Part shown: in pieces, positions 1 through 64,000 of the stretch
Layout: every line of letters begins with the position of its first letter
How positions within the stretch are numbered: the first letter of the stretch is position 1
Assembly (NCBI GenBank): GCA_040285825.1
Contig: JAUPSS010000007.1
Span: 1,388,501-1,452,500 of the forward strand
From: Eukaryota sp. TZLM1-RC
Lineage: Eukaryota > Protista > Metamonada: BaSk clade
Reading direction: 5' to 3'
DNA: 64,000 nucleotides
Position numbers and translations under genes: made by a program
Notes under the pieces: model-generated
The model's input: only the letters and a program-made list of their open reading frames with translations
What the model was told of the DNA's origin: nothing
Database searches by the model: none

Positions 1-1987
1 CAAATGAACATACACACTACTGGCCCACATAGCACAACTGCTACAGCAAACCATTCAAAAGATTTGCAACAGCGATCAAATAAAATGCACAAGGCGATGC
101 AGGAAAATATCACAACATCTGCAACAACAAATAACCTAAAGAAAGGCATAACCAAATCTGTCCAATATGGAGAGGAAAGATAAAAAGTGACAAAAATTAC
201 AGCGAAAACTCCGCAAAAAATGAGACTATTTTGAAAACAACTGAAATTATGTGGTTCAGTGGTGCCGAAAATCACTTTACGGTTGACTTTGGAACATGAG
301 AACAACAAGAAAAAACCATACACACTACATGAAAAGCTGAAATTCATCAATGTTAGTTGTAGAAAATCTTCAAGCTCATTGGCCAGGAACAGAGACAAGA
401 CTCGCATGAAAATCATACAAAAATACAAAAGTTCAGGAGGAAGGTATTTGACATCAGTCCTTTGTTTGAAGGTGTAAAAAAATATCATCAGTAGCGTTCC
501 AAGAAAAGGCACAATATACGGGTCAAATAATGCTGAAAGAAAGAGTCCAACAGCACAACATGAAAAAGACAAAAATCGTGGAAGTGCAAATGTTGTAAAA
601 TTATGCGAAGAGCGGGATCTTGAGTTACGTGTCCATGATGATGCAACATTTCTGCTTGAACGAGAGGTTGTCACGGGAGTTGAATTTCTTGAAGACGACT
701 GAGGAGCAGTGACTGCTGGGACTGATTTTAATGGAGGTGTTTCCAGTGCAAGAGTCATAGCACCAGGAGCAGATGGAATAAATTCTTCCCTGGAGTAATG
801 TGTACCAATAACGGCAGGTGAATTCCTCACAGATGATGGAAGAGTAGTGATAGGGGGGCTGTCATAAATTGACGTGCTGCCTGTGCAAGAGTCATGACAC
901 CGGGTGCGGATGGAATAACCTCTTCTGATGGGGGATTGGAATTTCCACGAACTTTCGCAAGAACTGAAGCCGCAGATGGGCGTGATCCAGGAGAAATTGC
1001 AACCATGGAATAGACAAGTGGTTTCCACTGAAGAGGTAGTTGTTCTAAATCTATCAATGCTTCGCCTTGTTTCTTGACACGCTCAACTTGTAAAGCTTGA
1101 GCGCTGCTAACTACATAAGAAGGGTTGTTATTCGTTAAAATAGCCCAAAACAGCACACCCAAAGAAAAAATGTCTACAGGTGAGCTAACTCTGATGCATT
1201 GGCCCATAAGGACCTCTGGTGCCATGTAGGCAACAGTTCCGAAGACTGCTTGTGTCGCTACAGCATTGTTACTTCGAGAATCATCAATGTCTCCAATCTT
1301 TGCGGCGGTGATACTACCGTTCCGTATTTTCAGCATAACATTTCCAGCAGAAATATCCCTATGAACAAATCCTTTCTCATGAAGAACTGTCAGCCCAGCA
1401 GCGGCATCTTCCATAATCAACTCTGCTTCAGACAATGAGAAAAGCTGCTCTTTCAGAAAACACTGTTCAATGGATGAAGACATACGTTCCTGAACCAGCC
1501 CCGGTGGATTATAGGTAACACCATATAAAGCAACAATGTGATCGGTAACACCAATACTCTTAAACAGTTGGAATGTTCTTTCAACGTCTTTGCGAACTGC
1601 ATCGATGTTATCAACAGAGTAGTAGGGACATTTCCACACAACATCATTTGATCGTAAGCGAGCAGTTAAAATTTCGGCCTTAGGTGTTCGAACCAATAAA
1701 CTTTTGTGAAGGAGATCTGATGTGTCGACGGTGGTTGGTTTGAGCATACTTTGCATGCCTTCTTTCAGATTGTAGTTAACTCTAACCTCATCAAGGGAAG
1801 AGGGTTCTCTGCAGCATGGGCAACTGGGATTTATTGGTAACCACTGGTTCATGCAATCTGCACAGAAACTGTGACCACAAGGGAGAACGACGGGATTCAG
1901 GAGAAGACCTCCATGAATGATGCATAAGAAGCTTTCATGGTAATCGTCCATGTATGATCTCGAACAAAATTCACGAATTTCCTTCAT
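1..1987 (-). pseudogene. Paralog of the RING-kinase-multipass TM gene (9657-11873); one 1-bp frameshift near 853-858; runs off the window edge
   Basis: ORF 827-1987 is near-identical to the RING and kinase part of 9657-11873. DNA similarity continues into the TM region to about position 240. A C-run is one base short (GCCCCCCTATC vs GCCTCCCCTATC) and there is an in-frame 24-bp deletion near 805. The frameshift may be a homopolymer sequencing error. Confidence 0.85.
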
Positions 1988-3257
1988 TCAGCATTCACAA
2001 AAATGGTATGTATTCTTTCTTCTCACTTCTCTGTTATCTGGAATCGGAAAAAAACCCTTGAGCTATTTCATTCAATGAATAAAAGGAAAATGATCCAGGT
2101 CAAGGTTAAGGTCACATTGGGAGGATGGTAGGATCGTCCTCTTTGGACGTGTTATCAATCATATTGAAGATACATTATGTTGTTGCATGTGCAGAAGATC
2201 CTGAACTCTTTCCGGTACAACAGCTGAAGCCGATGATTTGTTCATCATTTTTCACCCATTGTAGAATATTTCACACTATTTCACACGGGCTATCAAGAAG
2301 AAACTTTCAATCAACATGGCAGAAGAAGAGTGAATAATTGTGAATTCATTTGATAAAATATGGTACAAATTTCACCTTTGAGAAAAATTGCATTGTGCTT
2401 CACTAAATAATGCTGTTAGAATCAGTTATTTTATATAAAACTTTTTACATAAATGCACGTAAATGAACTGCTGCTAGAAAGAAATGATTAAATTGTGATT
2501 GAGTAAAAGATCTCCGAGTTGTCATTATGTCTCCTCTATTGTTAAAAAATTGTGCTTTGATGTGAAATAAAACACTGACTACTGAACCAAGTTATGAATA
2601 TTTAATGAATTAAATGATGAATGAAGGAAAAGAAGTGAGAACAAAATGTTGGTTAATCGGCCTGACATTGACTCTTCTGTAATCGGTGATCAAATTGTCG
2701 TAGTACTGAATTGGGGGCATAGATGTTTACGAATTCAATTTGTTTGTGCAACTTTTGAATACTTTGATTTAAAATATCATGGAGAGTTAGTTCCGTCATT
2801 GTCAAAGTATTCTGGAATGAAATGTTTTCTTCCTGAAATCTGGTCCAATTGCACATTTGCCGATATTCAAACAATTCCATTCCGTGTGGTGTACTGTATT
2901 TGCCATGTTATCAATTCATCAAACTTATCATTACATATCGCTCACTTGTTCTCCATGCTGTTGCAGACCAACTAAATGCCGCTTTGAAACGTATAACAAT
3001 CATCATTGTGAAGATTTGTTTGAACAGGACGGTATATTTATCCATGATATGACAAATGATTATACAGTCCGGTAACACCAGGCTGATATATAGAATAACT
3101 CCTGTGAAAATTAAAAACACAATTGTTTTGCCAAAAGCTCTTCCGCTACGTTGTTTCACAATTTTAACAAAATCATCCGGAAAAGACAAATCAAGAGGTC
3201 GAAGCGTGTCATGAAGGGTAACTGTAAATGGACAGAAGACATAAAGGGTATGCGATT
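1..3257. repeat. Left arm of a large inverted duplication; right arm 4522-5820 continuing at 9650 to about 11440
   Basis: Reverse-complement match readable throughout (3181-3257 vs 4522-4600; 1951-2100 vs 5670-5820). ORFs 2857-3075 and 4704-4922 mirror each other. Confidence 0.92.
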
Positions 3258-4715
3258 ACAACGATATTGGTCTTTTTCTTAATGCCGACAAATGTCTCCT
3301 CATAGGAAAAGTAAAAGATAGATTAACCATTGATGGTGTTGAAATTCCTCTCCTTAACTCTTCCTCAGATACTTTTCAAATGTTCCAAAAACTACTTAAG
3401 AATTGAATAATATTTTAATGAAATTGGGTTCTGAACTTAACACAATTTCGTCATTTGAAATTGAGAAATATATTAAGTTTTTTATCTTCAAAATTTGCTA
3501 ATCCGGTGAAATAACTCACATTTTAAGAACAACATCTTCTGATATTTCAGAGTATAGTGTTGCCAATCATTTAACTATTTGAGAACAAATTTTTTTGCAT
3601 CTTTGATTGATGTCAATCCTGAACTAATTCGAAGTCATGTATTTTCATCATCTAATTTTGGTGAAATTAATTTCACTAAGTCCTCTTTTCTCTGTCAGGC
3701 GGCTTTACTTGGTGGCAAGATATTGTTTTTGAATTTTGCAACCGTTTCCCTAATGATATGAGTTTATTGAATTTTACAAGCAATAATTTTCTCAGAGACC
3801 TACAAAATGCTCTTGATTGATTGCCCTCGGTAATTTGGAGTAAATTTTTTCCCCAAAATGTACAGGAAATACTATCTAGAACACTAGTTAATTTGAGGTC
3901 TTTAGTAAACAAATTGCAACAAAAGTTAACAATAATTTTTGCAGACTTGGATTTCAATGTTCGTCTCAGCTCGGCCAAAGAAGATAATCCCGCTTTTGCA
4001 AATTTTTTGTTAGATGTCCAAAACAGTTCCTTTTTTGTTTGATTACTCAAATTCGTCAACTTTATGGTCTTCTTTTGAATGATGCCGAATTTTCTTGTAC
4101 AATGCGCTTTTTTTATTTTATTTATGCTGATGACGTGCCTCATAATTTGACTTGCAAATTTGGATCAAAAATTTCTCCAAATCATTTATTCAATTTCAAA
4201 CATTGTGTTACTTTCCGATCAACAGTTCATGATGAGAGATCAACTCTACTGTCTATCAAAATATCATAGAATTGTTTTTCATTTTCACGCATTACTTTCC
4301 ACTTTAGTTGATGAAGATACTTTGAATTCGTTTGGTCGAAATAGAGGTGATTTAGTGTTTGAAGGTCTTGAAGGTACTACCATTTCAACAGATGTGAGAT
4401 CCACTGATGTATGTAATGATTCTTTAATTTCAATGGCTCAATCAAAATAAGGGGCACCTCAACTGTTTCCGAATAGCCAAAATTGATAAATACAAAGCGC
4501 AATTGTTATCCTTGAATGCAGAATCGCATACCCTTTATGTCTTCTGTCCATTTACAGTTACCCTTCATGGCACGCTTCGGCCTCTTGATTTGTCTTTTCC
4601 GGATGATTTTGTTAAAATTGAGAAACAACGTAGCGGAAGAGCTTTTGGCAAAACAATTGTGTTTTTAATTTTCACAGGAGTTATTCTATATATCAGCCTG
4701 GTGTTACCGGACTGT
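3258..4715 (+). mobile_element. Degenerate 5'-truncated CRE-clade non-LTR retrotransposon (family D)
   Basis: Fragments read LRTNFFASLIDVN..SSNFGEINFTKS, CKFGSKISPNHLFNFKH..VHD (CCHC remnant), FGRNRGDLVFEG..TDV (RLE) and FCPFTVTLHGTLRP; many stops and frameshifts. Confidence 0.85.
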
Positions 4716-5820
4716 ATAATCATTTGTCATATCATGGATAAATATACCGTTCTGTTCAAACAAATCTTCACAATGATGATTGTTATACGTTTCAACGCGG
4801 CATTTAGTTGGTCTGCAATAGCATGGAGAACAAGTGAGCGATATGTAATTATAAGTTTGATGAATTGATAACATGGCAAATACAGTACACCACACGGAAT
4901 GGAATTGTTTGAATATCGGCAAATGTGCAATTGGACCAGATTTCAGGAAGAAAACATTTCATTCCAGAATTCTTTGACAATGACGGAACTAACTCTCCAT
5001 GATATTTCAAATCAAAGTATTCAAAAGTTCCACAAATAAATTGAATTCGTAAACATCTACGCCCCCAATTGAGTACTACGACATTTTGATCACCGATTAC
5101 AGAAGCCTCAATGTCAGGTCGATTAAACAACATTTTGTGCTCACTTCTTTTCCTTCATTCATCATTTAATTCATTGAATATTCATAACCTGGTTCAGTAG
5201 TCAGTGTTTTATTTCACATCAAAGCACAATTTTTTAACAATAGAGGAGACATAATGACAACTCGGAGATCTTTTACTCAATCACAATTTAATCATTTCTT
5301 TCTAGCAGCAGTTCATTTACGTGAATTTAAAAAAGTTTTATATAAAATAACTGATTCTGACAGCATTATTTACTGAAGCACATTGCAATTTTTCTCAAAG
5401 GTGAAATTTGTACCATATTTTATCAACTGAATTCACAATTATTCACTCTTCTTCTGCCATGTTGATTGAAAGCTTCTTCTTGATAGCCCGTGTGAAATAT
5501 TCTACAATGGGTGAAATATGATGAACAAATCATCGGCTTCAGCTGTTGTACCGGAAAGAGTTCAAGATTCTTCTGCACATGCAACAACATAATGTATCTT
5601 CAATATGATTGATAACACGTCTAAAGAGTAATGTCCTACCATCCTCCCAATGTGACCTTAACCTTGACCTGGATCATTTTCCTTTTATTCATTGAATGAA
5701 ATAGCTCAAGGGTTTTTTTCCGATTCCAGACAACAGCGATGTGAGAAGAAAGAATACATACCATTTTTGTGAATGCTGAATGAAGGAAATTCGTGAATTT
5801 TGTTTGAGATCTTACATGGA

Positions 5821-8800
5821 AAAAAACAATAATTGATGATATTGAAATTCAAGCCAAATTATATTCAATTGATGCTATTCGTCATTTGGGTTCGTTTTTA
5901 GGAAATAATTTTCAACCCAGCCCACTATTTTCAACAATTGATTGTTTTGAAAATTAATCCTCCATTTGAATTACTCGCAGCACGTCTGATTGCTTTAGTA
6001 AAGCCTGGAAACGGAATCAAACCTGATGGAATACGTCCAATTGCTGTTGGTGAATCTCTTTCTCGTTTGCTAGCATCAATTGTCTTCGATCTTGTCAAAG
6101 ACAAAGCTTCTACATTTTTGAATCCTCATCAATTTGGAATCAAAACAATTGATGGTGCTTCTGTTGCTGCTATTGCCTCTGATACCTTTTTTAATGCAGA
6201 GGAAAATAATTTTATTTTTAATCTCGACTTTAAAAATGCTTTTAATTCTGTAAAGCGAGAAGCAATTTTTGAAGTTATTAAATCTGATTTTCCTGAGCTA
6301 TCGAGTTTTTTCTACCATTTTTATGGGAAAGAATCAGATTTAATGTTTAATTCATTTGCTCTTAAATCATCTTCTGGAGTGAAGCAAGGTGATCCTTTAG
6401 GTCCATTATTGTTTTGTTTAGCTGTTCACAAAACTTTAAATATCATTAAGCAAAAATACCCTTCTATAAAAATAGTTGCTTATATGGATGATATATCCTT
6501 GATTGGTTCATTTGATTTACTAGAATTGGTGGCTCAAGAAATTGCCGATTCATATGAAAATATTGGGCTTCATCTTAATGCCAGCAAATGCCTTCTGATT
6601 GGCTCTTCTGCTCAAGACCTCGTGATAAACGATTCTATTGTCCCTTTTACTAATTATAGTAGTGATGCTTTTAAGTTCCTTGGTTGTTGGTTAGGAAACG
6701 TGCCTCAAATTCAGAATGAATTGCAAGTTATTTTGGAAAAAATGAAAATTGAACTTGATTCAATTTCTTCATTAGATATAGAAAAGCATATTAAATTTTT
6801 CATGCTTAAAATTTGCTACACTGGGAGAATAACCCACATTTTGAGATCTTGTGCTCCTTCCATAGCATTAGATTTTTGTCGTTCTTTTAATTCATTGAGA
6901 ACAGAATTTTTTGCTGATTTATTGGATGTAGAACCAGGAATGTTGAAAAGCCATTTATTTTCTTCAGCAAATTTGGGTGGTATTGGTTTTACTAAATCTT
7001 CAATTTTGTGTCAATCAGCATTCTTGGGTGGTGGCAAAATTTTATTTATGAATTTTCTCGTAGATTTCCTGATGATTCTCATCTGTTAGTCCCCAATTGT
7101 AGTCCCTATTTGTATGAGTTATCTTGTGAACTTGAAAAATTACCGCCACAAATTTGGACCAAATGTTTTCCTCAATCAATTCAAGAAATTCCAAACCGAT
7201 CTCTATTTAATTTACAGTTTTGCTGTAAAAAGCTTCAACAAAATTGTCAAAGATTTTTGAAAGCTTGGATTTTGATGTTAGACTTGGCTTGGCCAAGAAA
7301 AAGAATCCCGCTTTTGCAAATCTTTTTACAAGATATATGTGACAGTACTTCTTCTGCCTTAGTAACAACAATTCCACAAGTTTATGGTACTCTCTTATCC
7401 GATTCTGCTTGGACTCTGAATATGAGATTTCGTTCCTTTATCTGGCCTGATAATTTACCTTATAATTTAATTTGTAAATGTTCTCGAGAAATTACAACTA
7501 CTCATTTGTTAAATTGTAAACATTTTATTACTTTTAGAAGCAAGGTTCATGATGCTGTAAGAGACCAGTTATATTGTATGTGTAAATCTCATAGAATTGA
7601 ATCCTTCTTGGAACCTCTGTTGTCAAATCTGTTTGATGCTGAAAATGATTTTCATAAGAATAATAGAGGTGGTGTCATATTACCTGGATTAGATGGAAGC
7701 TTCATTTTATTGGATGTAATGTCTGTTGATCCTTGTAATGCCTCAAATGAAAGGCTTGTTAATTCTGAAATTCATAATCCCCTTTCAAATGCTGAAAATT
7801 TTAAATTCAAAAAATACAATGAACCTTTGTCCAAATTGGCCAGTCTACAGCATGCAAAATACAATTTGTATCCATTTGTATTTTCCCTTTTTGGTTCACT
7901 TGCACCAACTGCTTTACGTTTTTTGGATGATTTTGAAATGATTGTAAAGAGCAGAACTGGCAGAAATTTCAACAGATTGTTTTGGCAAAATAGAATTGTG
8001 TTTTCTATTTTTAAGGGGATGTTGAAGATGGTTTCTGATGCTTTGCTTTCTCTTGGATCTCACTATGAGAGAGTTGCATCTAGTGTTCTTGTTTTGGGAG
8101 AGATGGATTTTTTAGATGTTGATTTATAGGTTTAGAATAAAATTAAATTTAAAAAAATTTTAGGAAATAATGATGAAATTACCAAAAAATTGTTTGAAAA
8201 GTTGAACTCAATTTCTGACAAAATTGACCGAATGATGAATTTAGATATAAAAAACACATCAAATTTACCATTATAAGACTGTGTTTTAGTTCCAATTTTA
8301 ATCATATATTTCGATCTACAAATCCTCTCGTCACTAGACCTTTGGCTCAAAAGTTTAATGAGTTACGTGCAAAAGTTCTGTCTCAATTACTGGGATGTAA
8401 AATGTTTCAAATTCCAGATCATGCTTACCTTAGTCCACATTATGGTGGTTTAGGGTGGACGAAGGCTTCTATTCTTACATCTTGTGCTTTTTTTGGTGGA
8501 TGCAGAAATGCAATCTTTGAGTTTTCCGAAAGATTTGCAGATTGGGAAGATTTATTGATGACAACGCAAAGTTCCACTGTTTTTGCATTAAATGAAGAAA
8601 TTTCAAGAATTGATGTAGAATAATGGGGTTGATGTTTTCCCCAGTCATTCAATGGCAATATTCTAGAAAAAAATGTTTTAAATTTGAAGTACACTCTTCG
8701 AACATTACAGAAAAGATTGACTGGAATGTATGAAAAAGATCTTTATAATAATATTTGCAGCTCGGCTGTTTTAAATCAAGATCTTCACTCATTGTTATTG

Positions 8801-9649
8801 GAAAAGGGTGTTTGTGAAAACAAGGCGTCAGATTCTTCACTTTTTGTCACCATTGTACCACGAAGATTTGGATTGTGTGCCACTTATGAAGCATTTGTAA
8901 CAAAAATGAGATTATATTTGAACATCCCCATTAACCAATTATTATCAAAAGAAAAATGTATTTGTTCGAATTCACCTCAACTCGCTTTGCGCCATGCTCT
9001 AAATTGCTCTAAATTGATAACTTATTGTTCTTCATTACATGATGCTGTTAGAGACACTGTTTTCAATATGGCACAAACTGCAAGGATATCGTGTATCAAA
9101 GAGCCCCTGCTGAAGGAAACACTTTCTCTGAATAATTTTGGTTCTGATGATAGAGGTGATGTATACTGTGATTGGATTGATAATTCTGAAGCTATTGTTG
9201 ACTTTGTCTCATGTAATGTTGCAAACGATACTTTGGTTCACAGAAGAAAACTTAATCCTGTGGCTGCTCTGGATTTTAAAGCAAAAGAAAAACATAGAAA
9301 ATATGATAAAGAAATTGAAGATGCAAATGTCGATAGAAATACACAGCTGGTTTTTATTGCTTTCCCATTTTCGATAAATGGAAGATTATCAGTTGAAGCA
9401 GAAACTTTTTTGGATGACTTCCAAAAAATGGTGAAAGAAAAAACAATGAAAAGATTTGATATTTTTTTATGGCGTTCACGGATTCAATTTGCCATTATTA
9501 ATAGATTACCGCGGTTTTTCAATCGAATTAGAGAAGCTTTAGCTAGACAGCAAGCAAATCAAGATTTTGTAGAGGAAATCTTGGTTTAATGATAGTCGTC
9601 CCATTAGTTATGATTTAATTTAATCAAGTGTGCAAATTCAATAAATACC
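5821..9649 (+). mobile_element. 5'-truncated CRE-clade element (family B) with 12-bp TSD ATCTTACATGGA; interrupted by a family A element
   Basis: TSD at 5809-5820 and 9650-9661. 5821-5909 (IEIQAKLYSIDAIRHLGSFLGNN) rejoins 8172 onward (DEITKKLFEKL). CICSNS..HALNC..HDAVRD zinc knuckle and DDRGDVY..VDF..KEKHRKY RLE lie in ORF 8684-9589. Ends TTCAATAAATAC without poly(A). Confidence 0.93.
5910..8157 (+). mobile_element. 5'-truncated CRE-clade element (family A): RT + CCHC + RLE, nested in family B with 14-bp TSD TTTTAGGAAATAAT
   Basis: RT motifs IRPIAVGE, QFG, LDFKNAFNSV, GVKQGDPLGP, AYMDD, FLG. CKCSREITTTHLLNC..HDAVRD knuckle; RLE LDV..AENFKFKKY. A7 tail at 8151-8157; TSD at 5896-5909 and 8158-8171; frameshifts near 7040 and 7240-7320. 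Confidence 0.95.
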
Positions 9650-9656
9650 ATCTTAC

Positions 9657-11873
9657 ATGGACGATTTTCATGAAAGCTTCTTATGCATCATTCATGGAGG
9701 TCTTCTCCTGGATCCCGTCGTTCTCCCTTGTGGTCACAGTTTCTGTGCAGAATGCATGAAGAAGTGGCTACCAATAAGTCCCACTTGCCCATGCTGCAGA
9801 GAACCCTCTTCCCTTGATGAGTTGAGAGTTAACTACAATCTGAAAGAAGGCATGCAAAGTATGCTCAAACCAACCACCGTCAACACATCAGATCTCCTTC
9901 ACAAAAGTTTATTGGTTCGAACACCTAAGGCCGAAATTTTAACTGCTCGCTTACGATCAAATGATGTTGTCTGGAAATGTCCCTACTACTCTGTTGATAA
10001 CATCGATGCAGTTCGCAAAGACGTTGAAAGAACATTCCAATTGTTTAAGAGTATTGGGGTTACCGATCACATTGTTGCTTTATATGGTGTTACCGATAAT
10101 CCTCCTGGGCTGGTTCAAGAACGTATGTCTTCATCCATTGAACAGTGTTTTCTGAAAGAGCAGCTCATCTCATTGTCTGAAGCAGAGTTGATTATGGAAG
10201 ATGCCGCTGCTGGGCTGACAGTTCTTCATGAGAAAGGATTTGTTCATAGGGATATTTCTGCTGGAAATGTTATGCTGAAAATACGGAACGGTAGTATAAC
10301 CGCCGCAAAGATTGGAGACATTGATGATTCTCGTAGTAACAATGCTGTAGCGACACAAGCAGTCTTCGGAACTGTTGCCTACATGGCACCAGAGGTCCTT
10401 ATGGGCCAATGCATCACAGTTAGCTCATCTGTAGACATTTTTTCTTTGGGTGTGCTGTTTTGGGCTATTTTAACGAACAACAACCCTTCTTATGTAGTTA
10501 GCAGTGCTCAAGCTTTACAAGTTGAGCGTATCAAGAAACAAGGCGAAGCATTGATAGATTTAGAACAACTACCTCTTCAGTGGACACCGCTTGTCTATTC
10601 CATGGTTGCAATTTCTCCTGGATCACGCCCATCTGCGGCTTCAGTTCTTGCGAAAATTCGTGGAAATTCCAATCCCCCATCAGAAGAGGTTATTCCATCC
10701 GCACCCGGTGTCATGACTCTTGCACAGGCAGCACATCAATTTATGTCAGCCTCCCCTATCACTACTCTTCCATCATCTGTGAGGAATTCACCTGCCGTGA
10801 CTGGTACAACTTCTCGTTCACCATCATTGACACATTACTCCAGGGAAGAATTCATTCCATCCGCTCCTGGTGCTATGACTCTTGCACTGGAAACACCTCC
10901 ATTAAAATCAGTCCCAGCAGTCACTGCTCCTCGGTATTCTTCAGGAAATTCAACTCCCGTGACAACTTCTCGTTCAAGCAGAAATGTTGCATCATCACTG
11001 ACACGTAACTCAAGATCCCGCTCTTCGGAGAATTTCACAACATTTGCACTTCCACGATTTTTGTCTTTTTCATGTTGTGCTGTTGGACTCTTTCTTTCAG
11101 CATTTTTTGTTCCGTATATTGTGCCTTTTCTTGGAACGCTACTGATGATATTTTTTTACACCTTCAAACAAAGGACTGATGTCAAATACCTTCCACCTGA
11201 ACTTTTGTATTTTTGCATGATTTTCATGCGAGTCTTGTCTCTGTTCCCGGCCAATGAGCTTGAAGATTTTCCACAACAAAAACTGATGAATTTTAGCTTT
11301 TCATGTAGTGTGTATGGTTTTTTCTTGTTGTTCTCATGTTCCAAAGTCCACCGTAAAGTTGTTTTCGGCACCACTGAATCAAATAATTTTAGTTGTTATC
11401 GAAATAGTCTCATTTTTTGCGGAGTTTTTGCTTTATTTTTTATCACTTTTTATATGGTTTTTGCCTCTGCATCAGAGTGGCTCTTTTCTTTTCTTTATGG
11501 TTATCTTGTTTTAGACTTAATAATGTTCACCTCTATCGCATTATGTACAAAATTCGAACGTTTTGGTAAGCATTTGGAATGGGTTGCTATAGGAATTATT
11601 TTGTTCGGGGCAGTGTTGAGCAATTGGAGTTATGTATATTATTCAGAACTTTCGGTTGCGATGATTATTCAACTCTTACCATTTGTGTATTCTTCTGCCT
11701 CTTCAGCTTTTATTGGATATGCGCTATTTCAAGTGGACAAAGACTCTGTACGTACTAAGTTTATCATTATTTATTCCCTTGTCTGCACAATTATAACCCT
11801 TCCAGTTTTTTGGCCCATGAATTCTTATTTTGTGCCTCTTACGATCCCTTTTTTCATTTTCGAAATAGAATAG
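9657..11873 (+). CDS. RING finger + atypical Ser/Thr kinase + Ser/Thr/Pro linker + about 9-10 TM segments (738 aa)
   Basis: CIIH..PVVLPCGHSFCAEC..CPCC RING; VWK, HRDISAGN, KIGDIDD, GTVAYMAPE, DIFSLG and RPSA kinase motifs; hydrophobic C-terminal 270 aa. Confidence 0.9.
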   Translation: MDDFHESFLCIIHGGLLLDPVVLPCGHSFCAECMKKWLPISPTCPCCREPSSLDELRVNYNLKEGMQSMLKPTTVNTSDLLHKSLLVRTPKAEILTARLRSNDVVWKCPYYSVDNIDAVRKDVERTFQLFKSIGVTDHIVALYGVTDNPPGLVQERMSSSIEQCFLKEQLISLSEAELIMEDAAAGLTVLHEKGFVHRDISAGNVMLKIRNGSITAAKIGDIDDSRSNNAVATQAVFGTVAYMAPEVLMGQCITVSSSVDIFSLGVLFWAILTNNNPSYVVSSAQALQVERIKKQGEALIDLEQLPLQWTPLVYSMVAISPGSRPSAASVLAKIRGNSNPPSEEVIPSAPGVMTLAQAAHQFMSASPITTLPSSVRNSPAVTGTTSRSPSLTHYSREEFIPSAPGAMTLALETPPLKSVPAVTAPRYSSGNSTPVTTSRSSRNVASSLTRNSRSRSSENFTTFALPRFLSFSCCAVGLFLSAFFVPYIVPFLGTLLMIFFYTFKQRTDVKYLPPELLYFCMIFMRVLSLFPANELEDFPQQKLMNFSFSCSVYGFFLLFSCSKVHRKVVFGTTESNNFSCYRNSLIFCGVFALFFITFYMVFASASEWLFSFLYGYLVLDLIMFTSIALCTKFERFGKHLEWVAIGIILFGAVLSNWSYVYYSELSVAMIIQLLPFVYSSASSAFIGYALFQVDKDSVRTKFIIIYSLVCTIITLPVFWPMNSYFVPLTIPFFIFEIE

Positions 11874-12559
11874 ACTGGGTCTTAAATTAGTGGATTTATT
11901 TTTATTGTTTTGTTTTGTAAATCATTATTACTTATTGCTTGCTCACCTTTTGGACAACAAACAGTGTGTCATCACAATGCAATGGGCTGTTTTGGTGCTG
12001 TTTGGGGCAAGAAAGGAACCAATGCATAAGAAGTTTGTTGTTGTTCTCGTATTGTAGGTGTTTCCACTTTTGAGGCATAATTTGAATAAATTGCAGCACC
12101 AGTGCTTTGGCTGTGAAATGGGTTTTCTAAAAAATCGTATGACAAACTCCAATCCCTCTTCAAACTGTGTTGTTAGACCAATTAAGTGATTTAAATGTGT
12201 CATTTGAAGGTTTTACTGTAACAACCATGACCAAATGTTGTGGTAGAGGATCATTTTTGGGACTAAGTTTGGCTGAACCACATGCTGATTTTTCACCCAT
12301 TTGTCTAATGTCAATATATCCCCTTAAAAAAGGTAGTTTCATGCCTGGGCATAGACATTGGCACCGACAACGAGCTTTTACATGTATTTCCCTAATAGTG
12401 ATCGTTGAATCATCGTGAAAAGTCTTTTCAACTGTTTGATTAGATGTTATCAACGAAAACTGAAAAGGTTATCATAATAGTTTCAACATGATTTGCTCCC
12501 AAAGTCTAAAAGAAAGAAAAATCAATTATATAAGGTTAATCTGCGGAAACTCACATCTG

Positions 12560-13315
12560 ATGAACTTCTATCGTTTGGTGTTGTGGAGCATATTCTTGAC
12601 CTACGTCTATCTTGTATTATCAGCAGTGATTTTGAATCGCCTTCATGCTTCGTCATCTCCCCCAGAAATTTCCTTCTCTTTAGGTACTTGTAATTCTCAT
12701 GACTTGGTCGACTATACCAATCCTCTTAACAAAAAGATTGGATACTGGCGAGATTTTACCCTATTGCTTTATCCAATGTTTGATCATCATTCAAAATTTA
12801 CCATATCACTTAGAATTACTGAAGAAGGTATGAAAATCAACTATGCAGGAGCAAAGAAATTGGTGCAATGGCAGTATGCTGTTCAAGTTTCCAACATCAG
12901 TCAATCCACAGATCTGTTCAACCAGGAATGCGTATCGCATGGTGTGTTTACTGTTGTTCCTTTTGTTACTGTGTGTCGTCCACTTGTGGGGGACAATAGG
13001 ATTTGCCTTTTTTTTGGAACAGATCGACTGCCATCATCATTTTTCCTTAAGAATCAATTTTCTGCATTGGATTACGACGAACCCAAGGAGACAAACCATT
13101 TTCCATATACTCAAACACTCATTTCTGCCATTCTTTTTCTTGTGATTACCGGTTCGGCAATTGACCCCCATATGTCCAAGCTTGATATTTCTGAGTTGAA
13201 TTTCTCTTCAGCTCTTTTGGCCATCATAGCCCTCATTGTTTTCACGTTTTGCATAATTCATTTACATCACACGCTCTTCATTTTGCTTCACTTCTACTCT
13301 CCCCATTGGTCGTAA
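12560..13315 (+). CDS. Orphan membrane protein (N-terminal anchor, luminal domain, C-terminal TMs); paralog of 21941-22750
   Basis: Both paralogs start MNFYRL.LWSI and share SPPE.SFS.GTC, IGYWR.F and VP.VTVCRPL.G. Start placed at ATG 12560 by comparison with the paralog. Confidence 0.8.
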   Translation: MNFYRLVLWSIFLTYVYLVLSAVILNRLHASSSPPEISFSLGTCNSHDLVDYTNPLNKKIGYWRDFTLLLYPMFDHHSKFTISLRITEEGMKINYAGAKKLVQWQYAVQVSNISQSTDLFNQECVSHGVFTVVPFVTVCRPLVGDNRICLFFGTDRLPSSFFLKNQFSALDYDEPKETNHFPYTQTLISAILFLVITGSAIDPHMSKLDISELNFSSALLAIIALIVFTFCIIHLHHTLFILLHFYSPHWS

Positions 13316-14718
13316 TAATAACAATTGTGATTCACCAACAAACGAGACTTTTTTTTGTGATTTTTATTAGTTTATATCAATATAATGTCTCGATACAAAA
13401 TTCAAACATTACACTTCCAACAATGTTCATTCACAGGTGATCTGTATTTGTAAATAGTTATAAAATAAATATTTTGGTTTTCCTATATGAGAAAGTGAGT
13501 TTCAGTTGGAACGGAGTCCATTGTATGATCAGGTTACTTTGAAATAATAACATAAACTGAATACCATGTTACCACTCTGGGATCAGATTCTTTTAACTTG
13601 TCCTGCCAAAAAAAATTCTTATAATGAAAAGATTGTCATACCGATTATTAATCCTTGTCTTATTTTTAGATTTTTTTTATATGCTAGAATACTCAAGCAC
13701 TACTATTTTAATCGCAAAAAGTTGGCATCTTTACGATGATGCATCTTTGACAATATTGATTTGGCTACTCCAATCTTCCCAATGTTAAATCTCAATTGTC
13801 AAACAATGCCAATGCTTGACATTGAAGTGTAAGCAACAAATAATAAATCAATTTAATGACTTCGTTCCAGCAGCTCCTTTTCTTTTCAAAATATACATTT
13901 CCAACGAAGAAATCAATAATTTTTTGTATGTTTATGTTATTATCTACATTTTTGAATTAGTCAGAAACAAAAAATGTGTTTTGCATTCAGATGACCGTTG
14001 CTTTCAATTTCTTTGCGGATTTTGTCTCCTATTCGGCCTGATAATCTTTTCGCGTAGATAAATTAGAAAATGTAGGAAGAATGTCACTACATCCCTTTAA
14101 TAAGTTATTTGTTCAACATGTACACTCAATAAAATTAAATCAAAACTAATGGGACGAGACCCATCAATTCAATTGTGATAACTTTTCTATTTTGCGATAA
14201 GAAGTACTGATCAAGTGCTCCATCGGCTTTATTGTATTGTAAGTTCGACAAATTGGAATCTTTTCGGTTGAACCCTTGTTTTCTTCTCCTTTTGAGTTTC
14301 TTTTATCTGGAACTTTGGGTAAATTTTTGATCATTTGATACAATTTCTAATTTGTTCGTCACAAATCGAATTACCATACAAAATTACTGGCAGTTTTTCT
14401 TCACAAAAACAACCGAACAAACTTTAGCAGTAGTTAAACGGTATATGCCTCTTTAGCAATTTGATTACGTCATCATGTAATTAAATATCAGCATTTCTTT
14501 TAGTCTGTAGATAAACATAATTCATGAATGCATTAGTATCACTACCATGTTTTACTAAAGCATTAAAACGTGAAGCAGTAAGCTCAGAAGCAAAAACAAC
14601 TTTCAATGAAACCAATTGTTGAAAACAAAAAGCTATATTATCTGCAATTTCAGGTGTCTTATTGCAGGCGATTTTTAAAATAAACGAAATTCTTAATGGT
14701 CCAGCAGCTTTACCATTT

Positions 14719-16846
14719 TTTTTAAAAACTGGAATATTTATTGAGATAAAAATAACCACCTAGAATTCAATATCCTCCAAACAAGCGTCACTATTACTGA
14801 ACCTACTCACAGCATTACGTTCATATTCTACACCAATAGCTAAAAGTGCCTTTGAAATCATTGTTGGAATAGACTTGAAAATGCAAAAAAACAATTCTAT
14901 TTAACCAGAAAGTGGAGTTCATTGTTTTACCAGACCTATTCAGTAACACTTTTTTAAAATTTTCCAAAAAGTGCAAGCCTGAAGATCCAATATTGCCAAA
15001 AAGAGAAATTGCAAACGGCACAAACTGATATTTCACATGTTCCACTCTACCTAACTGTGCCAAAGGTTCTTTATATTTTTTTATCTTCTTTTTTTCGGCG
15101 TTAGAACAACGGCGAGTCAGCGGAATACACTAAACGAGCAGCAGAATTTTTGCAAACATCCACTGAGACAACGTCTACAACATTGAGAACACCATCGATC
15201 CCTGGAGCTACTAAATCTGCCCTTCTTTTACCAAAGGAATCATCAGTTTGATCTGAAGACAGCTTACGAACTAGTGGCTCAATAAATGCCTCTATATTGA
15301 AACTTTTGCACATGGCATATAATTTTTTTTAAAAAACTGGAATATTTATTGAGAAAAGATCACGAACTGAGTCATGAACAATTGAGCGATAAGTTATAAA
15401 ATACTTACAGTTTAAAATATGGGAAAGCGTAACAACACTCTTGCAGCGACAAATTAAATCATTTGGTAATGAACAAGGCCATAGAAAACATCTCATTCTC
15501 ATTGCAGTGGTCCATTGGTGATCATTGAGTAGAAGGCCATAAATGTTGGGTATTTGGGAGATTAAGCAACTTGAACAACTGTCTTCAAGATCAATCAAAA
15601 AGTTTGCAAAAACGGGATTTTTTTCCTTAGCCAAGCTAAGACGTACAATATAATCCAAGTTTTCTAAAACTTTCAAGATTTTTTTCTGCAATTTTGCAAA
15701 AGTCAGTGGAAAGGAGAGCAAGCTTCTTGAAGGAAGTTCCACAATATCAGAGGGGAAACATTTAGTCCAAATATTGGGTGAAAGTGTTTCAATTTCCTGT
15801 TGCAAAGAAATAAGATAAGAGCTGCCACAATTTTCAATGAGATGAATTTTTTCAGGAAAACGATTCACAAATTCATAAATAAAATTCTTTCCACCTCCAA
15901 TAAAGGCAGCTTTACAAAGGTAGCTTGATTTATGAAAATCAACACCACCAAAATTTGTACCACAAAAAATGTGGCTTCGTAACTGAGATGCATCAATTTC
16001 CAATATTTTTGCTAAAAAATTGGTTCTTTGTTCATTAAAAATGCGACAAATCTCCAAAGAAATTGATGGTGATGTAGATCTCAAAATATGAGTAAATTTT
16101 CCAGAATAACAGACTTTTAGGAAAAAGAATTTCAAATGTTTCTCAATATTTAAATTTTCTATTGATTCTAATTCATTTCCAAATTGAGTCAACAGAGTCG
16201 AAAGTTGGCCTTTCACTTCATCAATATTTCCGAGATAACAACCCAAAAAACGAAAACCAGACTGATCATAATTGATAAAGGGGACATTGACATCATTAAT
16301 GAAAAAATCAATTGGTTCATGGCCAATAATCAAACATTTGGAGATATTCAATGAGAGACCAATATCTTCATAACGCTGTTGAATAAAAGTTGCTATTTGT
16401 TTCAGAATTGTAATAGGAGCAATTACAGAAATGTCATCCATGTATGCTGCAATATCTATTTCTGGGAATTTTTCTTTCAATTCGCACATTAATGGATGAA
16501 TTGCCAGACAAAAGAAAAAAGGACCAAGTGGATCACCTTGTTTAACACCTGAAGACGAAAGCAGGTCAAAGTTTTCATAGACCAATGTGGATGATTTTCC
16601 ATAAAATGAATAGAAAAAAGGCTCGACTTCAGGAAAATGCTTTTGCAGCAAAGGTAAAATGGAAGAACGAGATACAGAATTGAAAGCATTCTTAAAATCT
16701 AAATTGAAGATGTAATTAGAATCACTAGAATTAAAAAACACATCCGACGAAAGAGCAGCAGAAGAAGCACCATCAATTGTCCTGATTCCAAATTGAAACG
16801 GACTGAAAAATTCCTTGGCTTTTTTCCCAATTCTATTGAAAACAAT
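14719..16846 (-). mobile_element. 5'-truncated CRE-clade element (family C): RT + CCHC + RLE with short poly(A)
   Basis: LDFKNAFNSV, GVKQGDPLGP, AYMDD, CRCK..HILNC..HDSVRD, KRRADL..VDV. Imperfect 11-bp TSD CTTTACCATTT (14708-14718) / CTTTGCCATTT (16847-16857). Confidence 0.93.
15325..15357 (-). mobile_element. 33-bp copy of the family C 3' end plus A-tail inserted in the family C ORF
   Basis: TTTTTTAAAAAACTGGAATATTTATTGAGAAAA matches the terminus at 14718-14750. Removing it restores VRDQLYAMCK. Confidence 0.85.
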
Positions 16847-16922
16847 CTTTGCCATTTGGTAACCTTTTGATTAAGACAACAACTTCAGAAGCATTCAATG
16901 GATTATAAGTCCAAAACTCACA

Positions 16923-17149
16923 GAGGGATGACTAAGGTGATCAATTACTTTAGCCACTTTACATTACTTAAAGCAGATAAAGTATTTTAATTTCATATTT
17001 TGAATCGCTTCAGTAATCCCCGATTGGGAGCTGTCACTATTTCATCTCACTTAAAACAACTTTACTGTTTTAAGTATGAAGTATAAAATACAGCTTAAAG
17101 TAAATCAAGTACTTTAATTTCACATAATCAACCACTTTAGTCATCCCTC
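16923..17149. mobile_element. MITE, 227 bp, 17-bp TIR GAGGGATGACTAA(G/A)GTG, 6-bp TSD CTCACA
   Basis: TIRs at 16923-16939 and 17133-17149; CTCACA at 16917-16922 and 17150-17155. Excision restores the host reading frame. Confidence 0.88.
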
Positions 17150-17887
17150 CTCACAAATATTGGGTTTTGTACAAACAAAATTTTCTTCAGGATTGAGCTT
17201 CTTTGATTTATCAACTGTTTCAACAGTTGATTTAGCAATATCAGAGGAAAACAATGACTGAACTCTGGCACCGTACCTTCCTCGAAGACATAGTTTTATT
17301 CAATCGTTTAACTTTTAACATCGGATTTTGTTTATAGATAGCATTTTTGTTGACAAAAGATTTCTTTTTCGCAAAAAAATTTCCAAAAGCTAAATATGCC
17401 CCATTCATTATTCTTCTACTTACTTCTAAGTGAACGAAAATGAACAGACAATGGGATTGGAGAAGCAGGACTGACTTCAACAGGAATCTTTACTGGAGGT
17501 CTTAGAGTATCTTGTCCTTTACAGGGTCGAAAAAACAGCAATGGTCTACCGTGATTGACTTCATTAATGGAATTCTGGCAATAAGAACATGTATTAATAT
17601 CAAAAATTTACATCATTGTGGCTCGAAGCTGAATTTTCACAATTATCAGACAAATGCAAGTTTTCGGACAACGATACTTCAAAACTGTTTGCATTGTGAT
17701 AACTAGCTTGAAATTCTGCATTGTTGGACTCAAAAAAACAACTCTTAAGCACGTGGTTAACTGATTAAAATTTTAAAGCATTCATTTTATTGTAAAGTTT
17801 TGAAATTATATTTGTGTTGCACAACAGGGAAATTCTGGGTTGCCCCTTCGAGTTAATCACGCTCATAATCTAACCAAGTTAGAATAG

Positions 17888-19355
17888 ATGATTGATGATC
17901 AGAGTAATGCTCGTGCTAACCGCATGTCAGGTTCAGATTCCTTGAATGATGATAGACCTTCCCCTTCGCGACCTACTGATGAAACACTGTCTACACCACC
18001 TCTCCCAGCAAAACGTCTGCTAAGTGTATCATCTCTCGATGGGTCCTTTTTCATCAATCAGTATCAAGTCAGATCTCTCTTAGCAAATGGAAACAATAAT
18101 GTCCGCATTTATTGTGCTCGTTCACGGACCAAAGATGTTGCCATCAAAGTATTCAATACGTCCCTATTTGGCCATTCAAAATCAGAAGCACAAAGAAGTA
18201 TGATTCGATCTGAAATAGCTATAATGAAGAAACTATCGCATCCTAATGTTGTTCCTCTGATCGAAGCAATCGAAGATCCTCAAAAGGGCAAGGTGTACCT
18301 CGTTATGGAATACTTTTCCAAAGGACCTGTTCTATCTGACAACCTCAAATCAATTGTTGCTGTACCACCCAATTTAGTATGGAGTTACTTTAGAGATGCT
18401 CTTCTAGGTCTCGATTACCTGCATCAGCAAGGAATACTACATCGGTATAAACGTCGTTTCTCATGTTCATCTCAGTGATCTGAAACCCAGTAACCTACTT
18501 ATTTCTCTCGATAATCGGGTAAAGATTTCTGATTTTGGATGTTCCCATCAACTCGAGCATAACGAAGATGATACGCTCAGAAGATCTACTGAGAATTTTC
18601 AAGATTGCACTAGTCCTGTGTTTTCATCCCCAGAAATAGTAGAAGGTCTCATACAATGGAATGGCAAAGCTTCGGATGTTTGGGCTTTGGGAATTACTTT
18701 GTATATAATGGCATTTGGAAAGCTTCCCTTTCATCATCCCTCTATACTTGAATTGTTTAAACTAATCTGCACTCAAAAACTTGATTTTCCACCAGATGTT
18801 GATCCTCTGTTGCGGAATTTGTTAGAGCTCATGCTATGTAAGGATTTCACCCGAAGAGCCAGTATTAAAGAGATTAAGCAGCATCCTTGGGTAACTGATG
18901 AGGGGCAGTGTCCAATATCCGATTGCCATTTTCCTCCAATTAGTGTTGATGATAGTGATCTTGATAATGCGGTACAGAAGTTGGAAAGCAACAACACAAT
19001 TGTTCCAAAGTCTAATTCCCTTGTCCGTGTTGATAGCAGTAGTGAAGCCTCTCGCCGGAGTTCATTCATAAGTCGCACAGTCCAGTCTCCTCCTCGTTTA
19101 TGTGAATCATCTCGGTCCTTCAAGTCTCGCGGTTCTTCTATCCTTGATATCTCCCTTCCACGCTCTCTTGATCTCTGTGAGAACCCTGATTTGCGAGTAG
19201 ATACTTCAGTCACAGAAAATTTTTCTGTAGCAGGTGACTTATATGATTCTGATGTGAAGATGATCGACTCGGACCAATATGATTTCGTTTGTAGTTCGGA
19301 GGGTTCTGTCTATGGTCCCATATTTTCCTCAGATGAGGAATCTGATGTTTCCTAA
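17888..19355 (+). CDS. CaMKK/SnAK(GRIK)/Sak1-like Ser/Thr kinase, two exons (17888-18444, 18476-19355)
   Basis: INQYQV, VAIK, EIAIMKKLSHPNVVPLIEAIEDPQKGKVYLVMEY; spliced HRDLKPSN; DFG, SPE, GKASDVWALGITLY..FGKLPF, IKQHPWVT. Confidence 0.9.
18445..18475 (+). other. 31-nt GT-AG spliceosomal intron
   Basis: Removing GTATAAACG...CATCTCAG rebuilds the catalytic HRDLKP motif and joins the two ORFs in frame. Confidence 0.9.
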
Positions 19356-20423
19356 TTTGATTGTTGAAATTGTCTGTAGTTTTTGATTTTTTGTTTGCTT
19401 TTGTACATATTTATCAATTTTTGGTTAACATTTGTCAAATTATATCAACAATCAATTTGACTTAGTATCCCCGTTATGTGATCACAGCTTACTGGTTTTT
19501 AAAGGAACACAATATCTATGTTGTTCAAACCAATGAACATCAAAATCTTGATTTTCATTTTGCCAGTGGAACCACAATTGACCTAACAATTGATGAGACA
19601 CAATTCAAATACCACAACCACAAAATTGACATTTTGCTGATTCATTAAAACAACGGGGAGAACACTTCACCATGGAGCAGACCATTTTACAGAATAAAGC
19701 TAGTGATTTGATTCCGGTACTGTTGGTTTGTATTCTGTAGAAAGCTTGGTGCCAGTCAATTTTGTCATATATCGAGACTTGTTATTTATGTTGAAACTTT
19801 TCATAGAAACTTATTCTTGTTTTGACACAATATATTTCGTATCTATTCTCACCATCTCGATTCCTATAAGACGAGCGATGTGTTGTTGTCTTTCATATGA
19901 CACATTATGATCAAATGTGTTACAAAGATACAGAGATATCATTAAGTTGTTTAAAAAGATTCTAACAAGGAAACCAGAAGAAGAAACCAGAAGACTGTTG
20001 CTCTAGGCCAATGTTATCGAATCCACCACCTGAAAGAAGTGAAAATTGGATTTCGAAGACCACACCATGAGCATAGTTATTCAACAGCAGTTGATATTTG
20101 TAAAAAAAGGTCCTTGCTCGCAAAATATTTCTAGGAATTCATCATGGAGTCCCAAGGGACAAACATAAATTGGAACGTCGAATAGATAAGGAAAAACAGA
20201 GAAGTTTGTATGTTGCCATGAGCGTCCAAGATGTTGTATTGTTTCATTTCCAGCAATCACAATTCAACTCTGAACAGTTCTACATTTTTCTACCAGTCCT
20301 GTGTGATCACAAATTCGGTCAGCCGTAAAAGGAACAAACTCCATGGTGGTTGATGATGAATGTAATAACCACAAACCGAACAACATAATTAAAGCTTTCA
20401 TATACAATTATACATAAATAACA

Positions 20424-21035
20424 TTCATTCTTGTTTCTCATGAAAATTGTCGAGGAATTCTTCCCTCTATATGGATTCAGCCAATCAATTCTGTGTTTTC
20501 TGAGTTGGATTGTCCTGAATAGACCAATTGGTTTGATTTTGCTGATACACATGCGATATCCTATCTCCGCATTCAAGAATTAATATCAAATTTCGCAAAC
20601 TGCCTAGATCAAAGCCCTTCTCACTGTGTTGATGCTGTTAGGCAGCAATTTCATGGGATATTTGGTTTTACTGTCTAATAATGATTATAGAAGCAGAATA
20701 ATGTCGATATTTAAGAATCATATTATTGAATTTATGTAGATAGTCATAACTATGGTCATAAACTGCTTGATAGCACAATAAATAATATCACGGATGGCTG
20801 AAAATTTCATTGGGAATAGTTTGATTCTAACAAACTCTGCCTCAATTGAAAAAAACCCACCTAACTTTTTCAGTTATCAGCACTGTCATGTTAAAATGTT
20901 ATTATGGAAATGTTGTCTGTTTTCAACGCCAGCAAAACATTCAACACACATCTAAACTCAACATCCTCAGTTTTCGTGTGGTCTTCTTCGTTACTAAATG
21001 ATTTAATTTGTTGTTGCAAGAATGTGATTGCACAT
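20424..21035. repeat. About 610-bp inverted repeat arm; partner at 23908-24525
   Basis: Reverse-complement match at both ends and internally (e.g. CATAACTATGGTCATAAACTGCTTGATAGCACAAT). Confidence 0.88.
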
Positions 21036-21039
21036 TTTT

Positions 21040-21590
21040 TATTTTTTTAAACATTGAAAATTTTATAACTTATCGCTCAATTGTCCATGATTCGGTTTGT
21101 GACCAATTATATGCTGAATGCAAATGTTTCAACGTAGCGGCCTCTATTGAACCGTTAGTTCGTAAGCTATTTTCAGATCAAACCGGTGATTGTTTTTGTA
21201 AAAGAAGCGCTCCAGGGATGAATGGTGTTTTCAACGTTCTGAAAACTTCAGCTGCTCGTTCGGTGTATTTCGCTGATTCTCTCTTAATTTATGTCAAAAG
21301 AAAGAAAACCAGGAAATAGGATATACCATTGGCACAATTAGGTAGAGTTGAAAATTTGAAACATCAGTTGGTGCAATTTGATGATGTAAACTGTGATTGG
21401 ATTGATAACTCTGAAGCTACTGATGGCTTTGTCCTTGTCTCATGTAATGTTGCAAATAATCCTCTTGTTCACTGAAGAAAACTTAATCCAGGTGAGTGCT
21501 CTTTATTCTAAATCAGAAGAGAAACATAGAAATTATGATAAACATATCGAAGAAGCTAATGCTGGTAGAACTACACAATTAGTATTATGA
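21040..21590 (+). mobile_element. Decayed CRE RLE-region fragments (family C-like, then B-like)
   Basis: FITYRSIVHDSVCDQLYAECKCFNV..IEPLVRKL; followed by CDWIDNSEA..SCNVAN-like DNA. Confidence 0.75.
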
Positions 21591-21940
21591 TATCTACTTA
21601 TGATGGATACTTAGATCTTTTTGTCTGCTTAACGTTGAAATGGATGAAGTGTGATTTCTTCAAGATACGAATCAGAATCGTCGTGCTTTTCAGGTGTCAC
21701 ATAATTTTAGAGCAACGTATCTGGTATAGCTATGTTGCAAATCGAAGGAGTTTCCTTGTTTTGATCAAACTTTACATTTATTCGATAGCCCTATTGCTCA
21801 GTGGTCGTCTTCATCAGGTTCATGGACAATGTCAAAATCGAATTCAGATAGTAGCGGCAGCCATCTCCTCACATTTCTATTCTTCTTTGGGGCTGTAGCC
21901 AGGAATGCATCTTTTTGTGATCAGTGAAAATTGTTTTGTT

Positions 21941-22750
21941 TTACACAAAGCAGATTGTGAAATTGATGGATGAATAGACATAAAAATATGTTAAATGCAT
22001 GTATTTGGAATAAAAATGAAGAAGAACAGAGAGCATTTGGTATAAGCGAAATAAACAAAACAAATAAAATCCAGATGCAACAACTATAACCAAAACCATT
22101 GTAAATGTTAGATCATCTTTATCCAATTTCCAATCATCAAAGTCTGTGACAATGAATGTAGCAATGAGGAAAAGAGATGCAGAAATGATGGCATGTACAT
22201 AAGGGAAATGGTTTGCCTCCTCTGGATCCTCATAGGTCCAGGAAAAAAATTTATCTAAAACAAAAACTGCAGATGGAAGATGCTTTGTTTTGAAAAAGTG
22301 ACAACTAATGTTTTCAGTTCCAAAGAGAGGTCGGCAAACAGTGACAAGTGGAACAAAGGTGTGGTGATTATGGATCGAACATTCATTGCGATAAATATTG
22401 AGTGAGGGGCGAATAGTAGAGACTGCAACAGTATGTTCCCATCCTATAACCATAGATATACCATTGTAACTGATTTTCACTCCGTCTGCTCTTAAACTAA
22501 GTTGAATATCGAATTCATGCTGATCATCATATCTTCTGAAAAGAGTTAGTTCAAATTTACGCCAGTATCCAATACTTCTGGCAATTGGAGAACTAGAACG
22601 CATCAAATTTTGATGATAACAAGTTCCAATAGAGAAGGACATCTCAGGAGGGGACCATTTGGAGTTCACTGAGTTCAAGTAGATTCCAAATATAACCATA
22701 TAGATGTAGGTTACCAATATACTCCATAAAGTCAAACGATAGAAGTTCAT
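21941..22750 (-). CDS. Orphan membrane protein, paralog of 12560-13315
   Basis: 269-aa open ORF with the shared motifs listed for the paralog. Confidence 0.8.
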   Translation of the reverse strand: MNFYRLTLWSILVTYIYMVIFGIYLNSVNSKWSPPEMSFSIGTCYHQNLMRSSSPIARSIGYWRKFELTLFRRYDDQHEFDIQLSLRADGVKISYNGISMVIGWEHTVAVSTIRPSLNIYRNECSIHNHHTFVPLVTVCRPLFGTENISCHFFKTKHLPSAVFVLDKFFSWTYEDPEEANHFPYVHAIISASLFLIATFIVTDFDDWKLDKDDLTFTMVLVIVVASGFYLFCLFRLYQMLSVLLHFYSKYMHLTYFYVYSSINFTICFV

Positions 22751-23369
22751 TGAGAAGCCAAACCAAGTCTTATATTCCTACTGCCAAAAAACAGTTACTC
22801 TAATACGGAGTACGACAACACACTGTGGTAACTGTACACAATTCTGTGATGAATGAAAACAAACTTTAATCATTCTTTTCTGGGCAAAGGCTTGACAGTT
22901 TGAATCTGTTGTTTTATATTATTAAAAGCCTGCATTTGCTTCACAGTTGCTTCTGGATTCCTATGGGAACATACTCAGTATATATGAAAAATTAAGACCA
23001 CGATCAATTGAGAGCTTCTTGAATTCCACATGCCACAACTGCACACATTATGAAATAATTGAAATATCAAGTTTTTCTTTGGCCAGACCAAATCTTAATT
23101 TATAAGTCCACCTTTTTTTTATTGAACCAAATCATGTGGAAGCTTTCTCATGAAAAAAGGTCAAATTGAGAGTGATCGGTTGCTAATTTCTTGAATATTT
23201 TGAGGAAAACACCGAAGCCAGATATCACTAGGCAAATTATCTAATTCAGATCGAAGTTGTTTAAGTAAAAATTTGATTTACCATGGATCAGAAGAACATC
23301 ATGTAAGAACATTTGGAAAAATTCACAAATATGATTTCCAAAATATAATTTAACAAATAAGAATTTTAC

Positions 23370-23550
23370 AGGGAATTTATGGAAAAATCGTATCATTTTT
23401 GCTTTGTACAGAAGTGTTCCAAAGTACTTAAGTTTAATGATGTCCAAGCTGTATAAGGATTCATCTAGAGTTGGCGTGGAGAATTTTGTTTCTTATGTGT
23501 TTTAATTTGTTTTGTTTTGTTTTGTTTCTTCGTAGAAAATAAATATATAT
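23370..23550 (+). mobile_element. 3'-end fragment of CRE family E
   Basis: Matches 39405-39580 (GGGAATTTATGGAA..TTGTACAGAAGTGTTCC..GGCGTGGAGAATTTT). Confidence 0.75.
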
Positions 23551-23907
23551 TTAACAAATTTTAAACACAAAATATTTACCACCTCCCAAAGCAGCTGCTT
23601 TAGCCAAAAATAACTTATTTTAAAATTAATTAATTTTAGACAAAAGTAAAGCACGAAGTAAATCATCTACACCACGTGCCTCAGTATCTCACAAATCCCC
23701 TATCTTCATTATGCTAAATAGTTTACGAAACTGTTGAAAGAAAATGGGAAGAAGTAGTGTTGTTGTTACTGATAAACTAACATGGTAGACAGATGAAAAA
23801 TTCACATGATGACGGGGCACTTGTTCAAGAACAAGTATTTTTATTAATAAAGCTTTCTTTTCTTCTTTTCATCTTTGGTATTTCTGCCTAACGGCATCAA
23901 AAATAAA

Positions 23908-24525
23908 ACATGTGCAACCACATTCTTGCAACAACAATTTAAATCATTTAGTAACGATGAACACCACAAGAAAATTGAGGATGTTGAGTTCTAGTTGTGT
24001 GTTGAATGTTTTGCTGGCGTTGAAAGCAGACAATATTTCCAAATTAACATTTTACAATGATAGTGCGGATAACTGGAAAAGTTAGGTGGGTTTTCTTCAA
24101 TTGAGGCAGAGGTTGTTAGAACCAAACTATTCCCAATGAAATTTTCAGCCATCCGTGATATTAGTTATTGTGCTATCAAGCAGTTTATGACCATAGTTAT
24201 GACTATCTACATAAATTCAATAATATGATTCTTAAATATCGACATTTTTCTGCTTCTATAATCATTATTAGATAGTAAAAGGCCAAATATCACATGAAAT
24301 TGCTGCCTAACAGCATCAATACAGTGAGAGGGGCTTTGTTCTAGGCAATTTGCGAAATTTGATATTAATTCTTGAATGCGGAAGTAGGATATCGCATGTG
24401 TATCAGCAAAATCAAACCAATTTGTCTATTCAGGACAATCCAACTCAGAAAACACGAAATTGATTGGCTGAATCCATATAGAGGGTAGAATTCCTCAACA
24501 ATTTTTATGAGAAACAAGAATGAAA
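23908..24525. repeat. Inverted repeat partner of 20424-21035
   Basis: Direct reverse-complement comparison. Confidence 0.88.
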
Positions 24526-24539
24526 GTAATTTATTGAGG

Positions 24540-24950
24540 TCCTCGTGTCTAAGTACAGAGTCTATGGCAGTGTCACTGACAAATATAGGTCTGGGCTCAT
24601 TCAAATAGAGGGAATCACATGACTTTAATAGCAATTGACACGGATATGACAAATTGTGTCTGTCTGTCTTCGAATTCTACATCCACACCCAGAGCACTGG
24701 CAGCGGTTCAATCCAAATTCAACTGCTAAAACAGCTGCATCATTGGAATACTGTACTTTGGACCGCGTGCCCGTACTGGTAGCAAATCCTGGTGAGTAGG
24801 GCCAGAAGTGGGTGTTCTATCCCAAGACCCATTCGTAGAATGGTCACCTGCTCTTATAGCTCGATTCGATGAGTCATTATCGATTGAAAGATAATAAAGT
24901 TGCTTTGATGAACATAGTAGGAACAGTGTGAAAATCACTAGCAGTTTCAT
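24540..24950 (-). pseudogene. Possible decayed secreted-protein gene fragment
   Basis: MKLLVIFTLFLLCSS looks like a signal peptide and GC is coding-like, but there is an early stop and no recognisable family. Confidence 0.3.
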
Positions 24951-25349
24951 GTGTTGAGATGTGTATTTCGTGGTGTAATAGTGCAATATAAGGATCCTGA
25001 AAAAACCAGCTCATTTAACACAATTGAATTTATGACATTGCAATATTATGAGGGGTATACATTATCAATTCACAAAATCAAATACAAAATACAATCACCG
25101 CAGAAACTCAATTTGACCCAAAACTCTTCACTGGAACCAATTCAATTGATCCAGAAAGGGTAAATCAAGATATTCGAATCGAAAAAAGCATTTTCTATTG
25201 CAAGTCAATTGTTCTGTTGTGATTGAGCAAGTCACAAATGTTATTTATATCACATCATTTTAGGAACTTGATTCATTGGTTTTCACAATACCCCAATTGA
25301 CTTTTCCGGTTGTAGAACTATTTAGCTGTTGGTATTGTAGATAGGTAGA

Positions 25350-26390
25350 CGTGTGCTCTTTTTGGTGGATGCAGAAAGGCAATATTTGAACTTTCTGAAA
25401 GATTTTCTTATTGGGAAGATTTATTGATGACAACGCAAAGTTCCTGTTTTTGCATTAAAAGTAGAAACTCAAAATTTGATGTAGAACAATGCAGTTAATA
25501 CATTCCCCAATATATGAATGCAACATTGGTAGCAATAGAGAAAATTTTTTCATCTATGAACCACCTTGGCATTTACTTCCACCCTTGTAGTTCTCCCCAC
25601 ACATCGAAAAGACCCATGTCTAATCTTTTTCACTGGAATAGATACGCAGAATTCTACACGTAAAGGAAGCTCCTGCAATGCATCGCGATTGGCTTTTTGA
25701 CACGAATGCCAATGTCTCTCTTTTTCTTAGTTAAAATAGCTCTCTATGGTGTCTTCTGGCATTGGGAGAGATTTGTACTACTTATCGAACGAAGGCGTAA
25801 CAGTCTTAGCGATTTTGAACTAGAAAAAATAGCTTTCAATAAAAGTTGATTTTACTTGGGAACAGAACTTCCGACACTTTTATTATAACTGACAATTGAC
25901 AATTATTGATTGGTACGAATTTTGGTTGATCAATTAATTGCCAATTTAATTGAACACATCCCTGGTTAAAACACAACAAAATACTGAATAAATCGATTTT
26001 TATTATCGCCAGGGCCTGATAATTTGCAACTGTTGAATTGAACTATATGACAAATTTTGCAATTGCTTCACAGCTGTTTCTTGTCTATACATATGTCTGA
26101 CCCTAGCCCACAGGCATCACAAGGCTAGATACTTTGCAACTGTCGAATTGAACTATATGAAGAAAAGTCAGCAATTGCTTCACAGCTGTTTCTTGAATCT
26201 TGTGGAATCATACTCAGTATATACCATAAGTCAACTCAACCAAATACCAAAAACTACAATCAATCTGGAGTCTGTTGATTTCTACAACTGCATATTATGA
26301 ATCAACTGCACTATCTACAGCTTCAGAAAAAGACTTAGTTTTGATTTGAACACAAGCTTTAGAAAGGGTGTTGCCATTGAGATAATAACA
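25350..26390 (+). repeat. Segmental duplicate of about 54390-55325 (CRE B remnant + unique DNA + partial LTR at 26085-26119)
   Basis: Shared blocks such as CATCTATGAACCACCTTG and ATGTCTGACCCTAGCCCACAGGCATCACAAGGCTAGATAC. Confidence 0.85.
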
Positions 26391-26399
26391 TTTTATGTA

Positions 26400-27490
26400 C
26401 TGTGTATGGTTTGTTCTTGTTGTTTTCATGTTCCAAAGTCCACGGTGAAGTTATTTTTGGCTCCACTGAATCAAATAATTTCAGTTGTTATCAAAATAGC
26501 TTAATTTGTTGTAGAGTTTTCGCTGTAATTGTTGTTACTCTTGATCATGGTTTGGCCTTGCATCAGAGTGGGTCTTGTTTTTTCTTTATGGGTATCTTGT
26601 TTTGGACTTAATAATGTTCACCTCTATCGCATTATGTACAAAATTCCAACGTTTTGATAAGCATTTGGAATAGGTTGCTATAGGAATTATTTTGTTCGGG
26701 GCAGTGTTTAGCAACTGGAGTTATGTATATTATTCAGAAATTTCGGTTGCGATGATTATTCAACTCGTGCCATTTGTTTACTCTTCTGTTTCTTCAGCTT
26801 TTATTGGATATGCGCTATTTCAAGTGGACAAAGACTCTGTACGTACTAAGTTTATCATAATTTATTCCCTTATCTGTACAATTGTAATCCTTCCAATTTT
26901 TTGGACCATGAATTCCTCTTTTGTGCCTCTTACGATCCCTCTTTTCATTTTCCAAATAGAATAGACTGGGTACAATTCAATATCTTAAATTAGTGGATTT
27001 ATTTTTATTGTTTTGTTTTGTAAATCATTATTACTTATTTCTTGCTCATCTTTTAGACAGCAGTGTGTCATTACAATACAATGGGCTGTTTTGGTGTTGT
27101 TTGGGGTAAGAAAGGAACCAATGCATGAGAAGTTTGTTGTTGTTGTCTTATTGTAGGTGTTTCCACTTTTGAGGCATGATTTGAATAAATTGCAGCACCG
27201 GTGCTTTGGCTGTGAAATGGGTTTTTCACATAATCGTCTGACAAACTTTAATGCTTATCCAAACTATGTGGTTAGACCCATTAAATAATTGAAATGTGTG
27301 ATTTGAAGGAATCAATGTCAAGTGTTGTGGTAGAGGATTATCTTTGAGATTAAGTTTGGCTGGACCACTTGCTGATTTTTCACCCATTTGACTAATGTTG
27401 ATATATCCCCTGAAATCAACTAGCTTCATGCCTGGGTATTGACAATTGCACCGAAAAAGCGTTTTTACATGTGTTTCCCTAATAATGATG
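26400..27490 (+). pseudogene. Duplicated 3' part of the RING-kinase-TM gene plus its downstream region (copy of about 11308-12400)
   Basis: YGLFLLFSCSKVH..NNFSCY and FGAVFSNWSYVYYSE..IFQIE with a frameshift and a TAG; the 3' flank is also shared. Confidence 0.88.
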
Positions 27491-27839
27491 ATAAGAATCA
27501 ATATTTTCTCTACCATCGTTGTTATGATTGATGGAAAAAACCTGTATCGTGCTTCAAAATGTGTAGAATATTTAAGCTGTTGTTTAAGTTGGAGTCGATT
27601 AAAGTGTTCGTCTCTTGACAAATTTAGAGTATATTCATCATAGCCGCTTTAAATACATCACAGACAATCCTCCACATTGATTTTGGATTATCGTGAAAAG
27701 TCTTTACTGCCGTATGATTAGATGTTATCAACGAAAAATCAAATGATATCAAATGGTTTTAACATGATTGGATTCCAAAGTCCTAAAGAAAGAAAAAAAT
27801 TTTGAACTATTTTTATTTAATCCAATAAGAAACAAACTA

Positions 27840-29855
27840 TAAGACAAGGTTAGAATTCTTTGTCTTCATAATACAAATAAAGCCAAGAAGAATTGATTGG
27901 AGGTGTTTCCTTCACAAACAGGTCCAAGATATAACAAAGCTGCACATAATAAGGGAACAACTGCTTTGAATATTGAAAATATAATTCTGTTTTGCCATAA
28001 ACTCTTGTCAAAAGTTCTTCCAGTACGTTGTTTCACAATTGAAACAAAATCATTCAGAAAAGAAAAAGGAAGAGGTCCAAGTGTGCCAAGAAGAGAAACT
28101 GCAGATGGACAGAGGACATAATGATTATGCGATTCTCCATTCAATAATAACAATTTTGCTTTGTATTTGTCAATTTTGAGTTTATCGGAAACAGTTAAGG
28201 GGTCCCTATATTTTGATTGAGCCGTTGGAATGAAAGAATTATTACATACATCAGTGGATCACACATCTGTAATAATGGTAGTTCACGACCTTCAAGCATT
28301 AAATCACCTCTATTTCGACCAAAATAATTCCAAGTATCTTCATCAACCAAACGGGAAAGTAATGGTTCTAAATAGGAAACAATTCTATGTGATTTTGACA
28401 TACAGTAGAGTTGATCTCTTACCGCATCCTGAACTTTTGATCGGAAACTAATAAATATTGGAAAGTAATAAAATGTTTAAAATTGAATAAATGATTTGGA
28501 GAAATTTTTGATCCAAATTTGCAAATCAAATTATGAGGCACGTTATCAGGCTAAATAAAATAACGAAGGCGCATTTTACAAGAATATTCGGTATCATTCA
28601 AAAGAAGACCATAAATTTGAGGAATTTGAGTAATCAAACACAAACAGGAACTGTTTTGGGCATTTTAACAAAAAATTTGCGAAACCAAGATTATCTATTT
28701 TGGGCGAGCCAAGACGAACATTAGATAACAAGCCTTTAAAAATAATTGTTAACTTTTGTTGCAATATTGAACACAAGAACTCAAATTAACTAGTGTTCTA
28801 GATAATATTCTCTGTACATTTTTGGGAAAAAATTTACTCCAAATTTCGGAGGCAAACAATCAAGAACATTTTGTAAGTCTCTGAGAAAATTATTGCTTGT
28901 AAAATTCAATAAACTCGGGAAACGGTTGCAAAATTCAAAAACAATATCTTGCCCACCACCAAGAAAAGCAGCCTGAAAGAGAATAGACGATTTAGTGAAA
29001 TTGATTCCACCAAAATTAGATGCTGAAAATACATGACTTCGAATTAGTTCAGCATTAACATCAATCAAAGATGCAAAAAAATTTGTTCTCAAATAGTGAA
29101 ATGAACGGCAAAATTCACGTGGAATAACAGGAGATGTTGTTCTTAAAATGTGAGTAATTTTACCGGAATAGCAAATTTTTAAGATAAAAAACTTAATATG
29201 TTTCTCAATTTCAAATGTCGAAATTGTGTCAAGACTAGAACCCAGTTTCATTAAAAAATTATTCAATTCTTCAGTAATCTTTGGAATCTTTCCAAGCCAG
29301 CATCTTAGAAAACGAAAATCATTTGAGTAACAGTTAAGAAAACCATTTTCCACACCATCAATGGTTAGTCTATCTTTCACATTTCTAATGAGAAGACATT
29401 CAGCACAAGACCAATATCTCTGCAAAACAGCGAGGCTTCAGAAGCAATATAATTTAAAAAAATTCAAAGGACCAATAATTGAGATATCATCCATGTATCC
29501 TATTATCTTCACCATCGGACAAAGATTACTGAAATGAATCAAAAAATTGAATTGAATTGCTTAACAAAAGAGTAATGTCACAATAGAATCACTTTGCTCA
29601 ACTTCAGAAGACACAAATAGCGTATGCAATTCATAAATTACTTCACTAGCTTTACCATAGAATAAATAGAAAAGCTTGGAAATTCTGAAAATTCTTTTCG
29701 ATAAACATCATATTCTCTACTTCGATGTACAGAATTGACAGCATTCTTAAATCTTAATTGAAAATATAATTCTCATTATTAGAAATCAACAATATCAGCA
29801 GTCACTGCGACAATTCATAGTCCATAAATAGCTTTAATTCCCATTTGAAACAGGC
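27840..29855 (-). mobile_element. Degenerate CRE family D copy including RT remnants
   Basis: FKNAVNSV, GYMDDISIIGP, IEKHIKFFILKICYSGKITHILRT, FGRNRGDL, LWQNRIIFSIFK. Confidence 0.88.
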
Positions 29856-29859
29856 TAGC

Positions 29860-30215
29860 AATTATGGTAATTTCATCATTATTTCCTAAAAACGAACCCA
29901 AATGAATGATATAATTTGGCTTGAATTTCAATTCCATCAACTACTGTAGAAACTGCAAAATTCGATAACAAAACACACTTAAGTAAATTAAGTCATAGAC
30001 CAATTCTTTAAAACTGACAGTTGTTGTTTAACTATATTAAAATCACCTATAAAATCAAGATCCATATAGGCGATCTATTCTAGCAAAGAAAACATCTCTT
30101 GAATTTGTTATAAAACAGGATAAGGGCCCAAACAAATCTAAGGTGCTCCTGAAAGATCCCCTTGCTTTACACCAGTTGATGAGGTCAAAATGGAATCACC
30201 AAAATATAAATTAGA
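29860..30215 (-). mobile_element. CRE family B RT fragment
   Basis: SSTGVKQGD and IAYMD remnants; contains the uninterrupted TTTTTAGGAAATAATGATGAAATT site that family A splits at 5909. Confidence 0.75.
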
Positions 30216-30535
30216 ATTTGCCCAAAATCAAGGTCAACAGAAACCGAAATGTCCAATCATCAGGTATCACCCTCATTGATCAACCACCTCGCAGTCAGAC
30301 CCGGAAAGTGGGAAAGGAAATACTACTCAAATGATGCACTTTCGGGTCCAATTTTGTGGAAGGGCCGCAGATAGGATTCGATCCCTGTTGCAGAGAACGA
30401 AGAGACTCATTGGAATACGATGTTGGCGGATGTTGTTGTTATTTTTTCTAGTTTGTGTTGAGTTTTTGGTGTTTGTTGGTGTGAGACAATTTCATTGTTG
30501 GTTTTGTGTTGAAACAAGTGATTGAAATGTGTGTA

Positions 30536-33500
30536 TTAAAGAAAAATTGTGAGAGAAGGACGATTAGATGCTATTTGGCGAAGTTTGGATTTGGTTGAAT
30601 TGCTGATGTTGTTGCCATAAAGATCCAATGTAGTCAGAGTAAAATTGCTCTCCAGAGCACGGGCGAGAGCACTAGCGCCTTCATCGGCAATGTTGTTGCC
30701 CCAAAGATTCAATTGAGCTAGACTAAAATTGCTCTCCAGAGCACGAGCGAGAGCACTAGCACCCTCATTGGCAATATTGTTTGCACGAACAACATTAATT
30801 CCCAGATCCAATTCAGTCAGAGTAAAATTGCTCTCCAGAGCACGGGCGAGAGCACTAGCGCCTTCATCGGCAATGTTGTTGCCCCAAAGATTCAATTGAG
30901 TTAGACTAAAATTGCTCTCCAGAGCACGGGCTAGAGCACTAGCGCCTTCATCGGTAATATTGTTTTCAGCAAGATCCAATGTAGTCAGAGTGGAATTGCT
31001 CTCCAGAGCACGAGCGAGAGCACTAGCGCCATCATTGGCAATGTTGTTCGATTGAAGATCCAATGTAGTCAGAGTGGAATTCCTCTCAAGAGCACGGGCG
31101 AGAGCACTAGCGCCTTCATTGGCAATGTTGTTCGATTGAAGATCCAATGTAGTCAGAGTGGAATTGCTCTCTAGAGCACGAGCGAGAGCACTAGCGCCAT
31201 CATTGGCAATGTTGTTCGATTGAAGATCCAATGTAGTCAGAGTGGAATTCCTCTCAAGAGCACGGGCGAGAGCACTAGCGCCATCATTGGCAATGTTGTT
31301 CGATTGAAGATCCAATGTAGTCAGAGTGGAATTGCTCCCCAGAGCACGGGCGAGAGCATTAGCACCATCATTGGCAATGTTGTTCGATTGAAGATCCAAT
31401 GTAGTCAGAGTGGAATTGCTCTCCAGAGCACGGGCGAGAGCACTAGCGCCATCATTGGCAATGTTGTTCGATTGAAGATCCAATGTAGTCAGAGTGGAAT
31501 TGCTCTCCAGAGCACGGGCGAGAGCACTAGCGCCATCATTGGCAATGTTGTTCGATTGAAGATCCAATGTAGTCAGAGTGGAATTCCTCTCCAGAGCACG
31601 GGCGAGTGCACTAGCGCCATCATTGGCAATGTTGTTCGATTGAAGATCCAATGTAGTCAGAGTGGAATTGCTCCCCAGAGCACGGGCAAGAGCACTAGCG
31701 CCATCATTGGCAATGTTGTTCGATTGAAGATCCAATGTAGTCAGAGTGGAATTCCTCTCCAGAGCACGGGCGAGAGCATTAGCACCATCATTGGCAATGT
31801 TGTTCGATTGAAGATCCAATGTAGTCAGAGTGGAATTCCTCTCCAGAGCACGGGCGAGAGCAAAAATGCTACAATAGGAATATTTAAAACACCAAGGAAA
31901 ACAAGATAATTCGACTAAATATTCGTTTTTGATTAGTTTAGTTGATTGAATTAGACCTTGATTATCAAGTTTTGTTGGAGATAGGGATGAACTCGACAGA
32001 TTGCGCAGAGGTCCAAGCAATTGAATAAACTTCAAAGAGGGAAAGTTTTGTTCAGTGATATTGGTATGAATTGCTTCATGAATTATCAATTCCTTAATGC
32101 TTGGTATTTCAATTTCAATATTGACAGGATCTCTCAACCAAACTTCCAATCTAGCAATGGAAAGAGGCAGTGGAATCTGTGCTTTTAAAACTCTTTCTGA
32201 AATAAAAGGACCACCAAATAACACCAGCTCTTTCAATGCTGTAAGATAGCTTAAATCAGTAACCTCAAAGTCATCTTTAAGCACCAACTTCACTAGTGAA
32301 GGGGGTAATTGTTCTATAATGAATGAACAATTAAGCTCCAGAAACTTGAGATTTGATAAATGTGTCAAGTTTAAGGATAGCCTTCTATTATGTCTTGACT
32401 TTGCACCAAGCTTAACAACCTCAACAGCTGGGAAAAATGACAAGAACTGTGGATCAAATTCATCTGTATCATAGTAAATATCAAGTGTTTTAAGTCTAGT
32501 ATTAGTAACACTGTAATCATTGAAAGCAAATGATAATTGCAATTGTAAATCCCAAACATAATCATTGAGATTTAAATGTTGTGGATTTTTCAAAAAATCA
32601 AAACCATTAATCACTTCTTTAGAAAATTTAGCCACTTTCTTGCTTATTGAACATTTGGTATAGTATCTGGCTTTTGTATAAGGATGATTACCAAACAATT
32701 TTTTCAAATATTGTAAATATTCAAAGTAAATTAATTTGATTAGACCACTAAACATGCTGTCCAAAGGTTGATTTGGATGATGAAAAGTTCCAAGTATTTC
32801 AGAGCCAAATACTTTGACAGGTTGAAGTCGATCAATCAAATCACCTGTACCTAATTGACCTTTATCGTTCCTTCCCCAGGCCCAAACAGTGTTTTTGTTG
32901 TAGGCAAAAAGGAAGTCATGTCCTAAGGAAACACATTCTATATTGGTGAAAACTTCTATGCATATTGGTGATTCAATATCTACAGAAATATTTTTAAATC
33001 TGCTCAACCTACCCCAAACAAAAACTTTACCATTAGAGTCAATGGCAGCATAAATATCATCATTGCCATTAATAGAGACAATATTACTCAATCCTAAAAC
33101 TTTTCTGGGTTTGTTATCGAAAGAATCATCATCTTCCTTGTCAAACCTCCAAACATCACCATTAGAGTCAATGACCAACAAAAAATTGTAATCAAACAAA
33201 AAAGAACTCAATGATAGTTTGGTTGGCAAAATGTACTTGCCAACTGGAATCTCGACAAATGAAATATACTGAGTACAATCAGAACCATCATTTGTAAGAA
33301 AGAAGAAGTGGGCATCTGAGTCAACTGCTACGATTGAGTCCAGATAGGCAGAAATAAAAACAATTTTATGCATGTTGATCCCTTGCATTGGCTTAAAAGT
33401 ACCATTACCAAATTGAATCAATTTTCCTTCTACAGTCAATCCAAATGATTTTGAGCTATTTTTGCTACTGCAAATTTCCTTGAAAAAATAAGGGCTGTTG

Positions 33501-34225
33501 ATAAGAGTAATTTCTGATAATAAATTGACTGCATGATTACTCCAACAATACAACAAGTCATCAGAAGAAAGGGCAAAGCAATGGTCCAAGTCAGCAGAAA
33601 TAGAAATTATATTGTTGATTGGAAGTTTGACTGGTTGTTTGACTATTGTGGGTCTATCAGGAAGAACTTGATCATCACCACACATCCCCCAAGCATAAAC
33701 TTCAGCAGAATAGGTGAGAAGCACTGAGCCAAAATCACTACATGAAATGGACTTAACCCCAACATGTCTATCCGATCGATCGGGGAAGTGTACTAGCTGT
33801 GGGTCACATGCAGAGGGGTGATTTAATGTGGGATCTGAGGAGGGATGTTGTAGAGGACATCCATTATGTGCATTTGAGTCGGGTTTTTGGTCGGGTTGCG
33901 GATCGGAAAAATGGGGAGCAGAGGTGGAATGCGGAGAACTACAGGGTAAGTCTGAAGGTAGACAGTGATCAACAGAGCAATGAGAGGGAGATCGTAATTC
34001 TTCATCAATAGTGGAGGAGAGTATCGTGGTAGTTGGGATCGATTGATGGGAAACATCGGAAGCAGCTTGTGAGAAGCAATTGTGGCGTCCCACTGGTTGA
34101 AATGCAACCAGGGCTTCAAGCTCGTGATTGAGAGGAGGGTCAGGACAACCTCGATTATTACTCTCCTTTCCATAACAAGAAATAATAGCGCCATCACCAG
34201 GCAAGCTATCTTGGTTTTGACGCAT
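30536..34225 (-). CDS. RCC1-like repeats + degenerate LRR region + C-terminal RI/NLRC3-type LRR array (about 1230 aa)
   Basis: VYAWG, GKVFVWG and VWAWGRNDKGQLGTGD RCC1 motifs; LPPSLVKLVL-type LRRs; 15 x 28-aa repeats LTTLDLQSNNIANDGASALARALE. Start moved from the TTG at 34297 to the ATG at 34225. Confidence 0.88.
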   Translation of the reverse strand: MRQNQDSLPGDGAIISCYGKESNNRGCPDPPLNHELEALVAFQPVGRHNCFSQAASDVSHQSIPTTTILSSTIDEELRSPSHCSVDHCLPSDLPCSSPHSTSAPHFSDPQPDQKPDSNAHNGCPLQHPSSDPTLNHPSACDPQLVHFPDRSDRHVGVKSISCSDFGSVLLTYSAEVYAWGMCGDDQVLPDRPTIVKQPVKLPINNIISISADLDHCFALSSDDLLYCWSNHAVNLLSEITLINSPYFFKEICSSKNSSKSFGLTVEGKLIQFGNGTFKPMQGINMHKIVFISAYLDSIVAVDSDAHFFFLTNDGSDCTQYISFVEIPVGKYILPTKLSLSSFLFDYNFLLVIDSNGDVWRFDKEDDDSFDNKPRKVLGLSNIVSINGNDDIYAAIDSNGKVFVWGRLSRFKNISVDIESPICIEVFTNIECVSLGHDFLFAYNKNTVWAWGRNDKGQLGTGDLIDRLQPVKVFGSEILGTFHHPNQPLDSMFSGLIKLIYFEYLQYLKKLFGNHPYTKARYYTKCSISKKVAKFSKEVINGFDFLKNPQHLNLNDYVWDLQLQLSFAFNDYSVTNTRLKTLDIYYDTDEFDPQFLSFFPAVEVVKLGAKSRHNRRLSLNLTHLSNLKFLELNCSFIIEQLPPSLVKLVLKDDFEVTDLSYLTALKELVLFGGPFISERVLKAQIPLPLSIARLEVWLRDPVNIEIEIPSIKELIIHEAIHTNITEQNFPSLKFIQLLGPLRNLSSSSLSPTKLDNQGLIQSTKLIKNEYLVELSCFPWCFKYSYCSIFALARALERNSTLTTLDLQSNNIANDGANALARALERNSTLTTLDLQSNNIANDGASALARALGSNSTLTTLDLQSNNIANDGASALARALERNSTLTTLDLQSNNIANDGASALARALESNSTLTTLDLQSNNIANDGASALARALESNSTLTTLDLQSNNIANDGANALARALGSNSTLTTLDLQSNNIANDGASALARALERNSTLTTLDLQSNNIANDGASALARALESNSTLTTLDLQSNNIANEGASALARALERNSTLTTLDLQSNNIANDGASALARALESNSTLTTLDLAENNITDEGASALARALESNFSLTQLNLWGNNIADEGASALARALESNFTLTELDLGINVVRANNIANEGASALARALESNFSLAQLNLWGNNIADEGASALARALESNFTLTTLDLYGNNISNSTKSKLRQIASNRPSLTIFL
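30600..31862 (-). repeat. 15 tandem 84-bp LRR-coding repeats (10 near-identical)
   Basis: Visible 84-bp period (GATCCAATGTAGTCAGAGTGGAATT..). Confidence 0.95.
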
Positions 34226-34845
34226 TACAGAGAGATTGAGATGAAGATGAAATGTACGGAAAAAATTTGGCAGCATTTGTGTAAAATTGTGAAGCAAAAT
34301 GCTGTTGATTGTTTTCTCCCTGTCATCTGGAGTAAATGTTTTCCAGACAATGTGCAGGAAATACCATCTAGAACACTAGTTAACTTTAGGTATTGTGTTG
34401 AAAAATTGCAACAAAAGTTAACAATAATGTTTGAAGGTTTGGATTTGAATGTTCGTCTTGGCTCGGCCAAAAAAGCTAATCCCACTTTCGGAAATTTTTT
34501 GCCAGATGCCCAAAACAGTTCCTCTTCCTGTTTAATTACTCAGATTCCTCTAATTTATGGTGTTCTTTTAAATGATACCGATTTGATTTCTACAATACGC
34601 CTTCATTGTTTTATTTGGCCCGATAACGCGCCCCATAATTTGATTTGTAAATGTGAATCAAAAATTTCTCCATATCATTTACTCAATTGTAAACAATTTA
34701 TTACTTTCCTATCAAAAGTTCATGATGCGGTAAGAGACCAACTCTATTGCATATCGAAATCACATAGAATTGTTTCCTACTTAGAACACTACTTACTTTC
34801 CTGGTTGGTTGATGAAGATACTTTGAATTCGTTTGGTCGAAATAG

Positions 34846-37511
34846 TGTTGCCGTTGGGCAACACCGTTATGGTGTTGCCTAAAAATGGTGTTATATCCTC
34901 GTCAGCGACTTTCATCTGTCAAAAAGCTTTTGGAAGGTCCAAAGTGGCGATGTAGTTGGCTTGACTTAGAAATTCCAAAACATCCGAAATTAATGGTAAG
35001 TTAGACTCAACTGGAATAGTAAGAGCGTTAACACCATTTTTACCGCTGAAATAGCCTGTCAACCTTGTTTACCGTAAATCTCGAATAAATTGCTCGTTAA
35101 TGCCAAGTTGTCCAGACCTGTTAAGAAGGCGTTAGCTACGGTCGACATTGGGAGTGTAAATACCCCTCTTGAAAATTCGAGTTCTTCAATTCTGGCCGAT
35201 GGGTCGGATATGTATGTGCACATCCTTAAGATGTCTCCAAAATTTTCCATATAAATCGCGTATTCTCTTTCTGTGTCGGCGGATGTACTTACCTTTTGCC
35301 AGTTGAATTTAGGTTTAAAAAGAGCTAATTTTGCGTCATGTAATGATGTGAACTGGCTTCTCCTACACAGTAGTAATAATATTTCGGCATCTGTAGGTTC
35401 CATGCTCACGAGTTGTTGTTGTTTCCAGAAAGATATAATTCTGGCATGGATGCAACCTGAGATTCCCTGGGGATTCACTGTTGATAAGACTGATCTAAAA
35501 AGATCATAAGAGTGAACAGGTATTCCTATCTTTTTATGAAGCTTTGATCTATTCTGTATTATTTTGGTGTTTCCATATTAATCAATTTGGACTGTAAATC
35601 GTCTATTTGTTGCTGAATGTGAGTTGAGTCTCCACTCTGTACTGAGATCAACTGAGCTAAACTGTTTATCATCTCCGTTATTTGTTCTTGTTGTTGAGGG
35701 GTGCTGGATTGTGGGATCTGTATTTGATCGACGTTTTGAGCTCCGTCTCTACCAGTTGTGTCCCAGAGGGCGAATTCCATGAGGAAATGTACTATTTTCA
35801 TCTGAGTTTCAGGGAATTCGAGTCTAGGGGGCTCGTGTATGGTTGCATGTTCTATGGCCTTAGTTCTGTAATGATAACCAACATGGGATTGTAAGTTTTG
35901 ATTTAATATGAGGCGTGGATCGAGTGGGTTTTGACTGTGTTGTTGTTGAGATCCAGTTGCCTGTAGATCTTGTAAACTAAGACCTTGTCCCGTTGTGTGT
36001 GTGGTGTCAACCGAGTATTGTGGAACTCCTTCCATCGGTTGTTAAGAATCACCAGGTTGGATTGTGAGGACGTCTAACCCTATTGGTCCTGTGTTTGGTT
36101 GGGGTAAGGTGTCTACATGCAGCTCCTGAACTGATTTCGATCCATCTTGGAAATTTAGTTGAATTGAGGGCCGGAAAGGCCTGATGCTCTTGAAGGGTGT
36201 ATTCTCTAAACCAATGATGGGGGTGAAGGTGAAAACCTTGTTCTGTAGCCATGAATCGCCTGTTTGGAGGTTCTTGTTATTAGGAGGAGACCTGTATGTA
36301 GAAATGACTGCTGTCGTCATGTTTATATCATCACGTCTATAAGTGACCCCTAATTCTTCATATATGAGCCTGAAAGGTTGTGAGGCTGGTCTCATTTCAA
36401 CGTAATTTGGTCTATGTGAGACTGGGTAGTATTCATGAACCTCTTTAACTACCGTATAGTCCTCTCCGGGGGCACTAAGCTCTTCGTAAATTTTGTCTAT
36501 ACCAACTCTGAACCAGTCAGGTAGGAGGCGGACGTTCTCGGGGCTATCTAGTTTCCCAGAGAAGTCGGTACCAACTTCCATTACCTCTAACCACCGAATT
36601 CTGAATCCTTTGTTATCGAGGGTGGCGTTATTCCCCAAAAAATCGTCACGTTCTGTGCGAGGTTTTGCCATTATATTTTTGTATTCTGTGTCGAGAGGCG
36701 AGAGTCTCATTCTTCGCTCTGCGGGCCGTGTGCTCAACTCATGGCTTTCTTTGTCTAAAAGGCCAATTGCCTCCTTCAACACTGAGGGTTGTATGGGGAT
36801 TTCCAGTGCTCCCGAAGTCGTCTCATTGAGGGTTTGTACGACGACAGTGTTTTCACACTGCGAATACATTGATTCGTCCAGGGACTCTATGAAGTCCGTT
36901 GGTTCCTTCTTTTCCATTTCTTCCTTACTCATAGTGAGTGCCAAGAGTAACTCTTGTATTTCTTGGGAGGGAGCTGGAGGTAGGTCGAAATTGACCTTTG
37001 GTGTCGTCGCGAGGGCGTTATTCGCCGACGAGTGGACATATTGGGCGCCTTGCGCCGTAACTTTACCTCGCTGATTTAAATGGACGTTTTGCGCCGAAAT
37101 TTGATTTTTGGTGGGGCTTAAACCCGAACCTGAAGCAGTGGAGGTGTCTAGCCTCGAATCTATTTGTTGGGGGGGAGTGGGGTGCATTACACCCGTACCC
37201 GTAACCTGAGGAGGAGTAAGGCCTTTTTCGCCCGAACTCGAATCCTTTTCTGGAGTTGCCATTGAACTCGAAGAAGATTTGTTGTTGAGAGGAGGGTTAG
37301 AAGGGTCTCCTCTGACAGATGTCTGACATACCCCAGACATCTTTTGGGTGTCTACAGCGCTGTTGCTGTTTGCTGTTAATGGTGCCTGATACGCACAATA
37401 ATTAATGTTGCCGTTGGGCATTATGCTAGCTGGATGTAAAGAGAGTTAAGATAAAGTTAATTTTATTAAATGTCATTCTATATAAAGGTACTCACTAGTG
37501 AGATACCTACA
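34846..37511 (-). mobile_element. Internally deleted, gag-only Ty3/Gypsy element; 106-bp 5' LTR (37406-37511), only 15 bp of the 3' LTR, 4-bp TSD ATAG
   Basis: TG..CA ends; ATAG at 34842-34845 and 37512-37515; TGTTGCCGTTGGGCA at 34846 and 37406. IPVHSYDLFRS and LCRRSQFTSLHDA align with KPIHEWDLFRS and ILRRTQFTRLDQA in ORF 60752-62467. Confidence 0.85.
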
Positions 37512-37845
37512 ATAGAGGTGAATTAGTGCTTGAAGGTCTTGAAGGTTCGATCCACTGATGTATGTAATGATTCTTTTATTCCAATGGCTCAATCAAAATA
37601 TAGGGACCCCATAATTGTTTCCGAATAGACAAAAATTGACAAATACAACGCTAAATTGTTATCCTTGAATGCAGAATCGCATACTCATTATGTCCTCTGT
37701 CCATTTGCAGTTTCCCTTCTGGCATGCTTGGACCTCTCGCTTTGTCTTTTCTGAATGATTTTGTTGAAATTGTGAAACAACGTACTTCAAGAGTTTTTGA
37801 TAAGAGTTTTTGGCAAAACTGAATTGTATTTTCAATTTTCAGCAG

Positions 37846-38024
37846 TCAGGTAGCTTCCCTGCACCGGCACCGTGACGCCGCTGCCCTGCTGGGAATGCCC
37901 GACGACGAGGTGGGCACCTGCCCCAGGCGAGGCGGTAACGATCTGGGTGTGGTCGACCCCGAACCGGAGCTTGATGCTACGCGCTACCTGCCACCTGGAC
38001 TGGAGCTGTGGAGGCCACGGCCGT
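37846..38024. other. About 180-bp very GC-rich foreign-looking insert
   Basis: Roughly two-thirds GC in an AT-rich background; absent from the family D copy at about 27950-27975 (AAAGCAGTTGTTCCC). Confidence 0.8.
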
Positions 38025-38789
38025 GTTGTTCCCTTACTATTTTCAGCTTTGTTATCTCTTGAACGTGTTTATGAAAGAAAAACCTCCAGTTAATTCTTTT
38101 TGACTGATTTGGGTTATGAAGATATGGTATTTTAACCTGGTCGTATAGTTTGTTTTTCATTGGAATAAATGATAATTAAGGGAAAAATTAATTACATTTT
38201 TAAATTTATCAAATAATTGTGTCATTTTGCTTCAGTGATAATGTAAACTCAAGGATTATTTTTGCCAAAAATGAATCAAATGTGACATTTGCATTTACTG
38301 AATTGTTGTATTTGAAAAAAAATTAGTCAGTAGCCAAAAATTGAAACATTCTACCGGCTTTTGTTGGGTTATGTCGACTTAGTTCCATAAACAGATAAAC
38401 AATAAATACACAGAGAGTTTATGGAAGCAGTTAAGAAAATAAAAAAATAAAATAAAATAAAAAAAATAAAAAAAAACAACAAATTTAAACTAACGATGAC
38501 GTGATGTCACGTCAACCTTCCAAATCGGGAAAGCACGTTTAGCCTAAGCTAACACTTTGATTTCAATATAAAACGGTTTTTTATATTATTCTCAACACTA
38601 TATTTTTTCTATTCCTCATTGTCAACCCCAAGATAATATCTGTGATATTGTTTAAAATTTTCAGCACCATCAATTTTACATTTTTCGTAAATTGTATTTT
38701 TCATCAAGTTCAATAGACACACAATTTCTTCCCACATGATAATTGTTAATCGTTTTCTTATGTTTTCACTTTCCAACTAGTCATCAGAC

Positions 38790-39580
38790 ATCCAGAACTG
38801 CAGTAGTTTAATATCTCAGCAACCAAGGCCATTTGGTCTTCATTTAACAAACGAAGCTTGGAAACAAAACATGCGGTTGAGATTGGGGCTGTATCCAAGT
38901 GGTCTTTTGGATAATTCTGTTTGTATTTGTAACGAAAAACCTACTGTCGATTTCCGTCATATTGTTAGTTGTAAGAAATTTCTTCAATATCGGTCAGTTT
39001 TTCATAATGCCGTTCGTGATGTGACAAATGAGATGTGCAAGTGTTACAATTTTAGTTGCAAAGTAGAACCGTTGTTGAAGCATTATAGCGATAATAATCT
39101 GTTTAATTCACGTCGAGGTGATTGAATTGCTCCTTTTGTGGATTCCTCTAAAGTTGTTGTTGATTTTACTACAGTTGATCCCTTTGCATTTGTTTATCGT
39201 GATGATGTTTTAGTCAGTGCCAATGGTCATTTAAACAAGGCTGAAGATCGTAAAAGAGATAAATATACTGAGATATTAAATGATTTAAATAAGAATCTTT
39301 ACTCGAAGTTTTTGTTTGTTCCTTTTGCCTTTTCGATTTTTGGCAACATTCGACAGTCCGCCGTGAATTTTATCAATGATTTTGGTAATTTTTGTCGTTC
39401 AAGTGGTAAGAATTTCGCAGGGAATTTATGGAAGAATCAAATCATTTTCGCTTTGTACAGAAGTGTTCCCAAGTACTTAAGTCTAATGATGTCCAAGCTG
39501 TATAAGGATTCATCAAGATTTGGCGTGGAGAATTTTAATTCTTATGGGTTTTGGTTTATTTTGATATGTTTTGTTTCTTT
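38790..39580 (+). mobile_element. CRE family E 3' part (CCHC + RLE)
   Basis: MRLRLGL..CICNEK..HIVSC..HNAVRD, RRGD, VVDF, AEDRKRDKY, FVPFAFSIFG. Confidence 0.88.
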
Positions 39581-39589
39581 GTTTTTTCA

Positions 39590-39922
39590 ATTATTCCAGA
39601 AAAGAATTTTTTAAATTTGAAGTACACTCTTCGAACATTACAGAAACGATTGACTGGAATGTATGAAAAAGATCTTTATAATAATGTATGCACCTCGGCT
39701 GTTTTAAATCAAGATCTTCACTCATTGTTATTGGAAAAGGGGTGTTTGTGAAAACAAGTCATCAGATTTTTCACTTTTTGTAACCATTGTACCACGAAGA
39801 TTTGGATTGTGTGCAACTAGTGAAGCAATTGTAAAAAAATGAGATTATATTTGAATATCACAATTAAGCAGCTATTATCAAAAGAAAAATGTTGTTGTTC
39901 GAATTCCCCTCAACTCACTTTG
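39590..39922 (+). mobile_element. Internal fragment of CRE family B
   Basis: LNLKYTLRTLQKRLTGMYEKDLY matches 8678 onward. Confidence 0.85.
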
Positions 39923-40764
39923 GAACTCAATGCCTTAGAGACCGCAGACGCTTTAATTTGAAACGTTTGTGCAATTTTTGGCATACCTATGTTAATTCAT
40001 AGTGATAATGGTCCTGAGTTCGCCAATGAGACTTTTGAGATAGTGTGTAATAGATAAGCTATTGAAATGAGTAACTCAATAACCCACTACTCTGAAAGTA
40101 ATGGACTCGTAGAACGAAAACAGAGAGACGTTCTACAATGCTTGAGGAAATTATTAATAGATTTTAATGATTATGGAAATTGGTCTACTTATGTACCCAT
40201 ATCCCAACTACTAATAAATTCCACTAAAAGCAGAAAGACAGGTTTTACCCCATACGAACTAATGTTTGGATCTTCGATTAGTCCAAGATCGGACCCTGCA
40301 AACATATTAGGAAACTTATCAAAATTTGATTCCAAAATACCTGTATTAGACGATATTAAAATGAAAAATATTCGTCTGCAAAAAAAAGGGAAGAAGCAGA
40401 GCATCAACAATCATTAAATACTCCGACTTCAGTAGTCGATACTAATTCGCGTTTTATAGTATTTAATATTGGTGACTATGTCCTTCGTAAAACCAAACAA
40501 AATTATAAATTGCATGGATCTTGGAACGGACCCTTTTTAGTAATAGACCATCCTTCCAACTCTACTTTATTATTGAAGAATGTTACCACTGGCACCGAAT
40601 TAAAGGCTGCTAAGAAAGATTGCAAAATCTATAACGCTGAAAATCCACAGGATATCGAATTTCTTAAGGCAGTCGCATCAGGCGATGCTGAGAGCCATGT
40701 TATAGAGAAAATCCTCTCAGAATATAATTCTGACTCAGGTAGTTTTTGTACTGTTCAATGGTTT
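39923..40764 (+). mobile_element. Degenerate Ty3/Gypsy integrase core, GPF/Y motif and first half of a chromodomain
   Basis: CAIFGIPMLIHSDNGPEFAN, SNGLVERKQRD, TGFTPYELMFG, KLHGSWNGPF, HVIEKIL..CTVQWF; homologous to 56688-57516. Confidence 0.88.
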
Positions 40765-41971
40765 GCCTCCCCACTGTCCTCACATGATAAAATTACTTTT
40801 TCATCAAAGGAAATTAGTGAGCTTTTTCTCTTCAATCTTAAAATTTCACAATACTTACTCACTTTCTTTTCTCACATGCATTGCTGGAAGAAATTTAGAA
40901 TAATACCTTTAGCTTTCATAAAGGTTCTAAATTTCATGAAATACCTTCACATGTTTTCCACTCTGTGAAAAAATTTCCACTTATTGAAGGATCATCTTCC
41001 AAAACAAAGTTTATCAGAAATACATGTCTGAAACGAGTGCTCAAACAATGTCCTTACCAAAAATTCAATATCAACAGAAAAAGTTTGAAAAATAAATTTA
41101 AAAATTATTTATTGAAAACTAATGGTATTGAACTGCTTTTGACCTTTAAAGGTAAAAATAATGACTCAGAAAACACAGATGAGCTGGATGAACCACCAAA
41201 AAAAAGAAGATCAAAAAATGAAATGAAAAGTGACCCTGATGCCAACAAAACCAGAGAAACACAGTTGAAGGGCACTAAAAAATGCCCCTTCGAAGACGTA
41301 GACATCCAGTCAAAATTTTACCTGAAAGGCACCTTATTGGTGTTGATCTGGGCCAATCAAGATTATGTGGTTACTTCTTACATGATAATCAATGTGGAGT
41401 TATCCCTTGTCCAACTGGCAGAAGGTACATGACAAAACCTTCATACAGTAAACACTCTTCCAACCAATATTCCGTTCAAAATTTCAACCAATATTTGAAC
41501 CATTGGAATTTGGTCAGGAGAAAAGTGTATTTGGAAAGTAATCGCCAGAAATAGAAAATAATTAAATTTGGTAACCGAAGACGAAAAGAGAGACGGTTCA
41601 GAGAGACTCTCAACAAATTTCAAAGGCTGGCTGGACATCCTGATAAACTCTATCTTGCTGTGGGTTCTGCTAATTTCCCTTCTCATTGCCGAAAAGCCAA
41701 TCCATATGGATCAGCAAGAGCTTTCAGAAAATCGTTGTGTTATCAAAAGGACGTGAAGCACATGTCAACCAGTGAATTTAATACAAGCAAACTGTCAAGT
41801 TGTTGCATGGCCGAGAATATTCAAGCAGGATCATGGCAGATGTGTATTTGTACTGAATGTCAAATAGAATATGACCCAGATATTTCTGCTGCAAAAAATA
41901 TTCAAATTAAGAAGAAAGCGGAATTGTGGCTGGAAAGATACATTTGCCCAGATGCTCTGTTGAGGAGATGA
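40765..41971 (+). pseudogene. Fanzor (Fanzor1-like, eukaryotic TnpB-family RuvC nuclease), 5'-truncated and degenerate
   Basis: KKFRIIPL and LKTNGIELLLTF N-lobe motifs; RuvC-I IGVDLG; basic helix KFGNRRRKERRF; LAVGSANF; RuvC-II SEFNTSKLSSCC; CTEC; RuvC-III YDPDISAAKNI. 41282-41971 is one frame with a single TAG at 41552-41554. Confidence 0.82.
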
Positions 41972-42309
41972 ATAGGGAACGTGAGCATACAGAAACTAAA
42001 ACTTTTGAGACCGATCTACAAATGCCTTAGTAGCATTTGGTAGATCCACTTAGATACATCAAGTCGCGAGGCTTTGTTCTGTGAAAGCAGTAGGTGTATT
42101 TAAGTGAGGTAGCCCATTGATGAAGATCATGATTGTCTTTGTCAAATGACGCTACATGTCTCTTACAGCCTGTGAGTAGACATTGAGAAAGTTGAAAACA
42201 GGAGTGAATTTCACAGGGGAATGCTAGTTAGAATTCCGAACGCTCGGCCGAACTAGTTTTTGTTAAACACAGTTTTGTTTAAAGATGTTTTCCCAAATCC
42301 CTATTTCAA
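41970..42309 (+). ncRNA. Highly structured ~340-nt RNA, candidate Fanzor omega-RNA scaffold
   Basis: At least eight nested helices with G-U pairs and GCGA/GAAA tetraloops, starting at the Fanzor stop codon (pairings listed in findings). Confidence 0.65.
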
Positions 42310-42371
42310 CTACTACAATAGATTTCATTGTTTAAAAATCTGTATTCATACATAAAACCATATATGAATCT

Positions 42372-45300
42372 ATGAATGAACAACCTAGGTATCTTACTCA
42401 AGATGTCATCCTGCGTGCTACCAAGAAGACACCAGCTGAGTTAAAATCAGTTACAAGATTAACACTTCAACGACAACACTCAGACCCACATCACCTTAAC
42501 CACATAGAGAACTTACATCTCCTTCCCAATTTGAGAGAGCTAATCTTAACAAACCATGCTATAACTTCTTTCCAGGGCATATCCACAAATTTGCGCCTGG
42601 TAGATTTGTCTTCAAACAGAATCACTTCCTTTTCTCAGTTCTCCGCTCTCTCTTCAGTTGAGATTTTAATCCTTACAGACAATGCTATATCTACAATACC
42701 TCCTCAAATACGACAGCTGCAGTCTCTTAGAGAGCTTCGTCTCAATGGAAACCCTATTACTGCTATCCAAGACATTTCTAATCTAGCTCCTTGTCGCTCC
42801 CTCTCCCTTCTTTCCCTGAGCAGAACTACTGTTGCTGAACTTCCACACTATCGCCCTTTTTGCATCTATGCAATTCCATCTCTTTCTCATCTTGATGCTA
42901 CCTTCGTCTCTGAACAGGAGAGATCTCAAGCAAGAACCAGGTTTGAGGGTAAGGAAAAGAAAGCGTTGGAGCTGAAATTAAGCGATCAAGAGAAGGAAAT
43001 GCAGAGACTAGAAACTGAAAACCAGAAAAATCAAGGTAAAATTGCCAAGCTAGAGCAGTATGTTATTAATATCAAGAAAAAAGCTTCTTTAATAGTAGAC
43101 GAAAGAAATGCTCTGGCCAAACGCTTTGAGGAGCAGAATGAAGTATTAAAAGAAAGAGGAAGGGAGCTCACAAGGGCTCTCGGAAGAATTTCTCAGTTGG
43201 AAAACCAAATAGCTGCTTTTAGTGATGATGACGACGTGGAGTTTAGTCAATTTATTAGGAGTTCACAGGGGAAAAGTTTTGTTAATAAAGGAAGGAAGTC
43301 AATAGAACTCCAGTGTGAATTGGGGTCAGCAGGATTGGGAGGTGAAAATTTTGATGATGACGTGGCGAGATTAGAAGGGATCGTGTCAGATTTGGAAAAG
43401 AGGAATCATGAGCTTTTGAACGTCAGTCAAGAAAATCAACGGTTTAAAGCAATTATAAATGATTTGGAACAAAAGATTGGCGAAAAAGATGAAGAAATTG
43501 CAAGTTTACAAGCTGAATCATTAGAATTGGAAAATTCTCAACAATTAAATGCCCAAAATTGTTCTAAATTCGAGTCAATAATTGATGAAAAGTCTGCTCT
43601 GTTGGCTGAAAAGGAACAAGAAAATGCTAAATTATTGGAAGAATTACACTCAGTTTCTCAAGAAAAGCAGCAGTTAGAAGAATTGCTTCAGCAAAACAGT
43701 TCGGCTGACTTTAATTTTTCCAAGAATCTTTCACCTCAAAATTTAATGAAGTTTTTGACTGATTTTGCTTTAAAAAACTGAAAATTCTGTTGACACCCTT
43801 CGACAAAAAATGGATGATTTGTATTTAAGTAACTTGAGTCAAAAAGAATTAGAAAGTAGAGTAAATGTATTACAAAATGAAGTTGACAATGCTCAAGAAT
43901 TTTCTCAAAATATTACAGATTTAATGGTTGAAATTAGAAAAAATAATGGTATTCCTAGTAGAATTTTAACTGAAATTGAAATTTTAAAGAGTTTAATTCC
44001 AAATAATCCCGAAGGAATTGAAGATCAGAGTACTCTGCTGGCTGAAAAGGAACAAGAAAATGCTAAATTATTGGAAGAATTACACTCAGTTTCTCAAGAA
44101 AAACAGGAATTTGCAGATAATTTATCTAAATTTGAAGCAATTATAAATGATTTGGAGCAAAAAATTGGCGAAAAAGATGAAGAAATTGCAACTTTACAAG
44201 CTGAATCATTAGAATTGGAAAATTCTCAACAATTGAATGTCCAAAATTGTTCTAAATTCGAGTCAATAATTGATGAAAAGTCTGCTCTGTTGGCTGAAAA
44301 GGAACAAGAAAATGCTAAATTATTGGAAGAATTACACTCAGTTTCTCAAGAAAAACAGCAGTTAGAAGAATTGCTTCAGCAAAACAGTTCAGCTGACTTT
44401 AATTTTTCCAAGAATCTTTCACCTCAAAATTTAATGAAGTTTTTGACTGATTTTGCTTTAAAAACTGAAAATTCTGTTGACACCCTTCGACAAAAAATGG
44501 ATGATTTGTATTTAAGTAACTTGAGTCAAAAAGAATTAGAAAGTAGAGTAAATGTATTACAAAATGAAGTTGACAATGCTCAAGAATTTTCTCAAAATAT
44601 TACAGATTTAATGGTTGAAATTAGAAAAAATAATGGTATTCCTAGTAGAATTTTAACTGAAATTGAAATTTTAAAGAGTTTAATTCCAAATAATCCCGAA
44701 GGAATTGAAGATCAGAGTACTCTGCTGGCTGAAAAGGAACAAGAAAATGCTAAATTATTGGAAGAATTACACTCAGTTTCTCAAGAAAAACAGGAATTTG
44801 CAGATAATTTATCTAAATTTGAAGCAATTATAAATGATTTGGAGCAAAAAATTGGCGAAAAAGATGAAGAAATTGCAAGTTTACAAGCTGAATCATTAGA
44901 ATTGGAAAATTCTCAACAATTGAATGTCCAAAATTGTTCTAAATTCGAGTCAATAATTGATGAAAAGTCTGCTCTGTTGGCTGAAAAGGAACAAGAAAAT
45001 GCTAAATTATTGGAAGAATTACACTCAGTTTCTCAAGAAAAGCAGCAGTTAGAAGAATTGCTTCAGCAAAACAGTTCGGCTGACTTTAATTTTTCCAAGA
45101 ATCTTTCACCTCAAAATTTAATGAAGTTTTTGACTGATTTTGCTTTAAAAACTGAAAATTCTGTTGACACCCTTCGACAAAAAATGGATGATTTGTATTT
45201 AAGTAACTTGAGTCAAAAAGAATTAGAAAGTAGAGTAAATGTATTACAAAATGAAGTTGACAATGCTCAAGAATTTTCTCAAAATATTACAGATTTAATG

Positions 45301-48300
45301 GTTGAAATTAGAAAAAAATAATGGTATTCCTAGTAGAATTTTAACTGAAATTGAAATTTTAAAGAGTTTAATTCCAAATAATCCCGAAGGAATTGAAGAT
45401 CAGAGTACTCTGCTGGCTGAAAAGGAACAAGAAAATGCTAAATTATTGGAAGAATTACACTCAGTTTCTCAAGAAAAACAGCAATTTGCAGATAATTTAT
45501 TTAAATTTGAAGCAATTATAAATGATTTGGAACAAAAGATTGGCGAAAAAGATCAAGAAATTGCAACTTTACAAGCTGAATCATTAGAATTGGAAAATTC
45601 TCAACAATTAAATGCCCAAAATTGTTCTAAATTCGAGTCAATAATTGATGAAAAGTCTGCTCTGTTGGCTGAAAAGGAACAAGAAAATGCTAAATTATTG
45701 GAAGAATTACACTCAGTTTCTCAAGAAAAGCAGCAGTTAGAAGAATTGCTTCAGCAAAACAGTTCAGCTGACTTTAATTTTTCCAAGAATCTTTCACCTC
45801 AAAATTTAATGAAGTTTTTGACTGATTTTGCTTTAAAAACTGAAAATTCTGTTGACACCCTTCGACAAAAAATGGACGATTTGTATTTAAGTAACTTGAG
45901 TCAAAAAGAATTAGAAAGTAGATTAAATGTATTACAAAATGAAGTTGACAATGCTCAAGAATTTTCTCAAAATATTACAGATTTAATGGTTGAAATTAGA
46001 AAAAATAATGGTATTCCTAGTAGAATTTTAACTGAAATTGAAATTTTAAAGAGTTTAATTCCAAATAATCCCCAAGGAATTGAAGATCAGAGTGCTCTGC
46101 TAGCTGAAAAGGAACAAGAAAATGCTAAATTATTGGAAGAATTACACTCAGTTTCTCAAGAAAAACAGGAATTTGCAGATAATTTATCCAAATTTGAAGC
46201 AATCATAAATGATTTGGAACAAAAAATTGGCGAAAAAGATGAAGAAATTGCAACTTTACAAGCTGAATCAGTAGAATTGGAAAATTCTCAACAATTGAAT
46301 GCCCAAAATTGTTCTAAATTTGAGGCAATAATTGATGAAAAGTCTGCTCTGTTGGCTGAAAAGGAACAAGAAAATGCTAAATTATTGGAAGAAATGCACG
46401 CAGTTTCTCGAGAAAACAGGAATTTGCAGATAATTTATCTAAATTTGAAGCAATTATAAATGATTTGGAGCAAAAAAATTGGCGAAAAAGATGAAGAAAT
46501 TGCAAGTTTACAAGCTGAATCATTAGAATTGAAAATTCTCAACAATTGAATGCCCAAAATTGTTCTAAATTTGAGTCAATAATTGATGAAAAGTCTGCTC
46601 TGTTGGCTGAAAAGGAACAAGAAAAATGCTAAATTATTGGAAGAAATGCACGCAGTTTCTCGAGAAAAAACAGGAATTTGCAGATAATTTATCTAAATTT
46701 GAAGCAATTATAAATGATTTGGAGCAAAAAATTGGCGAAAAAGATGAAGAAATTGCAAGTTTACAAGCTGAATCATTAGAATTGGAAAATTCTCAACAAT
46801 TGAATGCCCAAAATTGTTCTAAATTTGAGTCAATAATTGATGAAAAGTCTGCTCTGTTGGCTGAAAAGGAACAAGAAAATGCTAAATTATTGGAAGAAAT
46901 GCACGCAGTTTCTCGAGAAAAACAGGAATTTGCAGATAATTTATCTAAATTTGAAGCAATTATAAATGATTTGGAGCAAAAAATTGGCGAAAAAGATGAA
47001 GAAATTGCAAGTTTACAAGCTGAATCATTAGAATTGGAAAATTCTCAACAATTGAATGCCCAAAATTGTTCTAAATTTGAGTCAATAATTGATGAAAAGT
47101 CTGCTCTGTTGGCTGAAAAGGAACAAGAAAATGCTAAATTATTGGAAGAAATGCACGCAGTTTCTCGAGAAAAACAGGAATTTGCAGATAATTTATCCAA
47201 ATTTGAAGCAATCATAAATGATTTGGAACAAAAAATTGGCGAAAAAGATGAAGAAATTGCAAGTTTACAAGCTGAATCATTAGAATTGGAAAATTCTCAA
47301 CAATTGAATGCCCAAAATTGTTCTAAATTCGAGTCGATAATTGATGAAAAGTCTGCTCTGTTGGCTGAAAAGGAACAAGAAAATGCTAAATTATTGGAAG
47401 AAATGCACGCAGTTTCTCAAGAAAAACAGGAATTTGCAGATAATTTATCTAAATTTGAAGCAATTATAAATGATTTGGAGCAAAAAATTGGCGAAAAAGA
47501 TGAAGAAATTGCAAGTTTACAAGCTGAATCATTAGAATTGGAAAATTCTCAACAATTGAATGCCCAAAATTGTTCTAAATTTGAGTCAATAATTGATGAA
47601 AAGTCTGCTCCTGTTGGCTGAAAAGGAACAAGAAAATGCTAAATTATTGGAAGAAATGCACGCAGTTTCTCAAGAAAACAGGAATTTGCAGATAATTTAT
47701 CTAAATTTGAAGCAATTATAAATGATTTGGAGCAAAAATTGGCGAAAAAGATGAAGAAATTGCAAGTTTACAAGCTGAATCATTAGAATTGGAAAATTCT
47801 CAACAATTGAATGCCCAAAATTGTTCTAAATTTGAGTCAATAATTGATGAAAAAGTCTGCTCTGTTGGCTGAAAAGGAACAAGAAAATGCTAAATTATTG
47901 GAAGAAATGCACGCAGTTTCTCGAGAAAAACAGGAATTTGCAGATAATTTATCTAAATTTGAAGCAATTATAAATGATTTGGAGCAAAAAATTGGCGAAA
48001 AAGATGAAGAAATTGCAAGTTTACAAGCTGAATCATTAGAATTGGAAAATTCTCAACAATTGAATGCCCAAAATTGTTCTAAATTTGAGTCAATAATTGA
48101 TGAAAAGTCTGCTCTGTTGGCTGAAAAGGAACAAGAAAATGCTAAATTATTGGAAGAAATGCACGCAGTTTCTCGAGAAAAACAGGAATTTGCAGATAAT
48201 TTATCTAAATTTGAAGCAATTATAAATGATTTGGAGCAAAAATTGGCGAAAAAGATGAAGAAATTGCAAGTTTACAAGCTGAATCATTAGAATTGGAAAA

Positions 48301-50092
48301 TTCTCAACAATTGAATGCCCAAAATTGTTCTAAATTTGAGTCAATAATTGATGAAAAGTCTGCTCTGTTGGCTGAAAAGGAACAAGAAAATGCTAAATTA
48401 TTGGAAGAAATGCACGCAGTTTCTCGAGAAAAACAGGAATTTGCAGATAATTTATCTAAATTTGAAGCAATTATAAATGATTTGGAGCAAAAAATTGGCG
48501 AAAAAGATGAAGAAATTGCAACTTTACAAGCTGAATCAGTAGAATTGGAAAATTCTCAACAATTGGATGCCCAACTTCTAAACCAATTGGATTTATGCTT
48601 AAAAGAATTTCAAACCAAATTTTCAAACATTTCCAGTATTCAAGACGACAACAATTCTTTTTCTTCCAAAATTCGTGCACTGATCTCTTTAGCTGAAAAT
48701 TTCAACTCATCAATGTTGGCAAATTCGGAATATATTTCCAAATTGGAAGTTCAAATTAGTACTCTTGATACTGAATTGTCTGAAAACGAACACAAAATAG
48801 AAGATTTGCAGTCCCAACTTTCCGAAACATCTAGAATTAATTCCAAGTTAAATCATTCTATTAATGAAAAAGCTGAAGAAATCGAACAATTAAGACACGA
48901 ATATGAATCACTTTTAGATAAAGAGAGAGCTCGAAACCACTCTTTAAGGGAGCGAATTACCACATTAACCGCCACAAAAGAAAGCCTAGCCTCAAGTAAT
49001 GAGGACAATGTGTCAGAGCAGAAGAAGCTTCGTTTTGAAGTTGTTAGACTTACCTCCTCTATTTCAGAACTCTATTCTAAAGTTATTCAACTGGAACGAT
49101 CGAATAATTCTCTTACGCAACTCCTCACCGAAGAACGAAATAACAACCAATCATTAGTGAATCGTATTGACTCTCTCAAGACTTCAAAAGACCGCATTCT
49201 TGCTTATTGCGAAGAGTGCACAGTTGATGTTGAGAACAAGACAATGACCATTGAGGATCTGAGAGGTCGTATATCATCATTAGAAGATCAGCTCAAACGA
49301 AATGCTAAATTTGAACCAAAGTACAATGAACTTGAGCAAGAATATCATAATGTTTTTGTTAAACTTGAATCAACCACTTCACACGTTAAAATTCTTTCCT
49401 CCCAAATAATGGATTTGAAATCCCAGGTGCAAGCATTGGAGGCGTTGCGTGGGGAGAGTGAAGCTACGATAGCAGTGTTAAGAAGACGTTTGGAAGGCTC
49501 AAAGGAAGAATTGCAATCAAAGGAAGATTTGATTGGTGATTTAAGAGACCAACTTTCACAGTTACGAGGTTCTCTTCGTTCTGTCAATAGCTCCTCCTCA
49601 TCTCCTCAAGAATTCTCTAGCCCGTTGGTTCTTGAGCTCCGTTCAGCACGGCAACGGATTTCAGAACTTGAAAGTGCAGTGAAAACGGCAAATCATTCTC
49701 CTTTACAGTTGTCACCTTCGGGAAATTTTGAGTATTTGAACAGTGAAAGGCTCAGTAGATCATCTCCACGTCATAGGTTTACTCCATCGTCAAATGATTC
49801 TGACGTCGCACAACTTCAATCGAGGGTGCGAGAATTACAACGAACAAATCTCTCCTTGGAAAAAGCGACTCGCACCCCCAATCGCACGCCAGGTAATCCA
49901 TCATTTTACCCCAAAGAAATGTCATCACCGTCAGTTTTCCATTCACCTTCATTAATTTTGCCAAAACCTCATCCAATACCACTATCAGAGAAGAGTTCTT
50001 CGTCCCAGAGACGTGACCAGACTGTTTTCTATGATATTGTTAATAAATTAAAAGAAGAAAAAATGAAGGAACTTGAAGATAATTTTCCTTAG
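42372..50092 (+). CDS. Centriolin/CEP110-like protein: SDS22-type LRR + very long coiled coil (about 2570 aa when frameshifts are corrected)
   Basis: RYLTQDVI..HIENL..LRELRLNGNPI..LPHYRPFCIYAIPSLSHLD..ERSQARTRF resembles the centriolin N-terminus. ORF breaks are single-base indels, almost all in homopolymer runs inside the repeats. Confidence 0.75.
43445..48565 (+). repeat. Coding tandem array: 4 x 687 bp (229 aa), then about 9 x 252 bp (84 aa)
   Basis: GATTTGGA(A/G)CAAAA recurs at about 43461, 44149, 44836, 45524 and 46211, then every ~252 bp to 48479. Confidence 0.93.
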
Positions 50093-50505
50093 TTTAGTTG
50101 AATCAGATTTTTTTGATTGTGTTTGTGCATTTATTCAATAGTTTTTCTTAAAATGTAGTTAATTTATTTATTCAAAAAACTGGATAAAATTTTGTATTTT
50201 TCTTTTCTTCTTTCACAGTAAAGATGGTAAAATTGCAACAACATTTTGTGTGTTTGTTTATTTTTCAAACGAAACTCTTCAATCAAAACAGTTTCAGCGA
50301 TTTTATCAATGATTTCCATAACGCATCCTTCAATAAGAGCATTCAGATTAAATACTTTTATCTAAACTGATTTCAACAAATTTTTTCATGATTGTTAGTA
50401 TAAAAAAATGATATCCTGCACATCTCTTGAGACGAAATTTATTGCTGATACATTAAAGAAAAATGTTTCTTTAAAAATTAAAAATTGATTTCTACATAAG
50501 ATTAA

Positions 50506-51814
50506 GACCTTTGGCTCAAAAGTTTAATGAGTTACGTGCAAAAGTTCTGTCTCAATTACTGGGATGTAAAATGTTTCAAATTCCAGATCATGCTTACCTT
50601 AGTCCACATTATGGTGGTTTAGGGTGGACGAAGGCTTCTATTCTTACCTCGTGTGCTTTTGTTGGTGGATGCAGAAATGCAATCTTTGAGTTTTCCGAAA
50701 GATTTGCAGATTGGGAAGATTTATTGATGACAACGCAAAGTTCCACTGTTTTTGCATTAAATGAAGAAATTTCAAGAATTGATGTAGAAAAATGGGGTCG
50801 ATGTTTTCCCCAATCATTCAATGGCAATATTCCAGAAAAAAATGTTTTAAATTTGAAGTACACTCTTCGAACATTACAGAAAAGATTGACTGGAATGTAT
50901 GAAAAAGATCTTTATAATAATATTTGCAGCTCGGCTGTTTTAAATCAAGATCTTCACTCATTGTTATTGGAAAAGGGTGTTTGTGAAAACAAGTCGTCAG
51001 ATTCTTCACTTTTTGTAACCATTGTACCACAAAGATTTGGATTGTGTGCCACTAATGAAGCATTTGTAACAAAAATGAGATTATATTTGAACATCCCCAT
51101 TAACCAATTATTATCAACAGAAAAATGTATTTGTTCGAATTCACCTCAACTCACTTTGCGCCATGCTCTGAATTGCTCTAAATTGATAACTTATCGTTCT
51201 TCATTACATGATGCTGTTAGAGACACTGTTTTCAATATGGCACAAACTGCAAGGATATCGTGTATCAAAGAGCCCCTGCTGAAGGAAACACTTTCTCTGA
51301 ATAATTTTGGTTCTGATGATAGAGGCGATGTATACTGTGATTAGATTGATAATTCTGAAGCTATTGTTGACTTTGTCTCATTTAATGTAGCAAATGATAC
51401 TTTGGTTCACAGAAGAAAACTTAATCCTGTGGCTGCTCTGGATTTTAAAGCAAAAGAGAAACATGGAAAACATGATAAAGATATTGAAGAGGCTAATGTC
51501 GATAGAAATACACAGCTGGTTTTTATTGCTTTCCCATTTTCGATAAATGGAAGATTATCAGTTGAAGCAGAAACTTTTTTGAATGACTTCCAAAAAATGG
51601 TGCAAGAAAAAACAATGAAAAGATTTGATATTTTTTTATGGCGTTCACGGATTCAATTTGCCATTATTAATAGATTACCTCGGTTTTTCAATCGAATTAG
51701 AGAAGTTTTAGCTAGACAGCAAGCAGATCAAGATTTTGTAGAGGAAATCTTGGTTCAATGATAGTCGTCCCATTAGTTATGAGTTAATTTAATTAAGTGT
51801 GCAAATTCAATAAA
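50506..51814 (+). mobile_element. 5'-truncated CRE family B copy with 13-bp TSD TACATAAGATTAA
   Basis: TSD at 50493-50505 and 51815-51827; near-identical to 8337-9646; one TGG>TAG stop at 51342. Confidence 0.93.
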
Positions 51815-52227
51815 TACATAAGATTAAATAATTATTCATCAATAATTTTAATCCATAATATAGTGATCAATCTTGTGACGTTTTTCAATTCATTCTCAGT
51901 GTACTTTATTTGGAGGTTTGGTGTTTGCAATCCAATGATTGTTTCAGGTTCAATTTCCCAAAAACTATCATGATTTGTTGTTTTATTTTTTAAATAGTTA
52001 TCTTTTTTTCTGCTGTTTCAATTTTTAATAACTGCAATTTTTTCGTAATTCTCCATTTGTTTGTTCAGTCTTTGTTAGTTTTGGAAATGGTTTTAGTACA
52101 ACCATTTGGACAAATTTTATTGTTTTTTATTATTCCAATTTTAATCCTGAAAGAATTGAACATGATAAAACAAAAGTGTTAAACCAATCACAAAAGATTA
52201 TTTAATCTTTAACGCTTATCAATTATA

Positions 52228-53280
52228 TTTATTGAACATGCACACTTAATTAAATTAATTCATAACTAATGGGGACGACTATCATTGAACCAAGATTTCC
52301 TCTACAAAATCTTGATCTGCTTGCTGTCTAGCTAAAGCTTCTCTTATTCGATTGAAAAACCAAGGTAATCTATTAAAGATAGCAAATTGAATCCGAGAAC
52401 GCCATAAACATATATCAAATCTTTTCATTGTCTTTTCTTGCACCATTTTTTGGAAGTCATTCAACAAAGTTTCTGCTTCATCTGATAATCTTCCATTTAT
52501 TGAAAATGGGAAAGCAATAAAAACTAGCTGTGTATTTCTACCAGCATTTGCTTCTTCAATATCGTTATCATATTTTCTATGTTTTTCCTTTGCTTTAAAA
52601 TCAAGAGCACTCACAGGATTAAGTTTTCTTCTGTGAACCAAAGTATCATTTGCAACATTACATGAGACAAAGTCAACAATAACTTCAGAATTATCAATCC
52701 AATCACAGTATACAACACCTCTATCATCAGAACCAAAATTATTCAGAGAAAGTGTTTCCTTCAGCAGAGGCTCTTTCAAACACGATATTCTTGCAGTTTG
52801 TGCCATATGGAAAACAGTGTCTCTAAGAGCATCATGTAATGAAGAACGATAAGTTATCAATTTTGAGCAATTCAGAGCATGGCGCAAAGTGAGTTGAGGT
52901 GAATTTCGAACAAATACATTTTTCTTTTGATAATAATTGATTAACGGGGATATTCAAATATAATCTCATTTTTGCTACAATTGCTTCATTAGTGGCACAC
53001 AATCCAAATCTTCGTGGTACAATGGTTACAAAAAGTGAAGAATCTGATGACTTATTTTCACAAACATTCTTTTCCAATAACAATGAGTGAAGATCTTGAT
53101 TTAAAACAGCCGAGCTGCATATATCATTATAAGGATCATTTTCATGCATTCCTGTCAATCGTTTCTGTAATGTTCGAAGAGTGTATTTTAAATTCAAAAG
53201 ATTCTTTTCTGGACTATTGCCATTGAATGATTGGGGAAAGCATCGACTCCATTTTTCTACATCAATTTTGGAAATTTCAT
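52228..53280 (-). mobile_element. 5'-truncated CRE family B copy, tail-to-tail with 50506-51814
   Basis: ORFs 52832-53197 and 52282-52887 give the same CCHC/RLE sequence and the same 3' end (TTCAATAAATA). Confidence 0.92.
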
Positions 53281-53309
53281 TCTAGTATAATCTCTATCTT
53301 GTCGCAAAC

Positions 53310-54550
53310 GCTTCATAATAACGTGCCTCATAAATTGATTTGTAAGTGTGGATCAAAATTTTTCCAAATCATATATTCGATTGCAAACATTTAAAAACTT
53401 CTCGATCAAAAGTTCATGATGCAGTAAGAGATCAACTCTACTGTGTGTCAAAATTGTAAGTCATTGTTTTTTATTGATCACCGTTGCTTTCCCGTATGGT
53501 TGCTGCAGATACTTCAATTCCTTTGATCGAACTGAAGGTCTTTAGTGCTTGAAGGTCTTGAAGGTACTACCATTATTGCGAGAAATCAAATCAAATTTTC
53601 CTGAACTTGAAACCTTTGTTTATAGGTTTTATGGTAATTCATATATTTATTGATGATTTTGATAACCTTGTAAAAAGAAGAATGAATAAGCGTTTTGATT
53701 GTCGCTTGTGGCTAAATCGTATTGTTTTTACCATTTTCAAATCAATTCCTAAAATGATTTCGAAAGCTTTAATGTCTGTCAGTGCACATTACGAAGACAT
53801 TGCTGCTGTAAGGTTTAATGGTGTGGAAGCTTGTTTGGATGATATTGACTTTTAGACTGTGGTTTTGAAAATAAATTAAAATTAAAAGAAAAATAACTTT
53901 TTGCAGATGCGAGACCCACTGATGTCTGTTATGATTCTTGTATTCCAATAGCTCTAGTATTTCTGAACGAAAACCTACAGTCTCTTCTTATTGACAGATT
54001 TTGGTAATAAAGACAAAGAATTTTAACCTTGTCGTATCCTTTGGTTTTTATTGTAATTAATACAAAAAAGTTTCTAGAAAAAACTTCCAAACAATTGTTT
54101 GAAGAGTTGAACTCAATTGCCTAAAAACTTAACCGAATGATGCTTTGAGATTTTCTGAAACATATCCAATTAACTATTGTAGGACTGCGTTTTAGTTCCA
54201 ACTTCAATCATATATTTCGATCTACAAATCCTCTAATCACTAGGCAATTGACTTAGATGTTTGATGAATCACGTACAAAAGTTTTGTCACAATTACTGTG
54301 ATGTAGAATGTTCCAAATTCCAAACCATGCTTATCTTAGTCCACATAATGGCGGTTTAGGTTGGAAAGAGGCTTTTGTTGTTACTTGGTGTGCTTTTATT
54401 GGTGGATGCAGAAATGTAATCATTGAGTTTTCCGAAAGATTTGCAGATTGGGAAGATTTATTGATGACAACGCAATGTTCCACTGTTTTTGCATTAGAAG
54501 CAGAAATTCAAATTTTGATGCAGAAAAAGTGAGTTGATGCATTCCCCAAT
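53310..54550 (+). mobile_element. Mosaic of decayed CRE fragments (D-like, C-like 3' end, B-like)
   Basis: HDAVRDQLYC; LWLNRIVFTIFKSIPKMISKAL; MFQIPNHAYLSPHNGGLG. Confidence 0.75.
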
Positions 54551-54867
54551 ATATGAATATAATATTGGCAGTAACAGAAAAAATTCTTTCATCTATGAAC
54601 CACCTTGCCATTTACTTCCACCCTTGTAGTTCTTTCAATACATCGAAAGGAGTCATGTCTATTCTTTTTCACTGAAAATCGATACGCAGAATTCTACACG
54701 TGAAAGAAGCTCTTACAATGCATCGAAATTGGCTTTCTGACACCATTGCCAATGTCTCTCTTTTTCTATGCAAGAACCGATGAACCATCATGAACCAATT
54801 CAATTGTACACAGCCTTGGTTTAAACAAAACAAAAAACTGAATAAATCGATTTTCATTATCGCCAAG

Positions 54868-55056
54868 TGTTAGTCTTTACACTATTCTAGAGTGTAGATA
54901 GACTTATCTATTTATTCTTGTATGCTAGCTTAATGTTCATAGTTTATTCATGGAGACCTCACTTGTGATGGTATTGAAATTCACTATAGCTCATTTCTCG
55001 TCATAATAAATTACTCTCTGGCTATACATATGTCTGACCCTAGCCCACAGGCATCA
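54868..55056 (+). mobile_element. Solo LTR (189 bp) of a related Gypsy family, 4-bp TSD CAAG
   Basis: Starts TGTTAGTCTT like the LTR at 63725, contains AATAAA, ends ATGTCTGACCCTAGCCCACAGGCATCA; CAAG at 54864-54867 and 55057-55060. Confidence 0.85.
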
Positions 55057-56544
55057 CAAGGCTAGATACTTTGCAACTGTCGAATTAAACTATATGAAGA
55101 AAAGTCAGCAATTGCTTCACAGCCGTGTCTTGAATCTTCTGGAAACATACTCAGTATATACCATAAATCAACTCAATAAAATACCAAAAACTACAATCAA
55201 TCTGGAACCTCTTGATTTCTACAACTGCACATCATGAATCAACTGCCATATCCATAGCTTCAGAACAAGGCTTAGTTCTGATTTAAAAACAAGCTTTAGA
55301 AATTGTGTTGCCATTGAGATAATGTCAATCAAATATTTGATTGTTTTGATCTACATTTTGTCAAGAAAAAGTCAGAAATATTGGAACAAACGCCGATAAA
55401 ATCAGAGTTCGCTCATGAAATCTCAATCGACTTGTTTTTCTGACAGTGCGTCTTTCATTTGATGGACAACAGTATCTTCAAAATGTTTGAACATCAATAA
55501 GGATTAAGGTGATTTTCTTGAAACAACGTGCCAAAGTCAACACGTTAAATATGAATCATTTATTAGGTAACACAAACAGAAAATCAACTTTAAGGTGTTA
55601 AAACTAACAATGAACCAATATCAAAAATGTATCGATGTTTTGGTCTTTTTCATTCAAATATTGAAATCGCAAATGAAGCTTCCATCTGATCAAACAATTT
55701 CATGTTGCATAGCTGTAACAAATCGATAACATGTCCAAATGCAATTGTAGAACTTTTGTCTTGCATTTTTGCTTCAACGTTTTTTTGGATTACATAAGAA
55801 TAAATGGTTTTATTTTTTGCAAAGGTTTGAGATTTGAAATCAATCGAAAAAACGAAACAGTCGAATTTTGGTTTCTTGAACAACTTATTTTTTCCACAAT
55901 ACTCAAGAGAAAAATGAATTAGCGTTAATGTAGCGCGGTTCACTTTGCGTCATGCATTGAATTTTTCAACATCGATATTCCATTGTCGTTCATAACATGA
56001 TGCTGTTAGAGACAATTTTTCGGTATTGCACAACGTACAACAATGTCGTGTATCACAGGGCCTCTATTTCTTACAAAATTTTGGGGTTTATTGATTTAAG
56101 AACATGTCAACAAGAAATACAACAATCAAACTGTAGATCAACAAACGGTGTATCCACCCTCCTTCAAAACAGTTAAATGCCAAGGATTCAAGAAATTGTC
56201 CAAATTACAATCGTGACTGAGAAAAGAAATTCACCATCCAATAAAAAATGGAAACTGTCATCATGTTTGGCTAGTAAACGTGACTGAGAATTTTTCCAGT
56301 TCTTTTGTTTACAACTACATCTGAATCTTCAAGGGAAAGCATCTTTGTGTTGTATCGGGTACTGTCAACAAAATATAGACTTCACTAGTGACAGCCTCTG
56401 TAAAAACCAGTGAATTTATTAAGATGTGTCCAGGTGTTCCATCTGTGTTTTAAAAAGATATAAATATTATTCTAATCATAAAGAAATTATTGCCAATCAA
56501 TATGAACTAAAACAGTACTAAAGATATGGCAACAACAAGCCTTC

Positions 56545-56693
56545 TGATGGTCTTCGCTGGTTAGTATCAGACATAACTGTATAAAAGTAAGGAGATTTAT
56601 CACGAAAAGGAATTGCATTCTCTCTTCTTAAACTAATAGGCGGAATACTAATAAACTATATAAATATACTATAAATACTATTCAAGACTAACA
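56545..56693 (-). repeat. 3' LTR; preceded by polypurine tract AAAGAGAGGAGAAGGCAG (about 56694-56711)
   Basis: TGTTAG..ACCATCA; about 8 mismatches in 149 bp vs the 5' LTR; the integrase stop codon lies inside it. Confidence 0.95.
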
Positions 56694-59600
56694 CTGCCTT
56701 CTCCTCTCTTTCGAGCGACGAGCCCTGGAAGGTCTAGTCACAGGAGGTGAACCATTGGAATTGGTACGCTTCTTGGGAGGAGCGGATTTAGTACGGCGAC
56801 GTGCTTTTGAAGTCTTGATAAAGTCTTTATACGCGGCAGTATTTTGGACTGTAGACGCGTGTTCAGTGGTAAACGAATTGGATACGATTTCAGTAATTAG
56901 GAAAGGTCCTAAATAATCTCCATGTAGCTTAACGGAGGACCTGGAAGCTCGTAATACCAATTGACCAACTTCAAAAGAATTTGGAGTTGTGGATCTAGTT
57001 AGCTTGGAAGCTTGATGGTGTGCTGCCCTTTCCTGTTTTTCTTTCAACCTTCGAAATTTAGATTGAATTTCTTGAATAAAAGATTACTCAGACGTCGAGC
57101 TTTCAATGATTTCAAGAATTTTGCCAGGGTCTGATCTAGGAGACACATCTGAGCCAAAGATCACTTACTTGGTATGGAGTGTGGTTAGTTATTGAGCTCT
57201 TGGAAGAGTTGATCAATAATTGCACATAAGGCAAGTATTCAGACCACACATCGTAGGCGTTGAAGTCTACGAGCAATTTCCGTAGGTTTTGCAGAATGTC
57301 TCTGTGTCGGCGCTCTACCAGGCCGTTGGACTGAGAAAACCTCGGTATTGACTTTGACACCTCTATGCTTAAAAATTTGCTTAGTTCGTCAAAGACAGCT
57401 TTGGAAAATTCGGGTATATTATCGCTGTGGATTTGAAATGGAATACCAAAGATGGCACAGACTTTCCAAATTAATGCATCTGCAGTAAGATTGGCATTTA
57501 TCTCTTTGAAAGGCACGATGATCGTGAATCTAGAGAAGCTGTCAATAAATACGAGGATGTATTTGTAGCCTTCTTGATCTGCTGGGAGAGGACCAATAAT
57601 GTCGGTTTTGACGCGAGCAGAAGGTCTGTCGGCCTACAATGAACCGGTTGGGGGAACATGCAGTTTGGGAACTGGCTTTGTTTTCTGACAGGAGGGCATT
57701 CTTGGACGTACTTATTCATGTCGGTAAGCATGTTTGGCCACCAATAATCGCTATTTCTGAGCTTGTTCAGGCTTTCAGCTCTGCTTGGATGGCCTCCTTG
57801 CAGAAGTCCATGCAACAAGTTAAGGGTGTCCTTAATGAGTGATTTGGGAATCACTATCTTGTTGTCGTGAGTTATATATAAATCAAGATGATTGTTATGA
57901 ACACAGTTGTTGAAAGAGGGGTCATTGGAAGCTATAGCAAGCTTCTGTTCGGACCTAATCCTAGAGAGCCATGGCTCGAAAATAGGCAGGTCGTTGGAAC
58001 ATCGTTCTCTGATGACCATGATACGTTTGAAGTTGTTTAAGTCTTCGATGTAGTATCTTTCATTTTCTGTTCCATCAATTTTATCGATGTAAAATATTGG
58101 ATGAAAATTTGGAGACATTTGATGGGACAAATGATTGATCTCTTGATGGTCTATAGGCGGAACTATTCGAGACAACATATCAGCCCAGAAGTTATCTTCG
58201 CCTTTGGTATGTACCAAATCGAAGCAGAATTCGGAGAATATGGGTAACCATCTGGTTACAATTTTGTTCTTCTCAGGAGCCGTGAACATGTAGGTAAGGT
58301 TTTGATGGTCTGTGAATATGACCAGTTTCCTTCCTTTCAAGTAGTTTTCAAAACCACTTTGAGTTAACATGAGCAGGATGGCATAGAGTTCCTTTTGGTT
58401 TGTCGGCCAGTTCTTTTGCAAGTTGGTTAACAACCGGCTGAAGAAGCTGAATGACCTACATTTGCTGTTGATCGGGGAGAGGGGGGGGGAGGTACCGGGG
58501 TAGTCGACTCGTTCGAATTGTTCCCATATGACGCCGCCTACAGCTATGTCGGATGCATCGCAACTAATTGAAATTTGGTTTTCCAGAGGAGGTAAGCTGA
58601 GCGGCATGTGCTTCGCTATCAGTTGTTTGATCTTTTAGAGGAGTCCGTCGTGCATGTCGGTCCATTGTAGGCGTTGCGCGCGGGGCTTGGATTTAACGTT
58701 GGAGTTGTTTCCATCATTCTTAGTCAATTTGATGATAGGAGCGATGAGCTCAGATACCTGAGGAATCCATTCTCTAATGAAGTTGACTGATCCTACGAGG
58801 CTGCGGATGTCTTTGATTGTCTTTGGTCTAGGTAGATTCAACAAAGATTCAACGCGAGTGGGATCGATAGTCCGTTGTTTGTTTTGAAAACATTGCCCAG
58901 TATCTTGATTGGGTGTCTGGAAGACACGAAATGGCACTTTGGAAGTCCCAAGGAAACTCTTTTGCATCTGGCTTGATCAAGGACGCGACGGAGGCGTTCA
59001 ATGAATTCGTCAAAGGTTGAACCTATGATTATGATGTCATCTATGTAAATGAAGACACCGTCTCCAGAGAAAATGTCAGCCATGACGTTTTGGAAAACGG
59101 CTGGGACATTCTTTAGGCCAAAAGCTGCACGTTCGAACATGATACTTTTGCCGGGAATGCTCAGGGCTGTTCTGCCAGTCCTTTTCAGCAATCTTGAGTT
59201 GCCAAGAGGCTTTGGGGAGGTCAAAGATGCCTATGTAGTTCGCTTGGGAGAGAAATACCAGCACATCGGAGATCCTTGGAAGGTTGGGCTCAACAGGAAT
59301 GGTGTTGGCGTTGACTCCGTCCTTGCCACTATAATCACCGGTAAGGCGGGGCTTACGGTGATTTGGGTAGACCACTAGACAGACAGGGGAGCTGAACTCA
59401 TGGTTCGATGGAACAGCAAATCCTGAGTCTACAAGATCGTCGAAAATTTGGTTAGCGACCTCTAGCCTGACTGGATTCAGGGTCCTGGGGGGTCTTCTAA
59501 CTCTGACGTCTTCATTGTAGAAGTTGATTTCCATGGGAGGGCAATCTATACCTTCAGCATGAGGCTTGAGGGTAAATACGTCTTCGAACTCTTTCAAAGT

Positions 59601-62600
59601 TTGAAGTAGGGACTTCTTGAAATGGTCGTTGTCGAGGTTGATGGTACAACCAGATGAGTTGATGTGTTCCAACCAACGTGTGGAAACGTTGACGACTTCT
59701 GAAGCTTGTGATATTCGATGATCGAATTCGGCTTCAGGTAATAGTAATGTGCGACAGGCGTCGTCCATTCTAATGTAAATGCCCTTGTTGTTCATCAGTC
59801 CAAGGTGACTCAACAAGTCAGCACAGATGAGAATGGCCTCATGTTCAGGAACGATGCTGAACTTGTGTTTCACATGTACAATCTGGGTAAGTCTAATGCT
59901 AAGGGTTCCAGAAGCAGTACCAAGGGACTGTGAGGTAGTTCCATCAGCAATCTTGTAGGATATGGTTTCGCTGGAACGAGCCATGTTACAATTACTGATG
60001 ACGTCTTCCGTGACTACTGAGCATGTTGCGCCAGAGTCGATTATGCCTTTAACTTCGACATTGTTGATCGAAAAGTTTAATTGTAGGCAGTTGTGATTCG
60101 TGGATTGCACCATAAAAATTGTATCAGAATCATGTCCATTCAAGTCGGCTTGTTCTGAGAAGAAGTTAGCCTGACTGTTGAGTATCTTGGTAGGTTCCAA
60201 GTTGGCCAGTGGATTGATTAGGGAATCTTTCCATGCTGAGCTTTCTGTGTGTATTTGTGTTGTTGTTGTAGGGGGTATGGTTACGAAAGTACATAAATAG
60301 TGACGGGAACGTTTATTGTAAGAAGAGCCTCTGCCTCTGCCGCGAGTGCCTCTTCGACTACGGAAACCAGAACCTCTAGAACTTCTACCTCGAGCTTGCT
60401 GTTGAGCTTGTTGCTCTCTCCACTTTTTGCTTCTTTGGCAGTCCTCACTAGGGCACCTTTCAGTCGGTTGACCCATTTGTTTACAGATTGCATTGAACAT
60501 TGGACTCAGACTCAGTGGAAGACGGTTGAGTAGAGCTTCCTTCTTGCCGATGTTGTTTTGGGCGCCTGCCAGAGCTGGAACCTCTTGGTTTGGGGATAGC
60601 AGGGAAGAAGGTACCGTCTGTCTGCGATGGTTTTCAGTCTGAAATGAGATTCTGTTCTGATACAAGAAGTCAACGTGATTAATCTGCTCCTTGAAAGATC
60701 TAGCATTACACAAATTTTCGTATTGTATTTGGAGAACACTGAAAAATTCTCCTAGGGTGTGGTCATCTGAGTAGTAATGGGAGGGATTGGACCAGATCCT
60801 GAGGAGTCTGTCCCTGATGATGGTGATATCGATGCTTTCGATGACGTGAGAAGCAATTCCCATTCGGGAAGTCGGTCGACGGGGTTTTCGTGGATGGTGA
60901 TGTGTCTCATCTGTTGAGTCAGACCACGAACATCTTGGATAGCGGTGGAACGCGTTAAAATTCTACCTATGTTAAGCATGAAGTCTATCCATCTGTTACC
61001 ATAATCTCTCTCAGACCAATCCATGTTTACAGCATGTAGTGCGTCCAGGGCTTGATCCAGTCTAGTAAATTGGGTTCTCCTTAGGATCTGTTCCCAAATG
61101 TTGCGTTCGTCTCTGCTGGTTGGGACCATGGTAGAGGAAATTGAAAGGCCAGTGCCTTGATACCTTAAAGCGTTGAGAGCTTCAGGTGTAACGCATTCAG
61201 CTAAGTTTCTGGGACTAATGCACATGGCAGATCTGAAGAGATCCCATTCATGAATTGGTTTACTGTCGAACCGTTGATCAGATGCCAGTTCTGCTGATCT
61301 AGCTAGTTCAGGTTCTTCGCGAAGTCTAGCAACTTTGCTGGCCAAAGCAACTTGGGCAGGATCCTCAATGTTGCCTCGAGCCTCGTCTACAATTCTATCC
61401 GTACGACTCCAGAGGATAATCTTGTTAACAAACTTGAGGAGTTTATCAACGTCTTTTAAATCTGTCGTGTCGAGAGTTGGAATTTTGGGGCGGTCTCTGC
61501 GTCTATTGTCCCTATCTCTTGATTCCACCATGGACGATAGGAGAAGGTTACTATCGTAAGTACCTGAGAAAGTAAAACGTGAAGAACTAACCGTAGAAGG
61601 TGTTGGTTGAGCCGTGTGTTGTGAACTTGTTGAACCAGTGGAAGGAGGTGTGGGTGGAACCACTGATTGTTCCATAGGCTGTGCAGGTGCTGGAGTTTGT
61701 TCCATTGGTACAAGCACAGTTGGAATTGAGTCTGGAGTTGGGGACTCATCACTGACTTCTACTACAACATCCTCTTCAGTTTGTTCCATAAGAGGATTAT
61801 GCGAGGGTTGTGTTGAAAGTTCTGTAGAAGTTTCCATAGGTTGTACTGCGGAGGGTGGAACTTCGCTTTGGTGAGGTTCAGGAGAAGGTTCTGTTTCTTC
61901 AATCTGGGCTGGAACCTGATAAGAAGAGATCGCTGGTTGAACCAAGCGTGTTTTCTCTATACAACCTTCCACCATGGCCCATTGCAATATCCTGGATTCT
62001 ATACATCCCGGGAAAACAGTGACGAGCTGGAGGGCTCTTTGAAGATTACCAGATCTTCTGTGGTCAGGACCACAATATGAAGCTATATGGTCAGGACGTC
62101 TGTCGTAAAGAAAGAGTCTTTCACCATATGTGGTTTCGGTTAACCACCACCCTGTTCTATAATCTCTGTCGATAAGGATATCGAGAGATGTGTTGTACCC
62201 AGGGCTGAACCTAGGGTAGGGGCAAGGGTTGTGAGCATTTATGAAGAGGTTATCTTCATCTCCAGCGAAGCGTCTGAATACTCCTTCTCGAGTAGTTCTC
62301 ATGAACCTAACTCCGGGTGTGGGGTCGTGAGTGGGTTCAGGATCGTGTCTCGTGCTCTCTGGAGTAATTCTTTCGTCGGAGAGATATGGACCAATCCTTG
62401 GAGTGATCCATAATCCTAGGTCATTTTCGACTCTAGGACCGAAAAAAGGACGACGCCCATTGCTCATTTCCGTGGGAGGGATGGTTTCGGGGTCTTCTGG
62501 AATTACTTGAGAATCCCTTTATCGGCCATAAGGATTGTGCTGACGGGAAGCACCACGATGAACACTTGAGCTAGCATAGGAGCTAGCTTGAGAAGGGGTG

Positions 62601-63576
62601 GGTTGAGCAGGTGTAGAGGATGTTCCTCTTCTAGCTTCAATCTGTCGGTCCAGTCTTTTCCTGTGTTCACAGTTTCGTTCTTCTTGAAGAAAACGCTCTA
62701 AATATTCTTTAGAGACCTCACCAGGAATTCTGTCAATTTCAGATGGAGGTGCCGTGGGAGGGACCTGATGATGAGGTAGAGGAGAGAATTCCTTGGGAGG
62801 TTCCTCGTACTCTACCAAATCTGGAAAGATTTGTTCGTACCACTTCCTTTGCTCTTCAGAAAGGTACTGAAGGAAGGTTCGAAGTGCTAGGAATGGAGTC
62901 ACTAGCCTGGAGAGGGGAAACAGACAGATTATTAACTCCACTTACTGTTGAAGTTAGAGGAGATTCTGAAGTTGGAACAGCAGGATTTTGACTGACTCTC
63001 CTTACAATTGGAATTGAAGGAAGTTGATGGGAGGATGGAACCTCAGACTCAGGTCTAGGAGATGAAGTTGGGACTTCAGTGTCCTGTCGAGAGGAAGGAG
63101 TTTGGACTTTCAGATCCTTCTGTGGTGTTTTGAGAAGGGTGAACCGTCTCTTTTCTTTGAATAGAAGGTGAAGGTGGAACTTCAGAGTTTCTTTCAGGGT
63201 GGGGAGAAGATGGGACTTCTGATACCCTGAGTGAAGAAGAAGATGGAGGAGCTTCGGAATCCTCAGCATCTTCGTCGTCGTAGGAGACTAACGAAGGGCT
63301 TCTTCCTTCTGAAGGAATAGAATCCTTAGAAGGGTTGTTTCCTTCCACAGGAACGGAATCCCGAGGAGGGGAGCTTCCTTCCATTGGAGCGGCATCCTCA
63401 GGAAGGGAATCGTCTTCCTTTGGGGTAGAACCCTCAGGAAGAGTGGCTTCAGGAAGCGCAGAAGCTTCTACTGAAGAAGAAGGCACGGGAGCTAGGTCTG
63501 TGGTTAGTGGTGAGGAAGAGGGACCAGTGTCTTCCTCGTGGATCCTGCGTTGAGCCGTTGACGAACCAACACGTAT

Positions 63577-63725
63577 TGATGGTCTTGGCTGGTTAGTACC
63601 AGACATAACTGTATAAAAACAAGGAGATTTATTACGAAGAGGAATTGCATTCTCTCTTCTTAAACTAATAGGTGGAATACTAATAAACTATATTAATATA
63701 CTATAAATACTATTCAAGACTAACA
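63577..63725 (-). repeat. 5' LTR; contains AATAAA and the ATG (63606) of the first ORF
   Basis: Direct repeat of 56545-56693 with TG..CA termini. Confidence 0.95.
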
Positions 63726-64000
63726 CTTCTTGGCTATCAAAAATTATTCTCGATACAAAGGCTCTTGAAAGGAAGTGACACGATATCATTAACACAGTAA
63801 TTAAATTTGGTCTCCGAAATTAATATGTATAGTACTTCCGAATGTCATGACATATTTAAAGTTCAACATCTGAGTAAACAAATGTAACAATAAACAATGA
63901 TTTTTTCACTCAAAGGGTCTTTGCTGAAGGAAACACTGCCCTTAATAGAAGTCTGATGGCGGAAGTGATGAATATTGAAACTTAACTAATGATTCTGAAG

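What the first reader, a model, noticed from the sequence alone, without database searches (positions are those of the whole stretch)
40765..42309. Fanzor (eukaryotic RNA-guided nuclease) locus hidden in fragmented ORFs, with adjacent guide-RNA candidate
Seen: four small ORFs join into one protein with KKFRIIPL, KTNGIELLLTF, IGVDLG, a basic helix, LAVGSANF, SEFNTSKLSSCC, CTEC and YDPDISAAKNI. From IGVDLG to the stop is one frame with a single TAG (probably TGG). Known: the D / ExxTS / DxxAAxNI layout with a zinc finger is the split RuvC of TnpB/Fanzor, and the omega-RNA lies at or just past the ORF 3' end. Inference: a Fanzor1-like OMEGA system in this protist. This copy is dead, but all three catalytic acidic residues remain, so intact copies may exist elsewhere.
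Basis: partly seen in the sequence, partly recalled or inferred. Interest (0 to 1): 0.9.

Follow-up and report, generated by a model that had tools for sequence, protein, structure and literature searches.

The report
Dead Fanzor copy with RNA tail
This is a broken, front-truncated copy of a Fanzor element (a eukaryotic transposon-borne RNA-guided nuclease gene of the TnpB type) with its conserved structured RNA tail, in the soda-lake flagellate Skoliomonas litria; the gene family is new and very divergent, but this copy itself is dead.

Summary
Window 40764-42224 is one copy (95% identical to others) of a roughly 2.4-kb repeat of Skoliomonas litria TZLM1-RC. It encodes a TnpB/Fanzor-type nuclease. 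Pfam Cas12f1-like_TNB scores above its cut-off. The best PDB profile hits are Cas12m, Cas12f and TranC. The published Fanzor active-site geometry is present: D-x-G, 140 residues, the alternative Glu 6 residues before the zinc finger, and Asp 6 residues after it.

The window copy is dead:
- It is cut at 40764 against a retroelement remnant.
- It has two 1-bp deletions, one 3-bp deletion and a TAG that is TGG in five paralogues.
- Its right end is degenerate.

The three acidic residues remain. One uninterrupted 509-aa ORF exists elsewhere in the genome, though it carries an internal deletion.

The roughly 255-nt tail after the stop is 75% identical to the sister species GEM-RC1. Third codon positions are only 41% identical. 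The tail keeps a multi-helix fold with five compensatory pairs, so an omegaRNA scaffold is the best reading. No RNA run was listed, so expression is untested. Both structure predictions failed.

In a third species (RCL), all four loci carry an EXO1-like nuclease module fused or adjacent upstream of the Fanzor gene.

The scan's first readers had already noted many Fanzor loci elsewhere in this genome.

The parts
39923..40763 (+). Retroelement remnant (integrase C-terminus and chromodomain-like end) that abuts the Fanzor fragment. It is not part of the element. No LTR lies between the two.
   Evidence: ORFs 40067-40417 and 40510-40968 carry integrase and chromodomain-type motifs. This is a motif reading from general knowledge; Pfam gave no hit. 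The region upstream is a mosaic of retroelement fragments. Homology to the other Fanzor copies starts only at 40764.
40764..40915 (+). First surviving ORF segment (frame 1), starting mid-protein at ASPLSSHDKITF and running to KKFRIIPLA. The 5' truncation point of the copy is 40763/40764.
   Evidence: It aligns with L007 from position 5318, which is residue 107 of the 509-aa P0010. L001, L007 and L008 extend further 5'.
40916..41276 (+). Second ORF segment (frame 3): WED-like region with the T-N-G motif at 41118-41126 and a basic NLS-like stretch (PPKKRRSK). It is entered through a 1-bp deletion after 40915 and contains an in-frame 3-bp deletion at 41197.
   Evidence: Translation. Indels relative to L007.
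41277..41551 (+). Third ORF segment (frame 2), entered through a 1-bp deletion in an A-run (A6 here, A7 in L001 and L007). RuvC-I IGVDLG lies at 41336-41353, with the catalytic Asp codon at 41345-41347.
41552..41554 (+). Premature stop TAG (TGG, Trp, in the paralogues).
   Evidence: L001, L005, L006, L007 and L008 all have TGG. Protein sequences.
41555..41971 (+). Fourth ORF segment (frame 2). It holds a basic helix and LAVGSANF. The alternative RuvC-II Glu is at 41774-41776. The zinc finger is SSCC at 41795-41806 and CTEC at 41849-41860. The RuvC-III Asp is at 41879-41881, within DPDISAAKNI (Arg changed to Pro relative to paralogues). The stop TGA is at 41969-41971.
   Evidence: Pfam PF07282, E 6.1e-6, 26.7 bits. 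NCBIfam guided_TnpB, E 3.8e-4. PDB Cas12m4a alignment. Motif geometry.
42003..42168 (+). Core of the conserved structured non-coding tail (candidate omegaRNA/reRNA scaffold, helices 1-6).
   Evidence: Covariance model R1 gives 201.7 bits here and 143 bits in GEM-RC1 locus L009. The consensus fold has 79 pairs, 98.9% of pair cells paired and 5 compensatory pairs, against 0.9 in shuffles. The fold z-score is -4.6.
42169..42224 (+). Distal part of the tail, including the palindrome GTGAATTTCAC at 42204-42214.
   Evidence: Alignments.
42225..42241 (+). Degenerate or lost right terminus. Intact copies end here with ATGATAAGTGAAATTCACAGT; the window has a diverged stretch with a 4-nt deletion.
42242..42371 (+). 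Unique flank up to the ATG of the downstream LRR/coiled-coil gene (42372-43781, same strand). It is not part of the element. In an intact copy the first roughly 15-20 nt of flank would be the guide.
   Evidence: Homology to all other copies is lost here. Pfam LRR_9 for the downstream ORF.

Best explanation
Window 40764-42224(-42241) is a decayed copy of a roughly 2.4-kb single-gene mobile element of Skoliomonas litria. An intact element would carry four things in order: a short 5' leader; an ORF of roughly 650 aa for a TnpB-superfamily RuvC nuclease of the Fanzor type; a roughly 255-nt structured non-coding tail that begins at the stop codon; and a fixed right terminus ending in a palindrome.

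By analogy with characterised TnpB and Fanzor systems, the tail would be transcribed as the scaffold of an omegaRNA (reRNA). Its 3' extension into the flanking DNA would be the guide. The protein-RNA complex would cut DNA that matches that guide next to a short motif.

Shown here: homology, motif geometry, copy structure, the lesions, and conservation and covariation of the tail. Inferred: RNA expression, RNA-protein binding and guided cleavage.

The window copy cannot make the protein. It lost about 245 N-terminal residues at a junction with a retroelement remnant. It has two frameshifts, a premature TAG, an Arg-to-Pro change next to the RuvC-III Asp, and a damaged right terminus.
For: Organism: proteins of this family are named 'Eukaryota sp. 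TZLM1-RC'. That strain is Skoliomonas litria (PMC11316075, PMC11603281).

Repeat family:
- At least 25 annotated fragments lie on at least 8 contigs.
- There is 95-98% DNA identity between the window and L001, L006, L007 and L008, which have unrelated flanks.
- Four S. litria copies and GEM-RC1 share a precise right end. L007 and L008 share a left end.

Nuclease homology:
- PF07282 passes its gathering score.
- NCBIfam TnpB models match.
- PDB profile hits are Cas12m4a (7.5e-5), Cas12f and TranC.
- Weak tblastn hits fall on annotated TnpB genes.
- hhalign against TnpB gives 85% probability, E 6e-6.
- The nearest ESM Atlas clusters are PF07282 proteins of giant viruses, score 0.97.

Fingerprint: D-(L/P)-G, then 140-149 aa, then E, 6 aa, zinc knuckle, 14 aa, CxxC, 6 aa, D. 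This fits the ranges published for Fanzors (PMC10711439; PMC10530073).

Tail:
- It is 75.5% identical between S. litria and GEM-RC1. Coding DNA is 62.5% identical, third codon positions 41.5%, and the 5' leader is unalignable.
- 79 pairs are predicted and 98.9% of pair cells are paired. There are 5 compensatory pairs against 0.9 expected, reached in 0 of 500 shuffles.

Lesions.
Against: - No fold-level confirmation. Both AlphaFold2 runs gave unusable models (pLDDT 32 and 41), so RuvC-I, WED and REC are assigned by motif and spacing only.
- Sequence similarity to known TnpB/Cas12 proteins is confined to the C-terminal roughly 90-140 residues.
- RuvC-I reads DLG in S. litria and GEM-RC1, not the DPG that is near-universal in Fanzors. 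DPG is present in the RCL relatives.
- The first zinc knuckle is S-x-C-C rather than CxxC.
- No RNA run could be listed, so transcription of the tail is untested.
- Covariation rests on only two diverged lineages, and the structure was derived from the same alignment.
- Rfam has no match.
- The RCL relatives lack a detectable counterpart of the tail.
- No transposase and no clear TIR or TSD were found, so the mode of mobility is unknown.
Confidence: 0.82

Rival explanations
1. The conserved, hairpin-rich tail is a DNA-level cis element, not a guide-RNA scaffold. It could be a transposon end recognised as single-stranded hairpins, as in IS200/IS605 or Helitron 3' ends, or simply a 3' UTR.
For: The element ends in two palindromes (GTGAATTTCAC and GTGAAATTCAC) 2-3 nt from a fixed terminus. 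Compensatory changes preserve hairpins in DNA as well as in RNA. No expression data exist. The RCL relatives have no such tail.
Against: About 220 nt in at least 6 helices are conserved, well beyond the short terminal signals such transposases need. The position directly after the ORF and running to the right end is where characterised TnpB/Fanzor reRNAs lie (PMC10711439, PMC10530073). The left end and leader are not conserved between species, which is unexpected if end recognition drove the conservation. The two roles are not exclusive: in Fanzor1 the terminal repeat is part of the reRNA scaffold.
Confidence: 0.13
2. The frameshifts are assembly errors of a long-read genome, so the window copy is less decayed than it looks.
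For: One 1-bp deletion lies in an A-run (A6 against A7). The assemblies are long-read based (reference list and methods of PMC11316075). Every RCL copy also shows single frame breaks.
Against: The 5' truncation at a junction with unrelated DNA, the TAG substitution, the 3-bp deletion, the Arg-to-Pro change and the degenerate right end are not homopolymer errors. Most other S. litria copies are independently broken in different places.
Confidence: 0.1
3. The gene is not a Fanzor-lineage nuclease. It would be another protein that only shares a TnpB-like zinc-ribbon C-terminus: a different transposase, or a domesticated host factor without RNA guidance.
For: Significant similarity to TnpB/Cas12 covers only the C-terminal region. 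The family is isolated: the exhaustive search of 1.84 billion representatives found only 9 hits. RuvC-I is DLG and the first zinc knuckle is atypical. In RCL it is joined to an EXO1-like module.
Against: The full D-E-D spacing fits the Fanzor regular expression ranges exactly. The RCL orthologues have DPG. It is multi-copy with shared ends and mostly decayed copies, which is transposon behaviour rather than that of a host gene. The nearest language-model clusters are PF07282 proteins. It carries a conserved structured tail.
Confidence: 0.05

Closest known systems
Fanzor1 (for example SpuFz1 of Spizellomyces punctatus and SfAV Fanzor1; PMC10432273, PMC10711439)
   Same: - A eukaryotic, transposon-borne TnpB homologue.
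- The alternative RuvC-II Glu lies six residues before the zinc finger, and the Asp six residues after it.
- Protein size is about 650 aa, with a long N-terminal helical region.
- It is a single-gene non-autonomous element with no IS607 TnpA.
- A T/S-D/N-G motif sits in the putative WED region.
- A multi-stem RNA follows the ORF and runs to the right terminus.
- It has an internal basic NLS-like stretch.
   Different: - No detectable sequence similarity outside the C-terminal RuvC-II/ZnF/RuvC-III block.
- RuvC-I is DLG in S. litria and GEM-RC1.
- The first zinc knuckle is S-x-C-C.
- No clear TIR or TSD.
- The REC2 hallmark could not be checked.
- The host is a metamonad, a group not mentioned in the main text of the three main Fanzor surveys I read.
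Fanzor2, and the DPG/Ealt 'pro-Fanzor' IS607 TnpBs (PMC10711439, PMC11832414)
   Same: The Ealt arrangement, with DPG in the RCL orthologues. NCBIfam IS607_TnpB is among the weak hits. The nearest ESM Atlas clusters are giant-virus PF07282 proteins.
   Different: No IS607 serine recombinase is nearby. The protein is larger than typical Fanzor2. No pseudoknot analysis was done.
IS200/IS605 TnpB (ISDra2) with its omegaRNA, and the miniature Cas12f/Cas12m
   Same: Best PDB and profile matches. The split RuvC with a zinc ribbon. The guide RNA is derived from the element's right end.
   Different: The canonical RuvC-II Glu position is not clearly kept. One HMM alignment puts an E/D/Q of H-P-(E/D)-K-L-Y there, and another puts Gly there. 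The host is eukaryotic, no TnpA is present, and the N-terminus is much longer.

Membership tests
TnpB superfamily (Pfam Cas12f1-like_TNB / NCBIfam guided_TnpB) | The C-terminal RuvC-II / zinc-ribbon / RuvC-III block matches the family profile above the curated cut-off. | tested here: met
   PF07282 scores against the 26.3-bit cut-off: window piece 26.7, P0006 28.5, P0007 32.6, P0010 28.6, P0011 28.3. NCBIfam TnpB models match only locally, far below their full-length cut-offs. hhalign against three annotated TnpBs gives E 6e-6.
Fanzor lineage (fingerprint of PMC10711439) | The alternative RuvC-II glutamate lies six residues upstream of the zinc finger. | tested here: met
   E, then FNTSK(L/M/F), then the zinc knuckle, in the window (Glu codon 41774-41776) and in all relatives that have this region. 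The definition is quoted.
Fanzor lineage (fingerprint of PMC10711439) | The RuvC-I motif is D-P-G (near-exclusive in Fanzors; D-hydrophobic-G in ordinary TnpB). | tested here: inconclusive
   The family straddles the feature. The window and all S. litria and GEM-RC1 copies read DLG, so it is not met there. Both RCL subfamilies (P0006, P0007) read DPG, so it is met there.
Fanzor lineage (fingerprint of PMC10711439) | Spacing: D-x-G, 120-160 aa, E. Then CxxC, 12-18 aa, CxxC, 4-8 aa, D. | tested here: met
   The spacings are 140 aa (window, P0010, P0011) or 149 aa (P0007), then 14 aa between knuckles, then 6 aa to the Asp. One departure: the first knuckle is S-S-C-C, not CxxC, so the literal published regular expression does not match.
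Fanzor lineage | Encoded in a eukaryotic nuclear genome within a mobile element. | tested here: met
   The copies lie on Mb-scale contigs between ordinary eukaryotic genes. They are dispersed with shared ends and different flanks.
Fanzor / OMEGA system | A non-coding RNA (omegaRNA/reRNA) at the 3' end of the ORF runs to the right end of the element, with the guide in the flank. | tested here: inconclusive
   A conserved structured tail sits in the expected place, with cross-species conservation well above third codon positions and 5 compensatory pairs. No RNA run could be listed. Rfam has no match.
Fanzor / OMEGA system | RNA-guided, TAM-dependent DNA cleavage. | not testable with these tools
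   This needs biochemistry with an intact family member.
Fanzor1 subtype | A REC2 domain made of a pair of kinked helices, and a remodelled WED domain (PMC10711439). | tested here: inconclusive
   Both AlphaFold2 models were unusable (pLDDT 32.4 and 40.7). Two long helices are predicted between RuvC-I and RuvC-II, but at low confidence.
Fanzor1 subtype | A characteristic T-D-G motif in the WED domain. | tested here: inconclusive
   The window and S. litria read T-N-G (41118-41126). P0007 reads S-D-G and P0006 S-N-G, at one aligned position before a beta-hairpin-like stretch. Equivalence to the Fanzor1 motif was not verified structurally.
Fanzor2 subtype | Association with an IS607-type TnpA serine recombinase. 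| tested here: not met
   The 2.4-kb element holds only the one ORF. No recombinase gene appears among the called neighbours of the nine family loci whose gene tables I received.

The most novel reading that the evidence does not exclude
In the sister species Skoliomonas sp. TZLM3-RCL this Fanzor family exists as a multi-copy unit. In it, an EXO1-type 5' nuclease domain (XPG_N/XPG_I) is translationally fused to the N-terminus of the Fanzor. That would be a two-nuclease, RNA-guided protein that could couple guided cutting to 5' resection or flap processing. The S. litria element of this window would then be the form that lacks this module, or that lost it.
Probability: 0.35. Interest if true: 0.8.

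Novelty: new member of a known kind. Interest (0 to 1): 0.5.

Why it matters
Fanzors are the eukaryotic RNA-guided nucleases and are of interest for genome editing and for transposon biology. This family has several points of interest.
- It is very remote from described Fanzors. Only skoliomonad proteins and one metagenomic fragment were found among 1.84 billion representatives.
- It sits in a newly described, deep-branching metamonad lineage.
- It straddles the DPG/DLG boundary that is used to tell Fanzors from TnpBs.
- It has an unusually long RNA tail whose conservation between species gives a ready scaffold prediction.

The EXO1-Fanzor linkage in the sister species, if it is a real fusion protein, would be a new architecture for an RNA-guided nuclease. 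The window copy itself has no function; its value is as a pointer to the family.

Tried and rejected
- Structure prediction. Two AlphaFold2 jobs were run, on P0007 with 10 rows and on P0010:135-509 with 13 rows. They gave pLDDT 32 and 41, so no fold search was run. The family is too shallow for co-evolution signal.
- Single-sequence PDB search of P0006 found nothing. The RuvC-I piece alone gave only chance hits.
- RNA evidence. The look-up of sequencing runs listed no RNA run.
- Rfam found no match in 38000-44000.
- Covariance model R1 of the tail found no counterpart next to the RCL genes, even with filters off. The model is effectively single-lineage, so this is weak negative evidence.
No Fanzor1/Fanzor2 tree could be built because I had no reference Fanzor sequences from a tool.
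- The missing N-terminal part and an EXO1 module were sought elsewhere in the window and in the S. litria and GEM-RC1 loci. Neither was found.
- Rejected idea: that the retroelement and the Fanzor form one meaningful gene. The in-frame run 40510-40968 and the spliced model P0001 join two truncated, unrelated elements.
- Left-end, TAM and TSD analysis was abandoned. Only two full left ends were available.

Full report
**What is in the window**

The frame holding IGVDLG runs to the TGA at 41969-41971. It is interrupted only by TAG at 41552-41554.

The C-terminal piece (41555-41968) matches Pfam PF07282 (Cas12f1-like TNB, formerly the OrfB zinc ribbon) at E 6.1e-6. Its score of 26.7 bits is just above the 26.3-bit gathering score. 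It also matches NCBIfam guided_TnpB locally and Cas12m4a in the PDB.

**Organism and family**

An exhaustive HMMER search of 1.84 billion representative proteins with that piece found only nine proteins. A profile search of the 5.8-billion set found 25. All but one came from three isolates named Eukaryota sp. TZLM1-RC, TZLM3-RCL and GEM-RC1. These are Skoliomonas litria and two other skoliomonads, free-living anaerobic metamonads from soda lakes (PMC11316075, PMC11603281).

The window belongs to S. litria. The annotated protein P0001 matches the window's retroelement and Fanzor pieces at 98% identity, which suggests a spliced gene model of this locus or a near-identical copy. That model looks like a prediction artefact.

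**Copy structure**

I fetched the loci of the paralogues (L001, L004-L008).
- Window 40764-42224 is 94-95% identical to L001, L007 and L008, and about 96% to L006 over the 866 nt it shares.
- The flanks of these loci are unrelated to one another.
- L007 and L008 share a left end 181 bp before the ATG.
- L001, L006, L007, L008 and the GEM-RC1 locus L009 share a right end...GTGAAATTCACAGT.
- The full element is about 2.4 kb (L008 4820-7222).
- L007 carries an uninterrupted 509-aa ORF (P0010). It lacks about 425 bp that are present in L008 and GEM-RC1.
- Nearly all other S. litria copies are fragments broken in different places.

**Lesions of the window copy**

Homology begins abruptly at 40764, inside the ORF. 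That point corresponds to residue 107 of P0010, or roughly residue 245 of the full-length form. It lies directly after a retroelement integrase/chromodomain remnant, with no LTR between them. Both elements are therefore truncated at this junction.

Relative to L007 the window shows the following:
- a 1-bp deletion after 40915;
- a 3-bp deletion at 41197;
- a 1-bp deletion in an A-run after 41276;
- TAG in place of TGG at 41552-41554;
- an Arg-to-Pro change in D-R-D-ISAAKNI;
- a diverged terminus after 42224.

The three acidic codons survive at 41345-41347, 41774-41776 and 41879-41881.

**Is it a Fanzor?**

Homology to the TnpB superfamily is solid for the C-terminal 90-140 residues.
- The PDB profile hits are Cas12m4a, Cas12f, TranC and a 'transposase' chain.
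- The weak tblastn hits in plasmids fall almost entirely on annotated TnpB genes.
- hhalign against three such TnpBs gives E 6e-6.

PMC10711439 gives an explicit Fanzor fingerprint. It requires DPG at RuvC-I and a glutamate six residues before the zinc finger (Ealt) instead of about 50 residues before it. It sets spacings of 120-160 aa, 12-18 aa and 4-8 aa. PMC10530073 describes the same rearranged site and shows the alternative Glu is essential.

The family fits the geometry exactly: 140-149 aa, then E plus 6 aa, then 14 aa, then 6 aa. There are two departures. The first knuckle is S-S-C-C. RuvC-I is DLG in S. litria and GEM-RC1 but DPG in both RCL subfamilies.

The residue at the canonical position is uncertain. 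One alignment puts the E/D of H-P-(E/D)-K-L-Y there and another puts a Gly there.

The following fit Fanzor1 but were not verified:
- a size of about 650 aa;
- no IS607 TnpA;
- a T-N-G / S-D-G motif in the putative WED region;
- two long predicted helices between RuvC-I and RuvC-II.

Both AlphaFold2 runs failed. The nearest ESM Atlas clusters by language-model features are 625-804-aa giant-virus proteins carrying PF07282.

**The RNA candidate**

Within S. litria, the tail from the stop to 42224 is 97.3% identical to L007, against 95.4% for the ORF.

Between S. litria and GEM-RC1 the contrast is much stronger:

| Region | Identity |
|---|---|
| Protein | 61% |
| Coding DNA | 62.5% |
| Third codon positions | 41.5% |
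| 3' tail (194 of 257 aligned positions) | 75.5% |
| 5' leader | not alignable |

The tail has long blocks above 90%. By my own arithmetic the difference between the tail and third positions is about 8.7 standard errors.

RNAalifold predicts nine helices with 79 pairs. The count of structure pairs controls bear this out.
- 98.9% of pair cells are standard pairs.
- The GEM-RC1 sequence carries five double-sided compensatory changes and eleven one-sided compatible ones, with few breaks.
- Shuffles give 0.9 compensatory pairs, and 0 of 500 shuffles reach five.
- Slid controls pair at only 35-41%.

The window tail folds with a z-score of -4.6. Covariance model R1 finds the tail once in the window, at 42003-42168, and once per intact locus.

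This is the position and behaviour expected of an omegaRNA/reRNA scaffold. The guide would start after ...CACAGT.

Caveats: only two diverged lineages are available, and the structure was derived from the same alignment. No RNA run was listed. A DNA-level role for the terminal palindromes cannot be excluded.

**Beyond the window**

In Skoliomonas sp. RCL the family looks different. All four loci fetched carry an EXO1-like nuclease module directly upstream on the same strand. L002 and L014 are 96.5% identical over 3.2 kb; L003 and L013 are 99% identical over 4.6 kb. The module contains XPG_N and XPG_I and matches the human EXO1 catalytic domain at E 4e-43.

In L003 a single ORF runs from XPG_I into the region homologous to the N-terminus of the GEM-RC1 Fanzor (E 4e-29). 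In L013 and L014 the two parts share a frame.

Those units end at most 41-79 bp after the stop and have no R1-like tail.

S. litria and GEM-RC1 copies begin with a Met at the Fanzor N-terminus and have no EXO1 module. No paper in the library contains both 'Fanzor' and 'XPG'. Each RCL copy has at least one frame break in the assembly, so whether a fusion protein is made remains open.

**Verdict**

This is a dead, 5'-truncated member of a new, highly divergent Fanzor family with a conserved omegaRNA-like tail. The kind of system is known, while the family, its host lineage and the EXO1 linkage in the sister species are new.

The scan's first readers had already flagged many Fanzor loci on other pieces of this genome. 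I used those notes only as leads.

Noticed in passing
L002:3304-6980, L003:1799-5149, L013:4998-8349, L014:4758-7955 (Skoliomonas sp. TZLM3-RCL): Every RCL locus of this Fanzor family has an EXO1-like nuclease module (XPG_N/XPG_I) fused or directly adjacent upstream on the same strand. There are two subfamilies, each with two near-identical dispersed copies. I found no description of a Fanzor joined to an XPG/EXO1 nuclease in the searched literature.
   Followed up: partly
window 42241-42372; L001, L006, L004, L002, L014 right ends: The element's right end often lies a short distance (3-131 bp) upstream of the start of a same-strand annotated gene. A + strand gene follows in 8 of 11 loci. The putative guide would then match promoter or 5'-UTR DNA of the neighbour. 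This echoes an earlier first-reader note. No statistics were done.
   Followed up: partly
window 40510-40968 and protein P0001: A retroelement integrase/chromodomain remnant reads in frame into the Fanzor fragment. The public annotation has a spliced 184-aa gene model (P0001) joining retroelement and Fanzor pieces. It is most likely a prediction artefact over two truncated elements.
   Followed up: partly
window 5938-8157 (also L001:1-898, L008:7245-7598, L004:8907-9246): A multi-copy retroelement (RVT_1, E 2.7e-23 on ORF 5938-7086). A fragment of it also sits 23 bp beyond the Fanzor right end in L008.
   Followed up: partly
window 43443-47753: The gene downstream of the Fanzor remnant (LRR plus coiled coil, ORF 42372-43781 and following ORFs) runs into long tandem repeats of 687-688 bp and 252 bp at 97-100% identity.
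   Followed up: no
window 30537-31943: A 14-copy tandem array of an 84-bp unit lies inside a 1253-aa ORF on the minus strand (30536-34297). That ORF sits between long inverted repeats (28000-28844 against 34325-34850 and 37549-37808).
   Followed up: no
L001:6323-6338: One paralogue has a 16-nt insertion (CTAAAAAACAGCTAAA) between the two terminal palindromes of the tail, and a third copy of the palindrome just beyond the right end. Origin unexplained.
   Followed up: no
L004:8250-8918: A 222-aa gene 1.6 kb downstream of a Fanzor fragment has a precomputed hit to PF26935 (DUF8286). The same family marks the giant-virus clusters nearest to P0010 in the ESM Atlas. The Pfam copy available here does not hold that model.
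   Followed up: partly
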